Assembly: GCA_038046625.1 (NCBI GenBank)
Contig: JBBSVV010000005.1
Span: forward strand, 7,103-50,185
Direction: 5' to 3'
DNA from: an archaeon
GTDB taxonomy: Archaea > Iainarchaeota > Iainarchaeia > Iainarchaeales > Iainarchaeaceae
Length of the DNA stretch: 43,083 bases
The notes under the pieces were generated by a model. The model was not told where the DNA came from, did no database searches, and saw only the letters and a list, made by a program, of their open reading frames with translations. The position numbers and the translations under genes are program-made. Of this stretch, positions 1 to 43,083 are shown piece by piece; positions within the stretch are counted from its first letter, which is position 1; the number at the start of each line of letters is the position of its first letter.

Positions 1-7
1 TGTAATA

Positions 8-742
8 ATGGACAGCGCGGAACCGCAGAAAAAAGCAGGCATGTCCGGCTGGGTGCAGAAGAGCTGGGCATTCAACTTCAAGTTCGTTTTCATTTCGCTC
101 ATATTCCTTTTGCTGCAGTTCGCAATCCAGTACTATATTTATTCCTCAGGCCTGTTTGAGGTCTCAATTGTGAGAAGCCTCGCATTTTCAGGCGCCACAC
201 TCATAGGATTATCGCTGCTTTCGAGCGTCGCGTTCAAATTCAGGCCTATTCTTTCAAAGTACGCGTTTGTGCGCAAAAACTTCGGCGTAATGGGATTCAT
301 CCTGGTTTTCTTCCACGTCCTTGCCGCAACCCAGCTTTACTTTTTTGGCGACCTTACAAAAGTATATTTTTCCATAAACCCGCTCGAAAATCCAATCGTT
401 TTCGGAACGCTTGCTTATCCAATCCTATTCGTGATGGCGATTACCTCGATCCAGTGGGTTGAGCACAAAATAGGAGGCACGCTCTGGAAAGCTCTGCACA
501 GGCTTGTTTACTTTGCTTTCCTCTTTATTGTTTTCCACTTCACTCAGCAGAATCCCGTTGCATTGGATAGCATTCCAGGTTATTTGCTGATTCTCGTTAC
601 AATCGGCGTCCTGCTCGGGGAATTGTATTGGTGGTACACGGTTTCGAAGCAGAGACAGTTCAAGAACCTCGGCCTTTACATAGGGCTCGCAATCATACTG
701 CTATACATCATACTGGGCTACCTGGCATTCTTCGCGAAATGA
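8..742 (+). CDS. polytopic membrane protein with ferric-reductase-like (MsrQ/YedZ-type) transmembrane domain
   Basis: 244-aa ORF with about six hydrophobic segments. His-containing helices FFHVLAA and WKALHRLVYFAFLFIVFHF resemble the W..LHrl.Y...H pattern of Ferric_reduct domains. Confidence 0.5.
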   Translation: MDSAEPQKKAGMSGWVQKSWAFNFKFVFISLIFLLLQFAIQYYIYSSGLFEVSIVRSLAFSGATLIGLSLLSSVAFKFRPILSKYAFVRKNFGVMGFILVFFHVLAATQLYFFGDLTKVYFSINPLENPIVFGTLAYPILFVMAITSIQWVEHKIGGTLWKALHRLVYFAFLFIVFHFTQQNPVALDSIPGYLLILVTIGVLLGELYWWYTVSKQRQFKNLGLYIGLAIILLYIILGYLAFFAK

Positions 743-997
743 AAAGGTTTTTATTCACTGAATCAGAATTACTGTCATGCCATTCAGAAAAAGCCCTAGA
801 GAAACATGGGCCGGAAGAAGAGCCGGAAAAGGCGAATTTTCTGTGCGCGCCGGCGGAGAACGCAGATTTGGCCCAAAATACACCCGTGATTTCATAACAG
901 GGAAAATAAAAACCACGAGACGCGACGAAACAAAAAAACTCCACCACCCGGACAATAGGGGGGAGGAAGCCGACAACGGTTCATACTTGTAGCATTT

Positions 998-1306
998 TTA
1001 TAAACCAAAATTTTTGAAAACCTTTTTCTCAAAATCAATTATTTTTCCGTTCCTGACCTCAACGCCCTCTTTCTTCAAAAGCGAGATTTTTTTCTTCACT
1101 CCATGGGCGTAACCGCCTATTTTTCCGAAGCTCGAAACCACTCGGTGGCACGGAACCCTTGGAGAGTGGGGGTTTTTGTTGCATGCGTTTCCAACGGCGC
1201 GGCTAGCATTGTTATTTCCTATTGCCTTCGCCAGTTCCTTGTAAGTGGTTACCTTGCCCCCCGGAATCCTTTTAAGCGCTTTCCAGACCTTTTCGTCAAA
1301 ATCCAT
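998..1306 (-). CDS. methylated-DNA-protein-cysteine methyltransferase family protein (single-domain MGMT/Ogt-like)
   Basis: 102-aa ORF with the active-site motif PCHRVV preceded by NKNPHSPRV, typical of the MGMT DNA-binding/active-site domain. Confidence 0.85.
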   Translation of the reverse strand: MDFDEKVWKALKRIPGGKVTTYKELAKAIGNNNASRAVGNACNKNPHSPRVPCHRVVSSFGKIGGYAHGVKKKISLLKKEGVEVRNGKIIDFEKKVFKNFGL

Positions 1307-1355
1307 TTTCCTTCACCGCGCTCGTATTTTAAACACTTTCAACAACAAGAAATTC

Positions 1356-1748
1356 ATGGCCAGAAAGGCTTTAAAGAAAACGCCTGTTTCGGAGGCCCCC
1401 AAGGCAATAGGCCCGTACTCGCAGTGGGTTCAAGCAAACGGCTTTGTTTTTGTTTCAGGGCAAATAGCAATAGACCCAAAAACCGGCCTCCTCATTGATG
1501 GCTCCGTTGCGAGGCAGGCAAAGCAGGTTTTCGAGAACATGAAGGCAATCCTTGCGGAATCGAGGCTTTCACTCCATGCTGTTGTAAAGGTCGAGGTTTT
1601 CCTCAAGGACATGAATGATTTTTCCGCAATGAACGAGGTTTATGCCTCCTACTTTTTCGGCAAGCACCTCCCCGCGCGCCAAACAATTCAGGCCGCGGCG
1701 CTGCCAAAAAACGCCTTGGTTGAAATTTCCTGCATCGCGGCGAAATAA
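1356..1748 (+). CDS. ridA: RidA/YjgF/Endoribonuclease L-PSP family reactive-intermediate deaminase
   Basis: The track ORF starts at 1245, but the family-typical N-terminus begins at the ATG at 1356 (MARKALKK...APKAIGPYSQ...VFVSGQI). An A/T box TATTTTAAA lies about 30 nt upstream. Confidence 0.85.
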   Translation: MARKALKKTPVSEAPKAIGPYSQWVQANGFVFVSGQIAIDPKTGLLIDGSVARQAKQVFENMKAILAESRLSLHAVVKVEVFLKDMNDFSAMNEVYASYFFGKHLPARQTIQAAALPKNALVEISCIAAK

Positions 1749-1750
1749 AG

Positions 1751-1776
1751 AAATAATTTTGGCCGCCTTACAATCA
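1751..1776 (+). repeat. 3'-end motif copy F (AAATAATTTTGGCCGCC-TTACAATCA)
   Basis: A 17-nt exact match to 4949-4965, followed by TTACAATCA. The reverse strand reads TGATTGTAAGGCGGCCAAAATTATTT. It lies between the convergent ridA and membrane-protein genes. Confidence 0.6.
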
Positions 1777-1802
1777 GATGATTTTTTTGATTCAGCGAAA
1801 AT

Positions 1803-2795
1803 TTATTTTATGGAAGTCCGTGTTTTCGCGGAGCCCTTTTCCTTGAGGAGCTGCACGTAAATGTTCACGCCAAGCAGCGCCGAAATAGCTCCCATGGTTG
1901 CCGTGAGGGCGCCGTCAATGAGCAATGAAATACCAATGTCAATTACAGGCGGAGCCGAAACTGCTGCGAGCGCAACGCTTATTATTATCCTGGGAATAAG
2001 CAGGACAAAGCCCGCCACAATAACCCCTATTATCAAAACCCCAAATGCAATCGCGATGTTCAATGCGTTTCCCTCTGAAAGGCTCCAGCCTTCATCCGCG
2101 GAAGCCGCAATGCCCTGGTCCTTGTGCAGGAAAACCATGTATGAAGGGTAAAGCCTCAGCACATTATACCAGATTATAAAAACATAAATCAGTGAAGCAA
2201 TAACCGCCAAAACAATCACTAACGCCCCTATAATCGGAGCCATTAATGCTGCCGCGACCCCTGCAATCCATAAAGCAACTAATCCAACAAATATCAGCCT
2301 GAATTTGTCATGCTTCCAGGAAGTAAAAGCAAGAATTGAAAGCCAGAAAGACAGAACAAAATACTTCAGCACTTTCACCAAGCCGAGCTTTGCGGTTTTG
2401 AGGCCAGAGATTTCAAGACCCCTCAGCGTCATGAGCATTGAAACATAACCCATCACGAGCGAAAAAACAATCATTATCGGAATCAGCACAATTAAAAACA
2501 GCACGACAAACTGCATGAATCCCGCGAAAAACAATTCAGTATCCACGGTGCCAGAAGGGTTTGTGAACATTTGGTAAAGTGCAGGGTTGCTTTGCCCTAT
2601 GAGAAACATCGCGCCGAAAAGTGCGCCCATCATGGCCAAATAAAGCACGAAATAAACCATAGTATACTTAAGGAACTTTCCATCCTGATACCAAGGGCTT
2701 AGTGAATCCGAAACCGCCTTTAATGCGTCAACCATGAAAATACCAACGAAATCCGCGTATTTAACCCTTTCTTTTGCTTTGCTCCGGCCAAACAC
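1803..2795 (-). CDS. polytopic membrane protein of unknown function
   Basis: 330-aa ORF with many long hydrophobic segments and no recognisable catalytic motif. Confidence 0.6.
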
Positions 2796-2840
2796 ACGCT
2801 TTTAAAATTTTGCACAACTGAATATTTTCAGCGACTTTTT

Positions 2841-4244
2841 ATGCCGGAAAACCTCTTCAACAAAGTTTGGCAATTACACGAAGTGCAGAAGCTCCCTTCT
2901 GGAGAATCGCAGTTATTCATAGGCCTGCATTTGATTCATGAGGTAACTTCTCCGCAGGCCTTTCAGATGCTCCGGGAACAAAACTTGAAAGTCGCTTTTC
3001 CCGAGCGCACAATAGCCACGGTCGACCACATTGTTCCGACGGCTTCACAAAAAAGGCCTTACTCAGATTCAATGGCCGAAGCAATGATGGGCGAAATAGA
3101 AAAAAACGCGAAACAATTTGGCGTAAGGTTTTACGGAGTTGATTCAGGAAAGCAGGGCATAGTGCATGTGATAGGCCCCGAGCTCGGGCTTACACAGCCA
3201 GGGATGACAATTGCCTGCGGCGACTCGCATACAAGTACGCACGGCGCTTTCGGTGCAATAGCATTCGGCATAGGAACCACGCAGGTCAGGGATGTTCTCG
3301 CGAGCCAATGCATCTCTCTTGCAAAACCCAAAGTCAGGAAAATAGGTGTTTCAGGAAAGCCTGGCAAAGGAGTTTACTCGAAAGACGTGATACTCAAAAT
3401 AATCCAGCAGCTTGGAGTCAAAGGCGGAATAGGCTACTCTTATGAGTATGCCGGCGAAACATTTGAGAACATGAGCATGGAAGAAAGGATGAGCGTCTGC
3501 AACATGAGCATCGAAGGCGGCGCACGCGCGGGATATGTAAACCCTGACAGAACAACTTTTGATTACATGAAAGGAAGGGAGTTTGCTCCAAAAGGGGATG
3601 CATTCGACAGGGCTGTTGAATGGTGGAAGCAAATAGCCTCCGACAAGAATGCAAAGTATGATGATGTTTTCAAATTAAATGTTTCATCGCTCGAGCCAAT
3701 GGTTACATGGGGAATAAATCCCGGGCAGGCCCTCGGGGTAACAGAAAACATTCCAATGCTGAGCGAAGTTCCGGAAAACGAAAGGCAAACAACACAGGAA
3801 GCCCTCACTCATATGGGTTTCAAGGAAGGCGCGCCGATCGAAGGAACAAAAATCGATGTCGCTTTCATAGGCTCCTGCACAAATTCAAGGATTTCCGATT
3901 TGAGGGAGGCAGCAAAAATTGTGGAGGGCCGGAAAGTGAATGCGAACGTGAAGGCGCTCGTTGTTCCGGGTTCGCAACAAGTGAAGGTTCAGGCGGAAAA
4001 GGAAGGCCTCGACAAAATATTTTTGAAAGCGGGCTTTGAGTGGAGGCACGCGGGCTGTTCAATGTGCTTAGCAATGAATCCCGACAAATTGCAGGGGCGG
4101 GAAATTTCGGCTTCATCCTCTAACAGGAATTTCATCGGGCGCCAAGGCTCTTCGACAGGAAGAACGCTCTTAATGAGTCCCGCAATGGTTGCCGCCGCCG
4201 CAATAAATGGGAAAGTTGTTGATGTGCGCGAGGTGCTGCAATGA
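2841..4244 (+). CDS. leuC: 3-isopropylmalate dehydratase large subunit (long, bacterial-type)
   Basis: 467 aa with aconitase-family motifs ([41 protein letters not shown]), followed by leuD. Confidence 0.95.
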
Positions 4245-4335
4245 TTACAGCAAAAGCGAGCGTAGCGAGCCAAAGCTATGCGAAGCATAGGTTGTCGTAC
4301 CCAACAGCCGAAACTGTTGTGCGCGAGGTTTTACA
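4245..4335 (+). repeat. stop/start-bridging intercistronic element, copy A (leuC|leuD)
   Basis: 91-nt insert between genes that would otherwise overlap by ATGA. Hairpins CTATGC-GAA-GCATAG (4276-4290) and CAACAG-CCGAAA-CTGTTG (4302-4319). 26 nt are identical to copy C. The 32-codon mini-ORF 4241-4339 is locked between two ATGA overlaps. Confidence 0.8.
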
Positions 4336-4941
4336 ATGACTGTAATAAATCAAGTTGCAGGCAAGGGTCTCCCGTTGCGCGGAAACGACATTGACACCGA
4401 CAGGATAATTCCCGCACGTTATTTGAAAACAATCACATTTGAAGGTCTCGGAAAATACGCTTTCTATGATGAGCGCTTTGACTCATCCGGAAAACCTAAA
4501 AAGCACGCTTTCAATGACTCGAAATACAAAGGTGCCTCAATCCTCATAGTGAACAAGAACTTCGGCTGCGGCTCCTCGCGCGAACATGCGCCGCAGGCGT
4601 TAATGAAGTTCGGCATAAAAGCCATTGTAGGCGAAAGCTTTGCGGAAATATTTGCGGGCAACTGCCAGTTGCTCGGAATACCAACAGTAACCGCGAGCGC
4701 GGAGGATGTGAAACTCCTGCAGGGCTTTATCGAGAATGATGATTCCAATGAAATCCTCAACCTGAATCTCGAACAAAAAATTCTTTCCTTTAACGATTCT
4801 TCTATTCCAATAGACATTTCCGAAGGAAAAAGAAAAACGCTCGTGAGCGGAACATGGAATACCCTCGGAATGCTTGTAGAGGCACTGCCGAAAACGAAAG
4901 AAACGGCAAAAAAAATCCCTTACCTAAACGGATTCAAATAG
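4336..4941 (+). CDS. leuD: 3-isopropylmalate dehydratase small subunit
   Basis: 201 aa with aconitase swivel-domain motifs (NFGCGSSREHAP) directly after leuC. Confidence 0.95.
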   Translation: MTVINQVAGKGLPLRGNDIDTDRIIPARYLKTITFEGLGKYAFYDERFDSSGKPKKHAFNDSKYKGASILIVNKNFGCGSSREHAPQALMKFGIKAIVGESFAEIFAGNCQLLGIPTVTASAEDVKLLQGFIENDDSNEILNLNLEQKILSFNDSSIPIDISEGKRKTLVSGTWNTLGMLVEALPKTKETAKKIPYLNGFK

Positions 4942-4948
4942 TGCGCAA

Positions 4949-4986
4949 AAATAATTTTGGCCGCCCGAAAATATTGCCTGCAATCA
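4949..4986 (-). repeat. 3'-end motif copy E (minus strand: TGATTGCAGGCAATATTTTCGGGCGGCCAAAATTATTT)
   Basis: Shares AAATAATTTTGGCCGCC with 1751-1767 and TTGCAGGCAA with the 5' end of bridging element C. It starts exactly at the truncation point of the wHTH fragment. Confidence 0.55.
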
Positions 4987-4987
4987 C

Positions 4988-5125
4988 TCAGTTCAGGCCC
5001 ACTTTTTTTGCGAGTTCATGCAGGTTAACTGGCTTTTTCCCGAGCTCCGCGATTATCCTAATCCGGTTTGCGCAGCCCTTCGAGCCCGCGAGAAGCCAGT
5101 GCACGGACTGTTCAAAGGAATCCAT
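4988..5125 (-). pseudogene. truncated winged-helix regulator fragment (N-terminal 45 codons only)
   Basis: My own translation is MDSFEQSVHWLLAGSKGCANRIRIIAELGKKPVNLHELAKKVGLN*. This matches the start of small archaeal wHTH regulators (GxxGGxNRxRI...P.N..ELAk.lgl) but stops before the recognition helix. Confidence 0.35.
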
Positions 5126-5165
5126 ACCAAACACATATACTATAAGACAAAAAAATATTAACAGG

Positions 5166-5187
5166 TTGCGCGCAACAAAATTATTTT
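5166..5187 (+). repeat. 3'-end motif copy J (TTGCGCGCAACAAAATTATTTT)
   Basis: Same TTGC..GCA + AAAATTATTT arrangement as copies E, F and I. It contains the palindrome TTGCGCGCAA. Confidence 0.35.
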
Positions 5188-5408
5188 ACTTTTTCTCTTC
5201 CGAGTTAAAATCTATTAGCTCTTTGGCATCTTCGCCTTCTTCAATCCACCTTTTGTAGGCATATTCCCTGAACGGATCAATCGGTTTCTTTCTCTTTTTT
5301 TCTATGGTTTTCCTAGCCACTTCATCGCCTTATTCAAAATAATATAGGCAAGCACTATTTGTGCCTTTCCATGCCAATTTTCCAAAAAAGCACGTTTTTA
5401 TAGTTGTT

Positions 5409-5429
5409 TGATGTATAATTGATGCATAA
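5409..5429 (+). promoter_or_regulatory. tandem TGATG(T/C)ATAA boxes, candidate operator of TA locus 1
   Basis: TGATGTATAA (5409-5418) and TGATGCATAA (5420-5429) lie just upstream of GGAGG (5432-5436) and the ATG at 5446. TGATGCATA recurs upstream of TA locus 2. Confidence 0.4.
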
Positions 5430-5445
5430 ATGGAGGTTTTTTTAC

Positions 5446-5694
5446 ATGAGGACTACTTTGCAGTTCAAGGGCATGCCTGAGGTAATTCTGGACAAGGCTG
5501 TTGAAATGGGCTTGGCACGCTCCAAGACCGAGGCCATTAAGATGGGGATTTTTGCGCTGAACAGGGAATATAATCTTGTCAAGGATCTCGAGTTGGAGCT
5601 TGTGGGCAGGAAAATCGAGAAGCAGGAGCAGGAGATGAAGAAGAAGGGTCTGAAGTACCTTAGCGAGGAAGAAGCTTTGGCGAAATATAGGTGA
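5446..5694 (+). CDS. ribbon-helix-helix-type antitoxin (TA locus 1)
   Basis: MRTTLQFKGMPEVILDKAVEMGLARSKTEAIKMGIFAL fits a beta-strand plus two helices RHH fold. GGAGG lies 10 nt upstream, and the stop overlaps the toxin GTG (GTGA). Confidence 0.6.
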   Translation: MRTTLQFKGMPEVILDKAVEMGLARSKTEAIKMGIFALNREYNLVKDLELELVGRKIEKQEQEMKKKGLKYLSEEEALAKYR

Positions 5695-5969
5695 ATCGCT
5701 TGGATTTGTCGCCATGGAAACTGCAGTACATTCCAGGTTGGGATCTGCACTTCAAAAAATTCGATAAAAGTGTTCAAGTGCAAATCCTCAAAAAGCTTGA
5801 ACAACTCAAACAGCCCCTTCAGGCAAGAGGGCTGCATTCCTCCCGCTTTCAAGTCGAGGAAACAGGCCAGTACAGAATCGCGCTAAAAATTGACGAAGAA
5901 AACAGGGTAAAGAAAATCCAGTTCATCGGCGACCATAAGCAATACGAAAAATGGTACAAGGAACAATAA
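5691..5969 (+). CDS. RelE/ParE-superfamily-like toxin (TA locus 1)
   Basis: 92 aa with ...YRIALKIDEENRVKKIQFIGDHKQYEKWYKEQ, a RelE-like C-terminal pattern. It is a paralog of 35974-36234 (shared HK.YEKWYK end) and has a 4-nt overlap with the upstream antitoxin. Confidence 0.6.
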   Translation: MNRLDLSPWKLQYIPGWDLHFKKFDKSVQVQILKKLEQLKQPLQARGLHSSRFQVEETGQYRIALKIDEENRVKKIQFIGDHKQYEKWYKEQ

Positions 5970-6165
5970 GCCCTACTTCCGTTACTTTCTTGCAATACAC
6001 TCATAAGCTATTTTTTGGCTTTAAAACAAGGTCGGCATACAGTTTATATACAATAAAAAGACTTAACTGTAAAAAATTGGCAAACTACTTAAAAATTAAA
6101 TAAAATCTAAAAAAAATCGTTCATTCGAAAATTAAATTAATCCTACGTCCCCCGGAGGAATTGTA

Positions 6166-6264
6166 ATGGAAACAGAAAAACACAAAACACTCGCAGAAGA
6201 AATAGCTGAAAATCAAAAAAAATACGCAGAAATAAGAAAATTTAATGAACAGTCTGCAAAATAA
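6166..6264 (+). CDS. possible 32-aa charged helical micro-protein
   Basis: My own translation is METEKHKTLAEEIAENQKKYAEIRKFNEQSAK*. GGAGG at 6154-6158 lies 7 nt before the ATG. There is no homology evidence. Confidence 0.25.
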   Translation: METEKHKTLAEEIAENQKKYAEIRKFNEQSAK

Positions 6265-6273
6265 TGTTTGGGT

Positions 6274-6308
6274 AATGGGATTGAAAAAATAGGCTTCACT
6301 CCCATTTT
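6274..6308 (+). terminator. hairpin plus T4 between convergent genes
   Basis: AATGGGA (6274-6280) pairs with TCCCATT (6300-6306) and runs into TTTT (6305-6308). Confidence 0.35.
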
Positions 6309-6342
6309 CCTCCCAAAGCGCTGGAATTTGATTGCGTTAAGT

Positions 6343-8103
6343 CTACTTCTTCTTTATCAGCTCAAATAACTCTTTAGCTGCTTCCTGTGGCCCATCGGTT
6401 TCGCGACCCTTCACTCCGAGCTGGGTGTTAATCTGCCCGACCTTCACGCCGCTCTTGAACATCGCCTCGAAAAACTGCTTCGCAAGCGGCTCATGCAATT
6501 CTCGCAGCTGCGATGGTCCGAAAATGTTCGCATAATAAGCCCCGACAATACCTGTTTCATTTGTTGTACCCTTAGCCATTCTTTTTCCCTCGCCAAAAAC
6601 CTTCATTGCTTCTTCAGGGCTTTTGAAAAAAGTGATGTGCTTCTGTCCTGCCTCAACTTGCTCATAATTGTTTGCGTAGAGGAAAAAATCAATCGGCCAA
6701 CCGTGCAAAATCTCCTGCAAGGTCGTTATTGGCAAAACAGCGCGGGCATTGACCTTCTGCGGACTCATAATTATTGAGCGGTCAATCTGTCCAAAAGCAT
6801 AACCCGCCTGCAAATCGTCTAAGCGAACAAACGCGCCCGTCTCGGTACCGTAAGCGAGGATTTTCCCGTTCTTCAATTCAAGGGAACCCATGTCATCAAA
6901 CACAATCTTCATGTCCTTCAAATTCCCTTCGCTCAGAATCCTGAAAGCCTCTAAAGATTCCGATTTTCCTGTTCCGGTGTCCCCGAAAATAATTACGTTT
7001 GCAGAAGTTCCATTCTTCAAAGTAATGCGCGTCATTGCCCCATGCACAGGCATGCGCCCCCGCATAATCATTATTGAATTGTAAAGCGTGAGCATCATCT
7101 TCTTCACATACCCAAAGTAACCGAATTCCTCCCCCAAAGGAATCGCGCCAACCATCAGATTGTTTTTCTTGTCCAGCCAGTAAACGGTTTTCTCCGGCGC
7201 AAACTTATCAATCTGCTTATTTGGAACGCCGTAAACATAAATACCGTCAGGCCGCTTCTTCAATTCCTCATCCGAACAAAGCTCGAAAAGGTTCGAGGTA
7301 GCTATTCCCAATCCAAAGTAAAAATCGTGGAAATAAAGGTAAATCACCAATTCCCCAACCTTTGCGGGAAAGCAGAGCCATTCAGAATCATCAAGCTTCA
7401 ATCCTTCAAGAGGGTTTGAGGAAACAAAAGCGAACTCCCCCTTGCGGGTATTCTTCGGCGGGTCAATTATCAAAGGAGGCTGTATGAGCACCTGCCTGAT
7501 TACATTAACCTTCTGCAATTCAGAGTATTGCAAAGGCAAAGCGGTTTGCTTCGAAGCAGCAATTACCCCGACCTGACAGCCAGCGGGAACCTGCCTGTAA
7601 ATAATCGGGTGTTCGCCTGTGATGTGTTCGCGGATGTCGCGGTAAACTTTTCTAACCGTGTGGTTCAGGTTCTCTATTGTGTCATTGAAAACCCTGTAAG
7701 GGCGCCTGTCCAGGTCTTCGCCGTTAGTGTCCTTCTGCTCCGAATAGCACACAATGAAGCGCTCGAAGCTGCGCCAGTAATTGTAGAATTCCTCGACAAA
7801 CTGGTCGAGCATGAAAAGGTCCCTGAAAAATTCCCTGAACTCGGGGTTTGATTTCATTACTTCCGAGCCGGGCTTTTTTGCGAGCGCCTTCAGGAGCGCG
7901 AGTGAAAGCTGCTCCTGTTCCTTTTCGCTTTTTTTCGGCAGAACCTTGAGCAAATCCGAATCGTGGCCGCGCAAATGCACAATGTAATTATGTAGCATAG
8001 TGCTGAATAGTTCGCTTTCAATGATTTTGTCCACGGAGCCCCAGTCGAAACTGCTCGTGCTTATGATGACCTGCTTCCCATGAAAAGCGACTTTCGTAGC
8101 CAT
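6343..8103 (-). CDS. HprK/PEPCK-like P-loop protein of unknown function (about 586 aa)
   Basis: The motif block MPVHGAMTRI...NVIIFGDTGTGKSESLEAF...IVFDDMGSL matches the HG...G(D/S)(S/T)GxGKSE...DD signature of the HPr-kinase/PEP-carboxykinase P-loop fold. The likely start is the ATG at 8103 (MATKVAFHG), since the track ORF extension to 8631 runs through the divergent promoter and the ATP-grasp start. Confidence 0.7.
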   Translation of the reverse strand: MATKVAFHGKQVIISTSSFDWGSVDKIIESELFSTMLHNYIVHLRGHDSDLLKVLPKKSEKEQEQLSLALLKALAKKPGSEVMKSNPEFREFFRDLFMLDQFVEEFYNYWRSFERFIVCYSEQKDTNGEDLDRRPYRVFNDTIENLNHTVRKVYRDIREHITGEHPIIYRQVPAGCQVGVIAASKQTALPLQYSELQKVNVIRQVLIQPPLIIDPPKNTRKGEFAFVSSNPLEGLKLDDSEWLCFPAKVGELVIYLYFHDFYFGLGIATSNLFELCSDEELKKRPDGIYVYGVPNKQIDKFAPEKTVYWLDKKNNLMVGAIPLGEEFGYFGYVKKMMLTLYNSIMIMRGRMPVHGAMTRITLKNGTSANVIIFGDTGTGKSESLEAFRILSEGNLKDMKIVFDDMGSLELKNGKILAYGTETGAFVRLDDLQAGYAFGQIDRSIIMSPQKVNARAVLPITTLQEILHGWPIDFFLYANNYEQVEAGQKHITFFKSPEEAMKVFGEGKRMAKGTTNETGIVGAYYANIFGPSQLRELHEPLAKQFFEAMFKSGVKVGQINTQLGVKGRETDGPQEAAKELFELIKKK

Positions 8104-8209
8104 TCTTTTGCCCAAAACATGAATGTTCAGTATACTTTTTATTGGTTGCAGTGTCCTTGACACATCATGCAATCGCATTCGGGTTGCTTTTTCCGGGAAA
8201 AACCTTTTT

Positions 8210-8229
8210 TTGCGCGCAGTGGCGCGCAA
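8210..8229. promoter_or_regulatory. perfect GC-rich palindrome in divergent promoter region
   Basis: TTGCGCGC-AGTG-GCGCGCAA has an 8-bp stem and is preceded by a T-run on the plus strand. It lies between the divergent starts at 8103 and 8290. Confidence 0.3.
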
Positions 8230-8289
8230 CAGCCCCGTGGGATTAAGAATATTAATCACTTTAATGCATGAATGATAAAGTAATCCAAA

Positions 8290-9597
8290 ATGGAACCGAA
8301 AAAAACAGATGCCGCAAAAAATTTCCTTTTCATCTCGCTCGACAATCTCGCGGGCGACCTCGCGTGGCACATACTCAAGGAAGGGCACAAGGTGAAATAC
8401 TACACGGAAGAAAAGGAGGAGCGCGAAGTTGCGGATGGGTTCATTCCAAAGGTTGAGGACTGGGAAAAGGAAATAGATTGGGCGGACGTGATTGTTTTTG
8501 ATGACGTCCTTGGCCAGGGCGCAAAGGCGAAGAAGCTCCGCGAGAAAGGAAAATTCGTTGTCGGGGGTTCCCCTTACACCGACCGCCTTGAAGATGACCG
8601 TGCTTTCGGGCAGGAAGAGCTCAAGAAGCACGAAATCAATATCATTCCATACCAGAACTTCACTTCATTCGAGGGCGCAATAAGTTTCGTGAAGAAAACC
8701 CCGGGGAGATACGTGATAAAGCCGAGCGGCGAGGCGCAGAACATCAAAGGCCTTTTATTTGTCGGCGAAGAGGAAGACGGAAAGGACGTTATACAGGTGC
8801 TCAATGACTACAACAAGGCTTGGGCAAAAAAAATTCCGGAATTTCAATTGCAGAAAAGGATTTCCGGCGTTGAAATTGCCGTTGGCGCTTTTTTCAACGG
8901 GCGCGAATTCATTTACCCTATAAATGTGAATTTCGAGCACAAAAAGCTTTTTCCGGGGAATCTCGGACCGAGTACGGGCGAAATGGGCACACTCATGTTC
9001 TGGAGCGGCCCCAACAGGATTTTCAACCAGACCCTCAAAAAATTTGAATTGACGCTTGCAAAGGAAGGTTATGTTGGTTACATTGATTTGAACTGCATTG
9101 TGAACAGCAACGGAATCTATCCGCTTGAATTCACTTCACGCTTCGGCTACCCGACAATAAGCATCCAGGAAGAGGGAATGCTCTCGCCCATTGGTGACTT
9201 TTTGTATCAGCTCGCGAAAGGCGAAAAGCCGAAGCTCCGCGTTGTAAGCGGCTTCCAGATCGGCGTGAGGATTGTTGTTCCGCCGTTCCCATTCAGGGAC
9301 AAGGAAACCTTTGAAGTGAAATCAAAGGACTCGGTGATAATTTTCAAGAAACCCACGGATGGCGTGCACATAGAGGACGTGAAGATAGTGAACGAGGAAT
9401 GGGTTGTCACAGGCACTTCGGGAGTGGTGCTCATTGTTGTGGGAATGGGTTCAACCGTAAAACAAACCCAGAAGCAGGTTTACTCGCGCATCCAGAACCT
9501 AATCCTTCCGCACATGTATTATCGCGATGATATCGGCGAGCGCTGGTTCGAGGACTCGGACAGGCTGCATAACTGGGGATATTTGAGGGAACAGTAA
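8290..9597 (+). CDS. PurD-like ATP-grasp ligase (divergent phosphoribosylamine-glycine ligase family member)
   Basis: 435 aa, collinear with PurD landmarks: VIKPSGEA (VIKADGLA), EHKKLFPGNLGPSTGEMG (DHKR..D.GPNTGGMG), LEFTSRFGYPT (IEFNCRFGDPE) and a YYRDDIGERW tail. Several signature residues are substituted, and no other pur genes are nearby. Confidence 0.75.
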   Translation: MEPKKTDAAKNFLFISLDNLAGDLAWHILKEGHKVKYYTEEKEEREVADGFIPKVEDWEKEIDWADVIVFDDVLGQGAKAKKLREKGKFVVGGSPYTDRLEDDRAFGQEELKKHEINIIPYQNFTSFEGAISFVKKTPGRYVIKPSGEAQNIKGLLFVGEEEDGKDVIQVLNDYNKAWAKKIPEFQLQKRISGVEIAVGAFFNGREFIYPINVNFEHKKLFPGNLGPSTGEMGTLMFWSGPNRIFNQTLKKFELTLAKEGYVGYIDLNCIVNSNGIYPLEFTSRFGYPTISIQEEGMLSPIGDFLYQLAKGEKPKLRVVSGFQIGVRIVVPPFPFRDKETFEVKSKDSVIIFKKPTDGVHIEDVKIVNEEWVVTGTSGVVLIVVGMGSTVKQTQKQVYSRIQNLILPHMYYRDDIGERWFEDSDRLHNWGYLREQ

Positions 9598-9610
9598 GCG
9601 AAATTAGTTT

Positions 9611-10540
9611 TTATTTCCCAATAACTTTCGCGCCTTCGCCGTTCACTTTCGAAACCAGCTTGTCTGATGAAAGGCCTTCGTGCTCGAAAGCCTTCGCCAT
9701 TGCATTTGAAATTTCAATCGCTGTTTTTTCTAAATCCGAAAATGCGAACATGCTCGGCCCAGAACCCGCGATTGCACAGCCAAGCGCGCCGCTCTCCATG
9801 GCTGCTTTTTTCACGGCCGAATAACCGGGAATCAGTTTTGCGCGAACAGGTTCAATGATACTGTCGCTTATCGAGCGACCGATGATTGCGCAATCTCCTA
9901 GTGCTATTCCTGCAACGAGCGCAGCAACGTTCCCCGTGTTATGCACGAGGCTTGACATGGGAACGGAAGAAGGCAGGAGCATGCGCGCCTCCTTGGTGGA
10001 AACCTCGTAGTTCGGAGTAACCACGCACGCATTCAGCTTTGCGGGGGCACGAAGCCTTATGACATCCAAGGGGTCATAGCTCCTGATTATCACAAACCCG
10101 CCGAAAAGCGAGGGCGCTACATTGTCCGCGTGGTGCCCACTGACCGTGGCTTCCGCCTTTATGCAGTCTTCAAGAACGAAACCCTTTTCCTTTTCGGGCG
10201 CAAACAATTTCAATGCGGCAAAGGCTCCTGCAACCGCGCTGGCGCCGCTGCTTCCCATGCCTGAGTTCAGCCTCAGGCCCTTGTTCAGGGTAATTTCCAT
10301 GCCTTCCTTAACCCTGAGTTTTTCCATTACGCTTATCGCGCCTATTGAAGCGGTGTTTTTGTCCGCAACCTTAGGCAGTTTGCCATTATCCCCTGTTATT
10401 GTCTTTATCCTCACTCCCGGCTCCGAAGAAGTTTCGGCAATGAGAGTATCTCCGACAGAATCCAGGGCAAAACCCATTATGTCAAAGCCAGGGCCCACAT
10501 TTGCGACCGTTGCGGGCGAGAACACCGTGATTTTCTTCAT
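9611..10540 (-). CDS. thrB: homoserine kinase
   Basis: GHMP-kinase motif LNSGMGSSGASAVAG and N-terminal ATVANVGPGFD. ATG at 10540 (the track TTG start at 10558 is also possible). Confidence 0.9.
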   Translation of the reverse strand: MKKITVFSPATVANVGPGFDIMGFALDSVGDTLIAETSSEPGVRIKTITGDNGKLPKVADKNTASIGAISVMEKLRVKEGMEITLNKGLRLNSGMGSSGASAVAGAFAALKLFAPEKEKGFVLEDCIKAEATVSGHHADNVAPSLFGGFVIIRSYDPLDVIRLRAPAKLNACVVTPNYEVSTKEARMLLPSSVPMSSLVHNTGNVAALVAGIALGDCAIIGRSISDSIIEPVRAKLIPGYSAVKKAAMESGALGCAIAGSGPSMFAFSDLEKTAIEISNAMAKAFEHEGLSSDKLVSKVNGEGAKVIGK

Positions 10541-10588
10541 TTTGGCCACTAAAGACAATTAAATAGTTTTTCTTACTAATTAATTGGA

Positions 10589-11887
10589 ATGGGGAAAGCT
10601 TTTTTAAGAGCCATCGGGAACGGAAAAACCTATCCCATAGATGAGAAGCGCTACGAGTCCGACAGCGGAGAGCTCCTCGAAGTAGCGTATGAATTCGGTT
10701 CCATGGACACAAAGGCACTGAAGGAAAAATTTGCGCAAAGGGGAAGCTCCCAGAACCCTCTTGATAAGAGCGGAGTATGGAGGTTCCGCGAACTCATTCC
10801 GTTCATGCGCAGCGAGGCAAACGTTGTTTCGCTTTCAGAGGGAAACACTCCCTTGTATGCCGCACCGAAAAGCGCATCCTATGCCGGCGTAAAAAAACTT
10901 TCATTCAAGCACCAGGGCATGAATCCTACCGGCTCGTTCAAGGACAACGGAATGACCGCCGCTGTATCAAAAGCAAAAGAATTCGGCTCAAAAACCGTTG
11001 TATGTGCTTCCACAGGAAACACTTCGGCATCAATGGCGGCATACGCCAGCCGCGCAGGAATGACCGCCTTGGTGATAATCCCTTCAGGGCAGATTGCAAT
11101 GGGAAAGCTTGCGCAGGCGCTTGATTACGGCGCAAAAACAATCCAGATTGACGGCGACTTCGATGACGCGATGCGCATCGTGCGGGAACTCGCTGAAGAA
11201 AAAAGCGTTTACATTTTGAATTCAATCAATCCGTTCAGGCTCGAGGGGCAGAAAACCATAATGATTGAAATGCTTTGCCAGAGAAACTGGGAAGTTCCGG
11301 ACAGGGTGGTTGTGCCGGGAGGAAATTTGGGAAATTCATCCTCGTTCGGAAAGGCATTCAAGGAACTGCGCGAACTCGGCTTCATTGAAACAATCCCGAA
11401 AATAACCATTGTGCAGGCGGAGGGGGCGGCTCCGCTTTACAACATGTGGAAAAACAAATCAAAAGAACTCAAACCAGTAAAGGCCCATACCCTTGCAACC
11501 GCAATCAAAATCGGGAATCCCGTGAGCTGGCAAAAAGCAATGAGGGCGCTTGAGGAAACAAAAGGAAGCGTGGCGGTTGTTTCGGAAAAAGAAATTGCGG
11601 ACGCAAAAGCCATCATTGGAAAGGATGGAATCGGCTGCGAGCCCGCATCAGCAACCACGCTTGCCGCGATAAAGAACCTCGCTGGAAACGGGATTGATGA
11701 AGACGAGGACATTGTCGCAATCCTCACGGGAAACGCGTTGAAGGACCCGCAATACACGGTTGATTACCATTCAGATTCATTGTTTGAGGAGTTCGAAGGC
11801 AAAAAGAAAATCCCTGCGGCATTCGCGAACAAGCCCATAAAATTGCCAGCAGACACCGCAAAAATAAAAAAAGAATTAAAGCTGTGA
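10589..11887 (+). CDS. thrC: threonine synthase
   Basis: 432 aa with the PLP-lysine motif NPTGSFKDNGM, divergent from thrB. Confidence 0.95.
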   Translation: MGKAFLRAIGNGKTYPIDEKRYESDSGELLEVAYEFGSMDTKALKEKFAQRGSSQNPLDKSGVWRFRELIPFMRSEANVVSLSEGNTPLYAAPKSASYAGVKKLSFKHQGMNPTGSFKDNGMTAAVSKAKEFGSKTVVCASTGNTSASMAAYASRAGMTALVIIPSGQIAMGKLAQALDYGAKTIQIDGDFDDAMRIVRELAEEKSVYILNSINPFRLEGQKTIMIEMLCQRNWEVPDRVVVPGGNLGNSSSFGKAFKELRELGFIETIPKITIVQAEGAAPLYNMWKNKSKELKPVKAHTLATAIKIGNPVSWQKAMRALEETKGSVAVVSEKEIADAKAIIGKDGIGCEPASATTLAAIKNLAGNGIDEDEDIVAILTGNALKDPQYTVDYHSDSLFEEFEGKKKIPAAFANKPIKLPADTAKIKKELKL

Positions 11888-11892
11888 AAATT

Positions 11893-12969
11893 TCAGGCCC
11901 GCCTGGTTTTCGCAATCAGATACATGTCCATTAAAACAATCGCCATCATGGCCTCGGCCACAGGCACCGCGCGCGGGCAAAGGCAGGGGTCGTGCCTTCC
12001 CGCAACAGAAACCTTGAGGGATTTGCCTTTCTTGTCCACGGTCCTCTGCTCTTTGGTGATTGAGGAAGCAGGCTTTATCGCGATGCGCGCAACAATATCA
12101 TCACCATTGCTGATACCCCCAATTATTCCGCCCGAATTGTTTGTTTTGAACTTCACTTTCCCTTTTACGGTATAAGGCTCGTCATTGTGCTCCGAGCCCT
12201 TCATCTTTGTTGAGGAAAAACCGGAGCCGATTTCAACCCCTTTTACGGCATTAATGCTCATCAAGGCTTCCGCGAGCTTCGAATCCAATTTGTAATAAAC
12301 AGGCTCTCCCAAGCCCACAGGAACGCCCTTTGCAATTACCTCGACGATGCCGCCTACACTATCTCCCTTCTCCTTCGCGGCAAGAATAACTTTTTCCATT
12401 TCCTTTGCGGCCTGCAAATCAGGCGCGCGCACGGAATTATTCTCAATAACCTTCAAATCAATTTTCTCGGCGCGTATTTCAGCAACCTCGCGCGTGAATC
12501 CGAAAATCGAAACCCCTTTTTCCTTCAAAAACTTTTTCGCAATCGCTCCAACCGCAACCCTCATCGCGGTTTCGCGCGCGCTTGAACGCCCGCCTCCGCG
12601 ATAATCGCGGATCCCAAATTTTTGTTCATAAGTATAATCCGCATGGCCAGGCCTGTAAAGGTCCTTGATGTTCGAATAATCCTTGCTCTTCGCATCTTTA
12701 TTGTGAATTATTAGTGCGATGGGCATTCCGGTTGTTTTTCCTTCGAAGACGCCTGAAAGGATTTCAACCTTGTCGTCTTCCTGCCTCTGCGTGGTTACCT
12801 CTGATTGGCCCGGCCTGCGCCTATCCAAATCCTTTTGGATGTCTTCCTCGCCCAGCTTTAATCCGGCGGGAACACCATCAACAACTACTCCTATTGCCTT
12901 TCCGTGGCTCTCGCCAAAGCTGGTGTATGAAAATATTTTTCCGAACGTGTTGAAGGTCATGAAAATCAT
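11893..12969 (-). CDS. aroC: chorismate synthase
   Basis: 358 aa with FGESHG, GRHDPC and RPGHADYTY motifs. Confidence 0.95.
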   Translation of the reverse strand: MIFMTFNTFGKIFSYTSFGESHGKAIGVVVDGVPAGLKLGEEDIQKDLDRRRPGQSEVTTQRQEDDKVEILSGVFEGKTTGMPIALIIHNKDAKSKDYSNIKDLYRPGHADYTYEQKFGIRDYRGGGRSSARETAMRVAVGAIAKKFLKEKGVSIFGFTREVAEIRAEKIDLKVIENNSVRAPDLQAAKEMEKVILAAKEKGDSVGGIVEVIAKGVPVGLGEPVYYKLDSKLAEALMSINAVKGVEIGSGFSSTKMKGSEHNDEPYTVKGKVKFKTNNSGGIIGGISNGDDIVARIAIKPASSITKEQRTVDKKGKSLKVSVAGRHDPCLCPRAVPVAEAMMAIVLMDMYLIAKTRRA

Positions 12970-12974
12970 TTTCC

Positions 12975-13802
12975 TTATTTCAGGTTCTCCATTACGGCTT
13001 TCCTCATTTCCCTTTTCGGCGCTTCCTTTCCAGTGAAAAGCTTGAACGCGGCATACCCCTGGTTCAGGAGCATTTCAAGGCCGTTGATTGTCCTGCAGCC
13101 CCGCAATTCGGCTTCCCTTAAAAACCTCGTTTTCAAGGGGTCGTAAACAATGTCAAATACAATGATTTCCTTCCTTAAAAGGCTTGCAGGAACAATAATA
13201 GGTGTTTCATGGGTGTTTGGCTTCATTCCGGAAGGAGATGCATTAATCACTATGTCAAAGCCCTCCAGCATTTTTATTCCGTTCAAACCAACGCTTTTTG
13301 CCCCTGCAACGAGCGCGAGTTTTGACGCTTTTGCGGAATCCCTGTCCGCAATCGTTACTTTTGCGTTCTCCTCCCTGAGGTAAAACGCAATCGCCTTTCC
13401 TGCGCCGCCGGCGCCGAGAAGCAGAACATTTTTTCCATGCAGTTGCGTAACCGCCTTTAGCGAGCGCATTGCGCCAATGCCGTCCGTGTTGTAGCCCTTC
13501 AGAACCCCATTTGTGTTCACAACCGTATTCACGGCGCCGATTTTTTTTGCAATGGGGTCAACCAAATCAAGGTGCTTCAGGATATCGACCTTGAATGGCA
13601 TGGTTGCATTGAAGCCCTTTACCCCAAGTTCCCTGAGGCCTTTCACCGCATTTCCGAGGTTCTCGGGCTCGAATGCAAGGTAAACCGCATTCAATCCCAA
13701 AGCATTGAAGCCCGCATTGTGCATTGCCGGGCTCAAAGAATGACTCGCGGGCTTGCCGAGAAGGCAAAAGAGCTTTGTTTCCGCGTCACGCATCGAGAGC
13801 AC
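12975..13802 (-). CDS. aroE: shikimate dehydrogenase
   Basis: 275 aa with SLSPAMHNA, NATMPFK, GAGGAGKA and NTDGIG motifs. GTG at 13802 or ATG at 13793. Confidence 0.9.
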   Translation of the reverse strand: MLSMRDAETKLFCLLGKPASHSLSPAMHNAGFNALGLNAVYLAFEPENLGNAVKGLRELGVKGFNATMPFKVDILKHLDLVDPIAKKIGAVNTVVNTNGVLKGYNTDGIGAMRSLKAVTQLHGKNVLLLGAGGAGKAIAFYLREENAKVTIADRDSAKASKLALVAGAKSVGLNGIKMLEGFDIVINASPSGMKPNTHETPIIVPASLLRKEIIVFDIVYDPLKTRFLREAELRGCRTINGLEMLLNQGYAAFKLFTGKEAPKREMRKAVMENLK

Positions 13803-13836
13803 CTTTATAATTCTGCAAAAAAAGGCTTTTTAAGGA

Positions 13837-13855
13837 CACCCCTTTAATGGGGGTG
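13837..13855. promoter_or_regulatory. CCCC-TTTAAT-GGGG palindrome (copy Z) upstream of aroE-aroC
   Basis: CACCCC-TTTAATG-GGGGTG is the same CCCC-T/A-GGGG design as 33146-33157 and 17588-17598. Confidence 0.35.
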
Positions 13856-13940
13856 GTTGCGCATAAAAATGTTTTCCAGTTACATTGCTGTGGTATAGCA
13901 GGCCACGAAAGTTTTTCGGCATTTATGGGCGGTCTGCTAG

Positions 13941-13986
13941 ATAGCAAACCATAAAAATCCGTCGAATTACTTTATTGGTTTGCTAT
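13941..13986. promoter_or_regulatory. 10-bp inverted repeat bracketing the aminotransferase A/T box
   Basis: ATAGCAAACC (13941-13950) and GGTTTGCTAT (13977-13986) flank CATAAAAATC. A third TATAGCA copy is at 13894-13900. Confidence 0.35.
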
Positions 13987-13989
13987 AAC

Positions 13990-15189
13990 ATGAAAAAAGT
14001 CATTCCCGCATCAAGAACCCTTGGAGTGAAGCACGCTAACCGTGATTTGGTTCCGGTTGCGGAGCAGGTCGAGGCTTCAGGAAAAAAAGTCCTCTATCTG
14101 AATATCGGCGACCCAATTGTCTTTGATTTCAGGGCCCCTGAATCCATTTGGCAGAGCATTGAGCAGCACAAGCGCGAGTGCGAGGGCTACACAAACGCAA
14201 TCGGCTCGAACGGGGCGAGGCAGGCAATAGCGGATTATGCGAAACGCGGCGGCATCAACGGCGTCACAAAAGATGATGTCATTAGCTTTGTCGGGGGCAA
14301 CGAGGCAATAATACTCTCGATGCAGGCGCTCCTCAACCCCGGAGAAAACGTTCTTTTGCCCGGGCCAGGGTATCCTGTTTACACCGGCGAAATGAGCTTC
14401 CTCGAGTGCCCATTGAATGTTTACCAATTGGACGAGGAGAACGATTGGCAGCTCGACGTTGACAGCATAAGGAAGAACGTGAACAAAAAAACAAAGGCAA
14501 TCGTCATAATCAACCCGAACAATCCCACGGGAAGCGTCCTCTCAAGGAAAAACCTTTCAGAACTCGTGAACATTGCCGGCGAATTCGATTTGCCCATTCT
14601 CGCGGACGAAACCTACGACCAGATTCTCTACGACGGCACGGAATTTGTTCCCCTTGCAGGCGTTTCAAAGGACGTGCCGGTGCTTTCATTGGGAAGCATT
14701 TCAAAAACGCATCTCGTTCCGGGTTTCCGCGCGGGCTGGATTTACAGGAAAGACCCAAAAGGCGCACTTGATGATTATTTTGAGGCAATGCACAGGCTCT
14801 GCCGCCTCAGGCTTTCAAATGCAGGAATAGGGCAGGTCGCCATAGAGGCGGCGCTTAACGGCGAGCAAAACCACGTGAAGGAAATGGTTGCAAAACTAAA
14901 AAAGAGGCGCGACCTCACCTTCAAAAGGCTGAATGAAATCCACGGCCTCTCATGCGTCAAGCCGAAAGGAGCGTTCTACGCGTTCCCGCGCATAAACCTT
15001 CCGATAAAATCAGACAAGGAATTCGTGATTGATTTGCTCAAGGAAACTGGCGTTCTTGTCGTGCACGGCGAAGGCTCCGGCCAGAAAGAAGGCACGCACC
15101 ACTTCCGCATCGTTTTCCTTCCTCCAGAAGAAACCCTCTCCGAGGCATTCAACCGCATAGAGGGTTACATAAAAAAGAAATTCAAGTGA
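13990..15189 (+). CDS. class I/II pyridoxal-phosphate aminotransferase (aspartate/aromatic/alanine type)
   Basis: 399 aa from the ATG at 13990, with NPNNPTG and SLGSISKTHLVPGFRAGW (PLP-lysine) motifs. Confidence 0.9.
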   Translation: MKKVIPASRTLGVKHANRDLVPVAEQVEASGKKVLYLNIGDPIVFDFRAPESIWQSIEQHKRECEGYTNAIGSNGARQAIADYAKRGGINGVTKDDVISFVGGNEAIILSMQALLNPGENVLLPGPGYPVYTGEMSFLECPLNVYQLDEENDWQLDVDSIRKNVNKKTKAIVIINPNNPTGSVLSRKNLSELVNIAGEFDLPILADETYDQILYDGTEFVPLAGVSKDVPVLSLGSISKTHLVPGFRAGWIYRKDPKGALDDYFEAMHRLCRLRLSNAGIGQVAIEAALNGEQNHVKEMVAKLKKRRDLTFKRLNEIHGLSCVKPKGAFYAFPRINLPIKSDKEFVIDLLKETGVLVVHGEGSGQKEGTHHFRIVFLPPEETLSEAFNRIEGYIKKKFK

Positions 15190-15220
15190 ACATTGCAAAC
15201 TCTGCCATTTGTTTGAGCAT

Positions 15221-16087
15221 TTAATTCACCTTTTTCTGCCCCAGCTTTTTCTGGCTTTCTTTTGCCCCAAGATAGTTCTCCGGCGTAGCCACTTTTTGGA
15301 TGCTTCTCTGTTCAAGTTCTTTGCGGGCTATTCCGGCAACTGTTCCGCCCTCTTTTGCCGCTACTTTGTTCTCAGGAAAACCTTTCGCGTCCCGATTCCT
15401 TGCAATTCTTGTGGTTGAGGCTTCGCCCAGCATTGTGAATATCAGCTCCAAATCCGTCATGTGGTCGCGGAGGTTTTCCCGTTTCAGGTTCTTGAATTTT
15501 TTGTATTCGGCAGGGTTCATGCCGAATGTGGCTTTTGATATTTCTGCGGTAAGAATGGCGTATTCCCTTTCCGTCTTCACTTCCCTTTTCTTCCATTCAT
15601 CTGTCAACTCGTCCCTTACCGCAATGCCTCTTACTCTTTTTTCTATCCATTCATCCGAATAGCCCTTTTCTTTGTATATTTGCCTCATCCTCTTTTGGGC
15701 AAGTTCGGGATTTTCTATCTCCTGCACCCTTTCATAGCCCACTTTTGCAAGCCAGAGCTTGAAGGGCTCCGCTTTTGGCGAAGGAATTGACTGGATAACC
15801 CTGAACGCGCCTTCGGTATTGACGCAATTCGTTTCCCTTTTTTTGCCGTCCGGCGTGGGAAGTTCAAGGGGGGTACAAATTGTACCCCAGTTGGAGTCAA
15901 GAGTAGGGTTCCTGCTTCTCATCTTCTTAATGTATTGTTTTGGGTCGGCGCTGTCGGTTAAAACCGCAATAATGTCGTAAATTGAGAACCACCATTCATT
16001 GTTGTGCCATGTTCTGCGAATATTTCTGCCCTGGAATGCAATCAGAGCATTTGTAGTTTCTGTGCCATTAATTTCTGCCATCGCCAT
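15221..16087 (-). CDS. Bro-N domain / DinD-like (DNA-damage-inducible protein D-like) protein
   Basis: 288 aa. The N-terminal F.G..IR....NEWWFS..DI..VL...DP..Y pattern is typical of the Bro-N fold, and the long helical C-terminus resembles DinD-type proteins. Confidence 0.7.
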   Translation of the reverse strand: MAMAEINGTETTNALIAFQGRNIRRTWHNNEWWFSIYDIIAVLTDSADPKQYIKKMRSRNPTLDSNWGTICTPLELPTPDGKKRETNCVNTEGAFRVIQSIPSPKAEPFKLWLAKVGYERVQEIENPELAQKRMRQIYKEKGYSDEWIEKRVRGIAVRDELTDEWKKREVKTEREYAILTAEISKATFGMNPAEYKKFKNLKRENLRDHMTDLELIFTMLGEASTTRIARNRDAKGFPENKVAAKEGGTVAGIARKELEQRSIQKVATPENYLGAKESQKKLGQKKVN

Positions 16088-16306
16088 TTACCTCATCACA
16101 TTTACAAACTCGAATCCAAGCGTATTGCGTTCGCCAAGCCGCAGTCCAAATGAATTGAATGCTTCAAGTTCTGCGAGGAGTCTTATTTTAATCGCCACCT
16201 TGGAAATAACTGCCAAAAAACAGTTTAAATAGTTGGCGAAGGCTCCTTGCCGGTGCGGAAAGCGTGCTGCGGTTAACGATTTAATTTGATTTTAGGCAAT
16301 TTTAGT

Positions 16307-17515
16307 ATGTTTAACTTTTTGCGCGAGCTTCTTGGCTTCAAGAGGCACCCTGAAAGATATAGTGATTTGAGGAGTTCTAGTTATCTTATAGAATTGCGTT
16401 TAAGCGGTAGAACTAAGACCTATCTGAAAGAGCTCTCTTACCAAATTGCAGAAAAATTTCGTGTGAGAGGCGCGGTTAGGAAGAGGGTTGTGCCTCATGT
16501 TTCTTTATTCGGGCCGTTCAAATCCAATCACGAAAGGGAATTGACCTTAAAGTTTAGTTCAATGTGTAAAAGGCTGGATTTGGTAAAATATAGGCTTAAT
16601 GGTTTTGACCATTTTGAGGATAGGGTAGTGCATGTTCATATTGACCCTTCAACAGAGCTAATCGAGTTTAGAAAGGAGTTGGCGAAATCTCTAATTCCTG
16701 TATGTATTGAAACAAAGCAATATGATTATGTTGATGATTTCAAATTTCATGCTACTTTGGCTTTCAAGGATATTGAAAAAAAATTTGATGCAATTTGGGA
16801 TTACCTCCAAACGCAAGAAACTCCTCTCAAAGAAGAATATGTTTTGAGAATCACGCTTCTCAAGCGAGGGAGAATTCTGAAGGAATATGACCTAATACAA
16901 AGGAGAATGCTCAGCAGAAAGGAAGCGTTGAATAGGGGTGTATGGAAAGAAACTAGGGGTCAGCTTAAAAAAATTAGAGCAAATAATGGAAAAAGAGTAG
17001 TTCAAGAGGTTACGGTTGAAGGCGACCCATATTTCATTAGTGATTTGCACCTTGACCATGCCAACATTATTAGGTATTGCCACAGGCCATTCGAATCAAC
17101 AGAAGAAATGAATGAAACGCTTGTGAATAACTGGAACAATACAATCAAGGATACTGACCAAGTATTTTTTCTCGGTGATATGTCATTTGGAAAGGGTAGC
17201 CGTGGTGCGGATTACTGGATAAAAAAACTGAAAGGCAAAATATATTTTATTAAAGGAAACCATGAAAAAATATATTACAAAAATGCCTTTAATGAACTAA
17301 TATTGAATTGCAAAGGCAAAAAAATCTATCTGGTGCATGACCCATCACATATCCCAAGAGACTGGGTCGGCTGGGCAATACATGGCCATAAACACAACAA
17401 TAGCTTGGTTGAGTTTCCGCTTGTCAATGAAAAAAACAAAACAATAAACGTGAGCTGCGAACTGTTGAATTACACCCCAAAAAGGCTAATTGATATAACA
17501 AAAAACCTAGACTGA
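16307..17515 (+). CDS. fusion of a 2H (LigT-like) phosphoesterase and a calcineurin-like metallophosphoesterase
   Basis: N-terminal half has two H-x-(S/T) motifs (VPHVSLFGPF, FKFHATLAF). C-terminal half has ISDLHLDH, LGDMSFG, KGNHE and IHGHKH. ATG at 16307. Hand-counted 60-nt lines give about 35% GC versus about 50% in the flanking aro genes. Confidence 0.75.
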   Translation: MFNFLRELLGFKRHPERYSDLRSSSYLIELRLSGRTKTYLKELSYQIAEKFRVRGAVRKRVVPHVSLFGPFKSNHERELTLKFSSMCKRLDLVKYRLNGFDHFEDRVVHVHIDPSTELIEFRKELAKSLIPVCIETKQYDYVDDFKFHATLAFKDIEKKFDAIWDYLQTQETPLKEEYVLRITLLKRGRILKEYDLIQRRMLSRKEALNRGVWKETRGQLKKIRANNGKRVVQEVTVEGDPYFISDLHLDHANIIRYCHRPFESTEEMNETLVNNWNNTIKDTDQVFFLGDMSFGKGSRGADYWIKKLKGKIYFIKGNHEKIYYKNAFNELILNCKGKKIYLVHDPSHIPRDWVGWAIHGHKHNNSLVEFPLVNEKNKTINVSCELLNYTPKRLIDITKNLD

Positions 17516-17587
17516 ATAAACTTTCCGCATCTCCAGCGCCTCGTTTTTTCCTATCGGCTCAGCCGTTTCTCGGGTTAAACCCTTTCT

Positions 17588-17598
17588 CCCTTTAGGGG
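17588..17598. repeat. CCC-TTTA-GGGG palindrome (copy X) downstream of aroD
   Basis: The minus strand reads CCCCTAAAGGG and is followed by GGGTTTAAC, as at 33146-33163. It lies between convergent genes. Confidence 0.3.
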
Positions 17599-17621
17599 TC
17601 AGTTCGGATTTTTGCAGCGTT

Positions 17622-18311
17622 TCAGAACATCACGCGCAACCCGGAGTAAATTTTCTTCATCTCTTCAATTGGAATCTGGCCGTCCGCGCTCTCCCCGCCT
17701 TTTTCAAGAGAAGCAAATGTCAGGAAGCCCCCAAGGGGCATTGATAAAATGCGCGAATCCCGACCTATTGAACCCATGCAGAACGCAATCAATTTGATTC
17801 CGCGCCTCTTCGCTTCCTTTAATAGCTCGAACATTATTTTGTTGTCCTCATGCGAATTCGCCTTCGCCACAATCTTGATGACATCGGGCTTTTCCTTCTG
17901 CATTCTCAGCATGAGCTTCAGCAGGTCCTCGAATTGCGGGGTGTGCCCAAAATAATGCTTCGAAAGGATTATTTTGGACTTGTGCTTCTTCGCGTACTCG
18001 AAAAACTTTTTCTTCTGCTCCGCGCCGGTCTCGAATTCAAGGTCAACGTAATCAGCCTTGAGCTTCACGCAGTTCTTCAGAACCGCAATCCTCTTGGTTT
18101 CGCTTTCCATGAATCTGCCTCCTTCCTCCATCCGCCTGCACGTGCAAATCACGGGCTTTCCGCATTTTTTAATTAGCCTTTCAAGGTCCTTTGAGCCCAG
18201 TTCCTTCAGGTAATCCAGGCGCAGCTCAATCATGTCCGCAACGGCATTCGCCTTTTCAATCTGCGCAACGGCAGAACCAATGTCAGCCGCAGCAACAGGA
18301 ACAGCAATCAT
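17622..18311 (-). CDS. aroD: 3-dehydroquinate dehydratase, type I
   Basis: 229 aa with the type I pattern (DMIELRLDYL, ICTCR, KIVAKA) as the last gene of the aro block. Confidence 0.9.
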   Translation of the reverse strand: MIAVPVAAADIGSAVAQIEKANAVADMIELRLDYLKELGSKDLERLIKKCGKPVICTCRRMEEGGRFMESETKRIAVLKNCVKLKADYVDLEFETGAEQKKKFFEYAKKHKSKIILSKHYFGHTPQFEDLLKLMLRMQKEKPDVIKIVAKANSHEDNKIMFELLKEAKRRGIKLIAFCMGSIGRDSRILSMPLGGFLTFASLEKGGESADGQIPIEEMKKIYSGLRVMF

Positions 18312-19410
18312 CGCTACACCTCAAAGCCTCAAGAACGGTTTTGTCATCAACAAAAATCCCGTAGCTTCCTTTATGCGAATACATTTTCCCTATCGCAATG
18401 GGCAAAGAATACCTCACTTTCCCCGAAACCGCCTTTTTGTCCCTCTCGGTCAAAGCCAAAATCTTTTCAGGTTCATAATCAGGAAGTTCAGTCGGCAAAC
18501 CGAATTCGTGCAAAAGCACGGAAATCCTGCATTCATCCTCGCTTTGCAAAAGCCCCAGCCTAACCGCAATCCTGTTTTCAACAGCCATGCCAATCGAAAC
18601 GGCCTCACCGTGCGAATGTGTTGTGTATTTCCCGAGTGTTTCAATCGCATGGCCTATTGTATGCCCGAGATTCAGTACGCGCCTGTAATTCATTTCCTTC
18701 TCGTCCTTTTCAACTACCCGCGCCTTGAGTTCACAGTTTCTTTTGATGACTTCCGCCATTATTTTCGGTTCCCTTGCAAGAATCTTTTGGGAATTATTTT
18801 CCAAAAAAGAAAAGAATTTCGCGTCATTCAGCACCGCCTGCTTCACAACTTCCGCCATTCCATTGGAAAACTCCTTTTCGGAAAGAGTCCTGATGAATTG
18901 CGTGCTCACATAAACCTTTTTCGGCTGCGCAAATGTGCCCACAGTATTCTTTCCAAGAGAAAGGTTCGCTCCTGTTTTTCCTCCAATGCTCGAATCAACC
19001 ATCGCCAAAAGCGTTGTCGGAACCTGCACAAAATTTATTCCCCTTAAATAAATTGAAGCAGCGAATCCCGCGAGATCCCCTGAAATCCCGCCGCCAAGCG
19101 CGATTACGCAGCTTTTCCTGTCGAATCTCTTTGAAAGCATTCCCTCAAGAACCGCTTCAACATTCCGCAGTGACTTGTTTTTCTCACCAGCCTCAAAAGA
19201 AACAATGCCCGCACCCATTTTCTTTTTCCGCAGCTCTGAAAGGAGCTTTGTGCCGAAAAGTTTTTTCACGTTCGAATCGCACACAATGCAGTAGTCGCTG
19301 CCGAAACCGTCTTTTTTGATTTCCGCTGCAAGCTGCGCAGGCGAATAATTGCCTATGCTTATGCCGTAGCTGTCATCTATTTTTTTCTTCAGCCTTACAA
19401 TTACATTCAT
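18283..19410 (-). CDS. aroB: 3-dehydroquinate synthase
   Basis: 375 aa with ALGGGISGDLAGFAAS, VPTTLLAMVDSSIGGKTG and GHTIGHAIE motifs. It overlaps aroD by 29 nt. Confidence 0.9.
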   Translation of the reverse strand: MNVIVRLKKKIDDSYGISIGNYSPAQLAAEIKKDGFGSDYCIVCDSNVKKLFGTKLLSELRKKKMGAGIVSFEAGEKNKSLRNVEAVLEGMLSKRFDRKSCVIALGGGISGDLAGFAASIYLRGINFVQVPTTLLAMVDSSIGGKTGANLSLGKNTVGTFAQPKKVYVSTQFIRTLSEKEFSNGMAEVVKQAVLNDAKFFSFLENNSQKILAREPKIMAEVIKRNCELKARVVEKDEKEMNYRRVLNLGHTIGHAIETLGKYTTHSHGEAVSIGMAVENRIAVRLGLLQSEDECRISVLLHEFGLPTELPDYEPEKILALTERDKKAVSGKVRYSLPIAIGKMYSHKGSYGIFVDDKTVLEALRCSDDCCSCCCG

Positions 19411-19922
19411 GCAAAACCCTCTTTTTCAAGCGCCCTCAGCACCTGTGAAACCGATTCCGCAACCGAAGCGTTTCCCGTGTCAAAAACCAAGTCTGCGGCT
19501 TCCTCATAAAATTTTTTCCTTTGCTCCAGCAAATGTCTTACCTCTTCAAATTGCCCCTTTTCCGTCAATGCAGGCCTGTTGGAATCTCTCCCAATGCGCG
19601 AATAAATCTTTTCAGCGGAAGCCGTCAGTAATACTATTTTTGAATTCTTTTTAAGGCTATCAATGTTCTCCCTGAACAGCACAACACCTCCTCCGCACGC
19701 GATGCACTGGTTATCCCTGGTAGAAACCTCCTTTACTACCATTTTCTCAATCTCCCTGAATTTCTCTTCTCCAGAGGCCTCAAAAATTTTCGGAATGCTC
19801 TTTCCAGCCTTTTCCGCTATGAGCTCATCAGTGTCCACAAAACGCAGTTTGAGCCTTTTAGCCAGCGCCCTTGCCAAGGTGGTTTTTCCAGTGCCCCTAA
19901 AGCCAATAAATGCAATGTTCAT
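19407..19922 (-). CDS. aroK: shikimate kinase, AroK (P-loop, bacterial) type
   Basis: 171 aa with Walker A GFRGTGKTT, DTD and ACGGGVV motifs. ATGA overlaps at both ends. Confidence 0.9.
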   Translation of the reverse strand: MNIAFIGFRGTGKTTLARALAKRLKLRFVDTDELIAEKAGKSIPKIFEASGEEKFREIEKMVVKEVSTRDNQCIACGGGVVLFRENIDSLKKNSKIVLLTASAEKIYSRIGRDSNRPALTEKGQFEEVRHLLEQRKKFYEEAADLVFDTGNASVAESVSQVLRALEKEGFA

Positions 19923-21184
19923 TCTTTCCCCTCATAAGCATTTTCGAGTTCCCCGAAAAAATTTGGAAAACTCTTTGAAACAACTTTTTCATCATCAATA
20001 ATCATTCCGCCGGTTTTCAGGCCCAGAACCGAGAATGCCATTGCAATCCTGTGGTCATTAAAAGAATTAATCGCTGTGCCATGCGGTTTTCCGCCGTCAA
20101 TTTCGAGAAAATCCGCGCCATACCTGCACTTCACTCCGCATTTCTCCAGATTTTTCGCCACGCTCTCGATGCGGTTGCTCTCCTTTGCCGCGAGATGAGA
20201 AATTCCCGTTATTTTGGTTTTGCCTTTTGCAACAGCCGCGACAACAGCAATGCTTGGAACAATGTCAGGGCAATCGGCCATGTCAACGCCTATCCCTTTC
20301 ATCGGCTTTCCCTTCACTTCAATAAAATCCTTTCCTTTCTTCAGGGAGCAACCCATTTTCGAAACCAAATCCAAAAACTTTTTGTCCCCCTGGCTCGAGT
20401 AAGGATTCAAGTTATTCACCTTGGCCTTTCCTCCTGTTATTGCTGCGGCCGCAAAAAAATACGAAGCCGAACTGTAATCCCCCTCAATCTCATAATCCTG
20501 TGCCTTGTACATTTCCTTTCCCTTCACAAAAAACTCCGTGTAATCATGGTTCACGCATAAAACACCGAAAGATTTCATGCAGTCAATGGTGATGTCCACA
20601 TAAGGCCCCGATTTCAATTCCCCTGAAACCTTTGCAAGCACGCCCTTTTCCGTGTAAGGCGCCGAAACCAGGATTGCGCTCAAAAACTGCGAACTTTCAG
20701 ATCCCTCAACAATCGTTTTTCCCCCTTCAAGGCCTCCGCCCTTTACCTTTACAGGAAAAGAGCCGTTCTCCGAAGCGGAAGCCTCAGCACCGAGCTTTTC
20801 CAAAGCAGAAACAAGTCCCGAAACAGGCCTCTCCTTGAGCCTCGCATCACCCGTAATCACTGAATTTCCGTTTGCGAGCGCAGCCAAGGGAACGAGAAAG
20901 CGCGCAGTTACCCCTGAATTGCCGACAAAAACCTCTTTGTGCGGAGCAACCAGCTTTCCTGCGGTGCCATGAACTATGAAATCCTTTCCATCAAAATCAA
21001 TGCGTGCGCCGAACAAAGCAAGTGCATTCGCCGCGTGCCTCTGGTCATCCGCATAAAGCGCATTCCGCAAAAAACTTTTTCCATCCGCAAGCGAAGCAAT
21101 GAAAAGAGCCCTCAATGTATGGGCCTTCGATGGAGGCGCATTGAAAACGGCATTCAGCTTTTTCACTGCATCTATTTTCCTCAT
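19919..21184 (-). CDS. aroA: 3-phosphoshikimate 1-carboxyvinyltransferase (EPSP synthase)
   Basis: 421 aa with PPSKAHTLRAL, KESNRI and DHRIAMAF motifs. Confidence 0.95.
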   Translation of the reverse strand: MRKIDAVKKLNAVFNAPPSKAHTLRALFIASLADGKSFLRNALYADDQRHAANALALFGARIDFDGKDFIVHGTAGKLVAPHKEVFVGNSGVTARFLVPLAALANGNSVITGDARLKERPVSGLVSALEKLGAEASASENGSFPVKVKGGGLEGGKTIVEGSESSQFLSAILVSAPYTEKGVLAKVSGELKSGPYVDITIDCMKSFGVLCVNHDYTEFFVKGKEMYKAQDYEIEGDYSSASYFFAAAAITGGKAKVNNLNPYSSQGDKKFLDLVSKMGCSLKKGKDFIEVKGKPMKGIGVDMADCPDIVPSIAVVAAVAKGKTKITGISHLAAKESNRIESVAKNLEKCGVKCRYGADFLEIDGGKPHGTAINSFNDHRIAMAFSVLGLKTGGMIIDDEKVVSKSFPNFFGELENAYEGKE

Positions 21185-21275
21185 TTTCTCACCTCACCGT
21201 TTTCCCTCTTCGAGGACTTCGCGACCGGCGGTACCGACAGCATACCCTTCGGGTACACTTGGCTTCGCACTGCAA
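21185..21275 (-). repeat. stop/start-bridging intercistronic element, copy B (trpA|aroA)
   Basis: 91 nt. Hairpin GTACCC-GAA-GGGTAT (21242-21256) and CCTC-GAA-GAGG (21205-21215). The 32-codon mini-ORF 21181-21279 is bounded by ATGA overlaps, and the 3' end repeats the trpA 3' end (GGTGA..AAATGA). Confidence 0.75.
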
Positions 21276-22091
21276 TCATTTCATCACCGTTGCAGCCTTG
21301 AGTTTCGCGCAAAAATCCTTCAATTCCAAAATCATTGCGCCTTCATTCCCAAGGTTCCTCTCAATCACCGCCTCAATTGCGGAACCCACAATGGCGCCGT
21401 CGGCCCCCGCAGAAATTATTTTCTTCACGTGCTCAGGCATTGAAATCCCGAAGCCGATGCATGCGGGCAACTTTGAATTTTTTTTCACGCGCCCCGCGAG
21501 TTCCAATGCAGAATCCTTTATGTCCTTCCTTTCCCCTGTAACCCCGAGCAGGCCAACCACATACATGAAACCGCCCGCTTTTTTCGAAATTTCCCTTATC
21601 CTCTTGTCGCTTGTCGTGGGGGCAACCATAAAAATCATTTTCAAGCCAATCTCCGTGGCCTCTTTCAATGCTTCGCGTGATTCCTCGATAGGCATGTCAG
21701 CAATGAGAATCCCGTCAACGCCGGCTTCCTTCGCCTTAACCAAAAAATCCTTTACGCCATTCGAGTAGACAAGATTGTAATACAAAAGCAGGCCTATCGG
21801 GATTTCGCTGTTCTTTGCCCTTATGCCTTTTATTATTTCAAAGCACTTGTCCGGGTTGATTCCTGCATCCAATGCGCGCTGGTCCGCAGCCTGGATTCTC
21901 TTTCCATCCGCAATGGGGTCGGAAAAAGGGAAACCGAGCTCGAGAGCATCGGCACTTTCAAGGAGCGTTTCCACGATTTTTTTTGAGGCATTGAAATCAG
22001 GGTCGCCGAGAACCACAAAAGGAATGAATGCGCCTTCATTTTTTCCCCTTAATTTTCCAAACATTTTTCCGTAGCGGTCCATATAATTCAC
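21276..22091 (-). CDS. trpA: tryptophan synthase alpha chain
   Basis: 271 aa with ELGFPFSDPIADG and CIGFGIS motifs. Confidence 0.95.
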   Translation of the reverse strand: MNYMDRYGKMFGKLRGKNEGAFIPFVVLGDPDFNASKKIVETLLESADALELGFPFSDPIADGKRIQAADQRALDAGINPDKCFEIIKGIRAKNSEIPIGLLLYYNLVYSNGVKDFLVKAKEAGVDGILIADMPIEESREALKEATEIGLKMIFMVAPTTSDKRIREISKKAGGFMYVVGLLGVTGERKDIKDSALELAGRVKKNSKLPACIGFGISMPEHVKKIISAGADGAIVGSAIEAVIERNLGNEGAMILELKDFCAKLKAATVMK

Positions 22092-23273
22092 CTATTTGCC
22101 CTCCAGTGCTTTTGCCACGTGCTCGAGGTCCTTGTCGCCCCTTCCGGACAAATTAATTATGACCACGTCCTTTTTCGAGCAGTTCTTCGCGTACTTCAAT
22201 GCATACGCAACGGCGTGGCTCGACTCCAATGCAGGAATAATCCCTTCCTTTTCGGAAAGCAATTTGAATGCGGCGAGCGCCTCGGTATCCGTCGCGTAAA
22301 AATACTTCGCCCTCTTCAAATCGCGCAGCATCGCGTGCTCCGGCCCCACGGCGGAATAGTCAAGGCCAGCGGAAATCGAGTGCGTGTTGTAAATCTGGCC
22401 GAACCTGTCCTGCAATACATAAGTGAGGGTTCCATGCAATACTCCTTTGCGCCCAAGCTTCGGGTCGGCAAAACGAGCGGCATGCTTTCCGCTTTCGATT
22501 CCCATTCCGCCTGCCTCAACCCCGATGAGTTCCACTTTCTTGTCCTTCACGAACTCCCTGAAAATCCCTATTGCGTTGCTCCCGCCGCCGACACACGCAA
22601 TAATGGCTTTCGGCAGCTTCCCCTCTTTTTTAAGGATTTGCTTTCTTGCCTCTTTCCCTATTACGCTCTGGAAATGCGCAACCATGGATGGGTAAGGGTG
22701 CGGCCCCAAAACAGAACCAAGGAGATAATGGGTATCCTGAACATTCGCTGTCCAGTCGCGTAGCGCCTCATTTATCGCGTCCTTCAATGTTTTGCTTCCG
22801 CTCGAAACAGGAATCACTTTTGCGCCGGCCAATTTCATCCTGAAAACATTGGGCCTCTGCCTTTCAATGTCAACCTCACCCATGTAAATCTCGCATTTCA
22901 GGCCAAGTTTTGCGCACGCAATGGCAGTGGCAACTCCGTGCTGCCCCGCGCCTGTTTCCGCGATGATTCTTTTTTTGCCCATGTACTTCGCGAGCAAAGC
23001 CTGCCCAAGGGCGTTGTTGATTTTATGCGCCCCGGTATGCGCAAGATCCTCACGCTTTAAATAAATTCTGCATCCGAGTTCCCTGCTCAACTCAGAGGCG
23101 AAAGTCAACGGAGTAGGCCTTCCAACAAAACTCGCGAGCAATTCATTAAGTTCCGCATTGAATTTTTTGTCCTTGCGGGACTTTTCAAATGCCGCTTCGA
23201 GTTCCTTCACTGCGGGCATCAGTGTTTCAGGGACAAACTGGCCGCCGTAAGAACCGAACATCCCCTTCCTCAT
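22092..23273 (-). CDS. trpB: tryptophan synthase beta chain
   Basis: 393 aa with HTGAHKINN and GGGSNAIG motifs. Confidence 0.95.
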
Positions 23274-24655
23274 TTTTTACCCACCGCACTTTGAATGAAT
23301 TCCCTCATTTTCGCGTAATTTTTTACGCCCGGCCTCGCTTCCGTGGCGGAGCAAACATCGACAATTACAGGATTGAACTCCTTAATAATCCGTTTCACGT
23401 TTCCCGCATTCAGGCCCCCGGAAAAAATCAGCTTCGTGGAATTAATTTTTACATTTTGCAAAAATTTTTCGTTAATTTGCGTTCCGGTTCCGCCAAACAG
23501 GCCTTTGGAGGGTGCGTCAAGCATTATGAAGTCAGCGCGGAAACTTTTTGCCTTTGCAATGCTGCCTTTATCCTCGACATGAACGGCTTTAATTACTGGC
23601 AATCCAATGCCATTGATTTCACTCGGCTTTTCATTGCCTGAAAACTGCGCCAAATCCAGGCCGACGCGCTTCGCAATTTTCCTCACTTTATTTTTGCCCT
23701 CGTTCACAAAAACCCCTGCAACAAGCGCCTTTCCTTTCACCCTGTGCGCAATTTTTTTCGCCAGCCCAATTGAAACAAACCTCGGGCTCTTGGGGTAGAA
23801 GTTCAGCCCAATCAGGTCGGCCCCGAGTTTCACCGCATCCATTGCGTCCTTTTCGCTTGTGATGCCGCAAATCTTCACAAGGGTTTTTCCGGATAATTCC
23901 TTCAGCTTCACGCGCGGAACCGGAAAGGACATTATGGCTGTCCCGACAAGTATTGCGTCCGCAATTCCTTTGAGCGAGTCAACCTGCCGCCTTGAATTGA
24001 TTGCGGATTCGGAAACAAGAACAATTTTATTTCTCCTGCCTTTCGGTATTTTTTTTGCCAGCCTTGCGGTAACGGCAAAATCTTCCCTCAGCGTGGCGAG
24101 GTTCCGGTTGTTTATGCCTATTATTTTGGCATTCGTGCGCAGGATTTTTTTCAGCCCCGAAAAGGAATCGCATTCAACCAAACAATCCATTCCGAGCGAA
24201 TCCGCAACTTCAATGAACTCGCCGATCTGCTTTTCCGTAAGGATATTCGCAATCAAAAGGATTGCATCTGCCCCGTAATGCCTCGCCTCGAAAATCTGGT
24301 AAGCATCAACAATGAAATCCTTGCGCAGCAAAGGCTTTTTCGTGAATCTGCGCGCGCCCTTCAAAAAATCCAGAGAACCGGAAAAATGCTTCTCTTCGGT
24401 AAGAATCGAAATCGCATCGGCGTACTCATCATAAAGTCGCATGAATTCCGCGAGCGAAGCGGATTTGTTTATGCTCCCCCTTGAGGGAGAGCTCTTCTTG
24501 AATTCCCCAATGAGCTTCATTTCCCATTTTTTCCCCAATGCCTTGAGGAATGAATGCGATGCCTTGCGGATTTTCATCCTCGTAACGGGAAAGCTCTTTT
24601 TTCTGTGCCTAACTTCCGCGAGCTTTTCCTTCCTTACTTTCTCAAGGAAATTCAT
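23270..24655 (-). CDS. trpCF: fused indole-3-glycerol-phosphate synthase / phosphoribosylanthranilate isomerase
   Basis: 461 aa. The N-terminal half is TrpC-like ([19 protein letters not shown]). The C-terminal half is TrpF-like ([30 protein letters not shown]). Confidence 0.9.
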
Positions 24656-25665
24656 GCGCGCGACTCCTTCACGAGCAATTCAAGCTTCTCAAGAGCTTTT
24701 CCAGAATCAATGCTTTTTCTCGCAAGTTCAATCCCTTCCTTTATAGAACCAGCCTTTCCGTTCGCAAAAATCGCGATGCCGGCATTAAGGAGTATTGTGT
24801 CGCGCTTCGCGCCCTTTTCTTTTCCGGAAAGAATGCCCCTGATAACTTGCGCCGATTCCTTTGCATCCGCAACAACCAGCTCTTTTGGAATGCACCCGGC
24901 AAGGCCAAGCTCTTTCGGCAAAAATTCCTTCTTCTGCACTTTTCCGTTCTCGACAATGAAAGCAACATTTTTTCCCGTAAGTGTGGCCTCATCATAGCCG
25001 TTGCCGTTTATCACAACGGCTTTTTTTGTGCCAAGGCCCGCAAGCACAAACGCGAGTTTTTCCGCAAGTTCCGCGCTGTAAACCCCCAAAAGGAAAGTGT
25101 TTGCCCCGGCAGGATTCGTAATGGGCCCCAGGATGTTGAAAATGGTCCTAATCCCTATTTCCTTTCTCGGAACCGCGGCGTATTTCATTGCCGGGTGGTG
25201 CTTCTGTGCAAACATGAAAACTATGCCTATTTTTGAAAGTATTTCCGAGTTGCGCTCCGCGTCATTGTCAATTTTCGCTCCGAGCGCCTCGAGCACATCG
25301 GCCGCGCCGCTCCTGCTCGAAACACTTCGGTTGCCGTGCTTCGCAACAACACAACCAGCACCCGCACACACAAACGCGCTTGCCGTAGAAATGTTGAAGC
25401 TGGATTTTCCGTCCCCGCCCGTGCCCACAACATCCAGAAGGTCGGCCTTTCCCTTGTAAGATACTTTTGCGGCAACGCCCCTCATTGATTCGGCCGCGCC
25501 CTGAATCTCCTCAATCGATTCCCCTTTCATCCTCAATGCGGTTATGAGAGACGCAATCTGCGAGTCAGTTGCCCTGCCCTGCATGATTTCGTCAAAAGTT
25601 TCCTTCGCCTCGGCTCTGGAAAGATTTTTCCCGTCAACAATTTTTCCAATCGCTTCCTTAATCAT
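24652..25665 (-). CDS. trpD: anthranilate phosphoribosyltransferase
   Basis: 337 aa with VGTGGDGKSSFNISTA and KHGNRSVSS motifs. Confidence 0.95.
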   Translation of the reverse strand: MIKEAIGKIVDGKNLSRAEAKETFDEIMQGRATDSQIASLITALRMKGESIEEIQGAAESMRGVAAKVSYKGKADLLDVVGTGGDGKSSFNISTASAFVCAGAGCVVAKHGNRSVSSRSGAADVLEALGAKIDNDAERNSEILSKIGIVFMFAQKHHPAMKYAAVPRKEIGIRTIFNILGPITNPAGANTFLLGVYSAELAEKLAFVLAGLGTKKAVVINGNGYDEATLTGKNVAFIVENGKVQKKEFLPKELGLAGCIPKELVVADAKESAQVIRGILSGKEKGAKRDTILLNAGIAIFANGKAGSIKEGIELARKSIDSGKALEKLELLVKESRA

Positions 25666-26249
25666 TTTTTTGCCCCCTTGGCCATTTTCATTACGTTCTC
25701 AATCATTAATCCGCCTTCAGGCGTAAGAATGCTTTCAGGGTGGAACTGCACACCGAAAGAAACGTGCTTTTTGTGCCGCACACCCATAATAATTCCTGAT
25801 TCGCTTTTCGCCGTGACTTCCAGAACACCGGGAATCTTTTCCCCGGCAAGAGAGTGGTAACGGCCGGCCTGAAAAGGGTTCGAAAGCCCCTGAAAAATCC
25901 CTTTTCCGTCATGGGAAACCATTGAAGGCTTTCCGTGGATGGTTTCAACGGCCTTTCCGACCTTTCCGCCGAACGCCTCAATCATTGCCTGCTCACCCAG
26001 GCAAACGCCGAACAAAGGAATTTTTCCGGAATACTCTTTAATGACTGGCATGCTGTTTCCGGCATTTGCGGGATTTGAAGGCCCCGGAGAAATCACAATC
26101 AAATCAGGCCCGAACCCGGAAATTATTTCCCTGATTTTTTTCATCGGAACATCATTCCTGTAAACCTCGACCCTGCAGCCGCGCTTCTCGAACTCTTCGA
26201 CCAAATTATAAGTGAACGAATCGAAATTATCAAGGAAAAATACCTTCAC
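25662..26249 (-). CDS. trpG: anthranilate synthase component II (glutamine amidotransferase)
   Basis: The conserved domain starts at (V/M)KVFFLDNFDSFTYNL with GTG at 26249, and carries GVCLGEQ and HPES motifs. The ORF stays open upstream to the ATG at 26387 through element D, giving a 46-aa non-homologous extension. Confidence 0.85.
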   Translation of the reverse strand: MKVFFLDNFDSFTYNLVEEFEKRGCRVEVYRNDVPMKKIREIISGFGPDLIVISPGPSNPANAGNSMPVIKEYSGKIPLFGVCLGEQAMIEAFGGKVGKAVETIHGKPSMVSHDGKGIFQGLSNPFQAGRYHSLAGEKIPGVLEVTAKSESGIIMGVRHKKHVSFGVQFHPESILTPEGGLMIENVMKMAKGAKK

Positions 26250-26383
26250 AACCCTTTCGCCGGTTCGCCCTAGCGGGTGCAGGGGGAGCGACTGCCCCTG
26301 CTCCTTGTACCCGTAGGGTACGAGGCCTCGCGGAATCTTTGGATTCTGCAAGGTCGCAGGGCCATGGCTCACTTTGTTCGCAA
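26250..26383 (-). repeat. stop/start-bridging intercistronic element, copy D (trpE|trpG), in frame with trpG
   Basis: 134 nt. Hairpins at 26333-26346 (GAATC/GATTC), 26307-26321 (GTACCC-NNN-GGGTAC) and 26279-26301 (GCAGGGG/CCCCTGC). It starts ATGATTGCG overlapping the trpE TGA. Confidence 0.7.
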
Positions 26384-27985
26384 TCATTCCAAACCCTCCG
26401 CGATTTCAATTGCCCTCAATGCCGCTTTCGCCTTTTTCTCGGTTTCCTCGAACTCCTTCTCAGGAACCGAATCGAACACAATGCCGGCTCCGGCTCTCAC
26501 ATAAGCCCTTCCTTTCTGCAGGGACATGCTCCTTATGACAATTGCGGAATCAAAGTCGCCTGAAGGCGTCAAGTAGCCTATGCTTCCTCCGTAAAACCCG
26601 CGCCTGGTCTTTTCATGCAGGCGTATCAGCTTCATTGCCTCTACCTTCGGCGCCCCAGTTAAGGTCCCCATGTTCATGGATGCGAGGTAAGCGTGCAGCG
26701 CATCCAAGTCGCTTTTCAGAATTCCTGAAACATTGCTCATGAGGTGCTGGACATGAGAGTACTTCTCAATCATGTAAGGCCTGTCACAATGCCTGGTTCC
26801 CGGTTCGCACACGCGCGCAACGTCATTGCGCGCCAAATCAATGAGCATCGTGTGCTCCGCCATTTCCTTCTCATCATTCTTCAATTCCGCTTCATAGCGT
26901 GAATCCAAATCCAAATCTATTTTCCCGTTTATTATGCCTCTCGGTTTTGTTCCCGCAATCGGCCGTATCTCAACTTTTTTCCTTTCGTCCCCTTCCACTT
27001 TGAGGAAGGTTTCGGGGCTGCTCCCCAAAAGTATTCCGGAACTGTTGTTGAAGTAGAACATGTAAGGGCTCGGGTTTAATTCGCGCAGGGCATTGTAAAT
27101 GTCCAGCGGTTCCGCCGAGTATGCCGCAATCATTGTCCTTGAAGGCACAACCTGGAAAACATCGCCAATGAGAACGTGCTTCTTGAGCCTCTCAACCATC
27201 GCGACAAACTCCTTCTTTGGTGTGTCGCTCGAAATCGATATTTTCTTTTTTTTATGGGGCTTCGGCTTCGGGGCAGTGGCGTCCAGCATTTTCCTGTATC
27301 CGTCAATTACTTCTGTGCACCTTTTTTCCTCGCTTTCCATGTCTTTTTCCGAAAAAATCAGCGCGTTGCACACAAAGCTTATTTCGTTTTTTTTGTGTTC
27401 GACAATGAAAAGGTTGTCGTAAAAATTCATTTCATAATCGGGCTCCTTCAGGACATCCTTCCTGTTCTTCGGGAGCTCCTCGAAATTGTCTATGAAATCA
27501 TACCCGATTGCGCCGATCAGGCCGCCGTACATGACAAAGGGCTTGTATGCGGGCTTCAGCCTGAATGCTATTGCGCGAAGCACATCCGCATGCGTTTTTC
27601 TCTTCAGCCTTTCCGATTCGCTCACCGTGCCCTTGTCAATTTTTATGCTTCCGGAAATTTTGTCCGCAGTGATTTTCAATCCGGAGCAGAAATCAAGGGA
27701 ATGGGCGATTTCTTTGAGGAATTTCCCGCCGGTTTCGCTGAGCGCAATCACCTCGAACCTTTCTCCTTTTCCGCGCGCCTTGAGGCAGGGCTCCGCGCTC
27801 CCGATGCTCTTTTCACCGTACTTTGTAACCACGTCGGCGCTTTCAAGCAAAACACAGTTCTTTTTTCTGCCGTAATCCGAGATTTTCGCGAAGAAATCGC
27901 AGGCGTTTCCGCTGAAAGGCATTGTTTCGTACAGCGGGACAATGCTTCCCGGCCTTGACTTCAATAGTTCTTCCGTGCCTTTCAT
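26384..27985 (-). CDS. trpE: anthranilate synthase component I
   Basis: About 533 aa from the ATG at 27985 (MKGTEELLK), with a C-terminal chorismate-binding domain (GAGIVFDSVPEKEFEETE). The track ORF extension to 28099 reads into the tRNA gene. Confidence 0.9.
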   Translation of the reverse strand: MKGTEELLKSRPGSIVPLYETMPFSGNACDFFAKISDYGRKKNCVLLESADVVTKYGEKSIGSAEPCLKARGKGERFEVIALSETGGKFLKEIAHSLDFCSGLKITADKISGSIKIDKGTVSESERLKRKTHADVLRAIAFRLKPAYKPFVMYGGLIGAIGYDFIDNFEELPKNRKDVLKEPDYEMNFYDNLFIVEHKKNEISFVCNALIFSEKDMESEEKRCTEVIDGYRKMLDATAPKPKPHKKKKISISSDTPKKEFVAMVERLKKHVLIGDVFQVVPSRTMIAAYSAEPLDIYNALRELNPSPYMFYFNNSSGILLGSSPETFLKVEGDERKKVEIRPIAGTKPRGIINGKIDLDLDSRYEAELKNDEKEMAEHTMLIDLARNDVARVCEPGTRHCDRPYMIEKYSHVQHLMSNVSGILKSDLDALHAYLASMNMGTLTGAPKVEAMKLIRLHEKTRRGFYGGSIGYLTPSGDFDSAIVIRSMSLQKGRAYVRAGAGIVFDSVPEKEFEETEKKAKAALRAIEIAEGLE

Positions 27986-28038
27986 AAAAACCACAAAACC
28001 GCGCTTCGGCGCCTCTTTCTTTTTGGTACAGCTTTTTC

Positions 28039-28058
28039 CTTTCTCTGCAAAGAGAAAG
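28039..28058 (-). promoter_or_regulatory. hairpin in the tRNA-Trp to trpE spacer
   Basis: Minus-strand CTTTCTC-TTTGCA-GAGAAAG has a 7-bp stem flanked by T5 and A5 that can extend it. It lies immediately 3' of the tRNA. Confidence 0.4.
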
Positions 28059-28069
28059 AAAAAGGTGTG

Positions 28070-28142
28070 TGGAGACAGAGGGATTTGAACCCCCATCAAT
28101 CGGTCTGGAGCCGATTACACTACCAGGTTATGCTATGTCTCC
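28070..28142 (-). tRNA. tRNA-Trp (anticodon CCA)
   Basis: Folded by hand. Acceptor GGAGACA/TGTCTCC, anticodon stem ATCGG/CCGAT with loop CTCCAGA, T-arm GGGGG-TTCAAAT-CCCTC, discriminator A73, no encoded CCA. G1-C72 plus A73 is the archaeal/eukaryal Trp identity set. Confidence 0.9.
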
Positions 28143-28334
28143 AAAACACCCCCTGCATTTGAATTAGCAAGTATAGGGGGATAGAATTCGTATGGGGGAT
28201 TTTTAAAAATAGGAAATTTCAAACGCATGGCTAGCAAGAACTTATTGGAAATTGCTCCAAAGTAAATCCCTTCTGGCCATAAAATCAGTAAATATTGGGG
28301 CTTCAATGTTATTTAAATGTTGCTTTTGGGGTTC

Positions 28335-28985
28335 TCACACGAACTGCTCGGAAAGGTTCCTTTCAAGATAGCCGCTTCCTTCTGCACCTGTTTCCGCAAG
28401 AAAGTACTTAACCGCTGTCTTGTGCGGCCTGTATTCAATGCTGTAAATGCAGTCGTTCGGAATCGAGATTTCCATTTTTTCTTTTGGAGAGAGGCCAAGC
28501 ATGCTCCCGATAATGAGCCTTCCTGTTCCTTGATGCGTAACAACCAGGATTTTCCTGCTCGCATACTTTTCACGAAACTCCGCAAGCAATGGCCGCACGC
28601 GCCGCTCATCAACGCCCTTGTAGCTCTCTCCATTCGGATGCACAAATTCGTATGGGTTTTCAACCTTTTTTTCCCACTCGCCAGGAAATTTCTGCGTTAT
28701 TTCCTTCGGAGTGAGGCCGGAAAAAAGCCCGTAATCAAGCTCAATCAGCGCCTCAAGCGAAGTTGAGTTCAGCCCTTTCTGGAACGACAATATCTGTTCT
28801 GCGGTTTGCGTGCATCTTCGCAAGGGCGAAGTGAATGCCGCGTAAAACTTTTCTGCAGAAAGCTTTTCGCCGATGAGTTTGGCCTGTGCAATTCCGTTGC
28901 CGTTCAGTGGGTTATCGGTGCGGCCCTGATAACGCTTCTCTTTATTGTAATCCGTTTCGCTGTGCCTGCACAAAACGAGTTCCAT
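28335..28985 (-). CDS. histidine phosphatase superfamily protein (phosphoglycerate-mutase-like)
   Basis: 216 aa with N-terminal LCRHSETDYN (RHG-type motif) and a later VVTHQG. It is 1 nt downstream of the DAHP synthase stop. Confidence 0.85.
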   Translation of the reverse strand: MELVLCRHSETDYNKEKRYQGRTDNPLNGNGIAQAKLIGEKLSAEKFYAAFTSPLRRCTQTAEQILSFQKGLNSTSLEALIELDYGLFSGLTPKEITQKFPGEWEKKVENPYEFVHPNGESYKGVDERRVRPLLAEFREKYASRKILVVTHQGTGRLIIGSMLGLSPKEKMEISIPNDCIYSIEYRPHKTAVKYFLAETGAEGSGYLERNLSEQFV

Positions 28986-28986
28986 T

Positions 28987-30003
28987 TCAAATCAGCTTTC
29001 TGTCAACCGCGAGTGCAACACGCTTTAAATCAGCGTAAAGCTTCTCAAAATCAGGGATGCTCAGCTGCTGCGCCTGATCACTTAACGCCTTTTCCGGGTT
29101 GTTGTGAACCTCAATAAGCAGGCCGTCTGCACCCACGGCAATTGCCGCCTTGCTCAAAGCAGGAATCGGGCCCCTTTTTCCCGCGGCATGGCACGGGTCA
29201 ACAATAATCGGGAGATGGCTTAGGCTCTTTATGACAGGCACCGCACTCAAATTCAGCGTGTTCCTGGTCTGGGGTTCGAAAGTCCTTATTCCGCGCTCGC
29301 AGAGAATGACGTTCATATTGCCCTCATTCATTATGTACTCGGCGGCAAACAGCCACTCGTCAATGGTTGTAGAGAGCCCATTCTTCAGGATAACGGGCTT
29401 GTTCACCTTGCCCACTTCCTTGAGCAAATCGTAATTCTGGACGTTGCGCGCGCCAACCCTTATGATGTCAACGTACTTCGCAATCAATTCAACATTGCGC
29501 GGATCCATAACTTCGGTTTCAACAACCATGCCTGTTTCTTCCTTGACCTTCTTTATTATTTTCAGGCCCTTTTCCCCAAGGCCTTGGAACTCATAAGGCG
29601 AGGTGCGCGGCTTGTACGCAGAGCTCCTGAAAACCCTGACACCCATTTTTTTGAGCGCATTCGCAATCTCAAACATCTGCTCCTCGCTTTCAACCGCGCA
29701 TGGGCCCGCAATCATCACGACTTCATTTCCGCCGAATCTTACCCCTCCTGCTTCCACTATTGAGTTGTGTGGCTGCACTTCGCGCGAGGCGCGCTTGTAA
29801 GGCTTCTGCACGGACATGACCTTTTCCACAAAGCTCAGGTTCTCGAGCTTCTCGCGGGAAATCTTGGCGACGTTCCCGATGACGCCTATAATGACTTTTT
29901 TCTCGCCCTTTGAAATATGTGCCTGCAGCCCAGCTTCCTTTATGATGTCCACTACCTTGTCAATTTGCCCCTGCGAAACCGACCTGTCCATTACAACTAT
30001 CAT
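28987..30003 (-). CDS. aroF: 3-deoxy-7-phosphoheptulonate (DAHP) synthase, class I-beta with N-terminal ferredoxin-like regulatory domain
   Basis: KPRTSPYEFQGLG, IGARN and CERGIRTF motifs. The N-terminus MIVVMD... (ATG at 30003, 338 aa) matches, from memory, the start and length of the Thermotoga maritima enzyme. The ORF is open to a GTG at 30066. Confidence 0.9.
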   Translation of the reverse strand: MIVVMDRSVSQGQIDKVVDIIKEAGLQAHISKGEKKVIIGVIGNVAKISREKLENLSFVEKVMSVQKPYKRASREVQPHNSIVEAGGVRFGGNEVVMIAGPCAVESEEQMFEIANALKKMGVRVFRSSAYKPRTSPYEFQGLGEKGLKIIKKVKEETGMVVETEVMDPRNVELIAKYVDIIRVGARNVQNYDLLKEVGKVNKPVILKNGLSTTIDEWLFAAEYIMNEGNMNVILCERGIRTFEPQTRNTLNLSAVPVIKSLSHLPIIVDPCHAAGKRGPIPALSKAAIAVGADGLLIEVHNNPEKALSDQAQQLSIPDFEKLYADLKRVALAVDRKLI

Positions 30004-30067
30004 TCTTTCCATCTCCCTTTGTCCGATGAATTGTAATTGCGAATTCTTAAAAAGCCGATTACGCACT

Positions 30068-31894
30068 TCATTTCAATGCCTCCTTGATAATTGCCCTATA
30101 GCCGATATTGTACTTTTCAACCAATTCTTCCGGTTTCCCGGAGTGCGGAATCCCCTTCACGAAAAGCCTCTTCACCTCTATGCCGGAACCAGCGAGTTCC
30201 GAAGCAATCATTTCTCCGATGCCGCCTTCCGCATAATGGTCTTCGCTCACGACAATTTTTCCTCCATGCGCCTTCGCAAATGCAATGAATTTTTTCGAAT
30301 CGAAAGGCTTCACACAATAAAGGTCAATTACTGCTGCCTTCACATTCTGCTTTTCGAGCTCCTGCGAAGCCTTCAACGATTCATGCAGAGTTATTCCCGC
30401 GCCCACCAGAATAACCTTGTCAACTCGAGATTCCTTCAGCACCTTGAAGCCGCCGGCCTCGAACTTTTCCGAAGCGGAATAAAGTACGGGCGTTTTTCCG
30501 CGCGTGGTGCGGATATACTTGATTCCTGGCATTGAAGCGCACAACTCCACGATTTTTTCCGCGGCAACGGCATCGCTTGGGTAAAACACTGCGCTGTTCG
30601 GCAAAGCCCTGAACAATGCGATGTCCTCGAGACCCATCTGCGAAGCCCCGTCCTCGCCAATTGAAACTCCAGCATGAGAACCACAAACGGTTATTGAGGC
30701 CGAGGAAAGCGCGGCCATCCTTATCTGGTCGTGGCACCTTGAAAGGAAAGCCGCAAAGGTAGAGGCGAAAGGCCTGAAGCCCTTAACCGAAAGCCCCAAT
30801 GCAACGCCGATCATGTTCTGCTCCTGAATATAAGTTTCGACGAATTGCTTCGGCCCGAATTTTTTCACTTCCTCGGAATGCGTTGAATTGCTCACTTCCG
30901 CATCAACAATAATCGCGCCTGAATCAGCCTGAACGAGGTTTGCAAGGGCATTTCCATAACCGGACCTCGTCGCAATTGCGTTCCCCAACTTGTAATCCGT
31001 GAACTTCATTTTCGAGGCCTCGGCCTTCTTCACCGGGATTTTTTCCGGCTTCTGCACAGAAACTTTTGGGAACGGGACATCCGGAATTTCCTTCAATGCC
31101 GCTTCCAATTTGTCCTGCGGAACAGGCTTTCCATGCCAATTATCCTTGTTCTCCAAAAAAGAAACGCCTCTGCCCTTGAAAGTTTTTGCAATTATGGCGA
31201 ACGGTTTTTCCGAACCGCGCGCCTTTTCAAGCGCAGCAAGAACCTCTGAAACATTGTGCCCGTCAATTGCAATTGTTTCCCAGCCGAAAGCATTGAAGCG
31301 CGCTTCATAAGGCCTGAGATTGTGGCCTTCCATTGTTTCTCCGCGCTGCCCCAGCCTGTTTGCGTCAACAATCGCAACGAGGTTATTCAGATTATAGTGG
31401 TGAGCGAACTGCAAGGCCTCATACACAGAGCCTTCAGCAATCTCGCTGTCACCCATAAGCACAAATACGCGGAACTTCCTTCCCTGCTTTTTCGAAGCAA
31501 GAGCCATCCCACAGCCAACCGAAAGCCCCTGTCCAAGCGAACCGGTTGCGACCTTAATGTTTTTCAAAGAGTTGGGCATCGGGTGCCCCTCAAGAGGCGA
31601 ATCTATTTTTCTCAGTGAAAGCAAATTCTCCTTTATTGCGCCCGCATGGAACAAACATGAGTAAAGAATGGGCGCCGCGTGCCCCTTGCTCAAAACGAAC
31701 TCATCGTTGTCCGGATTCAAAGGGTCCTTTGCATCAAATTTCATTTCGCTGAAAAAAAGCGAGGCCATTATTTCCGCGCACGACATGCATGAGGTCGGGT
31801 GCCCTGAACCGGCAGATGCGGTCATTTTTATGGAGTCGCGCCGCAAAACTGCGGCAATCGCCTTCAAATCCTTTTTTTCAGCCATAAAACTCAC
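30068..31894 (-). CDS. tkt: transketolase (full-length, single polypeptide)
   Basis: 608 aa with SGHPTS, GDSEIAEG and GEDGASQMGLED motifs. GTG at 31894 overlaps the pheA stop; an ATG at 31885 is an alternative. Confidence 0.95.
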   Translation of the reverse strand: MSFMAEKKDLKAIAAVLRRDSIKMTASAGSGHPTSCMSCAEIMASLFFSEMKFDAKDPLNPDNDEFVLSKGHAAPILYSCLFHAGAIKENLLSLRKIDSPLEGHPMPNSLKNIKVATGSLGQGLSVGCGMALASKKQGRKFRVFVLMGDSEIAEGSVYEALQFAHHYNLNNLVAIVDANRLGQRGETMEGHNLRPYEARFNAFGWETIAIDGHNVSEVLAALEKARGSEKPFAIIAKTFKGRGVSFLENKDNWHGKPVPQDKLEAALKEIPDVPFPKVSVQKPEKIPVKKAEASKMKFTDYKLGNAIATRSGYGNALANLVQADSGAIIVDAEVSNSTHSEEVKKFGPKQFVETYIQEQNMIGVALGLSVKGFRPFASTFAAFLSRCHDQIRMAALSSASITVCGSHAGVSIGEDGASQMGLEDIALFRALPNSAVFYPSDAVAAEKIVELCASMPGIKYIRTTRGKTPVLYSASEKFEAGGFKVLKESRVDKVILVGAGITLHESLKASQELEKQNVKAAVIDLYCVKPFDSKKFIAFAKAHGGKIVVSEDHYAEGGIGEMIASELAGSGIEVKRLFVKGIPHSGKPEELVEKYNIGYRAIIKEALK

Positions 31895-32955
31895 TCGTAA
31901 ACAGCTTTTTGCGGGTAGCTCCCCAGTATCTTCAGCATTCCCGTGTTTTCCCTCATTTCGTGGAGCGCCTTTTTCACGTTCTCATCATCCACAAAGCCCT
32001 CGAAGTCAACGAAGAAAACGTACTCCCATGTCTTGAGCTTTGTCGGCCTTGACTCGATCTTCGTCATGTTGACCTTGAATTTTTTCAGCGGCTCCAATGC
32101 GTCAAAAAGCGCCCCCGCCCTGTGGTGCGTCGCGAACAATATGCTTGTCTTGTTTTTTGCGGATTTTTTCGGCTCGCTTTTCCCTATGGCCAAAAACCTG
32201 GTTTTGTTGTTTCCCCTGTCCTGAATATTCTTTGCCACAATGCCGAGGCCGTACTTCTGCGCCGCAAGCTCGGATGCAATCGCGGCCGAGTTGATGTAAA
32301 GCGAGGCCGATTCCGCGCTCTTGGCCGTTGAGGATGCGTCCGCGATTTCGGCTTTCGGCAAATTGGCTGCAATCCATTCCCTGCACTGTGCCAGGGCCAT
32401 GGGCTGGGCAAAAATTTTTGTGATGTCCTGCAGCCTGTACTTTGACAAGAGGTTCTGGCTCACATCAAGAGAAATTTCCGCCACAATGTTAAGTTCGGAG
32501 TTCAGGAACATGTCATAAGTGTGGTCTACAATGCCCGCCAGTGAATTCTCTATCGGCACAACGCCGAAGTCAACTTCCTTTTTCTCGACGCAGGTAAATA
32601 CCTCCATGATGCTCGGCTTTGCAAGGTATTCTGCCGCGCTCCCGAACTGCTTCAATGCGGCCGCATGCGTGAACGTGGTTTCCGGGCCGAAAAATGCCAC
32701 TTTAAGGGGCTGTTGTGCCTTCCTCGAAACACTGAAAACTTCGCGGAAAATCGCCTCGAGGCCTTCCTTTGGAAAAGATGTTTTTCCGCTCAATTTCGAG
32801 ATTATTTCCTCTTCACGCGCGGGATCGTAAATTGACTCATGCGAGGCTCTTTTCTCCTTTCCTATTTCCTTTGCGAGTGCCAGCCTTTTGTCCAAAAGCA
32901 CGGCTATTTCCTCGTCAACCCTGTCTATTTCCTCCCTATTTTTTTCCAAGCTCAT
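31891..32955 (-). CDS. pheA: bifunctional chorismate mutase / prephenate dehydratase (P-protein) with ACT domain
   Basis: 354 aa with an N-terminal CM_2-like helix bundle (EEIDRVDEEIAVLLDKRLALAKEIGKEK), a PDT core (NKTRFLAIG) and a C-terminal ACT (ESRPTK). Confidence 0.9.
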   Translation of the reverse strand: MSLEKNREEIDRVDEEIAVLLDKRLALAKEIGKEKRASHESIYDPAREEEIISKLSGKTSFPKEGLEAIFREVFSVSRKAQQPLKVAFFGPETTFTHAAALKQFGSAAEYLAKPSIMEVFTCVEKKEVDFGVVPIENSLAGIVDHTYDMFLNSELNIVAEISLDVSQNLLSKYRLQDITKIFAQPMALAQCREWIAANLPKAEIADASSTAKSAESASLYINSAAIASELAAQKYGLGIVAKNIQDRGNNKTRFLAIGKSEPKKSAKNKTSILFATHHRAGALFDALEPLKKFKVNMTKIESRPTKLKTWEYVFFVDFEGFVDDENVKKALHEMRENTGMLKILGSYPQKAVYE

Positions 32956-33038
32956 TCAGATCAACTCCATTAAATCCTGTAACTAAACAAATAAAACCAA
33001 TTTGTGAAACCCCTTGGGCGCGTCCCCCTCGGAGTTTT

Positions 33039-33140
33039 TTACCACGAAAAAAAGTAAAAATAGAAGTAAAAGCCGATTTTGTCCGCTATCCACTTGAAAA
33101 CCGTTTTTGTTCCGGAAACAGCGGAGTAAATCATGTACAT
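33039..33140 (-). CDS. candidate aromatic-amino-acid leader peptide (33 codons)
   Basis: My own translation is MYMIYSAVSGTKTVFKWIADKIGFYFYFYFFSW*. 13 of 33 residues are aromatic, and 9 of the last 10. An A/T box AATTTAAA (33158-33165) lies 22-28 nt upstream of the two ATGs. The peptide ends 83 nt before pheA. Confidence 0.45.
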   Translation of the reverse strand: MYMIYSAVSGTKTVFKWIADKIGFYFYFYFFSW

Positions 33141-33145
33141 AATAG

Positions 33146-33157
33146 CCCCTAAAGGGG
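33146..33157. promoter_or_regulatory. CCCCTAAAGGGG palindrome (copy Y) between A/T box and leader ATG
   Basis: A perfect 4+4 palindrome placed where an archaeal repressor would block initiation. Related copies are at 13837-13855 and 17588-17598. Confidence 0.35.
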
Positions 33158-33179
33158 TTTAAATTGGTTATCTTTCGGC

Positions 33180-34070
33180 TCACAAAAAGTAAAGCGCGAC
33201 CCCGATTGGGATTATGCTCAGAACAGTACCCAGCACCACTGCGGTTGCCGCATTTTCCGGTTCGGCACCGAACTTTTCATTCAGAATATAACTGTTTATT
33301 GCCGGCGGCATCACGCTCTGCAGAAGAATCACTGAAGCAACTACGCCTGCGAGTCCGAAAAATTTGATGAAAAAAATTCCCGCAACCGCACCTACTGCAA
33401 GTCTCGAAAAAACACTCACCAGCGGAATCTTAAGCGAACTGATTTTCAGTTGCGCAAGCCTTCCTCCGAGCGCAATCAATGCCAATGGAATTGTAGCGGC
33501 ACCCACAGTGGAAAGCGCATTCACGGCAAGCGAAGGTACGTGAACCGAGTAATAATTCAGCGCCACTCCGAGCACAATCGCATAAATCAAAGGTATTTTG
33601 AAAATTGCCGCGAGGCGCTCACGCTTCCTTTTCGAACTGCTCTGCGCAAGGAAAATTCCTATTGAAAACATCGCCACGGTTGCGAATGCGTCAAAAATAA
33701 TCGCCTTATGCAAACCAAGTTCGCCAAATGCAAACAAAATTATCGGGAACCCAAGGTAGCCGGAATTCATGAATGCGGCGGGAAGAAGCATCCCGTTCCC
33801 TTTATGGTTCATGAGCCTGAATGCAATGAACGCGAACAGCCCTGAACAGAGCATGATAAAAATTGCCGCGAGCCCGAGGTAAAAAAAGTCCCCGGGAATA
33901 AGTTCCTTGGAGTAAATTGAAGAAAAGGCCAGTGCCGGCCCGGTAACGTAAATCAGGATGTTTGCCATTGACTGCGTGTCGAAGCCGATTTTTTTGTGCA
34001 CTGCAAATCCTATTGCAATGACGAGAAAAGCGGCAAGCAGCGGGTCGAAAAGCATACAATAATTTAGCAA
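33180..34070 (-). CDS. AEC (auxin efflux carrier) family permease
   Basis: 296 aa with about 9-10 TM segments and the typical AEC N-terminus (LLAAFLVIAIGF). Confidence 0.8.
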   Translation of the reverse strand: MLNYCMLFDPLLAAFLVIAIGFAVHKKIGFDTQSMANILIYVTGPALAFSSIYSKELIPGDFFYLGLAAIFIMLCSGLFAFIAFRLMNHKGNGMLLPAAFMNSGYLGFPIILFAFGELGLHKAIIFDAFATVAMFSIGIFLAQSSSKRKRERLAAIFKIPLIYAIVLGVALNYYSVHVPSLAVNALSTVGAATIPLALIALGGRLAQLKISSLKIPLVSVFSRLAVGAVAGIFFIKFFGLAGVVASVILLQSVMPPAINSYILNEKFGAEPENAATAVVLGTVLSIIPIGVALYFL

Positions 34071-34213
34071 AAACAGAATAAATAGTTAGCTTTTGATGCG
34101 GGCAACTGGTTTAATAAACTCTTTTAAAGGGAATTTTGTCGGTAGAAAGCAAAAATGTGTGGAAGAATAACTTTCTCTTACAAGTGTTTTTTGGCTAGGA
34201 AAGGCGATTTTAA

Positions 34214-35590
34214 GTGAATTTTGAGGAACTGAACATAGTACCGCAGCTGAAAGAAGCCGCAAAGAAAATGAATTACATCACCGCAACCGATGTGCAGGTG
34301 AAGTCAATACAATTGATGCTTGCGGGCCACAATGTCGTTGTCCAGAGCCACACGGGCTCGGGAAAAACCGCGGCATTCGGCATCCCGATTTCAGAAAAAA
34401 TTTTCACCGGCAAATCAAGGGGCGCACTCATACTCTGTCCGACGCGTGAGCTCGCGCTGCAGGTGAAGAACGAGATTGCAAAACTGAATTTCAGGACACG
34501 CCTCAACGTCTCGGCGTTTTACGGCGGCCACGGAATGTCCATTGAAATAAGGGCCGCGAGGCAGGGCGTTGACATCCTCTGCGCAACCCCGGGAAGGCTG
34601 TTGGATCACTTCCGCAGCGGCACTGTGAACCCAAAGCAGTTTGACACAGTTGTCCTTGATGAGGCCGACCGCCTGCTGGACATGGGGTTCATACACGATT
34701 TGAGGGACATTCTGGAGGCCGTGAAGCCCACAAAAACGCATTTGTTTTCGGCAACGCTTGCCGGAAAAGTTGCGGGCCTGATTGACGAGTACATTCCGAG
34801 TTACGAGGAAATAATTATTCCGCAGGAAATAATCGGGATAAACATCATAGAGAGGCACATAAAGGTTGACAGGGGCCAGAAGCTTGACGCGCTTTTGGAA
34901 ATAATCGGGGAAGCCAAGGACGGAAGGGTGCTTGTTTTTGTTTCAACAAAGAGGGGCGCCGATTTTGTCGCGAGGAAGCTCTATAAAAGCGGCCTCAAGG
35001 CCGAGACAATCCACGGTGACAAATCACAAAGGGCCCGCGAGTTTGCCCTCGAAAACTTCAAGAGCGGCAAAGTAAAAATCCTTGTTGCCACTGATGTTGC
35101 CGCGCGCGGCCTGCAGATTGACAACGTGGAATATGTCGTGAATTATGATTTGGCGAATGATGCCGACATGCACAAGCACCGCATAGGAAGGACCGGAAGA
35201 ATGGGCGGAAAGGGGGAAGCCATAAGTTTTGTCTCGCAGGAAGGCGTCGTAATCGAGCCCAAAAGGTTCCAAAGGGGCGGTGGCGGAAATAATTACCGCG
35301 GAGGCCAGCGTCATGGCGGGAACCAGTACCACGGCGGCGGGAGCCAGCAGGACAATTCAGGCTTCAATAAGGGAAGCCGCTACAACATGGTTGGCTTTGA
35401 TGAAGCGGATGCATACGGCACAAAGGGCCCGCGCACCGAAACTTATAGCCCACGCGGGAACAGGAATCAATCCGGCGAAAGGCCTCAAGGCCACGGCGGA
35501 TTCGGCCATGGAAGGGGCGGCGGAAATCGCGGCCAAGGCGGAAGGGACAGGAACAGGCAGCGCGGAAACAGGCGCGGAAGCAACTGGTGA
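34214..35590 (+). CDS. DEAD-box ATP-dependent RNA helicase with Gly/Arg/Asn-rich C-terminal tail
   Basis: AQSHTGSGKTAAF-like Walker A (QSHTGSGKTAAF), DEAD (LDEADRLLD), SAT, and HRIGRTGRMG motifs. GTG start. The last 100 aa or so are low-complexity GG/RG. Confidence 0.9.
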   Translation: MNFEELNIVPQLKEAAKKMNYITATDVQVKSIQLMLAGHNVVVQSHTGSGKTAAFGIPISEKIFTGKSRGALILCPTRELALQVKNEIAKLNFRTRLNVSAFYGGHGMSIEIRAARQGVDILCATPGRLLDHFRSGTVNPKQFDTVVLDEADRLLDMGFIHDLRDILEAVKPTKTHLFSATLAGKVAGLIDEYIPSYEEIIIPQEIIGINIIERHIKVDRGQKLDALLEIIGEAKDGRVLVFVSTKRGADFVARKLYKSGLKAETIHGDKSQRAREFALENFKSGKVKILVATDVAARGLQIDNVEYVVNYDLANDADMHKHRIGRTGRMGGKGEAISFVSQEGVVIEPKRFQRGGGGNNYRGGQRHGGNQYHGGGSQQDNSGFNKGSRYNMVGFDEADAYGTKGPRTETYSPRGNRNQSGERPQGHGGFGHGRGGGNRGQGGRDRNRQRGNRRGSNW

Positions 35591-35629
35591 ACAACCCAAC
35601 CCCCTGCTGGGGATTCCGTTGACGGTGGG

Positions 35630-35650
35630 TTACAGGCAGATAAAATTATT
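35630..35650 (+). repeat. 3'-end motif copy I (TTACAGGCAGATAAAATTATT)
   Basis: Same TTRCAGGC + AAAATTATT arrangement as copies E and F, about 40 nt after the helicase stop. Confidence 0.4.
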
Positions 35651-35656
35651 CATCTG

Positions 35657-35716
35657 TGATGCATATTTAACAATACATTAAATGCGCATTCTTTATATAC
35701 TTAAATGTGCATAAAA
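35657..35716 (+). promoter_or_regulatory. ATG(N0-2)CAT palindromic boxes, candidate operators of TA locus 2
   Basis: TGATGCATAT (35657-35666), ATGCGCAT (35682-35689) and ATGTGCATAAAA (35705-35716). TGATGCATA is identical to the box at 5420-5428. Confidence 0.4.
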
Positions 35717-35723
35717 TAGATAG

Positions 35724-35969
35724 GTGATTTTTTTGAACATCAAGCTCGGGACACCTTACGAAGCCACCATGAAAAAGATTATAGACAAAGGATATGCCGG
35801 CAGCCAGACTGAAGTCATCAGGCAGGCACTAATGGCTTATGAGCGGATAATAGACGAGGAGGAAGTGAGGCTCGTCAATAAGGGCATAGCGGCTGAAATG
35901 GAGGAAATCCGCGCCGACATGAAAAGCACAAAAACGCTCGCCCAAATGAAGAAAAAGTACGGGTCGTGA
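35724..35969 (+). CDS. ribbon-helix-helix-type antitoxin (TA locus 2)
   Basis: NIKLGTPYEATMKKIIDKGYAGSQTEVIRQALMAY parallels the locus 1 antitoxin. The start is ambiguous: GTG at 35724, or TTG at 35733 preceded by GGTGA. Confidence 0.55.
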   Translation: MIFLNIKLGTPYEATMKKIIDKGYAGSQTEVIRQALMAYERIIDEEEVRLVNKGIAAEMEEIRADMKSTKTLAQMKKKYGS

Positions 35970-35973
35970 AACA

Positions 35974-36234
35974 GTGGAAGTGATATTCTCCCAAAAGGCC
36001 CAGAAAGCCCTCGATGAAATGGATAGCACATTAAGGGTAATGTTCCTCAAGCACGCGGAAAAAATCGCGTCCGGCTCGGAACAAAGGCACATGCGCTTCG
36101 GGCTGCCGTTCTATGCCGAGGAAGTCACAAGACAGGCAAGGCTCGTGTACAACTTCGAAGCCGGAAGCCTTTTCATAGTAAGGTGCTTTGCAACCCACAA
36201 AGAATACGAGAAATGGTACAAAAGCTACAAGTGA
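35974..36234 (+). CDS. RelE/ParE-superfamily-like toxin (TA locus 2)
   Basis: 86 aa with ...ARLVYNFEAGSLFIVRCFATHKEYEKWYKSYK. It is a paralog of 5691-5969, with a GTG start 4 nt after the antitoxin stop. Confidence 0.6.
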   Translation: MEVIFSQKAQKALDEMDSTLRVMFLKHAEKIASGSEQRHMRFGLPFYAEEVTRQARLVYNFEAGSLFIVRCFATHKEYEKWYKSYK

Positions 36235-36274
36235 CTTTGTCTCCATGGGGGAGGCCAAGAGCCATTTCACCTTA

Positions 36275-36291
36275 TTGCCCCGCGGGAGCAA
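36275..36291. terminator. hairpin between convergent toxin and leuB genes
   Basis: TTGCCCC-GCG-GGAGCAA has 7 bp with one mismatch (a G-U pair on the minus strand). It is followed on the plus strand by the T-rich CTTATTTATT. Confidence 0.3.
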
Positions 36292-36301
36292 CTTATTTAT
36301 T

Positions 36302-37378
36302 CTATTGTCCCTTAACCTGCTTTGCAATCAATTTTCCCATTTCAGATGTGCCCACAAGTTTTTTTCCTTCACTCATAATATCCTTTGTCCTGTTCTCCTG
36401 AATGGCTTTTTCAACCGCCTTTTCAATCTGCGCGGCCTCTTTTTCCAGTCCGAATGAGTGCCTCAAAAGCATTGCTCCAGAAAGCACTGCCGCAATTGGG
36501 TTTGCAACATCAAGGCCTGTATACTTTGGCGCCGAGCCATGAATCGGCTCGTACAAACCGAAACTCGTTTCCCCAAGGGAAGCGGAAGGAAGCATTCCCA
36601 AGGAACCCGTAACCATGGAACTCTCGTCGCTCAAAATGTCCCCAAACAAATTTCCCGTAACAATCACGTCGAACTGCGAGGGATTCTTTATGAGCTGCAT
36701 CGCGGCATTATCAACATAGCAATGTTCAAGTTCAACATCCTTATAGTTCTCGTGGACTTTTGTCACAACTTCTCTCCAAAGGGTAGAAGTGTAGAGAACA
36801 TTTGCTTTATCTACTGAAGTAACTTTTTTTCTTGGGCGTTTGCGCGCGAGCTCAAAGGCCTTTTTCGCAATCCTCTCCACTTCAAAGCGCGAATACTTCA
36901 TCAAATCGCTCCTCCATGTGTTTGCCTCATCCATGTCCTTTTTCCCGAAGTAAACGTCCCCCGTAAGCTCGCGCACAACAAGGATGTCGACGCCCTTCTC
37001 GATTATTTCCTTTTTCAGGGGCGAGGCATCCGCAAGCGCGGGATAAATTTTTGCCGGCCTCAAATTAGCGTACAGGTCAAAGATTTTCCTCAAAGGCAAA
37101 AGAGCCGCGCGCTCGGGCTGCTCCGCGGGAGGAAGCTTCTCCGCTCTCGGATCTCCGACAGCCCCAAGAAGGATTGCGTCAGAATTCCGGCACAGTTCAA
37201 TTGTTTCCTTGGGCAGGGCCTGGCCTTTATTTTCATACGCGGCGTAGCCTACCAAGGCTTCCTCAAAATCAAGTTCCAGCGAATTTTTTTCAGCAACAGC
37301 CTTCAGGCTCAAAATTGACTGCTTAATGATTTCCGGCCCGATGCCGTCGCCCGCAAGAACAGCGATTTTTTTCCCCAT
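36302..37378 (-). CDS. leuB: 3-isopropylmalate dehydrogenase
   Basis: 358 aa with NLFGDILSDE and GSAPKYTG-type motifs (HGSAPKYTG). Confidence 0.95.
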   Translation of the reverse strand: MGKKIAVLAGDGIGPEIIKQSILSLKAVAEKNSLELDFEEALVGYAAYENKGQALPKETIELCRNSDAILLGAVGDPRAEKLPPAEQPERAALLPLRKIFDLYANLRPAKIYPALADASPLKKEIIEKGVDILVVRELTGDVYFGKKDMDEANTWRSDLMKYSRFEVERIAKKAFELARKRPRKKVTSVDKANVLYTSTLWREVVTKVHENYKDVELEHCYVDNAAMQLIKNPSQFDVIVTGNLFGDILSDESSMVTGSLGMLPSASLGETSFGLYEPIHGSAPKYTGLDVANPIAAVLSGAMLLRHSFGLEKEAAQIEKAVEKAIQENRTKDIMSEGKKLVGTSEMGKLIAKQVKGQ

Positions 37379-37401
37379 AAACGATTAAATACTCGAGAAA
37401 A

Positions 37402-37409
37402 CTTATATA
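37402..37409 (-). promoter_or_regulatory. TATA-like box for leaderless leuB
   Basis: Minus-strand TATATAAG is centred about 27 nt upstream of the leuB ATG (37378), with no SD in between. Confidence 0.45.
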
Positions 37410-37416
37410 CCATTCT

Positions 37417-37953
37417 ATGGTTCCGCCACAACTGGAAGCCAATGATTTCCGCGGCGCCACGCCGCACATAAGGCAGCCTGATTTGTTCGAACAGCCCCAA
37501 AAAATCGAGGATTTGGTTGCGCGCCTCGTGAATTCAGGAACAATCATGAAGACGCGCTCGCACGGCAGGAGAAGGGAAAACCTCGCAAAGGAGGCGGCCG
37601 CGATTCTCGTGCAGCTCAATTCGTTCAGGTGCTTCGACCTGAAGAATCTCGTGGTTTTTCTCACGAACAAAAAAAACTATGGTGGTCTCGTGAATGAAAT
37701 AGGAATGATAAATTCAAGGGAACTCTTGCGAAGAGCCCTAATGAATCCTGATGTTTATTCCAGGCCCGCAGATAAGCAGGTTTTTGAAAGAACCAAAGCA
37801 GAGGTCCCTAAAGTCTTCAGAGAAATGGTTGCACTCGCGGAGCACGCCAACAAAGTCAGGCTTTCCAAGAAAGCGCACGCCCTTCCATTGAAACTGATGA
37901 TTGAAAGGGAGCAAAATTTGAGGGCATTAAAGCGCACGACAAGGCTCCGCTGA
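37417..37953 (+). CDS. hypothetical protein (basic, helical), start uncertain
   Basis: 178-codon ORF with no recognisable motifs. Its first codons overlap the leuB promoter, so a later ATG (for example 37546) is as likely. Confidence 0.35.
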   Translation: MVPPQLEANDFRGATPHIRQPDLFEQPQKIEDLVARLVNSGTIMKTRSHGRRRENLAKEAAAILVQLNSFRCFDLKNLVVFLTNKKNYGGLVNEIGMINSRELLRRALMNPDVYSRPADKQVFERTKAEVPKVFREMVALAEHANKVRLSKKAHALPLKLMIEREQNLRALKRTTRLR

Positions 37954-37960
37954 AATTTTT

Positions 37961-38977
37961 TTATTTTCTCCTGAACAGCGCGCGGATTTCCTTCCCTGTT
38001 TTCTCTATCTGGTGCGCATTCTGTTTTTCCCTGAGCGCATTGAAATTCTTTGCGCCCGAGCGGTACTCATTAATCCACTCGTTCGCAAACTTTCCCGATT
38101 CAACATCCTTCAGGATTTCCTTCATGCGCTTCTTGACATCAGGCCCGATGATTCTGGTTCCCCTTGTGCGTCCGCCGTACTCTGCAGTATTTGAAACTAC
38201 GTGCCACATGTGCGCCATGCCGCCCTCGTAAACCAAGTCAACAATCAGCTTCATTTCATGCAGGCACTCAAAATAAGCCATCTCAGGCGGATAACCTGCC
38301 TCGACAAGTGTTTCAAAGCCAGCGGTAATGAGTTCTGAAAGGCCGCCGCACAAAACAGCCTGTTCCCCGAACAAGTCCTCGTAAGTTTCCTGCTCAAAAG
38401 TGCATTCCAAAACACCCGCTCTTGTAAGGCCGACGCCTTTCGCCATTGCCAACGCGGTTTCCTTTGCCTTTCCAGAAACATTCTGTTTTACCGCAATCAA
38501 ACCAGGAACTCCGAAGCCCGCGAGGTACTGCTTCCTTTCTTCCGTTCCGGGCGATTTCGGCGCAAGCATAATAACGTCAATCTCCTTTGGTGGTTTTATG
38601 AAACCAAAACAAATGTTAAAACCATGCGAAAAAGAAAGAGTTTTCCCTTTCTTCATGTGCGGCCTAATGTCCTTCTCAAAAACTTCGCCCTGAACCTCGT
38701 CAGGAATCAAGACATGTACAATATCGGCTTTTGCCGCTGCTTCGGAAGTTTCAAAAACCCCAAAACCGTAACTCTTCGCGTCCTGCCAGCTCTTGCTGCC
38801 CTTCTTCAAGCCTACTATCACATTGAGGCCTGAGTCCTTCATGCACTGCGCCTGGGCCTTTCCCTGGGCGCCATAACCTATAACCGCGATTGTCCTTCCC
38901 TTGAGCACGGAATAATCCGCGGCATCATCATACATCAGATTCAAAACCATTCCAAAAACCCCCAAAAACCAAATCAT
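37961..38977 (-). CDS. ilvC: ketol-acid reductoisomerase
   Basis: GYGAQGKAQA, class I KARI length. The likely start is the ATG at 38950 (MVLNLMYDDAADYSVLKG). Confidence 0.95.
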   Translation of the reverse strand: MIWFLGVFGMVLNLMYDDAADYSVLKGRTIAVIGYGAQGKAQAQCMKDSGLNVIVGLKKGSKSWQDAKSYGFGVFETSEAAAKADIVHVLIPDEVQGEVFEKDIRPHMKKGKTLSFSHGFNICFGFIKPPKEIDVIMLAPKSPGTEERKQYLAGFGVPGLIAVKQNVSGKAKETALAMAKGVGLTRAGVLECTFEQETYEDLFGEQAVLCGGLSELITAGFETLVEAGYPPEMAYFECLHEMKLIVDLVYEGGMAHMWHVVSNTAEYGGRTRGTRIIGPDVKKRMKEILKDVESGKFANEWINEYRSGAKNFNALREKQNAHQIEKTGKEIRALFRRK

Positions 38978-38994
38978 TATTTGCCGGAAAACAA

Positions 38995-39462
38995 TTAAAT
39001 TACGTTCGTTCCGGAGCGCGACATTTCAACTATCTCAAACCCCTTTGAAACCGCTTCAATGAATTCCTTCATCCTTTCCGGCCTGTCAATGAATTCCACA
39101 ATTGCGCAGCCTTCCCTTGTTTCAAGCGTTTTTGCGCCGAAAGAATCCAGCATCTCTTTGAGGCCTTTCTTTGCCCTTATCTTGAAAAGGGCCTGCTCGC
39201 GCAAAAAAGCATCCTTTGCAGGAAAAACCTCGATTGAAATGACGTTGACCACTTTTCCGAGCTGGCTTTTTGCCTGCTGAACCTCATCCTCATTCCCCTT
39301 AATCATGAGCACAATGGTTGCCTCGTTCCTGTCAAAATGCCTGCCGACACACGCGGATGAAATGTTGTAGCCCTTCCTAGCAAGAAGTGTTGCAATCCTC
39401 GCCATTACGCCTTTCTGGTTTTCCACAAGCATTCTCAGAACATATTTTTCCATGCAAATCAC
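38995..39462 (-). CDS. ilvN: acetolactate synthase small (regulatory) subunit
   Basis: About 155 aa with an ACT domain (LRMLVENQKGVMARIATLLARKGYNISS). GTG at 39462 overlaps the ilvB stop (GTGA); an ATG at 39453 is an alternative. Confidence 0.9.
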   Translation of the reverse strand: MICMEKYVLRMLVENQKGVMARIATLLARKGYNISSACVGRHFDRNEATIVLMIKGNEDEVQQAKSQLGKVVNVISIEVFPAKDAFLREQALFKIRAKKGLKEMLDSFGAKTLETREGCAIVEFIDRPERMKEFIEAVSKGFEIVEMSRSGTNVI

Positions 39463-41147
39463 TTGAAATAATCCTTGCCTATCTTTTCTCCCCTCATTTC
39501 ACTGTTCGAGGCGCCGGCCGGCACAATCGGCAGGACAATCGCATCAGCCTTCACATGCACATTGATTATGGAAGTCTCGTCATTCTTCATCGCTTCCTGC
39601 AGCGCAGGCGCAATCTCCGAGTGCCTTTCAACAGTCAGTCCCTTGAGCGAATACGCCTGCGCGACCTTCTCGAAGTCAGGGATTTTTCCAAGCAAAACCT
39701 GGCTCCTCCTTCCCTCGTAAAACATGTCATTCCACGCGCGCACCATTCCCAGGTAACCGTTGTTCATGATTACATTAATGACTTTGACCTTGTTCACTTT
39801 CGCAGTCGCGAGCTCCTGCATAGTCATTACAAAAGAACCGTCGCCGTCAACATTGAAGACCTCCATGTCAGGGCAGGCAAATTTCGCGCCGATTGCCGCG
39901 GGAAACCCGAAACCCATTGTGCCAAGGCCTCCGGAAGTGATGAATTTTCTCGGCTTCGAGAACTTTATGAAGTGCGCAACATCCATCTGGTGCTCCCCGA
40001 CTCCAGTGGTCACGATCGTGTCATCCGTAAAAACCTTCTGAAGCTCGAACATCAATTTGCGCGGGTCAATGGGATTGGAATCAATGTTAATGTCCTCCGC
40101 ATACTCCTTCCGCATTACCTTCAGTTTTTCGTTCCACGCCTTGTTCTTCCACTGCATTTTCCTCACAATGCGCAGCATTTCCCCGAGAACCTCTTTTGCA
40201 TTCCCGAGTATTCCAAGCTGGGCTTTGCGGTTCTTGTGTATCTCGCTCGGGTCAATCTCAATGTGAATTACTTTTGCCTCCGGCGCAAACCCGCTCAAGT
40301 TTCCTGTTACGCGGTCGTCAAACCTTATTCCAATTGTAAAGAGCACATCACATTTCTGGATGGCATAAACCGCGGGAGGCTGGCCATGCATTCCAGTCAT
40401 GCCGAGCGAGAGAGGATGCCTTTCATCAAAAACCCCCTTGCCAGCTAGGGTGGTTGCAACCATTATATTGCATGTTTCCGCAAGCTCTTTAATCTCGTTG
40501 TGGCAGTTCGCGTGAACCGCGCCCCCTCCTGCAAGAAGCACGGGCCTTTGCGCCTCAAGCAGCATTCTGGACGCTTCCTTGATTGCTTCGGCATCAAAAC
40601 CGTTGATTACCTTATAACCCTTCAGCTTCACTTCTTTTTTTTCAGTAACCTCCTTTTGCTGCACATCCTTAGGCAACTCAATGTAAACCGGGCCCGGCCT
40701 GTTTGTCGAGGCAATGAAATAAGCCGCATCCACAATGCCGTCAATTTCGTTCGGGTCGGTAATCTGGAAATTGTGCTTCGTGATAGGCGTAGTAATTCCC
40801 ATCAAATCCGCTTCCTGGAACGCATCCTTTCCAATGAGGCTTGTGATAACCTGCCCGCCGATTGCAACCATGGGCACGGAATCCATGAACGCGTCCGCAA
40901 TACCCGTAACGAGATTTGTCGCGCCCGGGCCCGAAGTCCCGAGGCAAGTGCCTACCCTTCCCGAGGACTTTGCATAGCCCTCAGCCATGTGCGCGCCCCC
41001 CTGTTCGTGCCTCACGAGGATGTGCCTGAAAGAATTGTCCCTGTAAATTTCGTCATAAAAAGGAATCACGACCCCGCCGGGAATCCCGAACAGGCAGTCA
41101 ACGCCGTTCCTTTTCAGCGCCTCGAGAAAAACCTTTGCGCCCTTCAT
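39459..41147 (-). CDS. ilvB: acetolactate synthase large subunit
   Basis: 562 aa ThDP enzyme with GGLGTMGFGFPAAIGA and GDGSF motifs. Confidence 0.95.
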   Translation of the reverse strand: MKGAKVFLEALKRNGVDCLFGIPGGVVIPFYDEIYRDNSFRHILVRHEQGGAHMAEGYAKSSGRVGTCLGTSGPGATNLVTGIADAFMDSVPMVAIGGQVITSLIGKDAFQEADLMGITTPITKHNFQITDPNEIDGIVDAAYFIASTNRPGPVYIELPKDVQQKEVTEKKEVKLKGYKVINGFDAEAIKEASRMLLEAQRPVLLAGGGAVHANCHNEIKELAETCNIMVATTLAGKGVFDERHPLSLGMTGMHGQPPAVYAIQKCDVLFTIGIRFDDRVTGNLSGFAPEAKVIHIEIDPSEIHKNRKAQLGILGNAKEVLGEMLRIVRKMQWKNKAWNEKLKVMRKEYAEDINIDSNPIDPRKLMFELQKVFTDDTIVTTGVGEHQMDVAHFIKFSKPRKFITSGGLGTMGFGFPAAIGAKFACPDMEVFNVDGDGSFVMTMQELATAKVNKVKVINVIMNNGYLGMVRAWNDMFYEGRRSQVLLGKIPDFEKVAQAYSLKGLTVERHSEIAPALQEAMKNDETSIINVHVKADAIVLPIVPAGASNSEMRGEKIGKDYFK

Positions 41148-41226
41148 TCTACCGCCTCAACAGTTTCGGCTGTTGGGTACGACGGCGTACCCTTCGGGTA
41201 CACCTGACCTAACTTGCCTGCAAATC
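41148..41226 (-). repeat. stop/start-bridging intercistronic element, copy C (leuA|ilvB)
   Basis: 79 nt. Hairpins at 41187-41201 (GTACCC-GAA-GGGTAC in sense) and 41158-41175 (CAACAG-CCGAAA-CTGTTG). 26 nt are identical to copy A. The 28-codon mini-ORF 41144-41230 runs from a TTGA start overlap to an ATGA stop overlap. Confidence 0.8.
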
Positions 41227-42783
41227 TCAATTTATCGCCCTCTTTTCATTATTATGGTTCGCCATAGCCTTGTTAAGGCATTTGATAAGCGCCTGTGCAG
41301 AGGCCATTGCAATGTCCTCCTTCAATGCCTCGGCAGTGAAAGAACTGCCATTCGAATCCGTGATGGTTATTGTGACGTCCGCAAGCGCATCCGTGCCCCC
41401 GGTAATTGCCTTCAAGTTGTAGTCCTTTAACCTGAATTCTTTGCCTACCGCCCTTATTATCGCGTTCGCCATCGCATCAACCGGGCCGACACCCTCTGCC
41501 TTTGCGGCAACTTCCATGCCCTTGACGCTCAGCCTCACGCTTGCAACCGGCTTCACCTTGTTCCCCGTGCTGATTGTTATTTCCTCCAGCTTCACAAGAA
41601 CCTTTTCCGGCGAGAGCCTGTCGGCAATATTGTTCGCAATCGCAATTATGTCCTCCTCGAAAATGATTTTATTTTTGTCCGCGAGCGCCTTCATTTTGTC
41701 CGTGACATCCTGAACCTCCTTATTGCTCATGGAGTAGCCGCGCTTTTTCAGGAAATCCGCAACGGCCGCCTTTCCGGAATGCTTTCCAATCACGAGCTCG
41801 GTTGTTTTGCCAATGGTTAAAGGATTCATAATCTCGTAAACCTCGCGGTTCGCGAGGATTCCATGCTGGTGAATTCCGGCTTCATGCGCGAACGCATTCC
41901 TGCCGACAATGGCCTTGTTCGCCTGCACAACCATTGAAGTGAAGCCCGAAACCATTTTGCTCGTGTTGTAAATTTCATCCAGTTTTATGTTTGTGGTGGC
42001 ATTGAAATAATTCTCGCGCGCATGAAGGTTCATTATGACTTCTTCGAGCGCGGCATTTCCGGCCCTTTCCCCTATTCCGTTAATTGTGCCCTCGACCTGC
42101 GTGGCGCCGTTCTCGATGGCGGCGAGGCTGTTTGCAACGCTCAAACCAAGGTCATCGTGGCAGTGCGTGGAAATGGTTATTGATTCATTGTAATTCGGCG
42201 TGTTCGCAATAATGTCCTTAATCAGCGAACCGAATTCCTTTGGCTGCGTGTAACCGACAGTATCAGGAATGTTCAGAGTGGTTGCACCCGCATCAATTGC
42301 TTTTTCAAGCACATCATACAAAAATTCCTTTTCGCTCCTGCCCGCATCCTCCGGAGAAAATTCTATGTCCTCACAATAATTCTTTGCGTACCTCACCCAC
42401 TTCTCCGCCTCCGCCTTGACTTGAGCGGGTTCCATGTGCAGCTTGTACTTCATGTGTATCGGCGATGTCGCCAAAAAAACGTGGATGCGCGGCTTCTTCG
42501 CGGACTCGATTGCCTTGAAAGCCCTGTCAATGTCCTCCTTCCTGCACCTCGCGAGCGCGCACACAACCGGCTTGGAAAGGGTTTTGGCAATCTCCTTCAC
42601 CGCAATAAAATCATCATCGCTCGCAACCGGAAACCCGGCCTCGATGATGTCCACATTGAGGCGCTCGAGCTGGCGCGCAATCATTATTTTTTCTTTATGA
42701 GTAAGAGTTGCCCCCGGGCTCTGTTCGCCGTCACGAAGGGTCGTGTCGAAAATTTTTATCATTTTCTTTCCGCCTTCAGCCAT
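41227..42783 (-). CDS. leuA: 2-isopropylmalate synthase (long form with C-terminal LeuA regulatory domain)
   Basis: About 518 aa with [11 protein letters not shown] and HCHDDLGL motifs. ATG at 42783 (the track TTG at 42786; an ATG at 42762 is also possible). Confidence 0.95.
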
Positions 42784-42908
42784 CAAAAAAACCTTTTTTT
42801 TCGCGCAATTTTTTTGCCTTTGTTTTCCCGTTTTTTCCCTTTCACTATAACGACTTCTGCCTTTTCTTAAAACCGCGCCCCCAGAATCCGAATTTTTTTA
42901 GGAGTGCT

Positions 42909-42977
42909 TTATGCTGGCAGCACGAGTACGACAAGCATCAGAACAAGCAAAACCGGACCCGCATTGCCTTTAAACAT
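42909..42977 (-). CDS. candidate Leu/Val leader peptide (22 codons)
   Basis: My own translation is MFKGNAGPVLLVLMLVVLVLPA*. Twelve consecutive NTN codons give 6 Leu, 5 Val and 1 Met. An A/T box TTATTTAAAT is centred about 27 nt upstream of the ATG. The peptide ends 125 nt upstream of leuA. Confidence 0.5.
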   Translation of the reverse strand: MFKGNAGPVLLVLMLVVLVLPA

Positions 42978-42997
42978 GTAATATATTAGCCCACTGG

Positions 42998-43010
42998 AAA
43001 TTTAAATAAG
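42998..43010 (-). promoter_or_regulatory. TATA-like box for the Leu/Val leader / leuA operon
   Basis: Minus-strand CTTATTTAAATTT has spacing to the ATG at 42977 that fits a leaderless archaeal transcript. Confidence 0.4.
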
Positions 43011-43083
43011 TATCGCTTTTCGGCGAAGAAAACAGGGGCAGGTTAAAATAGTCCAATGCACTATTTTTTGCGGTCAAAATGCC

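Follow-up and report, generated by a model that had tools for sequence, protein, structure and literature searches.

Several classes of small repeat and of gene insertion resemble, each in part, the element family described here. MITEs, including the SM elements of Sulfolobus and the MITE-like sRNA element of Pyrobaculum calidifontis (PMC6009581), are likewise short, non-coding, multi-copy, non-autonomous and structured and come with target duplications, but theirs are short and fixed in length whereas those of the present family vary from 11 to 60 nt; the family also lacks terminal inverted repeats, conserves its 3' end alone and has no cognate insertion sequence near the 71 copies surveyed. 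The REP, BIME and REPIN sequences of proteobacteria share with it GC-rich hairpins at gene ends, mosaic or nested modules and possible effects on mRNA. REPs are extragenic, make no target duplication and are linked to the genes of RAYTs (REP-associated tyrosine transposases); the present family, in contrast, is archaeal, has long duplications, occupies operon junctions with frames that stay open, and yielded no RAYT-like gene. Rickettsia palindromic elements are also hairpin repeats that can still be translated and are tolerated inside expressed frames, but they enter genes in frame and are incorporated into the protein, whereas our elements lie between genes, carry a separate bridging ORF (fused in copy C below and at locus L002) and restore both neighbours through the duplication. 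The PATEs derived from IS200/IS605 are similarly asymmetric, have subterminal hairpins and strand-specific features, and occur in archaea. IS200/IS605 insertion, however, takes place 3' of a fixed tetra- or pentanucleotide and leaves no duplication, unlike the long duplications and absence of a fixed target word seen here. SINEs and other non-LTR retroposons offer parallels in their conserved 3' end, heterogeneous 5' end, variable duplications and microhomology, and in the carrying along of upstream sequence, of which we have one case; the family differs from them in having no reverse transcriptase partner in the loci examined, no tail and no demonstrated internal promoter. Finally, long and variable target duplications accompany IS1630 (19-26 bp) and restriction-modification gene units (PMC2853133). 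These too measure tens of bases and some overlap gene 3' ends or tRNA genes, but the inserts are of kilobase size and carry genes, whereas ours is a structured element of 45-130 nt present in dozens of copies per genome.

DPANN genomes are tiny and tightly packed and their mobile DNA is little known; the previously undescribed family of small hairpin elements that we report from tiny groundwater archaea (Iainarchaeia) colonises even their 4-nt gene overlaps. Because 11-60 target bases are duplicated, the element fits between overlapping operon genes with neither of them broken. We consider it likely that this is a non-autonomous mobile element family of Iainarchaeia, characterised by a long duplication and by bridging frames selected at operon junctions.

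Four copies at operon junctions

The window, by which we mean the whole 43,083-nt stretch of DNA analysed, belongs to a DPANN archaeon closely related to Ca. Iainarchaeum andersonii. A first-pass annotation of it had described four inserts, all in sense orientation, wedged into stop/start overlaps of operons whose other listed junctions are 4-nt overlaps. Pfam assignments of the flanking genes confirm the inserts at leuC|leuD (copy A, 4241-4339, plus strand), trpA|aroA (copy B, 21181-21279), trpE|trpG (copy C, 26243-26387) and leuA|ilvB (copy D, 41144-41230, the last three on the minus strand), and the ORF table confirms the overlaps elsewhere; a BLAST search of the window with every collected copy found no fifth. 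The duplication of the junction had been noticed in copy A alone. We find that all four inserts are flanked by 14-21 nt from the end of the upstream gene and a diverged second copy of this stretch (X upstream, X' downstream), and all four are spanned by an open frame that runs from a first NTGA overlap to a second one or, in one case, into a trpG fusion.

In copy A, X comprises the last 20 nt of leuC including its stop (TGCGCGAGGTGCTGCAATGA, 4225-4244, with the ATGA overlap at 4241-4244) and X' is its 17/20 duplicate (TGCGCGAGGTTTTACAATGA, 4320-4339), as had been proposed; X' supplies the Shine-Dalgarno (SD) sequence and ATG (4336) of leuD and the stop of the bridging ORF, and none of the three mismatches between X and X' alters the amino acid read in the frame they share. 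The element body (4245-4319; sense fold z = -3.3) consists of a 5' module ending in GCGAGCGTAGCGAGCCAAAG (4245-4275), hairpin 1 (CTATGC-GAA-GCATAG, 4276-4290) and a conserved 3' module (4294-4319) made up of GTCGTACCC and hairpin 2 (CAACAG-CCGAAA-CTGTTG, 4302-4319). Both hairpins lie where they were first placed, and the covariance model introduced below (R1) matches 4273-4319 with 51 bits. The 32-codon mini-ORF likewise stands as described, from the leuC stop overlap to the leuD start overlap (4241-4339). In the orthologous copy of I. andersonii (L008) this frame is still open and in phase despite a nested insertion of 45 nt.

The 26-mer that forms the 3' module of copy A had correctly been reported as identical in a second copy, but the partner had been misassigned to the insert at 26250-26383. 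It occurs exactly twice in the window, at 4294-4319 on the plus strand and 41158-41183 on the minus strand (none expected in shuffles), and the identical partner is therefore the leuA|ilvB copy. Copy D begins after the leuA end AGGGCGATAAATTGA (X, 41227-41241), which contains a TTGA overlap; its body (41158-41226, again 51 bits with R1) includes hairpin 1, GGTGTACCC-GAA-GGGTACGCC (41204-41184), followed by the shared 3' module (41183-41158). X' (AGGCGGTAGAATGA, 41144-41157) carries the ilvB ATG (41147-41145), and the bridging ORF has 28 codons (41230-41144).

Copy B represents a divergent subfamily. Its body (21202-21275) lies between the trpA end AACGGTGATGAAATGA (X, 21276-21291) and AACGGTGAGGTGAGAAAATGA (X', 21181-21201, with the aroA ATG at 21184-21182), and contains a 5' module TTGCAGTGCGAAGCCAAG, hairpin 1 (GTACCC-GAA-GGGTAT, 21256-21242), a linker GTCGGTACC and a 3' hairpin CCTC-GAA-GAGG; a 32-codon bridging ORF occupies 21279-21181. 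At the same junction in I. andersonii (L145) the 5' 18 nt are shared with copy B and the interior is different. Palindromes of the form GTACCC-NNN-GGGTAC occur three times in the window against 0.02 expected. Their assignment to hairpin 1 fails for copy C, where the palindrome belongs to a nested module (26353-26303).

Copy C lies between the trpE end CGGAGGGTTTGGAATGA (X, 26384-26400) and CGAAAGGGTTGTGAAGG (X', boundaries approximate, 26243-26259, with the likely trpG start GTG at 26249-26247). Within its body (26260-26383, fold z = -4.2), a 5' module TTGCGAACAAAGTGAGCC is followed by hairpin 1, CCCTGC-GA[..]A-GCAGGG, and by a degenerate 3' module with the hairpin AACC-GGCGAAAG-GGTT. The nested type-2 palindromic module, 51 nt long (26303-26353, minus strand; CCTTG-hairpin-CGAGGCCTCG-hairpin-CAAGG), interrupts the loop of hairpin 1 at GA|A. 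The type-2 module occupies the same loop position in L008, L083, L093 and L125 and is free-standing in L006, L099 and L105. The frame opening at ATG 26387 in copy C runs straight on into trpG, in frame and without an end at a second ATGA.

Range and conserved structure of the family

The 26-mer was matched exactly at 10 loci, every one of them in an archaeal MAG or SAG contig of Iainarchaeum type, and the sequence is identical across species whose proteins share just 60-80% identity. Copies were collected by Hamming and regex scans. A degenerate 20-mer representing the 3' module identified 63 genome loci with 71 distinct copies, of which I. andersonii accounts for at least 16, and 64 metagenome loci with 32 further distinct copies; the genome loci are nearly all Iainarchaeia-like MAGs, and the element could be used as a marker for Iainarchaeia contigs in metagenomes. 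The search for additional copies that the first-pass annotation had called for was also made with the covariance model, R1, which returned 98 matches (92 distinct) in 695 kb of related loci. In a control of 807 kb of mostly bacterial loci there was one significant match, and this proved to be the archaeal locus L136. Copies mostly stand singly or in head-to-tail arrays. At the gathering threshold, the sole Rfam match in the whole window is a tRNA; a permissive search of 4200-4360 gave only matches with E > 2, more than 25 bits below the cut-off, and loci L129 and L275 yielded nothing but a tRNA. Full-text literature searches found no earlier description of such a family, in agreement with the original impression that it is real and undescribed.

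Simple copies measure 45-90 nt and those with nested modules are longer, to about 130 nt. The element is asymmetric. Its 5' module is optional (TTGCGAAC..GTGAGCCAAG or ..TGCGAAGCCAAG) and many copies differ at the 5' end, where 19-22 nt of filler can occur, although the TTGCGAAC subfamily has a well-defined 5' end. Hairpin 1 retains its structure but not its sequence, with a loop that is often GAA or GNRA, whereas the 3' module is conserved and ends precisely (NTCGYACCC, then CAACMG-MCGAAA-CKGTTG). Pairing between the 5' module (UGCGA) and the linker (UCGYA) can be drawn on paper only. In a comparison of 10 well-bounded copies with shuffled 5' ends, terminal inverted repeats did not rise above chance: the best terminal match was 5-8/14, against a shuffled median of 6-7 and a 95th percentile of 8-9.

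The claim that conservation operates at the nucleic-acid level, with compensatory stem changes, is borne out by covariation. The copies were aligned by the covariance model, MAFFT being unsuited to the loop-length differences of hairpin 1, and 94% of cells in this alignment pair, compared with 26-59% when the partners are slid. Double-sided changes are seen in 13/14 pairs, including all eight of hairpin 1, and one hairpin-2 pair switches from A-U (52 copies) to C-G (30). On the sense strand of hairpin 1, G.U pairs outnumber A.C by 25 to 5, and the orthologous copies L106 and L111 have kept this hairpin through compensatory changes. The hairpins are maintained by selection, which probably acts in sense-strand RNA.

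Insertion sites, duplications and bridging frames

Related genomes contain the empty sites predicted for an insertion, either as ATGA overlaps or as adjacent junctions. The leuC|leuD junction is empty in L012, L013, L015 and L017 and occupied in the window, L011, L016 and L221; trpE|trpG remains an uninterrupted ATGA overlap in L137, L142 and L147 and is occupied in the window and in L136, there with a 20-nt duplication; and trpA|aroA is empty in L137. The likeness of the duplicated junction to a long target-site duplication extends well beyond the window: 32 non-redundant cases measure 11-60 nt (median 24), some are perfect (29/29 in L134, 19/19 in L105, 18/18 in L129), and tRNA ends are duplicated in L087, L130, L102, L135, L084, L006 and L233. 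About half of the copies have no detectable duplication. X' starts directly after the element's 3' end, the base to the left of X is G in 13/22 cases, and microhomology at the junction, typically 1-3 nt, has a mean run of 1.18 against 0.32 under the null. Two I. andersonii copies point to recent movement: they share a 116-nt block with 2 mismatches in which similarity ends exactly at CTGTTG, and each has a different duplication.

The idea that the element targets ATGA overlaps did not survive. Members of the same family also occur at the 5' and 3' ends of tRNA genes, next to convergent gene ends and in intergenic stretches, with both orientations represented, and their left flanks are diverse (ATGA, TAA, TAG, tRNA ends and others), with no fixed target word. 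Sense copies outnumber antisense ones by 25 to 6 in tandem gene contexts, and same-strand copies lie within 0-1 nt of a tRNA gene 5' end in L005, L009 and L092. The clustering of copies at stop/start junctions more plausibly reflects survival in a compact genome, where an insertion at such a site would be tolerated only if its duplication restored both the upstream stop and the downstream SD and start. In compact genomes survivors are thus expected to cluster at gene and tRNA boundaries.

The open frames linking two stop/start overlaps are far above chance frequency, which supports the original interpretation on this point. Of 24 NTGA-type copies, 17 are open through the element, and 11 either close within -4 to +12 nt of the next long ORF's start or continue into that ORF; among independent operon-junction copies, 13/16 keep an open frame in phase with the stop in X', a count compiled from several scans. 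Part of this openness is intrinsic, since stop codons are scarce in both strands of the element: 59% and 64% of frames are open, compared with 35% after shuffling. The further claim that the element is read in different frames in different copies also stands, the 3' module being SYPTAETV in some and RTQQPKLL in others, and four bridge peptides gave no Pfam match. The stop within X still terminates the upstream gene in the majority of copies; the only fusions are copy C, where trpG acquires an N-terminal extension, and L002, where S19e acquires a tail. Short ORFs and N-terminal extensions annotated at such junctions should accordingly be treated with caution as element-derived.

Origin and maintenance

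Comparative data suggest that the element is mobile and that a copy-and-paste insertion duplicates 11-60 nt of the target. On insertion at a stop/start overlap the upstream gene would keep its own end and stop (X) and the downstream gene would receive a fresh SD and start (X'); it is because the duplication is long that the one would remain intact while the other's start is renewed. Within operons, selection would then retain frames that open at the first NTGA and close at the second, so that the ribosome could be relayed through two termination-reinitiation steps. As judged from the sequences, the short ORF appears to pass ribosomes to the next gene, and it offers a natural experiment on translational coupling in archaea. 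Across the 32 non-redundant duplications, X and X' have diverged mostly by synonymous changes (22 synonymous, 8 non-synonymous), a bias that the relay model does not predict. Neither a transposase nor a reverse transcriptase nor any other recurrent gene was found near the 71 copies (all-against-all BLASTP recovered only orthologs), and viral contigs gave no match to a mobilising partner. Distant flank repeats, followed to 7 kb in search of an autonomous long version, yielded only L129 and the L103 array. The former is a 1.06-kb insert with two upstream genes, encoding DUF211 and VIT1 and no transposase, and the element at its 3' end, all within an 18-nt perfect flanking repeat. Long variable duplications, a precise 3' end and the lack of inverted repeats and transposase would together point to an insertion chemistry so far unassigned in archaea.

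Another reading, which we regard as a real possibility if an unlikely one, is that the element is a structured RNA useful to the host as part of the sense transcript, in mRNA stability or processing, cistron stoichiometry, or as a small RNA or tRNA leader, and that its dispersal is secondary. The covariation maintained even between orthologous copies, the GNRA/GAA loops and G.U excess (25 to 5) on the sense strand, the sense bias (25 to 6) and the T runs that follow some short-form copies all fit this idea, as do the copies located 0-1 nt before tRNA 5' ends (L005, L009 and L092); because such copies adjoin tRNA 5' ends on the same strand, RNase P would release a defined 3' end. Relatives thrive with empty junctions, however, positions are not conserved across species, and the interior has been swapped between close relatives at a single site (copy B and L145). 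The tandem arrays and nested copies look parasitic, and there is no Rfam match. Compensatory changes between orthologs, the sense bias and tolerance of G.U pairs also count against our main reading, in that they suggest a role for the RNA at the level of the host, for which a purely selfish element would have no need.

As to how a mobile element of this kind would spread, a SINE-like retroposon, in which a sense RNA ending in ..CUGUUG is reverse-transcribed at a nick in the target that serves as primer and a second nick falls 11-60 nt away, is unlikely in our view even though it accommodates many of the observations: the variable duplication length, the precise 3' end and heterogeneous 5' ends with 19-22 nt of filler, the 3'-junction microhomology, the structural signals on the sense strand and the 1.06-kb insert with its two upstream genes and perfect 18-nt repeat. 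Reverse transcriptases, mostly of the DGR (diversity-generating retroelement) type, are known in DPANN archaea (PMC8632793). A search for such a partner over approximately 1.3 Mb of flanking loci and viral contigs nevertheless gave no match, no reverse transcriptase gene lies near any copy examined, the 3' junction has neither a tail nor an untemplated T run, and the defined 5' end of the TTGCGAAC subfamily fits a DNA transposon as well. We know of no target-primed retroposition in archaea that produces duplications. It is more doubtful still that the family is a full archaeal analogue of SINEs, with its ..CUGUUG 3' end sometimes made by RNase P before a tRNA, copying by a target-primed or template-switching route, and the ability to carry upstream genes as in L129; were this true, it would be the first such retroposition in archaea and a route for the movement of gene cassettes in DPANN genomes.

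We give a similarly low probability to a derivative of a DNA transposon, mobilised in trans by a transposase whose staggered cuts are long and variable, as reported for IS1630. Both long variable duplications made by a transposase and gene insertions with long duplications have precedent (PMC2853133), one subfamily has defined ends, and both orientations occur. Yet terminal inverted repeats are absent, no linked or recurrent transposase accompanies the 71 copies, only the 3' end is conserved across subfamilies, and the 11-60 nt range is wider than that of IS1630. An enzyme-free origin is, we think, rather improbable: here a replication fork would stall at a gene or tRNA boundary, switch template into a hairpin element and return 11-60 nt upstream. 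Such a process could account for the junction microhomology and the 5'-side filler, for sites at the borders of transcription units, among them the two ends of tRNA genes, and for the tandem arrays, but leaves the exact end after hairpin 2 and the selection on structure unexplained.

Removal of the element from RNA, as a bulge-helix-bulge intron or similar, would make X' the real C-terminal coding end and would suit the synonymous bias between X and X' (22 to 8); it is nonetheless very improbable, since the X and X' boundaries would need to pair with each other, inspection of them showed palindromic starts in some copies only and no consistent bulge-helix-bulge could be drawn, tRNA-flank and antisense copies do not fit, and the upstream gene is already complete at X. 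It is scarcely credible that the mini-ORFs are genuine small protein genes, despite their open frames and the SYPTAETV common to several peptides, or that the spacers are ordinary divergent intergenic sequence, given the two reading frames of the 3' module, the lack of Pfam matches, the covariation of the stems at nucleotide level and a 26-mer identical between species with 60-80% protein identity.

Several other candidates were considered and rejected. ACCCAAC fits the RYYYAAC of an integron attC site, but the bases after GTTG are variable target, the two hairpins are separate, and the neighbours are core biosynthetic operon genes that are adjacent in relatives too. The repeats of a diversity-generating retroelement, about 100 nt or longer and differing at template adenines alone, are a poor match to flanks of 11-60 nt that differ by all base types, mostly at third positions, and have no reverse transcriptase nearby. 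ATGA-containing ends give no D box and the spacing is wrong for a C/D box sRNA; the arrays (L104, L096, L116, L103 and L002) consist of whole element units and not of CRISPR repeats with unique spacers; and the hammerhead-like CGAAAC occurs without a CUGANGA box, hairpin 2 pairing across the GAAA. Finally, X in L016 resembles a Woesearchaeota-type LeuC end, as might be left by a recombination or horizontal transfer breakpoint at the element; we rejected this because L016 LeuC shares 82% identity with the window protein, in line with the proteins around it.

Composition and distribution of the element family

The first-pass annotation proposed a family of elements inserted at gene junctions and carrying bridging ORFs (frames that open at a first stop/start overlap and end at a second), and this central idea is supported here. 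The four inserts claimed at 4245-4335, 21185-21275, 26250-26383 and 41148-41226 are present, and Pfam assignment of the flanking genes places them at leuC|leuD (copy A, + strand), trpA|aroA (copy B, - strand), trpE|trpG (copy C, - strand) and leuA|ilvB (copy D, - strand), respectively; no fifth copy was found in the window. The remaining operon junctions named in that annotation are 4-nt overlaps in the ORF table. Within 21276-22092, trpB and trpA abut directly without overlap (stop 22092, start 22091), unlike the other trp junctions. The 26-mer GTCGTACCCAACAGCCGAAACTGTTG is indeed shared by two copies (exactly two occurrences in the window, none expected by chance), but the partner of copy A is copy D rather than copy C; A and D have 39 nt in common at 87%. 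Likewise, GTACCC-NNN-GGGTAC, read earlier as hairpin 1 of copies B and C, is over-represented (three occurrences against 0.02 expected), but in copy C it is part of a separate palindromic module nested in the hairpin-1 loop.

In a collection of species-representative genomes the 26-mer matched 10 loci, all from uncultured archaea and four of them contigs of Ca. Iainarchaeum andersonii. LeuC and LeuD from the window share 97% and 94% identity with their I. andersonii counterparts, and the window therefore comes from a close relative. A degenerate 20-mer (TCGYACCCAACMGMCGAAAC) recovered 63 genome loci with 71 distinct copies, nearly all in Iainarchaeia/Diapherotrites MAGs and at least 16 of them in I. 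andersonii, as well as 64 metagenome loci with 32 additional distinct copies; it had no match in viral contigs. The covariance-model search suggested at the outset, with a model built from eight copies, returned 98 matches, of which 92 are distinct, from 695 kb of related loci, whereas the single significant match in 807 kb of control sequence, mostly bacterial leuD regions, was an archaeal trpE|trpG junction. No Rfam family matches the element.

The anatomy of the element was read from copies aligned on their 3' module. An optional 5' module, with the main forms TTGCGAAC-NNN-GTGAGCCAAG and ..TGCGAAGCCAAG, precedes hairpin 1, whose 6-11-bp stem varies in sequence between copies and whose loop is often GAA, GAAA or GCAA. 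A linker of one unpaired base and TCGYACCC then leads to hairpin 2 (CAACMG-MCGAAA-CKGTTG), which terminates the element. The 3' module differs in other subfamilies (copy B and its counterpart at that junction in I. andersonii belong to a TCGGTA subfamily), and head-to-tail arrays and nested copies are frequent. In the model-based alignment 94% of cells are paired, as against 26-59% when the partners are slid by 1-3 columns; hairpin 1 has both-sided changes at 8/8 pairs, and one pair of hairpin 2 switches between A-U (52) and C-G (30). On the sense strand hairpin 1 has G.U or U.G in 25 cells and A.C or C.A in 5, an excess which, together with the GNRA-type loops, suggests that this stem matters as sense-strand RNA. 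The sense-strand folding z-scores of copies A, B, C and D are -3.3, -1.2, -4.2 and -2.4.

The nested module represents a second repeat family (type 2; CCTTG-hairpin-CGAGGCCTCG-hairpin-CAAGG, 45-51 nt) which also occurs free-standing. It is nested at GA|A of the hairpin-1 loop in copy C (26303-26353, - strand), in the I. andersonii ortholog of copy A (~4050-4094 in L008; such handles denote collected relative loci) and in several other loci, and further examples of the module lie at ~3300-3360 in L006 and ~3360-3420 in L099. At leuC|leuD, the window and I. andersonii provide a clean empty versus filled site for this module.

Target-site duplication and evidence of movement

The junction repeat described for copy A is confirmed, with 17/20 positions matching between the 20 nt preceding the first ATGA and the 20 nt preceding the second. 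The stretch just upstream of the element (X) is repeated directly 3' of CTGTTG (X') in about half of all copies and in 4/4 window copies (A, 20 nt; B, 16/21 nt; C, ~17 nt; D, 14-15 nt). Taken together, the two collections yield 32 non-redundant cases, 11-60 nt long (median 24), including perfect duplications in L134 (29/29) and L105 (19/19). The duplicated content is whatever occupied the site: protein-gene ends (e.g. L001, L015, L120 and L223), tRNA-gene 3' ends (L087, L130, L233 and L006), tRNA-gene 5' ends on the other strand (L102, L135 and L084) and non-coding DNA. Judged by its sequence, the flank repeat is a target-site duplication of variable length.

Orthologous junctions in relatives, a comparison already advocated in the first-pass annotation, include empty sites at leuC|leuD, trpE|trpG and trpA|aroA. 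The leuC|leuD genes overlap or directly abut in L012, L013, L015 and L017; I. andersonii, L016 and L221 carry an insert at their junction, with differing left boundaries. Similarly, L137, L142 and L147 have an intact ATGA overlap at trpE|trpG and L136 has an insert there, flanked by a 20-nt duplication (TGGCGGAGG..AAAATGA), while trpA|aroA is an overlap in L137. The best sequence evidence of recent movement as a unit is provided by two I. andersonii copies with a common 116-nt block (two mismatches, nested type-2 module included), whose likeness stops exactly at CTGTTG and whose duplications differ. Two relatives hold other inserts: 520 nt with an ORF at trpE|trpG (L139, ~905-1440), and 150 nt with a type-2-like module at trpA|aroA (L138, ~5150-5300).

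The idea that the element targets ATGA overlaps was not borne out, since copies are also found in intergenic DNA, at tRNA ends and a few bases from the stops of convergent genes. Where two genes overlap, a duplication spanning the SD, start and stop leaves both of them intact, which would explain how insertions survive at overlaps in a genome almost without spacers. In tandem gene contexts there are 25 sense and 6 antisense elements. Copies or subfamily variants stop 0-1 nt ahead of the 5' end of a same-strand tRNA at L005 34-88, L009 7862-7906 (tRNA-Ala) and L092 ~3467-3540 (tRNA-Ile), all on the - strand, so that RNase P cleavage would free an RNA with the exact 3' end of the element.

Insertion process and relation to known elements

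The 3' junction of the element is precise. In 13/22 cases a G stands directly to the left of the upstream duplicate, and the mean identity run with the element 3' end is 1.18 nt versus 0.32 at random sites (0.86 after removal of one copy that adjoins a further element). More variation is seen at the 5' junction: one subfamily begins ≤3 nt from TTGCGAAC, unrelated leaders of 6-30 nt are present in other copies, and in the near-identical I. andersonii pair 19 and 22 nt of unique filler separate duplicate from shared block. There are no terminal inverted repeats, and we found no recurrent protein gene near the 71 copies. These junction features fit a copy-and-paste process that would begin at the element 3' end, on a nicked or stalled target. 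Candidate mechanisms are template switching by the replication machinery and target-primed reverse transcription. DPANN archaea do possess reverse transcriptases, mainly of the DGR type (PMC8632793), but none was linked to the element in the loci examined. A transposase making long variable staggers may instead be responsible; IS1630 and inserted restriction-modification genes provide documented examples of such duplications (PMC2853133). In a single case (L129, 2593-3717; contig labelled Thaumarchaeota), an 18-nt perfect direct repeat (CGCCTCAGTCCGCCCATC) surrounds a 1.06-kb segment containing a DUF211 gene, a VIT1-like gene and, at its 3' end, an element; judging from the sequence, genes may have been mobilised here as a unit delimited by the 3' end of the element. 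L275 carries a related element and flank with upstream DNA different from that of L129.

The element works in a similar way to MITE and REP-type small repeats. However, in contrast to MITEs it has neither inverted repeats nor a fixed short duplication, and no cognate IS was found near the copies; unlike REPs it has duplications, and no RAYT gene was seen. It resembles the Rickettsia palindromic elements in tolerating translation but lies between genes rather than within them, and it differs from IS200/IS605 derivatives in having duplications and no fixed target word. Because it departs from all four in these defining respects, we consider it a distinct form among the small non-autonomous mobile elements. 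SINE-like retroposons likewise combine variable duplication with a conserved 3' end, but no reverse transcriptase partner was found in ~1.3 Mb of flanking loci or in viral contigs. As far as the searched literature shows, this is the first such element described for Iainarchaeia, and it is distinguished by the long and variable duplication of its target, which repairs overlapping gene junctions, and by selected bridging ORFs.

Bridging ORFs and divergence of the duplicates

The bridging ORF of copy A is as first described, with 32 codons, an ATG at 4241 overlapping the leuC TGA and a TGA overlapping the leuD ATG at 4336. In 24 copies a start codon overlaps the upstream stop; the frame is open through the whole element in 17 of them, and 11 of these 17 frames are fused to the next long ORF or end -4 to +12 nt from its start. 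If only independent copies that lie at operon junctions and have a duplication are counted, and only frames ending at the stop inside X', 13/16 have an open, in-phase frame: A (together with the orthologous copy of I. andersonii), B, D, L001, L083 +4905, L125, L120, L221, L136, L106/L111, L007, L223 and, joined to trpG, C. The exceptions are L083 +5951, L003 and L124. Given a prior of 1/3 for phase alone and ~59% of sense frames through the element being open, this excess is large (P ~1e-4 even at p = 1/3). The I. andersonii bridge of copy A has gained a 45-nt nested module, yet is open, in phase and 47 codons long. The 3' module is translated as SYPTAETV in some bridges and RTQQPKLL in others, and no bridge peptide has a Pfam match; what is kept, as far as these comparisons go, is the frame and not the peptide. 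Ribosomes leaving the upstream gene would reinitiate on the bridge and then, at its stop, on the downstream gene. The ORF for ribosomal protein S19e in L002 (3577-4629, - strand) ends in a long tail rich in Lys, Glu and Gln, which reads through a tandem element array (51-nt unit, 2.4 copies) and on into the region where the following gene starts.

Codon differences between X and X' comprise 22 synonymous and 8 non-synonymous changes (codon positions 9/7/21), a synonymous excess beyond that expected from constraint on the gene copy alone (P = 0.0002 versus 40% synonymous, 0.008 versus 50%). For copy A, outgroup comparison suggests that the changes are located in X'. The L001 and L015 copies lie at the same gene in two distant species; in each lineage X' tracks X, but the interiors of the two elements differ. 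At trpA|aroA the window and I. andersonii have the first 18 nt of the element in common but not the remainder. If elements inserted repeatedly at the same permissive sites and deletions then occurred between the duplicates, both this concerted pattern and the tandem arrays would be explained, but re-insertion and deletion alone would not account for the synonymous bias. The duplicate usually has its right edge at a stop codon or tRNA end, a coincidence that is not required by selection alone.

Two other features of the window were observed. Downstream of a tRNA (28070-28142), the region 27990-28069 (- strand) contains the conserved motif CCTTTTTCTTTCTCTTTGCAGAGAAAGGAAAAAGCTGTACCAAAAAGAAAGAG and then a GCGCCGAAGCGC mini-hairpin. 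The motif has partial copies at 14878-14910 and 38611-38640 and close relatives after tRNAs or genes in L002, L233, L263, L269, L097 and L110, and is probably a further Iainarchaeia-wide repeat or terminator. At 35724-36234 (+ strand), two adjacent small ORFs of 81 and 86 aa follow an AT-rich palindrome (35659-35712). The 86-aa ORF has no Pfam match and the 81-aa ORF has a sub-threshold match to ParD/RHH antitoxins (E = 0.0098); the two are possibly a toxin-antitoxin pair.

Follow-up and report, generated by a model that had tools for sequence, protein, structure and literature searches.

INTRODUCTION

What happens to two coupled genes when a strongly folded repeat comes to lie between them, and is the repeat then translated? 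This question is raised by the trpE/trpG junction in the operon for tryptophan biosynthesis of an uncultured DPANN archaeon, where an insert, here named copy D, starts at the overlap of the trpE stop codon with an ATG and runs into trpG. Overlaps of stop and start codons are the commonest gene junctions in prokaryotes and constitute the basis of translational coupling. In most relatives of this archaeon the trpE/trpG junction is a plain overlap of this kind (ribosome-binding Shine-Dalgarno sequence, SD, plus ATGA), and the distance between the trpE and trpG anchors, 164 nt here, is at most 57 nt in about 59 of the 71 junctions of relatives. This article describes the insert, the repeat family to which it can be related and the probable consequence for TrpG, taking as starting point a stretch of 43,083 nucleotides (the window) and the corresponding loci of related DPANN genomes. 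The features discussed are collected in Table 1.

Table 1. Position of the genes, repeat copies and structural elements in the window.
Feature	Position	Strand	Description
Copy A, leuC/leuD	4241..4339	+	32-codon ORF, ATGA at both ends; listed by gene callers as a 32-aa gene
Copy B, trpA/aroA	21181..21279	-	32-codon ORF, ATGA at both ends
Copy C, leuA/ilvB	41144..41230	-	28-codon ORF, TTGA to ATGA
Conserved TrpG core	25662..26249	-	Glutamine amidotransferase; stop overlaps trpD ATG 25665
Extended trpG ORF	25662..26387	-	241 aa; continues from copy D through VKVFFLDNFDSFTYNL to the trpG stop
Putative decayed copy of the trpE 3' end	26246..26266	-	Direct reading; 15 of 21 positions match, one-codon gap
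GTG at the ancestral trpG start position	26247..26249	-	Nearest SD-like motif only AGG(G), spacer 2-3 nt
Copy D, trpE/trpG	26250..26387	-	138 nt, 46 codons (MIANKVSHGPATLQNPKIPRGLVPYGYKEQGQSLPLHPLGRTGERV); no stop before GTG 26249
Closed multiloop of D	26267..26362	-	Outer stem GCCCTGCG/CGC(T)AGGGC around three hairpins
Hairpin III	26279..26301	-	GCAGGGG CAGTCGCTC CCCCTGC
Hairpin II	26303..26325	-	CCT-C-GTACCC TAC GGGTAC-A-AGG; includes the family linker TCGTACCC (26316-26323)
Hairpin I	26326..26353	-	CCTTGC-A-GAATC CAAA GATTC-C-GCGAGG
5' module of D	26365..26387	-	ATGATTGCGAAC...GAGCCA; compare copies A and B and L004
ATGA overlap	26384..26387	-	trpE stop TGA 26386-26384, overlapped by ATG 26387-26385
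SD-like motif for ATG 26387	26394..26399	-	GGAGGG; spacer 6-7 nt
trpE CDS	26384..27985	-	Probable start ATG 27985, 533 aa; Pfam Chorismate_bind on record for the product

THE INSERT AT THE trpE/trpG JUNCTION

The mechanical ORF of trpE extends to 28099, but there it overlaps the tRNA-Trp gene; TrpE proteins of relatives have 535-537 aa. Downstream of trpE, the original prediction held that the ATG overlapping the stop codon opens an N-terminal extension of 46 residues on TrpG, and direct reading of the frame bears this out, since it is free of stops as far as GTG 26249. This GTG aligns exactly with the starts of orthologous TrpG proteins (e.g., MKILLIDNF). The 241-aa product is identical on at least three assembled contigs on record, so that the extension is not an artefact of a single assembly, and this explanation was rejected. 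The openness of the frame is by itself unremarkable (P ~0.25 in shuffles) and a second frame is open too; the frame that ends at the retained TGA now has two stops. The significance of the insert lies in the family and in the comparison with relatives.

The core of the protein shows the features of a class I glutamine amidotransferase encoded between trpE and trpD (gene order trpE-G-D-CF-B-A): PF00117 is on record, and the Cys of GVCLG and the His and Glu of HPE, which form the Cys-His-Glu triad, are invariant in the alignment. The extension is absent from all 120 best TrpG homologues, most of them 187-223 aa in length, whose matches span only ~75-83% of the query; nor does any of the 25 aligned relatives have a homologous N-terminus. 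It is thus specific to this lineage, as had been anticipated, and as none of these homologues carries it, an N-terminal domain shared with other lineages is not supported. Other N-terminal extensions of TrpG at the trpE/trpG junction were seen at L188 and L182.

A FAMILY OF FOLDED REPEATS AT STOP/START OVERLAPS

Three further copies occur in the window (Table 1). Copy A is flanked by a 25-nt duplication with 21 of 25 positions identical, and shares 26 identical nt with copy C. The motif GTACCCNNNGGGTAC, allowing at most one mismatch, occurs three times in the window (26307, 21242, and 41187) against 0.02 expected, and the linker TCGTACCC occurs three times against 0.29 expected, only in copies A, C, and D. 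A direct-repeat search of the whole window missed the family because the copies differ by indels; they were recovered by motif and BLAST searches.

In the window and in related DPANN genomes the family shows a recurrent layout composed of a 5' motif, hairpin 1, the linker (T)CGTACCC, and hairpin 2, and occupies the junctions leuC/leuD, leuA/ilvB, trpA/aroA, trpG/trpD, trpB/trpA, and aroA/aroK as well as a site upstream of a tRNA. Hairpin 2 is 95.8% paired, with compensatory changes in 6 of 6 pairs and a co-variation score reached by 0 of 500 shuffles. The idea of a bridging element, put forward in the original prediction, finds support at the trpE/trpG junction itself, where L002 and L004 carry stand-alone ORFs of 50 and 52 codons in ATGA overlap with both neighbours. 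At the same junction L193 has a bridging ORF and in L005 the insert is fused to the C-terminus of TrpE. A second fusion of the type seen in D is found in L177, with a family copy in frame with the N-terminus of AroK (MTVLPSTSEVDAHLTDATVKR joined to NVALIGFRGTGKT).

Insertion is directly demonstrated by an empty site: L167, with ~80% nucleotide identity to the flanks of L004, has one copy of GGGGGCGGGAAAATGAA(C), whereas in L004 two copies enclose an insert of 137 nt; in the L167 alignment there is an overlap of 18 nt. The flanking duplications consist of the local SD plus ATGA and reach significance in six copies, namely copy A, L002, both of L004, L086, and L177 (0 of 2000 shuffles; each P <0.0005), where they measure, in order of length, 16, 20, 20, 22, 25, and 47 nt. 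Such a variable length matches no standard transposition chemistry. Neither a transposase nor any other mobilising gene turned up in the ~58 kb of source genome read, and no gene for TnpA, TnpB, or RAYT was seen in the window or the loci examined. Taken by itself the repeat is of non-coding type, and the family is multi-copy and apparently mobile.

Nine copies at junctions were tabulated, and in every one of them the frame that begins in overlap with the preceding stop codon is open. Most form a small ORF of their own that overlaps both neighbours, usually with 27-52 codons. A tenth copy is the one joined to AroK in L177. The chance of openness per copy is 0.10-0.70, which gives a product of ~5e-6 over the nine and of ~2.5e-4 over the six copies found irrespective of ORFs, although these multiplied probabilities overstate independence because the copies are partly related by descent. 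The distance from ATG to ATG is 2 mod 3 in seven of the nine; the exceptions are L086 (76 nt) and D (138 nt).

Wider searches added little to this set. A profile HMM of the family retrieved nothing beyond its training copies and nothing in ~15 kb of extra flanking genome. A viral-contig scan for the hairpin-2 motif gave 75 matches, all of them chance occurrences inside phage coding sequence. A genome-contig scan with the full TrpG alignment, which carries universal motifs, returned almost exclusively bacterial loci and was uninformative; the metagenome scan was run with a clade-specific alignment of 25 residues. A scan for small ORFs starting from NTGA was swamped by antisense ORFs and was replaced by a survey of the spacers between greedy gene calls.

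COPY D AS A PROBABLE DIVERGENT MEMBER OF THE FAMILY

Copy D begins immediately after the ATGA of trpE and lies in sense orientation, like copies A, B, and C and those of L002, L004, L086, and L177. It carries the family 5' motif TT(G/A)C..GCGA(A/G)..GAGCC(A) as ATGATTGCGAAC and GAGCCA, followed in family order by an exact linker; the counterparts of this 5' module are ATGATTGCAGTGCGAAGCCA in copy B, GCGAGCCAAAG in copy A, and TTGATTGCGAAGCA in L004. Its frame is open from the start overlapping the upstream stop and it makes an in-frame fusion like that of the aroK copy of L177. The terminal hairpin 2 with the loop [ACG]CG[ACG]A[AG], which abuts the duplicated target, was not found in D by a regular-expression search that matches copies A and C, L004, L177, and L214, with imperfect versions in L086 and L002; in D its place is taken by hairpins II and III and the outer stem. 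An nhmmer search with the A5 profile of the other copies recovered all training copies and not D (E >10), and BLAST gave the short shared motifs only. On the grounds of position, module order, and two short motifs, D is best read as an older, divergent member with a decayed downstream restart signal.

Some of the likenesses first proposed had to be redrawn. The 5' end of D was said to equal that of copies A and B, and ATGATTGC is indeed common to D and the copy at 21279, but the copy at 4241 has ATGATTAC instead; this octamer is only mildly enriched in the window (9 occurrences against 2.6 expected). The copy A then meant may have been ATGATTGC at 18311, which is only the start of aroD within the aroB/aroD overlap and no element. 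Likewise, the GTACCC motif likened to copies B and C is present, but it aligns with the linker of A and C and not with hairpin 1 of B and C.

The segment before GTG 26249 had been described as resembling the end of trpE, and by eye it does (AGGGTT..TGA): GAA CCG GCG AAA GGG TTG TGA can be set against GAA ATC GCG GAG GGT TTG GAA TGA of trpE, and the segment would be a remnant of the target duplication, although in the shuffle test this repeat alone does not rise above chance (P ~0.47). A mutation of the downstream ATGA to an in-frame GTGA, also proposed, would not join the frames on its own. For an ORF that bridges on both sides, the distance from ATG to ATG has to be 2 mod 3, and that of D is 0 mod 3, so the frame must have changed at least once more.

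FOLD AND PROBABLE TRANSLATION OF THE INSERT

The interior 121 nt of D (26263-26383) fold with -55.9 kcal/mol (z = -4.83), a stability attained by 0 of 200 shuffles. Three hairpins had been predicted from the sequence, and the fold gives three, enclosed in addition by an outer stem. The hairpins of D are nearly perfect despite the decayed flanking repeat; this may point to selection for the structure as such, for which the view of a tolerated passenger has no explanation. In a covariance search of the window with Rfam only tRNA-Trp reached the gathering score, and copies D and A gave nothing meaningful at E <= 1, so no RNA family was assigned. Several known classes were tried and rejected, namely a tRNA-like element (ARAGORN gives tRNA-Trp only), a C/D-box sRNA (consistent C/D boxes are absent), an integron attC site (the context is wrong and the flanking repeats are locus-specific), and an intein or bulge-helix-bulge intron (with 46 aa the insert is not long enough, and its place is at a junction).

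A structure of this stability could also act without being translated. D would then be an intercistronic RNA that stabilises the transcript or marks a processing site, TrpG would start at GTG 26249, and the open frame would be a coincidence in G+C-rich sequence. Intercistronic hairpin repeats that affect mRNA stability (REP/BIME, ERIC) are well known in bacteria. The alternative agrees with the stable, nearly perfect fold, with an openness that is reached in about a quarter of the shuffles and shared by a second frame, and with the position of GTG 26249, at the place of the orthologous starts and beyond the folded core, where no structure would block independent initiation. Against it, the SD-like motif before GTG 26249 is weak and too near, whereas ATG 26387 overlaps the trpE stop and has a canonical SD that agrees in motif and spacer with those of the other starts inside operons in the window. 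As no stop follows in frame, a ribosome restarting at ATG 26387 must make the extended protein, and the passage of elongating ribosomes through this frame would suppress initiation within it. The other junction copies are open as well and mostly correctly phased, a needless property for an element acting purely at the RNA level. An untranslated D is for these reasons considered unlikely.

The original prediction had left the choice between a repeat-encoded appendage and re-initiation at GTG 26249. The sequence favours the former: given GGAGG at a 7-nt spacer before ATG 26387 and only AGG at 2-3 nt before GTG 26249, we infer that translation begins at ATG 26387 and that TrpG is probably made with a repeat-encoded N-terminal tail. 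The predicted tryptic peptides of the extension are VSHGPATLQNPK, GLVPYGYK, and EQGQSLPLHPLGR, with VVK/VFFLDNFDSFTYNLVEEFEK at the junction; the short form would start with M(V)KVFFLDNF.

THE PREDICTED N-TERMINAL TAIL OF TrpG

In the AF2 model, residues 1-46 have pLDDT values of 37-53 and no secondary structure, and the core exceeds 80 from residue 48, so the extension is predicted to be disordered. The tail might nonetheless be a functional segment that serves the TrpE-TrpG complex, for example, as a tether or interaction arm, with the peptide itself under selection. In favour of this are the intact frame and the heteromeric nature of the enzyme built from TrpE and TrpG; the junction also tolerates a C-terminal extension of TrpE (L005) besides the N-terminal extensions of TrpG at L188 and L182. 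This possibility is nevertheless quite improbable. The segment is without homologues and without predicted order, its composition is that expected from a G+C-rich hairpin, and what it shares with other copies are nucleotide motifs that are read in different frames (TCG TAC CC gives S-Y-P in A and C, and C TCG TAC CC gives L-V-P in D).

Least probable of all is a trp-specific regulatory RNA that sets the ratio of TrpE to TrpG, for example as an attenuator or by sensing tryptophan or tRNA-Trp. In its favour, the trpE/trpG junction is occupied in this genome, L002, L004, and L005, a tRNA-Trp gene and a conserved hairpin lie upstream of trpE in this clade, and the z-score of the fold is strong. 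Against it, the inserts found there lack homology with each other, one of them is recent by the empty site in a close relative, the same family occurs at leu, ilv, aro, and other trp junctions and upstream of a tRNA, about 59 of the 71 relatives are without insert, and Rfam matches none.

PROPOSED MECHANISM

On the whole, D can be regarded with fair probability as a lineage-specific insertion of a folded repeat at the ATGA overlap of trpE and trpG, now read in frame as a tail of TrpG. Members of the family insert immediately 3' of NTGA, and the local sequence of SD plus ATGA is duplicated over 16-47 nt. In the usual copies the ORF starts on the stop codon of the gene before it and ends on the start codon of the gene behind it, an arrangement that would relay termination-reinitiation coupling twice. 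In D the restart signal would have decayed (ATG to GTG, with the SD 2-3 nt away) in a frame continuous with trpG; ribosomes finishing trpE would then restart at ATG 26387, guided by GGAGGG at a 7-nt spacer, and unwind the three hairpins during translation. The product would be TrpG with a disordered N-terminal tail of 46 residues.

Experiments in Haloferax volcanii and E. coli revealed that an untranslated spacer of ~20 nt nearly abolishes termination-reinitiation coupling (PMC10666635), which would explain why only translated inserts are tolerated. Only forms of the element that ribosomes can read would persist, and we infer that selection favours the passage of ribosomes and not the peptide.

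A broader proposal, offered tentatively as a possibility somewhat short of probable, is that these are selfish structured elements specialised for NTGA overlaps, made transparent by the duplicated SD and start and by an open frame, that give rise to new protein termini when a junction decays and that use a novel insertion mechanism. Translational transparency through a repeat-encoded relay of mini-cistrons would make insertion into essential operons nearly harmless. Decay of one junction would yield an N-terminal tail, as in TrpG or in AroK of L177, or a C-terminal one, as in TrpE of L005. The mode of mobility is suggested by the duplications, whose long and variable length would imply, for example, template switching or target-primed copying, unlike known prokaryotic transposition.

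IMPLICATIONS

If this scheme is correct, a repeat family that targets coupled junctions and survives as translated relay ORFs would represent a natural experiment on coupling and a natural counterpart of the engineered bicistronic design. It would also provide a concrete mechanism by which non-coding repeats are turned into protein termini, linkers and possibly gene fusions. For annotation, it would explain the odd "genes" of 30-50 aa and the N- and C-terminal extensions that appear in biosynthetic operons of DPANN archaea. The prediction for the locus described here is a glutaminase subunit of anthranilate synthase that bears a disordered tail of 46 residues of repeat origin.

COMPARISON WITH KNOWN SYSTEMS

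Like the Rickettsia palindromic elements (RPEs), the elements are small palindromic repeats that are tolerated in translated sequence and add in-frame residues to unrelated metabolic proteins (PMC10969869). RPEs, however, lie within the ORFs of a bacterial genus and have a conserved peptide per family, whereas the present elements occupy archaeal stop/start overlaps, usually as a separate ORF overlapping both neighbours. Conservation is here at the nucleotide and hairpin level, with motifs in different frames and copies between genes, and protein fusion (D, L177, and L005) is a secondary outcome.

Bacterial intercistronic hairpin repeats sit in untranslated spacers after stop codons, and they are not known to stay open for translation or to regenerate the SD and start of the next gene. 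The archaeal elements resemble REP/BIME, ERIC/IRU, Correia, and BOX/RUP in being multi-copy, strongly folded, orientation-biased, co-transcribed in operons, and modular or mosaic (bacterial intercistronic repeats are reviewed in PMC3184786 and PMC10969869). They differ from them in that 16-47 nt of the target are duplicated and the copies are read through.

Elements of the IS200/IS605 type, PATEs, and REPINs have hairpin-rich ends, lack long terminal inverted repeats, and insert in one orientation 3' of a short motif; IS200/IS605 transposition is not known to leave a target duplication. The archaeal family shares the hairpin richness, the lack of long terminal inverted repeats, the single orientation, and the position immediately 3' of a motif, here NTGA, and its site specificity fits an origin from such elements, but clear duplications flank six copies. 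With archaeal MITEs (Sulfolobus, Halobacterium) it has in common the short, non-coding, multi-copy nature, the presence/absence polymorphism, and the flanking direct repeat. In contrast to MITEs, the length of the duplication is not fixed (16-47 nt vs. typically 2-11 nt), no terminal inverted repeats are seen by eye in the aligned copies, and the targeting of stop/start overlaps is strict.

The closest functional parallel is provided by the bicistronic design (BCD), in which a short translated leader ORF that contains the SD ends on the start codon of the gene, and the helicase activity of the ribosome removes structure and delivers ribosomes to that start (bioRxiv 10.1101/2023.02.09.527918; PMC5995908). 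The working principle of a leader ORF that delivers ribosomes to the next start would be the same; BCD is engineered and placed at the 5' end of a gene, whereas the elements described here are natural and lie between two coupled genes, and in copy D the cistrons have merged.

Insert D at the trpE-trpG junction

ATG 26387, which overlaps the trpE stop TGA (26386-26384), is followed by 46 stop-free codons, encoded by the hairpin-rich insert D, that run into GTG 26249 and VKVFFLDNFDSFTYNL; in alignments GTG 26249 occupies the initiator position of TrpG orthologues (e.g., MKILLIDNF). The 121-nt interior of the insert folds into an outer stem around three hairpins (-55.9 kcal/mol, z = -4.83, 0/200 shuffles as stable), and its frame, taken alone, is open in ~25% of shuffles. 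The overlap, the stop-free run and the three hairpins are as first described from the sequence. The palindrome GTACCC-NNN-GGGTAC, also reported then, recurs in the window (3 occurrences vs. 0.02 expected), whereas the claimed likeness of the segment preceding GTG 26249 to the end of trpE does not exceed chance in a shuffle test (P ~0.47).

The 46-residue extension is not a real TrpG feature. In the alignment of orthologues proposed at the outset its residues are common to 0/25 relatives, and the best 120 TrpG homologues, mostly of 187-223 aa, cover just ~75-83% of the query and fall short of it. AlphaFold2 gives residues 1-46 no secondary structure (pLDDT 37-53), followed by a confident core with the first strand from residue 48. 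Measured over related loci from the conserved TrpE anchor (AIExAE) to the TrpG anchor (DNFDSF), the junction spans 17-57 nt in about 59 of 71 cases, which have a plain Shine-Dalgarno (SD) motif and an ATGA or near overlap; the window has 164 nt, and loci L002, L004 and L005, the nearest relatives for which contigs exist, have 179-202 nt.

The inserts of these three relatives can be aligned with each other or with insert D in short motifs only, and the junction has been hit repeatedly in this subclade. In L002 and L004 it is occupied by a stand-alone ORF (50 and 52 codons) whose ATG overlaps the trpE TGA and whose TGA overlaps the trpG ATG, and in L005 the insert is joined to the TrpE C-terminus, giving 579 aa. 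The L004 insert consists of two perfect 66-nt tandem units with GGGGGCGGGAAAATGAAT on either side. In L167, whose flanking coding sequence is ~80% identical to that of L004, GGGGGCGGGAAAATGAAT is single and the insert is absent (the alignment of both loci overlaps by 18 nt), a direct filled-versus-empty comparison with target duplication. At the same junction, L214 has an 8-codon mini-ORF (ATGAAAAAAAAACAGGTGAAAAAATGA) between two ATGA overlaps, without hairpin, that looks like a bare junction duplication, and TrpG of L188 has a ~65-residue N-terminal extension from an ATGA overlap that is Lys-, Ala- and Pro-rich, of low complexity and not hairpin-like.

Genomic context

The window is DNA of an uncultured archaeon. 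Its best TrpG matches in a database search are labelled DPANN, Diapherotrites, Woesearchaeota or "archaeon", and genes for an archaeal histone-fold protein and a Hef-like helicase-nuclease lie in the flanking sequence. The window sequence is also recorded in NCBI GCA_964365115.1 (contig CAYIOV010000001.1, 76,284 nt) and in ENA ERZ1292636 contigs (Hainich groundwater). The aromatic amino-acid operon is encoded on the minus strand and includes tRNA-Trp, trpE, trpG, trpD, trpCF, trpB, trpA, aroA, aroK, aroB and aroD; trpC and trpF form a single fused gene of 461 aa (IGPS and PRAI domains), as in relatives.

The window and six related loci each have a tRNA-Trp(CCA) gene immediately upstream of trpE and in the same orientation; the pairing of this tRNA with the trp operon is conserved. 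Between this tRNA and the probable trpE ATG (27985), a pyrimidine/purine hairpin (CTTTTTCTTTCTCT-TTGC-AGAGAAAGGAAAAAG) is followed by T-runs (GGTTTTGTGGTTTTTATG) and could be a terminator or attenuator; comparable hairpins follow tRNA-Trp in L004 and L214. Just downstream of the operon lie two adjoining protein genes, one combining 2',5' RNA ligase-like and metallophosphatase domains in a single protein and its neighbor encoding a Bro-N domain, a domain mostly associated with viruses or mobile elements. A mechanical ORF of 762 aa without Pfam match is called as 586 aa in the source contigs. Pfam-less ORFs (135 and 150 aa) are wedged within the operon in L086 and L089, one between trpB and trpA, overlapping both genes, and the other between aroE and aroC, with an ATGA overlap.

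Positions of the bridging elements and other features in the window and in related loci
Feature	Locus	Position	Strand
Insert D, trpE-trpG	window	26250-26387	-
Copy A, leuC-leuD	window	4241-4339	+
Copy B, trpA-aroA	window	21181-21279	-
Copy C, leuA-ilvB	window	41144-41230	-
Family copy, trpB-trpA	L004		
Chain of three overlaps, trpB-trpA	L004	10176-10282	
Family copy, trpG-trpD	L086		
Family copy, trpG-trpD	L177		
Family copy, aroA-aroK	L177		
Family copy immediately 5' of tRNA-Trp (GTCCTATCGAGCCAAAGCGAGATGGACGCGGATCATGCGGACGCAATCGCA)	L214	~8085-8131	
Mini-ORF, trpE-trpG	L214	~9925-9975	
TrpG N-terminal extension	L188	~5595-5813	
tRNA-Trp(CCA)	window	28069-28142	-
tRNA-Trp(CCA)	L004	3999-4071	
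tRNA-Trp(CCA)	L086	8236-8309	
tRNA-Trp(CCA)	L089	8212-8284	
tRNA-Trp(CCA)	L177	3774-3847	
tRNA-Trp(CCA)	L214	8132-8206	
tRNA-Trp(CCA)	L174	8178-8252	
tRNA-Trp to trpE hairpin and T-runs	window	27986-28068	-
trpCF	window	23270-24655	-
Mechanical ORF	window	6343-8631	-
Adjoining gene pair	window	16286-17515	+
Adjoining gene pair	window	15221-16087	-
Pfam-less ORF	L086	14236-14643	
Pfam-less ORF	L089	19384-19836	

The bridging element family

Aligned copies of the family have a common layout: NTGA, TT(G/A)C..GCGA(A/G)..GAGCC(A)AG, hairpin 1 (often closed by C-GAA-G), a linker ((T)CGTACCC or CCGCACCC), hairpin 2 with the loop [ACG]CG[ACG]A[AG], and the duplicated target. Over eight distinct copies, pairing in hairpin 2 reaches 95.8%, with compensatory changes in 6/6 pairs; the observed score is reached by 0/500 shuffles. 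Flanking duplications are significant in six copies (16, 20, 20, 22, 25 and 47 nt; each 0/2000 shuffles), the target duplication being variable in length across the family (16-47 nt). Since the L214 copy is located at tRNA-Trp, with no gene junction, the family is not strictly limited to ATGA overlaps. The trpB-trpA element of L004 lies at an internal ATGA, 23 nt ahead of the true junction, in a chain of TTGA, a 27-codon ORF, ATGA, an 8-codon ORF (MKFLGRKI*) and ATGA. TrpB presently ends in the element-encoded RHLNER, and the 8-codon ORF, which matches TrpB C-termini of relatives, is by this likeness the displaced original TrpB tail.

All nine junction copies compared (9/9) are open from the start codon overlapping the upstream stop. 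Multiplying the per-copy chances of openness (0.10-0.70) gives ~5e-6 for the nine and ~2.5e-4 for the six identified independently of ORF calls, through motif, BLAST or spacer length, figures that are generous because the copies are partly kin by descent. The ATG-to-ATG distances (95, 95, 83, 149, 155, 80 and 104 nt, and 23 nt in the L004 mini-ORF) are all 2 mod 3, the phase required for a stop to overlap the next start. The L086 copy (76 nt) ends 5 nt beyond the next ATG, insert D (138 nt, 0 mod 3) is the in-frame solution, and a second L177 copy, outside the nine, is fused in frame to AroK (MTVLPSTSEVDAHLTDATVKR-NVALIGFRGTGKT). Closed, strongly folded within-operon spacers of this kind were not found among the same-strand spacers of ~0.87 Mb of related loci.

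Insert D has the family position, the 5' motif ATGATTGCGAAC..GAGCCA and the exact octamer TCGTACCC, of which the window has three occurrences (0.29 expected), all within copies A, C and D. Its interior is unique, canonical hairpin 2 is not present, and a family profile search did not detect it. The hairpins are nearly perfect, yet the flanking repeat is decayed: set codon for codon against the trpE end (GAA ATC GCG GAG GGT TTG GAA TGA), at the chance-level likeness noted for this segment, the last 21 nt of the insert (GAA CCG GCG AAA GGG TTG TGA) may be a degenerate version of it that would have lost one codon (..GGAATGA to ..GTGA). The frame ending at the TGA of these 21 nt holds two stops, and the linker reads S-Y-P in the canonical family frame vs. 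L-V-P in the frame now open; the passage from bridging ORF to fusion therefore took more than one change. The ancestral bridging copy of the original prediction agrees with the family and with the bridging ORFs of relatives, but the single ATGA to GTGA change that it invoked does not suffice.

The start codon of TrpG

At operon-internal starts of the window a GGAGG-like motif is found 4-8 nt ahead of the start codon; ATG 26387 is preceded by GGAGG with a spacer of 7 nt, and GTG 26249 by AGG only with a spacer of 3 nt. A ribosome ending at the trpE TGA would sit on ATG 26387 and, as no stop follows, every restart there would give the extended protein, while same-frame elongating ribosomes would disfavor internal initiation at GTG 26249. 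In H. volcanii and E. coli termination-reinitiation coupling requires overlaps and is nearly abolished by a spacer of ~20 nt (PMC10666635, PMC6728339), which may explain the persistence of translated inserts alone. The SD strengths and spacers, the restart position and this published work tilt the balance toward TrpG being made in extended form, from ATG 26387.

Insert D might instead be an untranslated stabilizer, with TrpG initiating independently at GTG 26249, which lies outside the folded core; this account fits insert D alone and is at odds with the family-wide openness and phasing. That the 46 residues constitute a functional peptide is unlikely, given that the copies have nucleotide sequence in common that is read in different frames. 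A trp-specific regulatory RNA is contradicted by the non-homologous inserts at trpE-trpG, the many unrelated junctions occupied by the family and the absence of the insert from most relatives.

Comparison with known systems

No account of a repeat that lands on stop/start overlaps and is maintained as a relay ORF was found in the literature searched, the coverage of which is incomplete. Assignment of the family to Rickettsia palindromic elements (RPE), MITE, REP/BIME or IS200/IS605-derived elements disagrees with the defining features of those families; the parallel with RPE drawn originally is retained as a likeness of the fused forms, not as membership. In its mode of working the family resembles a natural bicistronic relay, and the same logic of a translated relay is used in the engineered bicistronic design (bioRxiv 10.1101/2023.02.09.527918).

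Follow-up and report, generated by a model that had tools for sequence, protein, structure and literature searches.

A conserved short ORF rich in Phe, Tyr and Trp codons ahead of pheA in an Iainarchaeota-type archaeon: a candidate archaeal leader-peptide attenuator

Does the short ORF that ends in a string of Phe, Tyr and Trp codons ahead of the pheA-transketolase-DAHP synthase genes of this contig serve as a sensor of aromatic amino acids, and if so, how would its signal reach the genes downstream? Leader-peptide attenuation is a textbook bacterial mechanism that needs a ribosome close behind RNA polymerase and hairpin-driven termination; archaea couple transcription and translation, and terminate at oligo-T or via a cleavage factor. 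The stretch analysed here (the window) comprises 43,083 nucleotides, and the following features make up the start of the operon.

33039-33140, minus strand: leader ORF from the ORF list, 33 codons from the ATG at 33140, translated as MYMIYSAVSGTKTVFKWIADKIGFYFYFYFFSW and a stop; with both alternative starts the peptide reads M(YM)IYSAVSGTKTVFKWIADKIGFYFYFYFFSW and a stop, the 31-codon form from the ATG at 33134 being more likely
33042-33071, minus strand: aromatic codon cluster reaching the stop codon (TTT TAC TTC TAT TTT TAC TTT TTT TCG TGG), the presumed sensing codons
33158-33165, minus strand: TATA-like box of the leader promoter, AATTTAAA, assigned from its sequence and from its position in relatives

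The predicted peptide contains 13 aromatic residues and ends in F-Y-F-Y-F-Y-F-F-S-W, so that nine of the last ten codons upstream of pheA-tkt-DAHP synthase specify Phe, Tyr or Trp. These sequence facts, which were listed in an earlier note on this DNA together with the A/T box, the two ATGs, AACTCC, GGAGTT and a T-rich stretch, all hold on re-reading. The description of the ORF as unannotated needs amending, as identical contigs from Hainich groundwater carry the 33-aa ORF as the prediction of a public gene caller, although the call carries no name. An exact look-up of ten leader peptides in a protein collection found three that were called as genes and none that was named. When the entire 43-kb window was scanned in all six frames, the leader cluster was the sole occurrence of at least 7 aromatic residues in 10; such stretches are scarce in about 1.05 Mb of related loci, and the majority of them belong to leaders of the same kind.

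Homologous leader ORFs were identified in 12 other loci, which brings the family to 13 distinct Iainarchaeota-type (DPANN) loci, with PheA proteins 50-68% identical to that of the window. The loci differ in sequence throughout and therefore are not assembly duplicates of one sequence. They share a common design: a TATA-like box, an ATG 25-32 nt further on, about 20 variable codons, 8-10 Phe/Tyr/Trp codons and a stop. Leader length ranges from 28 to 38 codons, the cluster ends 0-1 codon ahead of the stop codon in all 13 loci, aromatic codons fill at least two (mostly three) of the last four positions in every leader, and Trp (TGG) is found in or close to the cluster in 12 of them. In the peptide alignment, the leaders have in common an A-I/V-A/G motif ahead of the cluster and show some residue conservation in the N-terminal half; third codon positions vary, and TTT/TTC and TAT/TAC interchange at aligned positions of the clusters. 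The leader always stands at the operon start, whatever gene neighbours it upstream and with either pheA or tal as the first gene, the module being (tal)-pheA-tkt-DAHP synthase. A blind scan of 21 archaeal loci for a TATA box followed by an ATG, 12-45 codons and a biased C-terminal tail recovers these aromatic leaders as well as the Leu/Val leaders described below; there are few other matches, they are unrelated, and those checked fall within genes. No leader ORF was detected in four relatives: in L061 a degenerate FYYYLYPF stretch that lacks a start codon is all that is present, and L063, L064 and L066 have none.

The simplest alternative is that a T-rich non-coding tract, either promoter-proximal or part of a terminator, reads as Phe/Tyr in one frame by chance, a caveat that the earlier note itself had raised. 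The codon choice of the leaders lends it something, since TTT is preferred over TTC (54:19) and TAT over TAC (32:9) beyond what is seen in the genes of the window (279:329 and 148:177), and U-richness may itself be selected. Against it, the frame, whose disruption in relatives the earlier note would have counted against the ORF, stays open from a TATA-spaced ATG in all 13 loci, whereas the remaining two frames are interrupted by stops in 12 and 11 loci. The TGG codons, the periodicity and the leader length are conserved, and the Leu/Val counterpart is not based on T runs. At the level of sequence, the chance reading is effectively refuted and, given the six-frame uniqueness and the conservation in relatives, the leader ORF is judged to be genuine and far from chance, as originally proposed. 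It very probably represents a ribosome-based amino-acid sensor, a type established until now in bacteria alone.

A TTTAAA hexamer begins 29 nt ahead of the ATG at 33134, and 13 of 13 loci have a TATA-like hexamer at -25 to -32 relative to the leader ATG. The A/T box had been described as having the geometry of a leaderless archaeal transcript, and the same spacing class is thus found throughout the family. Both of the in-frame ATGs proposed as starts, 33140 and 33134, are present; the latter is the more likely start and the former is disfavoured because of homology (MIYS... in L060) and the TATA spacing (-29, compared with -25 to -32 in the 13 loci). From this spacing we infer the transcription start, and with it a leaderless leader transcript. 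Scanning for bacterial-type promoters and terminators revealed none at the leader, and such sites are not over-represented in the window, where sigma-70-like sites numbered 22 versus 16.1 ± 4.6.

Downstream of the leader stop codon, the spacer to pheA contains the following elements.

33007-33037, minus strand: predicted hairpin H1, AAACUCC-GA-GGGxxxCCC-AA-GGGGUUU, which begins 2 nt past the stop and contains AACUCC
33031-33036, minus strand: AACTCC, by prediction the 5' arm of H1
32983-32998, minus strand: T-rich stretch GGTTTTATTTGTTTAG after H1, a candidate oligo-T attenuation site from the alignment with relatives
32963-32968, minus strand: SD-like GGAGTT, 7 nt ahead of the pheA ATG

The 45 nt from the stop codon of the window leader fold with an MFE of -14.3 (z -2.5). 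When predicted independently in each sequence, H1 starts -2 to +7 nt from the leader stop in 17 of 17 leaders and has a mean z of -2.6 against shuffles; post-stop folding of the 17 leaders averages -12.5 kcal/mol, compared with -5.4 for 186 ordinary ORF stops (p = 4e-9). RNAalifold on five sequences supports 11 pairs, of which 6 show changes on both sides. For the window and its three closest relatives, MAFFT combined with RNAalifold recovers the inner mini-stem only; the alignment misplaces the H1 of the window, so that H1 in this group rests on single-sequence folds. The feature common to all relatives is H1, not oligo-T, and according to these predictions H1 is placed such that the position of a ribosome on the leader would decide its formation.

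A search of the window and 11 related loci against the Rfam leader families (Phe_leader, Leu_leader, Trp_leader, T-box and others) gave no match at the gathering score, and relaxing the threshold to E values up to 10 added sub-threshold noise with nothing relevant. In L001, L002, L062, L065 and L150, an alternative hairpin H2, in which the H1 loop (for instance CUCUCUUUUU) pairs with a purine motif (for instance AAAAGGAGAG), appears persuasive by eye, yet it does not rise above shuffles or locus background and was rejected; H2 is retained for the Leu/Val leaders only. Likewise, complementarity of the H1 loop and 3' arm to the next 40 nt of the aromatic leaders does not exceed locus background (Fisher p = 0.83). 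Because no competing fold stands out above background, the classical terminator/antiterminator pair is missing in the aromatic leaders.

On balance we favour, with somewhat better than even confidence, the reading that the ORF is a leaderless leader-peptide gene which senses charged tRNA-Phe, tRNA-Tyr and tRNA-Trp for the aromatic entry module by ribosome-mediated attenuation, with H1 as the 'on' fold. The module sensed for would consist of pheA, transketolase, DAHP synthase and His_Phos, with tal added in some relatives. Transcription would begin at or beside the ATG at 33134, about 27 nt past the TATA box, and a ribosome loading at the 5' end would read the roughly 20 spacer codons and then the 8-10 Phe/Tyr/Trp codons up to the stop. 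As H1 begins 2 nt past the stop, the position of this ribosome would set whether H1 forms. During starvation, a ribosome stalled at least 4 codons ahead of the stop would leave H1 free to fold; when aromatic amino acids suffice, a ribosome at the stop would cover the 5' arm of H1 and the U-rich RNA that follows would stay single-stranded. H1 is assigned the 'on' (anti-attenuation) role by analogy with classical attenuators. With H1 unfolded, RNA polymerase would be lost in the untranslated spacer, either at the oligo-T at 32983-32998 or via a termination factor acting on the exposed RNA. The ORF and its conservation, the promoter geometry, the codon cluster and H1 with its placement are established by the sequence comparison, and the sensor has good support; we infer translation of the ORF, stalling, the direction of the switch and an output at transcription termination rather than at translation or mRNA stability. 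A simple coupling argument, in which the trailing ribosome pushes the polymerase, predicts the opposite regulatory sign and speaks against this model.

The oligo-T signal after H1 is weak in the window, consisting of T4, T3 and T3 at least 8 nt past H1. The stretch GGTTTTATTTGTTTAG aligns with an A-run-GG-T(4-9) element in the closest relatives L060, L149 and L145 (T8, T4 and T9, respectively), and in this group of four a T4-T9 run lies 8-15 nt past H1. Oligo-T is nearly absent in L148, a T run of at least 5 between leader and gene is found in only about 10 of the 17 leaders, and 8 of the 13 loci have their T tract within H1 and not after it. In several relatives the tract falls inside the H1 loop, so the hairpin cannot act there as it does in bacteria. 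A consensus scan for a GC-rich stem followed by a U run detected no bacterial-type terminator between the leader and pheA, and the window contains about as many terminator-like sites as expected (31 versus 30.2). The T5 and T7 runs inside the ORF, which had been proposed as termination signals, were rejected as terminators on their own, given that 84 runs of at least five T are present in the sense coding sequence of the window (38 kb).

These T tracts also bear on the possibility that H1 is a negative element, that is, that folded H1 drives polymerase loss at the T tract by hairpin formation and backtracking unless a ribosome stalls on the last 3-4 aromatic codons. Such a device would match the aromatic codons crowded into the last four positions, an H1 onset within 0-7 nt of the stop and the T run after H1 in the window and its three closest relatives. 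We nevertheless consider it quite improbable: with 8-10 hungry codons, early stalling would leave H1 free, which is the wrong sign, and the T tract lies inside H1 in most of the loci. Moreover, the Leu leaders end in non-regulatory codons, and their H1/H2 pair fits the classical logic better.

The same sensor could instead have a post-transcriptional output, with a stalled ribosome freeing the ribosome-binding site (RBS) of pheA or tal, or blocking 5'-to-3' decay of the leaderless mRNA; ermC is reportedly an example of translational attenuation. A leaderless small ORF as first cistron is also the mycobacterial layout, the aromatic leaders lack a convincing terminator, and the purine motif that follows H1 in L001 is the SD sequence of tal. 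The pairing of AACUCC with GGAGUU suggested in the earlier note is possible in the window (6 bp, z -1.3), but across 14 leaders the post-stop segment shows no conserved complementarity to the RBS (mean z -0.3). Anti-SD pairing as a general mechanism was therefore rejected as a window-only feature, AACUCC being the predicted 5' arm of the stop-adjoining H1. The idea that the U-rich aromatic cluster pairs with the RBS of the gene that follows was rejected as well, since such complementarity is at chance level (mean z +0.4), and the spacer between the leader and the first gene ranges in length from 42 to 192 nt. Taken together, we regard a post-transcriptional output as unlikely and retain ribosome-mediated attenuation as the preferred reading.

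How far the influence of the leader would extend depends on the arrangement of the genes and signals that follow it.

28335-32955, minus strand: module most likely governed by the leader (Pfam; gene calls on the identical contig)
31891-32955, minus strand: pheA, with its ATG at 32955
30068-31894, minus strand: transketolase gene
28987-30012/30066, minus strand: DAHP synthase gene
28335-28985, minus strand: His_Phos phosphatase gene
28242-28280, minus strand: second conserved small ORF, MARRDLLWSNFQ and a stop, with its own TTTAAA box at 28312-28317
28070-28142, minus strand: tRNA-Trp(CCA) gene between His_Phos and trpE (ARAGORN; Rfam, 65 bits)

Pfam assignments give the order pheA, tkt, DAHP synthase, His_Phos, trpE, trpG, trpD, trpCF, trpB, trpA, aroA, aroK, aroB and aroD, which confirms the gene string reported previously. 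The leader does stand in front of this whole supraoperon, as had been claimed, but control of the entire string is unlikely. It probably governs the first module only and not the trp genes, because the latter have their own TATA box, the second small ORF and tRNA-Trp; in three relatives the module is found without adjacent trp genes. In L146-L151, too, the leader is followed by the pheA-transketolase-DAHP synthase-His_Phos module. The second small ORF keeps its core M[AV]RRDLLW in L146, L149 and L151, and tRNA-Trp is located at the equivalent position in these three loci and in L061. This small ORF (MARRDLLW...) is a probable separate leader or promoter element for tRNA-Trp and the trp genes.

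A sister element precedes the branched-chain amino acid genes of the same window.

42909-42977, minus strand: Leu/Val leader ORF, MFKGNAGPVLLVLMLVVLVLPA and a stop, before leuA-ilvB-ilvN-ilvC, with a TTTAAA box at 43001-43006 (-29)
42851-42907, minus strand: Leu leader RNA, with predicted H1 at 42875-42907 starting 2 nt past the stop, an overlapping H2 and then GUUAUAG
42882-42890 and 42851-42859, minus strand: predicted arms of the Leu leader H2, assigned from z in related sequences

This ORF, put forward earlier as an independent case of the same kind, is conserved in four loci (the window, L152, L153 and L154). The consensus fold of the Leu H1 has an energy of -11.8 kcal/mol and 8 pairs, 2 of them with changes on both sides. 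H2 has z values of -1.9 to -3.7 in three of the four sequences (Fisher p = 0.05 versus locus background) and is followed by U-rich sequence. By these predictions, the Leu/Val leaders in part resemble an antiterminator/terminator system, with H1 and an overlapping H2 in the classical 2:3 / 3:4 layout. One Woesearchaeota leuA showed no leader in the 86 nt of upstream sequence to which that comparison was confined.

The host is identified as archaeal by three lines of sequence evidence. The nearest relatives by PheA and LeuA carry the labels Candidatus Iainarchaeum, Diapherotrites or 'archaeon', the promoter geometry is that described above, and the embedded tRNA-Trp has G1-C72 and discriminator A73, which we take to be the archaeal/eukaryal identity set. 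The operon genes look bacterial, including a bacterial-type shikimate kinase and DAHP synthase, and the nearest non-archaeal PheA sequences, at about 44% identity, come from Binatia, Lentisphaerae and Nitrospinota. Four bacterial loci (L113, L124, L128 and L135) whose PheA is 44-46% identical to that of the window have aromatic leaders of their own, with F/Y/W clusters (for example GWWFYYYFGG and RYFYFGYYFF) before DAHP synthase or AroA'-DHQS-II and then pheA. The design thus has a counterpart of proven type in bacterial relatives of the same PheA. In contrast to the archaeal family, the bacterial leaders have sigma-70-like and SD signals, 8-10 more codons after the cluster, and tandem terminators made of strong GC hairpins followed by T5-T7; no evident sequence similarity was found between the bacterial leader peptides and the archaeal ones.

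Such an ancestry invites the reading that the ORF is an inert relic of a bacterial attenuator that came with a horizontally acquired operon or, alternatively, encodes a membrane micropeptide with a function of its own, to which the Leu/Val peptides, resembling signal or transmembrane segments, and the partly conserved N-terminal half of the aromatic leaders would lend some colour. We hold both to be very improbable. The element has been remodelled to suit an archaeal host: its TATA box stands at about -29, its start is leaderless and a GC-hairpin/T-run terminator is lacking. It persists in lineages whose PheA identity falls to 50%, and always at the operon start, regardless of the upstream neighbour. 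Its composition matches the operon products in two independent families, aromatic and Leu/Val, and the stop-adjoining hairpin is an RNA feature that a peptide gene does not need.

Among known systems, the closest in logic to the attenuator favoured here are the classical leader-peptide attenuators of E. coli, pheL-pheA, trpL, leuL and ilvL, described by the Yanofsky model (PMC4007540). As in those operons, a short 5' ORF is rich in codons for the amino acids that its own operon produces, its stop codon lies beside a hairpin and the ribosome position would select the RNA fold; here the sensing would be multivalent for Phe, Tyr and Trp and would serve a common-pathway module. The differences are an archaeal host with a TATA box and a leaderless start in place of sigma-70 and SD signals, the lack of a GC-hairpin and U-run terminator in the window leader and of a competing 3:4 fold above background in the aromatic leaders, a codon cluster that runs up to the stop codon, and no match to an Rfam leader family. 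Leaderless leader peptides are known from bacteria: 14 have been predicted in Deinococcus deserti, and Corynebacterium glutamicum has leaders of trpE, leuA, ilvB and aroF (PMC4007540, PMC3890552). These share with the present family a transcription start that coincides with the leader start codon and the operon classes aro, trp and leu/ilv, but they use bacterial RNA polymerase and intrinsic terminators, whereas the signals found here are of the archaeal promoter and termination type. In mycobacteria, a ribosome stalled on leaderless polycysteine short ORFs remodels the RNA downstream and unmasks the RBS of the next gene, and the loci form a 'ribulon' (Canestrari et al., bioRxiv 10.1101/834739). 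Those ORFs are likewise leaderless first cistrons with a run of cognate codons, and the coexistence of aromatic, Leu/Val and possibly Trp leaders in this genome recalls such a set; the difference is that pairing of the cluster or post-stop segment with the RBS is at chance here.

The earlier note had stated that attenuation of this kind has not been demonstrated in archaea, and in agreement with it our literature search found no description of an archaeal leader-peptide attenuator and no prior report of this leader; a Haloferax Ribo-seq paper merely calls some 5' small ORFs 'reminiscent' of leader-peptide genes. As a tentative proposal, to which we give rather less than even chances, Iainarchaeota may carry a set of leader peptides (Phe/Tyr/Trp, Leu/Val and perhaps a Trp-specific MARRDLLW beside tRNA-Trp) that would constitute the first archaeal attenuation system, one that would rely on a single stop-adjoining hairpin and oligo-T or factor-dependent (FttA/aCPSF1-type) termination, with no bacterial terminator/antiterminator pair. 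If true, it would mean that archaea regulate genes through transcription-translation coupling and would illustrate how a bacterial attenuator can be re-engineered once it has been transferred horizontally; it also bears on whether small-genome archaea regulate the biosynthetic pathways that they acquire. The conserved family, in which the sensing module is clear and the output module unexplained, offers a concrete, mutable test object for signalling from the ribosome to the polymerase or the mRNA in archaea. For the annotation of DPANN genomes, the leader ORFs are mostly uncalled, and the annotation of trpE is mis-extended across the tRNA-Trp gene.

The gene string that begins with pheA on the minus strand is preceded by a small open reading frame (ORF) encoding MYMIYSAVSGTKTVFKWIADKIGFYFYFYFFSW, in which 13 residues are aromatic and the final ten are FYFYFYFFSW. 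Pfam agrees with the gene string named in the earlier note: pheA (CM_2, PDT and ACT domains), transketolase, DAHP synthase with an FXD domain and a His_Phos phosphatase, then trpE, G, D, CF, B and A, and finally aroA, a bacterial-type shikimate kinase, aroB and aroD. In a six-frame translation of the whole window, the leader ORF is the sole place with at least seven aromatics in 10 residues; the aromatic share of the window proteins is 7.9%. The ORF with its 13 aromatics, the A/T box, both ATGs, AACTCC, GGAGTT and the T-rich stretch all lie where that note had placed them.

Features of the leader region in the window
33158-33165, minus strand: A/T box AATTTAAA
33140 and 33134, minus strand: in-frame ATGs of the leader ORF
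33039..33140, minus strand: leader ORF
33007-33037, minus strand: predicted hairpin H1, AAACUCC-GA-GGG...CCC-AA-GGGGUUU
33031-33036, minus strand: AACTCC, inside H1
32983-32998, minus strand: T-rich stretch between leader and pheA
32963-32968, minus strand: GGAGTT

The TATA spacing and the homology of the MIYS... start make 33134 the more likely start codon. A 66-codon ORF in another frame (32983-33183, minus strand), which starts at a GTG 5' of the TATA box and reads the T-rich tract as LLLLFLLFFVV, was taken as spurious.

Relatives of the window PheA were drawn from genome contigs, metagenome contigs and exact-protein look-ups, and the loci fetched around them carry L-numbers. In 13 distinct loci, including the window, the gene string opens with a homologous small ORF. 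It is followed by pheA, by tal-pheA, or by two other genes and then pheA, irrespective of the upstream neighbour.

Aromatic leader peptides
Window: MIYSAVSGTKTVFKWIADKIGFYFYFYFFSW
L145: MICTFVNRNDSVLDSVVSAFYFYFWFFE
L060/L146: MIYSSLNQESNVLARVKSAIAFYFYFWFFK
L149: MNSIAITRNESVFGRVRAAVSFYFYFWFFK
L147: MHMVAAITRENALQSTAVAIAVYFRSFFYFW
L148: MHSVAYITSKNTVQKAAKAVAIYFNSFFYFFW
L151: MHSMYVSRQNNALQAAAEAIAVYFNSFFYYFW
L150: MHSISLFREDNFLFRLAEAIAFYFYFYFWYE
L001: MKAVVCGRDYLWTEETASDKAFYYYFAYFFQ
L002: MSCANVFLSEEKDIFSRICTAIADYSAFWYFYFFE
L062: MNCATIERNLFSEFGAAIGSYFAYWYFYFFR
L065: MLPMALAIVPEKSFFESVLQAIAGFFGYWYFD
L003: MQENTFNTAFPTISLPSVANNGFSLFAKFFYFNYSYFF

The earlier note had proposed persistence of the open frame in relatives as a check on its reading, and the leader frame is indeed free of stops in 13/13 loci; the other two frames contain stops in 12/13 and 11/13. 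A TATA-like hexamer starts 25-32 nt upstream of the ATG in all 13 loci, the spacing expected for transcription starting at the ATG, so the mRNA is probably leaderless. In the peptide alignment, an A-I/V-A/G motif with variable third codon positions precedes the cluster, and aligned sites swap TTT with TTC and TAT with TAC. A blind scan of both strands of 21 archaeal loci (TATA at -36..-25, ATG, 12-45 codons, biased tail) recovered the aromatic leaders and the Leu/Val leaders described below; the few further matches are unrelated, and those checked lie inside genes. Four relatives (L061, L063, L064, L066) lack the ORF, which is thus widespread in the clade, not universal. The leaders favour U-ending codons (TTT 54 : TTC 19 and TAT 32 : TAC 9 in the 13 loci), a bias absent from the window genes, the only comparison set (TTT:TTC 279:329; TAT:TAC 148:177). 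This could reflect selection for U-richness or for wobble-decoded, slower-read codons.

Folding predicts a stable hairpin (H1) for each leader, which begins at -2 to +7 nt relative to the end of the stop codon. Against shuffles, the 45-nt segment that starts at the stop has a mean folding z of -2.6. The mean folding energy is -12.5 kcal/mol for 17 leaders, as opposed to -5.4 for the equivalent segment after the stops of 186 ordinary long ORFs of the same loci (Mann-Whitney p = 4e-9; p-values here assume independence and are optimistic because the loci are related). From five leaders in a plain MAFFT alignment, RNAalifold derived 11 pairs, 6 of them changed on both sides; for the window's own subgroup, in which MAFFT misaligns H1, the hairpin rests on single-sequence folds. 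The earlier note had pointed out that AACUCC is complementary to the Shine-Dalgarno-like GGAGUU. In the window, the post-stop segment can indeed pair with the ribosome-binding site (RBS; z -1.3), but this anti-Shine-Dalgarno pairing is not general (mean z -0.3), and AACUCC lies within the predicted H1. Two other pairings were rejected. A second fold (H2) that would compete with H1 by pairing its loop and 3' arm with the next 40 nt does not rise above shuffles or locus background in the aromatic leaders, and complementarity between the aromatic cluster and the RBS of the next gene is at chance level.

Of the 13 aromatic leaders, 12 have a T run of at least 4 no more than 50 nt from the stop (at least 5 in about 8/13). 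Eight loci have these runs inside H1, in its loop or 3' arm; in the window and the three relatives closest to it, they belong to an A-run-GG-T(4-9) element 3' of H1. Elements of this kind are also seen as A8GGT7 directly 5' of the leuA ATG (window 42785-42801, minus strand) and as A7GGT9 and A6..GT8 behind aromatic leaders of close relatives (L145 6657-6676; L060 about 2826-2845). This recurring element might serve as an oligo-T terminator working in both directions, or form a weak AU hairpin within 5' leaders.

The independent Leu/Val case cited in the earlier note has counterparts 5' of leuA-ilvB-ilvN-ilvC in three relatives.

Leu/Val leaders
42909-42977, minus strand: window leader ORF MFKGNAGPVLLVLMLVVLVLPA, TTTAAA box at -29, kept in L152-L154
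42851-42907, minus strand: two overlapping hairpins found by folding
L152: MNFNARIRKLGILLVLVLVLLA
L153: MNLSNISQVSLILLLVLLLLA
L154: MISGGTMAAKILGVLLVVLALLA

Here H1 (GCRCYCC...GGGGUGC) starts 1-2 nt past the stop, with a consensus of -11.8 kcal/mol and 8 pairs, 2 changed on both sides. H2 (CGGCUUCUG...CAGAAGUCG) overlaps H1 and is followed by GUUAUAG, UUUAUAG or GUUUUAA; it is above shuffles in 3/4 sequences and marginal against locus background (p = 0.05). The two predicted folds have the classical 2:3 / 3:4 arrangement, although the U tract is short.

The element is thus a conserved small ORF, probably leaderless, with 8-10 codons for pathway products in a cluster that ends at the stop, where a predicted hairpin starts. 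Since a ribosome covers roughly 12-13 nt ahead of its A site, as judged from bacterial footprints, one that stalls in the cluster at least four codons short of the stop would leave H1 free, and one at the stop would mask its 5' arm. With many hungry codons, stalls would fall mostly early in the cluster. Because of this, and because starvation would then sensibly switch the operon on, H1 would be the 'on' fold, comparable to the 2:3 hairpin of trpL. The Leu/Val leaders fit this scheme directly. In the aromatic leaders, the 'off' event without H1 might be that the oligo-T stretch dislodges the polymerase, that exposed U-rich RNA in the long purine-rich untranslated spacer prompts cleavage-dependent termination, or that translation or decay is affected. 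On evidence that is comparative and computational throughout, we consider it quite likely that the leader is a sensor; the full model, with a transcriptional output and H1 as the 'on' fold, is at best modestly favoured.

In its way of working, the archaeal element resembles a bacterial leader-peptide attenuator. Two traits define the classical form, an intrinsic terminator and a 3:4 hairpin in competition with the first fold; no such terminator was found for the archaeal aromatic leaders, and the competing hairpin is unsupported in them. Deinococcus deserti has predicted leader peptides with the same leaderless start (PMC4007540), and leader peptides have been detected 5' of trpE, leuA, ilvB and aroF in Corynebacterium glutamicum (PMC3890552). 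Mycobacterial polycysteine small ORFs (10.1101/834739) have the same leaderless layout but act by RBS sequestration, which is not supported for the archaeal element. No Rfam family matched the element. The literature searched, the coverage of which was incomplete, did not describe leader-peptide attenuation in any archaeon, which amounts to no more than absence of evidence. Four bacterial metagenome loci whose PheA are 44-46% identical carry aromatic leader peptides led by Shine-Dalgarno sequences, e.g. MDRPLITKNFGWWFYYYFGGVCPSAKMT and MKGYFGLIRKFTGRYFYFGYYFFNTGLPKVR, then strong tandem GC-hairpin + T5-T7 terminators, behind which DAHP synthase or AroA'/DHQS-II precedes pheA.

Bacterial aromatic leaders
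L113: 139-225
L124: 2651-2737
L128: about 2760-2819
L135: 3651-3746

The host assignment is based on metagenome-assembled genome (MAG) labels and on promoter and tRNA features. Among one-genome-per-species contigs, the top PheA relatives come from three archaeal MAGs (52-55% identity; two Candidatus Iainarchaeum, one 'uncultured archaeon'), followed by bacterial PheA at about 44%. Some 60 PheA clusters of 50-68% identity in a large protein collection are, where named, labelled 'archaeon', 'Candidatus Diapherotrites archaeon' and similar, and LeuA relatives likewise bear archaeal names. A PheA identical to that of the window occurs on Hainich groundwater contigs. Iainarchaeota are placed in the DPANN archaea (Nanobdellati). 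The window has no enrichment of sigma-70-like promoters or hairpin-plus-T terminators; its gene ends have T5-T7 runs, and the embedded tRNA-Trp bears G1-C72 and A73, which we take to be the archaeal/eukaryal identity set. The aromatic genes (17622-32955 and 11893-13802, minus strand) look bacterial in type, e.g. the SKI-family shikimate kinase, where archaea usually have the GHMP type, and the FXD-domain DAHP synthase. Together with the nearest non-archaeal PheA (Binatia, Lentisphaerae, Nitrospinota), this suggests that the whole aromatic module was acquired horizontally. As the operon looks bacterial in origin, the leader may descend from a bacterial attenuator, or it may have arisen anew; whichever its origin, its signals are now archaeal.

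The gap between the His_Phos gene and trpE contains further elements.

Features of the trpE-side region in the window
28312-28317, minus strand: TTTAAA box of a second small ORF
28242-28280, minus strand: second small ORF MARRDLLWSNFQ, also in L146, L149 and L151
28070-28142, minus strand: tRNA-Trp(CCA) gene
27986-28069, minus strand: region 3' of tRNA-Trp with a conserved hairpin CCUUUUUCUUUCUCUU/AGAGAAAGGAAAAAG and a repeated purine motif

The second small ORF has an invariant core M[AV]RRDLLW with one Trp codon (MVRRDLLW... in L146 and L149, MARRDLLW... in L151) and may encode a Trp-specific leader or arrest peptide for tRNA-Trp and the trp genes. The tRNA-Trp gene occupies this gap in five loci: the window, L061 (9939-10011), L146 (13109-13181), L149 (11748-11821) and L151 (11910-11982). 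Given these elements, and strings without adjacent trp genes in L147, L148 and L150, the F/Y/W leader is best seen as governing the pathway-entry module of (tal), pheA, tkt, DAHP synthase and His_Phos, and the trp genes appear to be under a separate control region.

Public gene calls stretch trpE across tRNA-Trp (start about 28096, 570 aa); its true start is probably ATG 27985, giving 533 aa as in L146 and L149. The CCUUUUUCUUUCUCUU/AGAGAAAGGAAAAAG hairpin could also pair, through its 5' arm, with a repeat farther downstream, CCAAAAAGAAAGAGG, present in L146, L149 and L151 too. In the window, a GC hairpin, GCGCCGAAGCGCG, with GTTTTGTGGTTTTT lies immediately 5' of ATG 27985. Before its tRNA-Trp, L061 (9700-9938 of a 1.24-Mb contig) differs from the other loci in having a 6-codon ORF (MQFVVF*) and a hairpin series on the repeat GTAAACGG...CCGTTTAA.

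Follow-up and report, generated by a model that had tools for sequence, protein, structure and literature searches.

Among the described systems closest to the locus considered here are the REP/BIME sequences of bacteria (associated with RAYT, an IS200/IS605-like Y1 transposase). These are short, GC-rich extragenic palindromes often located between co-transcribed genes, they occur in many copies and in composite arrays, and their hairpin is conserved in structure, all of which they have in common with the element described below. REPs differ from it by a 5' GTAG motif, the lack of a target duplication and the adjacent RAYT gene; the element has a 29-32-bp duplication, a fixed 3' hairpin together with a variable one, a conserved single-stranded motif (NTCGYACC) 3' of the variable hairpin, an archaeal host and no gene linked to it in 590 kb. 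Classical MITEs (Correia/NEMIS, RUP, ERIC and the archaeal SM-type) are also small, non-coding, non-autonomous and dispersed, duplicate their target and can be co-transcribed with their neighbours, as can the element. However, they have terminal inverted repeats and duplications of 2-10 bp derived from a parent IS, whereas the duplications of the element are of about 30 bp and inverted repeats are missing. The Rickettsia palindromic elements (RPE) and the mitochondrial 'byp' are likewise hairpin-forming selfish insertions tolerated in translated sequence. RPEs join a host protein and byps are bypassed by the ribosome, while the element, poor in stop codons in all frames, contains a separate predicted relay frame and leaves the host ORFs intact.

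Few prokaryotic reactions duplicate around 30 bp. One of them is Cas1-type integration, in which the CRISPR repeat that is duplicated measures about 28-37 bp; the likeness to the element is one of footprint only, and CRISPR spacers, unlike the element, have no fixed structured sequence. Casposons generate 14-15 bp duplications and target tRNA 3' ends, as do some copies of the element, but with their 8-20 kb, their long terminal inverted repeats and their genes for Cas1 and PolB they differ from the element, which is 55-100 nt long and gene-free. Insertion sequences of the IS1630/IS1634 type resemble the element in their long duplications (from 17 bp to hundreds of bp), but they are DDE transposons of bacteria (Mycoplasma) and have inverted repeats and a gene for a transposase.

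Regarding translation, overlapping ATGA pairs in archaea are strictly coupled by termination-reinitiation (PMC6728339), and a spacer of about 20 nt almost abolishes this coupling (PMC10666635). The ATGA/TGATG coupled pairs of Haloferax and E. coli (Huber et al. 2019, 2023; PMC6728339) have the same stop/start geometry as the two ends (TTGA and ATGA) of the reading frame described here. The coupled pairs previously known are direct gene-gene overlaps, whereas the relay that we propose would chain two reinitiation events, and no mobile-element-borne bridging ORF chaining two reinitiations was found in the literature searched.

The window, i.e., the whole stretch of 43,083 nucleotides of archaeal DNA that was analysed, contains the genes leuA and ilvB separated by a spacer that corresponds to one copy (copy C) of a repeated sequence (Table 1). 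We consider it likely that copy C represents a mobile element that is small (about 55-100 nt), non-autonomous and hairpin-structured and whose insertion has become fixed, with a junction duplication and a translational relay. The minus-strand sequence 41230..41144 quoted in the initial annotation of this DNA was letter-exact when read again, and its coordinates and its 28-codon frame from TTG to TGA agree with ours.

Table 1. Features of the leuA–ilvB junction and of the other two copies of the element in the window
Feature	Coordinates	Strand	Description
leuA	41227..42786	-	HMGL-like, HCS_D2 and LeuA_dimer domains
ilvB	39459..41147	-	three TPP-enzyme domains
leuA–ilvB spacer (element copy C)	41148-41226	-	79 nt; by sequence comparison with family copies
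Relay mini-ORF, copy C	41144..41230	-	28 sense codons and stop; extends from the leuA stop to the ilvB start
Target copy 1 (GAGGGCGATAAATTGA)	41227..41242	-	last codons and stop of leuA; with the former Shine-Dalgarno-like GAGGG and, as decoy start, the TTG
Degenerate 5' part (GATTTGCAGGCAAGTTAGGTCA)	41205..41226	-	by comparison with other copies
Hairpin H1 (GGTGTACCC-GAA-GGGTACGCC)	41184..41204	-	9 bp, GAA loop; by fold and covariation
Conserved linker (GTCGTACC)	41176..41183	-	family consensus NTCG[T/C][A/T]CC (NTCGYACC), from counted linker variants
Hairpin H2 (CAACAG-CCGAAA-CTGTTG)	41158..41175	-	conserved 3' terminal hairpin; the element ends at its foot
Target copy 2 (GAGGCGGTAGAATGA)	41144..41158	-	working Shine-Dalgarno GAGG and ilvB ATG; the relay TGA overlaps that ATG
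Copy A	4225..4339	+	between leuC-like (2841..4244) and leuD-like (4336..4941) genes
Copy A, target copy 1	4225-4244	+	
Copy A, element	4245-4319	+	
Copy A, target copy 2	4320-4339	+	
Copy A, relay ORF	4241-4339	+	32 aa
Copy B	21181..21279	-	between trpA (21276..22091) and aroA (19919..21184)
Copy B, relay ORF	21279-21181	-	32 aa

Anatomy of the element

All along the family the layout from 5' to 3' is a variable 5' part, H1, the linker and H2, with the target duplication following after 0-2 nt. The 5' stretch of copy C, TGCAGGCAAG, resembles the family 5' module TGCGAAGC(C)AAG, which copy B retains in the form GTGCGAAGCCAAG. The second hairpin, H2, has the family consensus CAAC[A/C]G-NCGAAA-C[T/G]GTTG and is 98.8-100% paired, with covariation, both in 30 aligned and in 98 distinct copies; at its fifth pair 52 copies have A-T, 33 have C-G and a single one has a mismatch (86 copies). 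This hairpin, which sets the 3' end of the element, had been overlooked in the initial annotation. The sequence of H1 is variable across the family while its pairing is always kept, with 92% of the cells paired in the 98 distinct copies and a mean folding z-score of -2.8 for the H1 region. In copy C, H1 has a folding energy of -15.5 kcal/mol and a pair probability of about 0.97-0.99, and the RNA and DNA centroid folds contain H1 and H2 and nothing else. Compensatory changes in DNA palindromes can arise without selection, through quasi-palindrome template-switch correction. Both hairpins are conserved as structures and form architectural modules of the element. An outer helix (P1), formed by TGCGA of the 5' module with TCGYA of the linker, pairs in only 62% of the cells and lacks clean covariation. 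In the short-form copies a TTATAA resembles a TATA box and H2 is followed by a T-run, features that might turn these copies into sRNA genes with a promoter of their own; the spacing to H1, however, fits an archaeal promoter unconvincingly.

In the initial annotation the same region had been interpreted as a switch-like layout, with two mutually exclusive hairpins between which the middle arm GGGTAC would alternate; taken as a riboregulator, it would control ilvB expression. The downstream partner in that scheme, GTACCC at 41180-41175 (-), is the linker plus C41175, and the middle arm is the 3' arm of H1. Copy C permits both 6-bp pairings on paper, and copy B a weaker form of them, because the H1 arm of these two copies happens to resemble the linker GTCGTACCC. 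The covariation test proposed there, run on the 30 aligned copies, supports the upstream hairpin, H1, with compensatory changes in 9/9 pairs and 89% of the cells paired, and the alternative not at all: the middle arm pairs with the linker in 40.6% of the cells, which is exactly the mean of the shuffles (40.6%). The alternative hairpin GGGTAC-GCCGTC-GTACCC (-9.9 kcal/mol in copy C) is 5.6 kcal/mol weaker than H1, has a pair probability of about zero and is missing from both the RNA and the DNA centroid folds. In most copies the 3' arm of H1 has no complementarity to the linker, and the region contains no partner for a terminator/anti-terminator arrangement. H1 is moreover transcribed first, which leaves no kinetic route to the alternative hairpin. 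Taken together, we regard such a switch as highly improbable.

Copies in the window and in other genomes

That the window contains a repeated bridging element (copies A, B and C) had already been proposed, and both the covariance model and a shuffle test bear this out. With filters off, the model (whose seed alignment included A and C and left out B) identified exactly three copies in the window, A with 73 bits, C with 69.8 and B with 22.3 (E = 4e-6). The sequence CAGGTGTACCCGAAGGGTAC is found again at 21242-21261(-) and GTACCCAACAGCCGAAACTGTTGAGG at 4297-4322(+), each with 2 mismatches; two matches for either pattern were obtained in 0/100 shuffles and are not due to chance. In copy B the 5' module is present and H1 is of the type seen in copy C; the linker has diverged and H2 is disrupted. 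A fourth copy with this H1 type is present in DNA contigs of the same organism. The only match in an Rfam 15 scan of the window at the gathering threshold was a tRNA (28070-28142), and E-value scans of copies C and A gave only noise (E > 1). Several known types of sequence were considered and rejected: excision as a BHB intron (direct repeats cannot form the bulge-helix-bulge motif), a DGR (the repeats are too short), a box C/D sRNA (C/D boxes absent) and an H/ACA sRNA (pseudouridylation pocket absent).

The 26-mer core was found at 10 loci in genome contigs, every one of them archaeal and Iainarchaeum-like, and at 21 loci in metagenomes. A relaxed pattern gave more than 108 loci, 86 family copies were extracted, and the covariance model produced 102 matches in 77 loci, so that more than 100 copies have been collected from Iainarchaeia genomes and groundwater metagenomes. 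The core pattern had zero matches in viral contigs and copy C had none in phages or plasmids. As far as these scans show, the family is confined to Iainarchaeia/Diapherotrites (DPANN) archaea. Copies are located at operon junctions, in ORF tails (in L002 the element lies in frame within an eS19-like tail), in tRNA introns (antisense) and in divergent and convergent spacers, and they adjoin the ends of tRNA and rRNA genes (tRNA 3' ends in L006 and L061). Nested and tandem insertions occur as well, and one site is occupied by different subfamilies in different genomes (L038, L134, L139).

Part of these observations would also be expected from a cis-acting structured RNA kept for a host function, for example a binding or processing site, or a REP/BIME-like stability barrier tuning leuA/ilvB, a reading that is compatible with a mobile origin. 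The linker and H2 are identical over 26 nt between genomes in which LeuA is 72-76% identical, and this constancy (100%) could reflect in-situ function and not a mobility signal. Orthologous copies (the leuC|leuD copy of the window and L030) differ in H1 by compensatory changes with the core unchanged, and the same applies to the copies in tRNA-Cys introns (L041, L083, L104, L116). The location next to tRNA and rRNA gene ends points in the same direction, as does the orientation of the copies, which are sense to flanking co-directional genes in 26 cases and antisense in 4. However, the identity of the core can equally be explained by recent spread or gene conversion among copies, there is no match to any Rfam family, the contexts are heterogeneous, different subfamilies can hold the same site, and most orthologous junctions are without the element (see below), which is thus dispensable. 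We think it unlikely that a host function of this kind accounts for the element.

Target duplication and empty sites

The reading of copy C as a mobile insertion is based on the footprints found around the copies. The flanking duplication exceeds the 99th percentile of the null in 31/77 copies, and in 29 of these 31 its start lies 0-2 nt beyond H2. Where the duplication is clean it measures 29-32 bp (29 in L050, 32 in L096, 30 in L056, 32 in L001 and 29 in L031), and those of L050 (29 nt) and L096 (32 nt) are perfect. The initial annotation had suggested a duplication of the junction at copy C, which holds as a family-wide pattern; copy C on its own is short and diverged, since GAGGGCGATAAATTGA and GAGG-CGGTAGAATGA agree in 12/15 aligned bases with one gap, below the 99th-percentile null and not significant.

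Comparison with related genomes gives the state before insertion. The leuA|ilvB junction is element-free in 5/5 of them (L011, L012, L013, L014, L015); the two genes overlap (...ATGA or TAATG) in four and are separated by an element-free spacer of about 50 nt in the fifth. Similarly, the empty leuC|leuD site in L163 corresponds to the 27-nt duplication in L030 and also matches the duplication of copy A. The ancestral leuA and ilvB overlapped (...GAGG...NATGA), and the element entered this overlapped junction and duplicated its target, in such a way that copy 1 keeps the C-terminus and stop of leuA and copy 2 the Shine-Dalgarno and ATG of ilvB. The insertion is fixed, all 5 contigs with an identical LeuA carrying the element. 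Among the matching DNA contigs there was no empty-site variant of the copy C locus, only other element copies, and the search for closer relatives with which to date the insertion gave no LeuA above 76% identity.

The surroundings of the copies (590 kb) contained no transposase, integrase or reverse transcriptase, and no parent IS was seen in them. All-against-all clustering of the 876 ORFs in these 77 loci yielded syntenic orthologues only, with no recurrent neighbour gene, and in the 8 copies with defined ends the 5' end matched the reverse-complemented 3' end no better than shuffles did, i.e., terminal inverted repeats were not detected. Since there is no mobilising gene or autonomous partner near the copies, mobility is deduced solely from footprints. 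Like MITEs, the copies are small, non-coding, numerous (the 102 matches mentioned above) and dispersed, with empty orthologous sites. Their 3' end is precise (0-2 nt), their 5' parts vary and their duplication looks fairly constant in length (about 30 bp); SINE-like retroposons have a precise 3' end next to the duplication, variable 5' ends and duplications of variable length. H1 and H2 would be recognised, as single-stranded DNA or RNA, by the mobilising machinery of the family, and the 29-32-bp target duplication would let insertions into overlapped junctions survive. We take the family for a small mobile hairpin element of Iainarchaeia that had not been described before.

A reading frame bridging leuA and ilvB

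The mini-ORF of copy C opens at a TTG (41230-41228, minus strand), a weak start codon, which overlaps the leuA TGA (41229-41227) and is preceded by a Shine-Dalgarno-like GAGGG 8 nt upstream. It closes at a TGA (41146-41144) that overlaps the ilvB ATG (41147-41145). The frame from the leuA stop to the ilvB start, already pointed out in the initial annotation, is real and belongs to a recurrent and phase-biased pattern. The frame from the decoy start is open through the element to the duplicated stop at 9/17 independent junction insertions (about 3 expected, p about 1e-3), and the spacing is 2 mod 3 at 12/17 junction sites vs. 4/15 non-junction sites (binomial p = 0.002, Fisher p = 0.016), with a classification of sites that was partly manual and post hoc. 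The phase was measured from homologous stop positions, with the non-junction sites as control; an ORF start at U-4 would force 2 mod 3. The exceptions are 5/17 junction sites that are out of phase and 8/17 in which the frame does not stay open as far as the duplicated stop. Each end of the relay consists of a stop overlapping a start in copies C, A and B, in L001, L030 and L039 and in others, and a 45-nt nested insert in L008 preserves the frame. In line with a relay, the elements are poor in stop codons (109 vs. 207 +/- 11 in shuffles) and are sense to flanking co-directional genes in 26 cases against 4. The scarcity of stops applies to either strand and to every context, however, which makes an open frame less remarkable than it might seem.

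The phase is kept and the peptide is not, since the core is read in any of its three sense frames depending on the copy (SYPTAETV, RTQQPKLL, VPNSRNC). The 28 codons might be taken for a functional small protein gene, considering the open frame, the GAGGG in front of the TTG and the comparable open frames in copies A and B. Nevertheless, no peptide is conserved, and the C-terminus of each mini-ORF is the duplicated tail of the gene upstream. The likeness between copies is at the level of nucleotides and structure: peptides such as QVYPKG or SYPTAETV recur because the nucleotides are shared, as had been suggested before and as our comparison confirms. A small protein is the least credible of the readings considered, and we give it next to no weight.

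The open decoy frames at nine of the 17 sites and the bias to 2 mod 3 point to a relay that preserves termination-reinitiation coupling, which would be needed because a spacer of about 20 nt already loses it (PMC10666635). Judging from the sequence, the mini-ORF probably hands ribosomes from leuA to ilvB. Ribosomes ending leuA would restart at the decoy start of target copy 1, given that this copy carries the old Shine-Dalgarno and start, now TTG. They would then translate the stop-free 28 codons through H1, the linker and H2, melting the hairpins on their way, and finish at the TGA overlapping the ilvB ATG, where reinitiation would take place. The mini-ORF would act as a relay restoring coupling over a 79-nt gap that would otherwise abolish it, the sequence of the peptide being irrelevant.

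Implications

A more ambitious proposal, which we put forward tentatively and would not yet bet on, is that these bridging elements represent a new archaeal mobile class, combining a target duplication of some 30 bp, or three helical turns, with an evolved, translated, stop-free and phase-selected relay that re-creates the coupling. The route of integration could be a Cas1-like ruler, RNA-mediated, or a structure-specific single-strand mechanism recognising H1, linker and H2. Because a footprint of 29-32 bp without inverted repeats fits no common transposase family, the element is a lead to a possibly new enzyme.

If this is true, the elements could colonise overlapped junctions in operons for ribosomal proteins, RNA polymerase and biosynthesis in the streamlined genomes of DPANN archaea and leave them unbroken. 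The element offers a concrete, testable picture of selfish insertion in the tightest places of a compact genome, in which the duplication regenerates stop, Shine-Dalgarno and start and the proposed relay keeps the coupling. For the little-studied DPANN archaea this is an additional family of structured repeats (more than 100 copies so far), and it accounts for the odd 80-100-nt gaps and spurious mini-ORFs annotated in Iainarchaeia operons, and also for the elements inside tRNA introns and the lengthened ORF tails.

The bridging element at the leuA-ilvB junction

The spacer between leuA and ilvB is one of exactly three copies (A, B and C) of a small hairpin-structured repeat, here called the bridging element, that a covariance model run with its filters off finds in the window. 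The modules common to copies A and B and the copy C spacer go far beyond chance, which agrees with the initial annotation of a repeated element. The window derives from a MAG of Hainich groundwater (GCA_964365115.1), and the spacer measures 79 nt in all five of the contigs listed with an identical LeuA. No terminator-like site was found in the leuA-ilvB region and no T-run in the spacer; leuA and ilvB are probably still a single transcript.

Positions of the bridging-element copies in the window and of the genes and target copies at the leuA-ilvB junction
Feature	Position	Strand	Description
Copy A	4245..4335	plus	Separates the large-subunit from the small-subunit gene of an aconitase-family dehydratase (leuC/leuD-like)
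Copy B	21185..21275	minus	Between trpA and aroA
leuA	41227..42786	minus	HMGL-like, HCS_D2 and LeuA_dimer domains
ilvB	39459..41147	minus	Three TPP-enzyme domains
Spacer (copy C), 79 nt	41148..41226	minus	Sense strand: TTGA-GATTTGCAGGCAAGTTAGGTCAGGTGTACCCGAAGGGTACGCCGTCGTACCCAACAGCCGAAACTGTTGAGGCGGTAGA-ATGA
Target copy 1 (copy C)	41242-41227	minus	GAGGGCGATAAATTGA, now the end of leuA
Target copy 2 (copy C)	41158-41144	minus	GAGGCGGTAGAATGA, source of the ilvB Shine-Dalgarno motif and ATG

Amino-acid biosynthesis genes crowd this DPANN-lineage window (leuA-ilvB, leuC/leuD-like and trpA-aroA by Pfam, to which the Pfam families of the called genes add ilvN-, ilvC- and leuB-like neighbours), and most of its genes overlap the next by the 4 nt of an ATGA. 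The start called mechanically for a 571-aa ORF (26384..28099) falls in a tRNA gene (28070-28142, minus strand, 65 bits), so the true start of this ORF must be further downstream.

Anatomy and structure

All copies follow the same order: a first copy of the target DNA, a variable 5' part, a sequence-variable upstream hairpin (H1), a linker, a conserved terminal hairpin (H2) and a second copy of the target. The variable 5' part often includes either TGCGAAGC(C)AAG or the short hairpin GCGARC-GWA-GYGAGC, the R-Y pair of which covaries (4 G-C, 4 A-T, none mismatched). In 64 of 82 copies the last nucleotide of H1 is the one before the linker (consensus NTCG[T/C][A/T]CC), and H2 has the consensus CAAC[A/C]G-NCGAAA-C[T/G]GTTG. 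H1 varies widely in sequence (77 unique copies have 49 different 7-nt arms), and its mean folding energy is -12.6 kcal/mol against -6.25 for shuffled sequences (z-score -2.8). When 30 copies are aligned with MAFFT, all nine H1 pairs prove to have changed on both sides, confirming by covariation the upstream hairpin of the initial annotation; 89% of the H1 cells and 100% of the H2 cells are paired, compared with some 30-50% in slid and 72% in shuffled controls. One H2 pair alternates between A-U and C-G, and a pattern scan allowing all four combinations gave, for the fifth pair, A-T in 52 copies, C-G in 33 and a mismatch in 1. A model-fitted alignment of 98 distinct copies has 92% pairing for H1 and 98.8% for H2. 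Template-switch correction can yield compensatory changes in DNA palindromes without selection. That the linker and H2 are perfectly conserved over deep divergences may be due to a function in situ, gene conversion or repeated re-insertion.

The middle arm of copy C had also been read as a switch between two mutually exclusive hairpins, to be judged by covariation over many copies, and on that measure the switch has to be abandoned. H1 of copy C is a 9-bp hairpin of -15.5 kcal/mol, while the alternative, in which GGGTAC pairs with the GTACCC of the linker, reaches -9.9 kcal/mol with an ensemble probability of essentially zero, and the centroid folds, for RNA as for DNA, consist of H1 and H2. 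Over the 30 copies the alternative pairing amounts to 40.6%, equal to the shuffle mean, with no covariation. It is possible only in the subfamily formed by copies B, C and a fourth copy from the same organism, because the H1 arm there resembles the linker.

Evidence for insertion

The sequence directly after H2 repeats the one directly before the element. Measured against a null of unrelated flanks, this duplication lies above the 99th percentile in 31 of 77 copies, and in 29 of these 31 the second target copy starts 0-2 nt past H2. The cleanest duplications are 29-32 bp long, among numbered loci (genome or metagenome contigs with pattern matches) L050 (29, perfect), L096 (32, perfect), L056 (30), L001 (32) and L031 (29); no terminal inverted repeats were found. 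In copy C the alignment of the two target copies, with one gap, has 12 identities in 15 bases, which taken alone is weak and below the null threshold, yet matches the family pattern, and it is through this pattern that the junction duplication proposed at first stands. Before the insertion, leuA and ilvB most likely shared an overlap of the ATGA type, with GAGG ahead of it.

Empty sites are found in related genomes. In four of them leuA and ilvB overlap (ATGA or TAATG), and a fifth has a short spacer free of the element. The leuC-leuD junction carries the element in four lineages and lacks it in eight; in L163 the site is empty, and its sequence (ATTGTTGATGTGAGGGATTATTTATGA) corresponds to the 27 nt duplicated in L030. 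Differences between target copies are mostly synonymous in the frame of the upstream gene (L001, L007 and window 4225-4244 versus 4320-4339): both target copies of copy A read VREVLQ*, and L007 has Leu as TTA versus CTC and the stops TGA versus TAA.

Other insertion sites include the 37/38 intron of tRNA-Cys, occupied in antisense in four MAGs, the 3' flanks of tRNAs, where the insertion has duplicated the tRNA end, the vicinity of rRNA genes, and the tail of an eS19-like ORF, in which the element is in frame. The tRNA-Cys (GCA) of L041 (782-934) has a canonical 82-nt intron at 37/38 holding an antisense element; L083, L104 and L116 have it at the same site, and H1 varies between these MAGs by compensatory changes. 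The element adjoins the 23S rRNA 3' end in L009 and L073 and lies about 105 nt upstream of the 16S rRNA in L010, antisense to the rRNA. Three nested or tandem cores sit in frame in the low-complexity C-terminal tail (...SRTQQPNLLSSPKGEDS repeated) of an ORF on I. andersonii contig_3 (L002, minus strand, oriented 3372-4424), which we take to be eS19-like from its translation by eye. At one orthologous site (L038, L134 and L139) three genomes carry three subfamilies at exactly the same nucleotide position, suggesting that the site attracts insertions or that gene conversion has replaced one element by another.

Multi-unit arrays are present too, as is nesting, in which the loop of one element houses another, or a small hairpin element of a second kind. 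The head-to-tail arrays of Iainarchaeum UBA10205 and relatives (L082, L100, L133, L077, L148) consist of 2-4 units with no duplication between units; their outer flanks repeat TTTTTCAT..., which may mark a preferred target, be the T-run of a terminator or belong to a longer composite element. The second family is about 45 nt long and cloverleaf-like (CCTTG-hairpin-CGAGGCCTCGTA-hairpin-CAAGG), and its members lie within the H1 loop of bridging elements (L008 4051-4095; also L056, L155 and L151) and within a 123-nt intron of tRNA-Pro(CGG) (L006 3204-3399, minus strand). No recurring protein family was found beside the copies, and the element is therefore non-autonomous.

A proposed translational relay across the junction

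At gene junctions the duplication has copied the old start, and target copy 1 thus has a decoy start overlapping the upstream stop. In copy C this is a TTG, a weak start codon, which overlaps the leuA TGA and opens the frame of 28 codons that the initial annotation had described, ending on the TGA that overlaps the ilvB ATG. The decoy frame is open through the whole element in copies A, B and C and in L001, L007/L031, L008, L030, L039, L046/L047, L137 and L155, and these frames terminate at the duplicated stop, which either overlaps the true start of the downstream gene or lies directly next to it. We refer to such a mini-ORF as a relay.

Counting from the upstream stop to the relay stop necessarily gives 2 mod 3; spacing has therefore been measured between the homologous stop positions of the two target copies. 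It is 2 mod 3 in 12 of 17 independent junction sites (80 to 173 nt) and out of phase in the other five, while a control of 15 insertions with no stop codon in the duplication is uniform (6, 5 and 4; binomial p = 0.002 for the junction bias, Fisher p = 0.016). Complete relays are found at 9 of the 17 junction sites, where about 3 are expected after allowing for the intrinsic stop-poverty of the elements (65% of frames open over 65 nt). The nested insert in I. andersonii (L008) is exactly 45 nt and the relay frame stays open. All three frames of one core are used among the copies (SYPTAETV, RTQQPKLL and VPNSRNC), so it is the phase that is kept and not the peptide. Relay junctions mostly lie between subunits of complexes or within ribosomal-protein or RNA-polymerase operons.

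Experiments in Haloferax and E. coli have found termination-reinitiation coupling to be strict at such overlaps (PMC6728339) and almost wholly lost with a spacer of about 20 nt (PMC10666635), so an insertion of 80-95 nt would uncouple the two genes unless a frame bridged it. A bridging frame would chain two reinitiation events and could in this way keep the genes coupled across the insertion.

Extent of the family and likeness to known elements

The 26-mer GTCGTACCCAACAGCCGAAACTGTTG is found at 10 loci of a species-representative genome collection, 4 of them from Candidatus Iainarchaeum andersonii and the others from related archaeal MAGs. A free-loop pattern matches 21 metagenome loci and none among viral contigs. 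Freeing the linker and allowing either of two stem pairs raised the matches to more than 108 loci, from which 86 family copies were extracted, the other matches being chance ones in bacteria; the covariance model gives 102 matches in 590 kb of collected loci. Phage and plasmid collections and Rfam returned no match, and no account of such elements turned up in the literature searches. In these scans the family is large and restricted to Iainarchaeia. A repeated palindrome with a 12-bp stem in Faecousia/Oscillospiraceae of the gut Firmicutes (L067, L084, L087, L091, L126, L144, L154), AATCCCCAACCG-CCGAAA-CGGTTGGGGATT, has 20 nt in common with H2, probably by coincidence, as a separate repeat family.

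In behaviour the element resembles small repeats of the REP or MITE type, but it falls outside the definition of both, having no inverted repeats, a duplication of about 30 bp, no GTAG motif and no RAYT or IS partner beside the copies in the 590 kb of loci. Cas1-type integration duplicates the CRISPR repeat when a spacer is inserted, and the rare IS1630/IS1634-type elements make unusually long duplications; the bridging element may recall either, a likeness of footprint only. Its precise 3' end and variable 5' parts could by analogy recall target-primed retroposition. The bridging element is a small archaeal insertion element of a new kind, whose long target duplication lets it live inside overlapping gene junctions, where the putative translation of the relay frame probably helps it as well.

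Follow-up and report, generated by a model that had tools for sequence, protein, structure and literature searches.

No archaeal leader-peptide system was found reported in the literature searched, and the described systems that come closest to the locus presented here are bacterial. In E. coli, the attenuator of ilvBN (ivbL) carries Val and Leu codons and that of leu (leuL) carries Leu codons. Control of mgtA through the Salmonella short ORF mgtL is Rho-dependent, and finishing or stalling on this ORF exposes or hides the site at which the termination factor enters. To our knowledge, Archaea lack Rho. The archaeal termination and cleavage factor aCPSF1/FttA is a candidate analogue of it (PMC7515710). 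Upstream of actinobacterial leuA, comparative genomics has described the LEU element, which combines a Leu-codon uORF with a predicted pseudoknot and in whose base stem the Leu codons pair with the leuA Shine–Dalgarno box (Seliverstov et al. 2005, PMC1262725). The ilvB leaders of Corynebacterium, Mycobacterium and Streptomyces, grouped as the ilvB-II motif (PMC10272879), are rich in Ile, Leu and Val codons and combine an antiterminator with a strong intrinsic terminator, made up of a stem and the U run after it; the C. glutamicum ilvBNC leader peptide is made without a ribosome-binding site (RBS; Morbach 2000, as cited in PMC13158618). Leaderless short ORFs of mycobacteria, encoding poly-Cys, act through a stalled ribosome that blocks an RBS-sequestering duplex (Canestrari et al., bioRxiv 10.1101/834739). 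Architecture has to be read with caution when function is to be deduced from it, since changing the candidate regulatory codons of the Streptomyces ilvB leader gave no effect (PMC1262725).

We analysed 43,083 nucleotides of DNA (hereafter, the window) from an Iainarchaeota (DPANN) archaeon; all features described below lie on its minus strand. The genes leuA (42783..41227), ilvB (41147..39459), ilvN (39462..38995) and ilvC (38977..37961), each identified by an NCBIfam equivalog match and by gene calls on the same contig, are preceded by a leader ORF of 22 codons plus TAA (42909..42977; ATG at 42977, TAA at 42911..42909) that encodes the peptide MFKGNAGPVLLVLMLVVLVLPA. Codons 9–20 of this uORF (42918..42953), the proposed sensing codons, comprise 6 Leu, 5 Val and 1 Met and have T at position 2 throughout. 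Downstream of ilvC, after a divergent 178-aa ORF, comes leuB (37378..36302), which has a TATA-like box of its own upstream; the genes proposed to be controlled, leuA-ilvB-ilvN-ilvC and then leuB, span 36302..42783, all as NCBIfam equivalogs. A preliminary description of this DNA had already named the ORF, its peptide, the run of T at position 2 and the order of the four genes that follow, and all of these proved correct in sequence and position. None of the six frames of the 43 kb holds a longer run of [LVIM] codons than these 12 (the runner-up has 6), and 100 dinucleotide-shuffled versions of the entire window gave runs of 10 at most, which upholds the early judgement that such a run is unlikely in non-coding sequence. 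From these features and their conservation, we consider that the ORF is probably the core of a cis-acting, ribosome-sensed Leu/Val leader of leuA-ilvB-ilvN-ilvC; its translation, the stalling of ribosomes on it and the direction of the response are inferred.

The promoter region (43000..43021) consists of a BRE-like CGAAAAG (43021..43015) and a TATA-like TTATTTAAAT (43009..43000), which begins 32 nt 5' of the leader ATG. The TATA-like octamer begins 27–32 nt upstream of the leader ATG in 10 of the 11 clade members and is found at −27 to −34 in 20 of 32 loci in a wider set, so that the box pointed out earlier is present and its spacing is kept in relatives. Such a position implies that the operon mRNA would be leaderless or near-leaderless. 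No TATA-like box occurs within 50 nt upstream of leuA in the window, and in some relatives only ~20 nt separate the conserved element from leuA, leaving no room for a second promoter; the geometry of these short-spacer relatives, read from their sequences, shows leader and leuA as parts of one putative transcript. A Shine–Dalgarno-led start (AGTGA) was considered for the sister-clade leader ORFs and is weakened by the TATA spacing, as most of them fit leaderless starts; in some the TATA lies about 10 nt further upstream. In having a short, branched-chain-rich uORF at the 5' end of the mRNA, devoid of a Shine–Dalgarno sequence and placed at a hairpin, the archaeal leader resembles the actinobacterial ilvB leaders. 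It differs from them in lacking a conserved terminator and in the near absence of Ile, and it belongs to another domain of life, with no sequence or Rfam relationship to them.

Comparison with other genomes gives strong support to the leader ORF. A short ORF with a Leu/Val tail was found upstream of leuA or ilvB at 33 archaeal loci (the window and at least 32 related genomes). The comparison of leuA and ilvB upstream regions, proposed in the preliminary description, found such a uORF kept in 5/5 Iainarchaeota LeuA loci retrieved by protein search and in 22/34 DPANN-type IlvB loci, contrary to the lack of conservation that would have refuted the idea; a search with an RNA pattern recovered 5 further loci. 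There was none in 14 distant leuA loci, at the Thermoplasmata and bacterial ilvB loci checked, or at the Odinarchaeia or Nitrososphaerales loci checked. Pattern scans of public collections returned mostly chance matches, with at least one new sequence coming from the metagenome scan, and scanning the window revealed no copies of the element besides the single one at leuA. As delimited by these sequences, the leader family spans DPANN lineages, including Iainarchaeota and genomes labelled Woese- or Nanoarchaeota. A leuA-associated RNA motif of haloarchaea is said to have been reported by Weinberg et al. in 2017; the main text of that paper does not contain it.

Substitutions among the leaders are of a coding type: differences at codon positions 1, 2 and 3 number 239, 77 and 294, respectively, with position 2 conserved and positions 1 and 3 varying, and the leaders differ by 189 synonymous codon changes. 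Their composition also follows the operon. Leaders that precede ilvB have a V/(V+L) of 0.61 (n=5, MKNTTYNVNSVSVVVVVV among them) and those that precede leuA one of 0.31 (n=27), with a Mann–Whitney p=0.0045 that is inflated by the phylogenetic relatedness of the loci, and one leader in the IlvB-locus set is essentially poly-Val. Here the archaeal leaders resemble those of E. coli ilvBN and leu, as their putative regulatory codons match the operon products and those before ilvB are richer in Val.

The main RNA feature of the locus, overlooked in the preliminary description, is a hairpin, S1 (42875..42907), formed by the 5' arm GCACUCC (42907..42901) and the 3' arm GGGGCGC (42881..42875) with one A·C mismatch. 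Its 5' arm begins 1 nt past the TAA, and in 32/32 folded loci the corresponding hairpin starts −3 to +3 nt from the leader stop. These hairpins span 19–40 nt (30–40 nt in 31 of them), with energies of −3.5 to −18 kcal/mol, and their arm sequences differ between clades. In an alignment of 22 sequences, 91.5% of the cells pair, 7/7 pairs change on both sides and 0/500 shuffles match (alignment A3 was made to fit the structure). Stop-adjacent segments average −12.7 kcal/mol, compared with −2.3 for flanking controls; the window's own S1 is weak when taken alone (z −0.8). Since S1 abuts the stop codon, a ribosome at the stop must melt it, and the strict spacing of 0–3 nt between stop and hairpin points to an interplay between ribosome and RNA.

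A second helix, S2 (42851..42890), pairs CGGAUUCUG (42890..42882), which is located inside the S1 loop and abuts the S1 3' arm, with CAGAAGUCG (42859..42851). The crossing of S1 by S2 gives the topology of an H-type pseudoknot, whose A-rich loops (10–13 and 12–16 nt) are sterically adequate, and as the two helices have no nucleotides in common, both can coexist as a pseudoknot. The S2 arms are nearly invariant in the 11 clade members (with 88.9% of the cells paired and no compensatory change); in the wider set 81% pair, mainly through one-sided C-G to U·G changes. A Leu-codon uORF upstream of leuA followed by helices of H-type topology recalls the actinobacterial LEU element, with the proviso that S2 shows no compensatory change. 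Unlike the LEU element, the archaeal leader has an archaeal promoter, a hairpin abutting the stop codon and Val besides Leu. Overlapping the S2 3' arm is the motif AGAAGUC-N-UUA(U)AG (42845..42858), placed 49–52 nt past the leader stop, a distance that is constant in the 19 loci carrying it. Its UAG/UAA falls in no conserved frame relative to the leader (0/1/2 in 4/7/8 loci), and a read-through or frameshift product ending at this UAG was rejected. AGAAGTC-N-TTA is not a general genome signal either, with 1 exact match in the window and 1-mismatch matches at chance level. Translational coupling of leuA to a second uORF, through TGATG in the window and through ATGA elsewhere, was also discarded, as such a uORF has no conserved start or length; a stop overlaps the leuA start in 21/30 loci, mostly as a trivial ATGA arising from Lys or Arg second codons.

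Could the structured RNA, that is, the S1/S2 pseudoknot together with AGAAGUC-N-UUAG, be a riboswitch or a protein-binding site, with the ORF incidental or a mere folding aid? The covariation of S1, the invariance of S2 and the motif beyond what pairing needs, their fixed distance and the A-rich loops, which are typical of ligand-binding H-type pseudoknots, would all suit such a role. It would have to be a new class, as no Rfam family matches: in Rfam 15 the window's sole match above the gathering threshold is tRNA-Trp, and 42600..43083 gives no leader family at E up to 10, the four weak matches there (E 4–9) being unrelated. (In the same genomes, tRNA-Trp heads the trp operon.) However, every member of the family has the Leu/Val ORF and the stop-adjacent hairpin, but only some have S2 and the motif; moreover, the period-3 conservation and the tuning of Leu versus Val would be left unexplained, and the strict stop-to-hairpin spacing suggests that the ribosome is involved. 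We therefore regard a purely RNA-based device as unlikely.

Attenuation of the classical bacterial type is a comparably unlikely alternative. It could operate with a helix S0 as the antiterminator and S1 plus a U tract as the terminator, or with S1 as the antiterminator and S2 as the terminator. S0 (42904..42923) pairs GUGCU (42923..42919, codons 19–20) with AGCAC (42908..42904) across the stop codon at −6.2 kcal/mol; GCAC also forms part of the 5' arm of S1, which S0 thereby excludes. A U4 tract (42869..42872), 2 nt past the S1 3' arm, provides a terminator-like context, so that S0, S1 and U4 stand in the right order in the window. When only nested helices are folded, S1 competes with S2, and ribosome position toggles S1: the modelled probability of S1 in the window is 0.06 for the free RNA, 0.25 for an early stall, 0.94 for a late stall and 0.00 with the ribosome at the stop, and L003, L105, L266, L270 and L274 follow the same trend (6 loci with the window). 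The GTGCT/AGCAC stem of the preliminary description is thus present; its strong counterparts (−8 to −12), in two sequence versions, are confined to nine sister-clade loci, 6/9 of which have U4-5 right after S1. Yet the closest relatives of the window and the Woese/Nano-type loci have only a weak S0, and with a mean of −4.95 for cognate versus −3.99 for non-cognate pairs it is not universal, so that it was rejected as a universal antiterminator and is clade-specific only. U4-5 directly follows S1 in only 8/32 loci and the U tract is not kept in the window's closest relatives, while S2 has a loop of roughly 20 nt and only 2–3 U after it, and S1 and S2 need not exclude each other. With S1 as the terminator, termination would come on a late stall, which is the wrong sign; the sign is also wrong in simple coupling models, where a ribosome that lags behind would favour termination at a hairpin with a U tract. 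Archaeal termination is mainly oligo-U dependent and not hairpin dependent. A consensus scan of 42300..43083 finds no intrinsic terminator, no canonical terminator is conserved among the leader loci compared, and the four-segment 1:2, 2:3 and 3:4 design of E. coli ilvBN and leu, with its intrinsic terminator, is not conserved in the archaeal leaders.

The region between the motif and leuA offers no conserved attenuation site either. The purine-rich spacer (42784..42844) has a weak AAGG Shine–Dalgarno sequence and ends in A8-GG-T7 (42801..42785), which adjoins the leuA ATG. The whole distance from leader stop to leuA start is 125 nt in the window and also purine-rich; in relatives it ranges from 63 to 293 nt, and neither its length nor its sequence is conserved. 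Both the GGGAAAA repeats and the A8-GG-T7 noted in the preliminary description exist, the repeats being specific to the window's genome and the T7 occurring only in the window; A8-GG-T7 as the attenuation site is not borne out by the relatives.

A different explanation would be that the ORF encodes a hydrophobic micro-protein with a function of its own, such as a membrane peptide, that the hairpin, together with the U tract at loci that have one, is the 3' end or terminator of this small gene, and that the synteny involves no sensing. The ORFs do encode a polar N-terminus followed by a hydrophobic tail, a layout that resembles small membrane anchors, and leader peptides may have functions in trans (peTrpL, PMC7298713). 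In the Woese/Nano-type loci, moreover, T-rich tracts come after the hairpin and leuA has a further BRE/TATA-like box 31–32 nt upstream, so that the small ORF there could be a separate transcription unit. On the other hand, the hydrophobic stretch of 12–14 residues is short for spanning a bilayer, and Ile, Phe, Met and Trp, which make up 51% of the hydrophobic residues in TM-like segments of the same genome, are almost excluded from the leaders (7%), the tails of 11 leaders comprising L65 V38 A18 I7 G6 F0 W0 M1. Length and N-terminus vary freely, one member is essentially poly-Val, composition shifts with the first gene of the operon, and in the window's clade there is neither room nor signal for a second promoter. 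Eight leader peptides searched against Pfam and NCBIfam matched no protein family at E up to 10; in contrast to those of E. coli ilvBN and leu, the archaeal leaders thus match no leader-peptide family in these collections and no Rfam leader. The membrane peptide that had been offered as an alternative from the start is accordingly disfavoured, and we hold a micro-protein to be improbable. A chance ORF in a U-rich intergenic region, which the mere 22 codons and the insignificance of the window's hairpin on its own might suggest, is effectively refuted by the run length, the 33 loci, the coding-type substitutions and the compensatory RNA changes, and its probability is negligible.

The preferred reading, a Leu/Val leader ORF on a leaderless transcript that senses amino-acid supply, was the core idea of the preliminary description and is strongly supported by the comparative evidence. 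According to it, the sensor would be the ribosome translating the leader of leuA-ilvB-ilvN-ilvC. Transcription would start from or beside the leader ATG, and almost all of the last 14 of the 22 codons specify Leu or Val. With plentiful charged tRNA-Leu and tRNA-Val, the ribosome would reach the stop codon, and its footprint over the S1 5' arm would keep S1, and with it the S1/S2 pseudoknot, open. Under a shortage of Leu or Val, the ribosome would stall within the run, leaving the S1 5' arm free and blocking the competing S0, so that S1 could fold. The state of S1 would then set the amount of full-length operon mRNA that is made or survives.

How the state of S1 might be read out is a matter of analogy. 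Masking of the downstream RBS is not supported by modelling: its unpaired probability is 0.534 in the free RNA, 0.546/0.547 with a stalled ribosome and 0.536 with the ribosome at the stop (p=0.24, 0.87), which speaks against a model in which ribosome stalling frees the RBS. Base pairing between the Leu/Val run and the RBS or Shine–Dalgarno sequence was likewise rejected, as duplex energies are like those of shuffles (mean z +0.17, with 1/30 loci below −2), and the run-to-Shine–Dalgarno complementarity of the LEU element has no equivalent here. The archaeal leader is similar to the mycobacterial poly-Cys ORFs in being, to judge from the TATA-like box, a leaderless first-cistron sensory ORF with no obvious terminator and with the ribosome as the putative sensor; these two tests set it apart from them, as neither found an RBS-sequestering relationship. 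By analogy with mgtL-type leaders, which need no intrinsic terminator and give the correct sign, a factor of the aCPSF1/FttA kind might target the U-rich loop of S1 while this hairpin is kept open by a terminating ribosome. As a possible read-out we propose, only tentatively, that such a factor prematurely terminates or cleaves the nascent transcript.

In our view, the chances are about even that the leader is the first ribosome-mediated attenuator responding to amino acids that can be recognised in Archaea, one of a family found across DPANN lineages in which a leaderless Leu/Val ORF controls a stop-abutting hairpin or pseudoknot and in which the read-out, involving neither a bacterial-type intrinsic terminator nor RBS masking, may depend on aCPSF1/FttA or on mRNA stability. 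If true, sensing of amino acids through a translating ribosome would exist in the archaeal domain too, in a system built on archaeal promoters and leaderless mRNAs. This would make the coupling of transcription, translation and RNA folding in archaea, and whatever substitutes for the intrinsic terminator, open to experiment, and would give genetic studies of model archaea a small and portable sensor, of which 33 natural variants exist. DPANN genomes, which are usually seen as poor in regulation, would hold lineage-specific RNA regulation; taken together with the tRNA-Trp-headed trp operon, the leader would suggest that reduced archaea regulate amino-acid biosynthesis mainly via RNA leaders.

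The minus strand of the window carries a leader ORF of 22 codons (ATG at 42977, TAA at 42911..42909; peptide MFKGNAGPVLLVLMLVVLVLPA), in which each of codons 9-20 has T as its second base; together they encode six Leu, five Val and one Met. This 12-residue run of Leu, Val, Ile or Met is the six-frame maximum of the 43-kb window (runner-up, 6), and 100 dinucleotide-preserving shuffles of the entire window gave none as long (maximum, 10), which bears out the Leu/Val-rich ORF of the preliminary description. Its position directly upstream of a leucine and valine synthesis operon was likewise upheld: leuA, ilvB, ilvN and ilvC lie 3' of it on the same strand, with NCBIfam equivalog matches above cut-off. 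leuB (37378..36302) is likewise matched above cut-off; it comes after a divergent ORF of 178 aa (37417..37953, plus strand) that is inserted opposite-facing between ilvC and leuB and has no match in Pfam or NCBIfam. A separate TATA-like box ~33 nt ahead of the leuB ATG probably places this gene outside the control of the leader. The window end coincides with a scaffold gap, filled with N, in the public assembly (locus L020, 4602..4700, directly past position 43083). Two further assemblies of this organism (L022, L024) have an opposite-strand gene of 122-126 aa whose end lies ~100 nt 5' of the leader promoter, which places the leader in a divergent intergenic region.

Groundwater metagenome contigs and a 76-kb contig in GCA_964365115.1 encode an identical LeuA protein, whose nearest relatives (70-76% identity) come from MAGs labelled Candidatus Iainarchaeum or Diapherotrites (DPANN archaea). 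All five of the closest LeuA loci, chosen by protein similarity alone, have an ORF of 21-23 codons in the equivalent position with the C terminus ...LVLVLLA*, and DNA pattern scans gave at least five further loci (L105, L114, L129, L137 and L160; such handles denote loci retrieved from other genomes or assemblies). The IlvB of L129, used as a protein query, yielded 55 loci; of the 34 that are DPANN-type, 22 have a short Leu/Val-tailed ORF 5' of leuA or ilvB, so that the uORF proved to be kept when leuA and ilvB upstream regions were compared. No such ORF was seen at leuA loci of Odinarchaeia, Nitrososphaerales and bacteria (longest Leu/Val/Ile run, 3) or at ilvB loci of Nanohaloarchaeota, Aenigmarchaeota, Micrarchaeota, Thermoplasmata and bacteria. 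The Leu/Val leader ORF is real, non-random and deeply conserved. DPANN-type loci with the leader include MAGs labelled Woesearchaeota, Nanoarchaeia and Methanosarcinales, the last perhaps through mis-binning. In three 'uncultured Methanosarcinales' loci (L285, L287, L313), leader and hairpin are near-identical to those of Woesearchaeota/Nanoarchaeia-labelled MAGs (TGATTGCCCTAATTCTTA...); either mis-binning of DPANN contigs or transfer of the element could account for this.

When the 11 closest leaders are compared over their ten final codons, differences at codon positions 1/2/3 number 239/77/294, and 189 codon differences are synonymous. Judged by these substitutions, the pattern is that of a translated run of NTN codons and not of an RNA helix. 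The leader tails comprise Leu (65), Val (38), Ala (18), Ile (7), Gly (6) and Met (1), with no Phe or Trp; Ile, Phe, Met and Trp account for 7% of the hydrophobic residues in these tails versus 51% in TM-like segments of proteins from the window's own genome, the hydrophobic stretch is only 12-14 residues long, and the peptides match no family in Pfam or NCBIfam. Mean V/(V+L) is 0.31 before leuA (0.15-0.45, n=27) versus 0.61 before ilvB (0.30-1.0, n=5; one of these leaders is MKNTTYNVNSVSVVVVVV), with a Mann-Whitney p=0.0045 that is optimistic because the sequences are related. By this measure, leader composition tracks the first gene of the operon. Phe is common at residue 2 or 3 (window, L003, L004, L005, L105, L129, L137, L263, L265), with peptide starts MFK, MGF, MHF, MNF, MQF, MFS, MFE and MKF; leaderless initiation may favour certain nucleotides there (AUGNNNUUU), and the Phe would then not be a trait of the peptide as such.

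The TATA-like box of the window (TTATTTAAAT, minus strand) starts 32 nt before the uORF ATG. In 10 of 11 members of the window's clade a TATA-like octamer begins 27-32 nt ahead of the ATG, and in 20 of 32 loci overall it lies at -27..-34. The archaeal TATA box is centred ~26 nt before the start site; with this promoter geometry, the spacing predicts a start at or beside the uORF ATG and a leaderless mRNA, as the preliminary description had supposed. Because the window has no TATA-like box ahead of leuA, and in L001 and L003 the conserved RNA element stops only ~20 nt short of the leuA ATG, uORF and leuA would share one transcript in the window's clade. Loci from Woesearchaeota/Nanoarchaeota-labelled genomes, with T-rich tracts ~10 nt past a longer hairpin, suggest tandem promoters or an attenuator leading into a second start site. 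After the T-rich tracts, L278, L283, L285 and L313 have a conserved BRE/TATA-like GGAAAAATTTATAAAAAAC 31-32 nt before the leuA ATG (a leaderless spacing), and their leuA also has a good AGGTGA Shine-Dalgarno.

The preliminary description had overlooked an RNA element at the stop codon. In all 32 folded loci a hairpin starts -3..+3 nt from the uORF stop codon, spanning 19-40 nt (30-40 in 31 loci) at -3.5 to -18 kcal/mol. Stop-adjacent 45-nt segments have a mean folding energy of -12.7 kcal/mol versus -2.3 for equal-sized segments up- and downstream (p ~1e-9, for related sequences), with z < -2 in 24 of the 32. In the window this hairpin, S1, pairs a 5' arm GCACUCC (42907..42901, minus strand) with a 3' arm GGGGCGC (42881..42875) with one A.C mismatch. 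The arm sequences are wholly distinct among clades (GCACYCC/GGRGUGC, GCCCUCUGAA/UUUAGAGGGC, AUGUCCUC/GGGGAUAU, GCCCUAAUUCUU/AAGAAUUAAGGGC and CUGGUCU/AGACCGG). A covariance model built from the window's clade retrieves 11 homologues from a sister clade and, within the window, a single copy at 42842..42922. In a 22-sequence alignment fitted to the structure, S1 pairs in 91.5% of cells (slid controls, 41-73%) and all seven pairs change on both sides (27 cells), which none of 500 shuffles attained; in an unfitted MAFFT alignment, pairing is 83.5% versus 41-55%.

Within the window's clade, a second minus-strand helix, S2, is plausible: CGRCUUCUG in the S1 loop, abutting the 3' arm, has its partner CAGAAGUCG 12-16 nt onward, and the cross with S1 has an H-type pseudoknot topology with A-rich loops. 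S2 is near-invariant, with no compensatory change, and this conservation suggests recognition of its sequence as well. In 19 loci the motif AGAAGUC-N-UUAG is present, 49-52 nt past the uORF stop; its UAG has no conserved reading frame there, and the motif was not found as a general genome signal. A further optional helix, S0, forms between the S1 5' arm and the final sense codons of the uORF, to the exclusion of S1. S0 equals the GTGCT/AGCAC stem already described across the stop, which is present in the window (-6.2 kcal/mol) and strong in nine sister-clade loci (-8 to -12, in two sequence versions) but weak elsewhere. U4-5 follows S1 immediately in 8 of 32 loci, the window among them. The T7 run and purine repeats, once proposed as part of the mechanism, belong to this genome only and are not conserved.

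The comparative evidence supports the leader-peptide reading well, and we regard it as reasonably likely that the element is a Leu/Val-sensing cis-regulatory leader. Bacterial and archaeal ribosomes cover ~12-13 nt past the A site. With the stop codon in the A site, a ribosome of this assumed footprint would cover the S1 5' arm, so that S1 could not exist during termination, and one stalled inside the Leu/Val run would leave the arm free. In partition-function modelling with the footprint kept unpaired, the probability of S1 in the window is 0.06 in free RNA, 0.25 for an early stall, 0.94 for a late stall and 0.00 with a ribosome at the stop. The behaviour of L003, L105, L266, L270 and L274 is similar, and in most of the remaining loci S1 forms in every state that leaves the stop free. 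Because modelled S1 follows ribosome position, folded S1 would mark starvation and open S1 rapid translation, and negative feedback would require folded S1 to favour operon expression.

The read-out that remains would be control of the nascent or mature transcript. Our best guess is termination or cleavage dependent on aCPSF1/FttA, the general archaeal termination factor (PMC7515710), at a U-rich loop that would be exposed while S1 is open, analogous to Rho-dependent mgtL-type leaders. Alternatively, the stalled ribosome and folded pseudoknot would shield the mRNA. We infer both, and any specific read-out is at best a doubtful proposition. Masking of the RBS is unsupported, as start-site accessibility stays at 0.53-0.55 across all modelled states and the Leu/Val codon run has no complementarity to the RBS. 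Neither a second coupled uORF nor a classical intrinsic terminator is conserved, and S1 as a terminator would also have the wrong sign.

A tRNA-headed region may be a second amino-acid-specific regulatory leader, for the trp operon. The tRNA-Trp(CCA) gene (28142..28069, minus strand) immediately precedes a complete co-oriented cluster that runs from trpE (from 27985) through trpG, trpD, trpCF, trpB, trpA, aroA, aroK, aroB and aroD to 17622, with no obvious separate trpE promoter in the window. The linkage recurs in eight of the nine closest TrpE loci (L316, L317, L319, L320, L321, L322, L323, L327), and the complete genome CP010424 is among the loci with it; L324, L329 and the bacterial loci examined lack it. 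The tRNA-Trp of L319 and L323 contains an intron and was missed by ARAGORN. Three parts of the spacer (27986..28068, minus strand, and in L316-L323) are conserved. The first, a pyrimidine tract directly after the tRNA (CCUUUUUCUUUCUCU), forms a long hairpin with the second, a purine tract complementary to it (AGAGAAAGGAAAAAG). The third, which follows CUGUACC, is another purine tract (AAAAAGAAAGAG), mirror-oriented, of which L317 and L320 have two copies. Beyond it, the window has a small GC hairpin and UUUUGUGGUUUUU, adjoining the trpE ATG. The spacer has the potential for alternative pairing or a triplex.

The overall logic of the Leu/Val leader is that of bacterial leader-peptide attenuation, and it has no sequence or Rfam match to known leaders. 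Among the nearest architectures are the actinobacterial LEU element, with a Leu-run uORF and pseudoknot before leuA, and ilvB leaders (PMC1262725, PMC10272879), the mycobacterial leaderless poly-Cys ORFs (10.1101/834739) and the C. glutamicum ilvBNC leader peptide, which is reported to be produced without an RBS (Morbach 2000, as cited in PMC13158618). Membership in each known system fails because a defining feature is missing: the Leu-codon/SD base stem of the LEU element, the conserved intrinsic terminator of ilvB leaders, and the RBS-sequestering duplex of the poly-Cys ORFs. According to Blombach et al. 2021 (PMC8448881), archaea had no known examples of attenuation or antitermination, and our literature searches turned up no archaeal leader-peptide attenuation of later date. 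We read the element as putative leader-peptide sensing in Archaea, in which a stop-adjacent hairpin or pseudoknot would replace the terminator/antiterminator pair.
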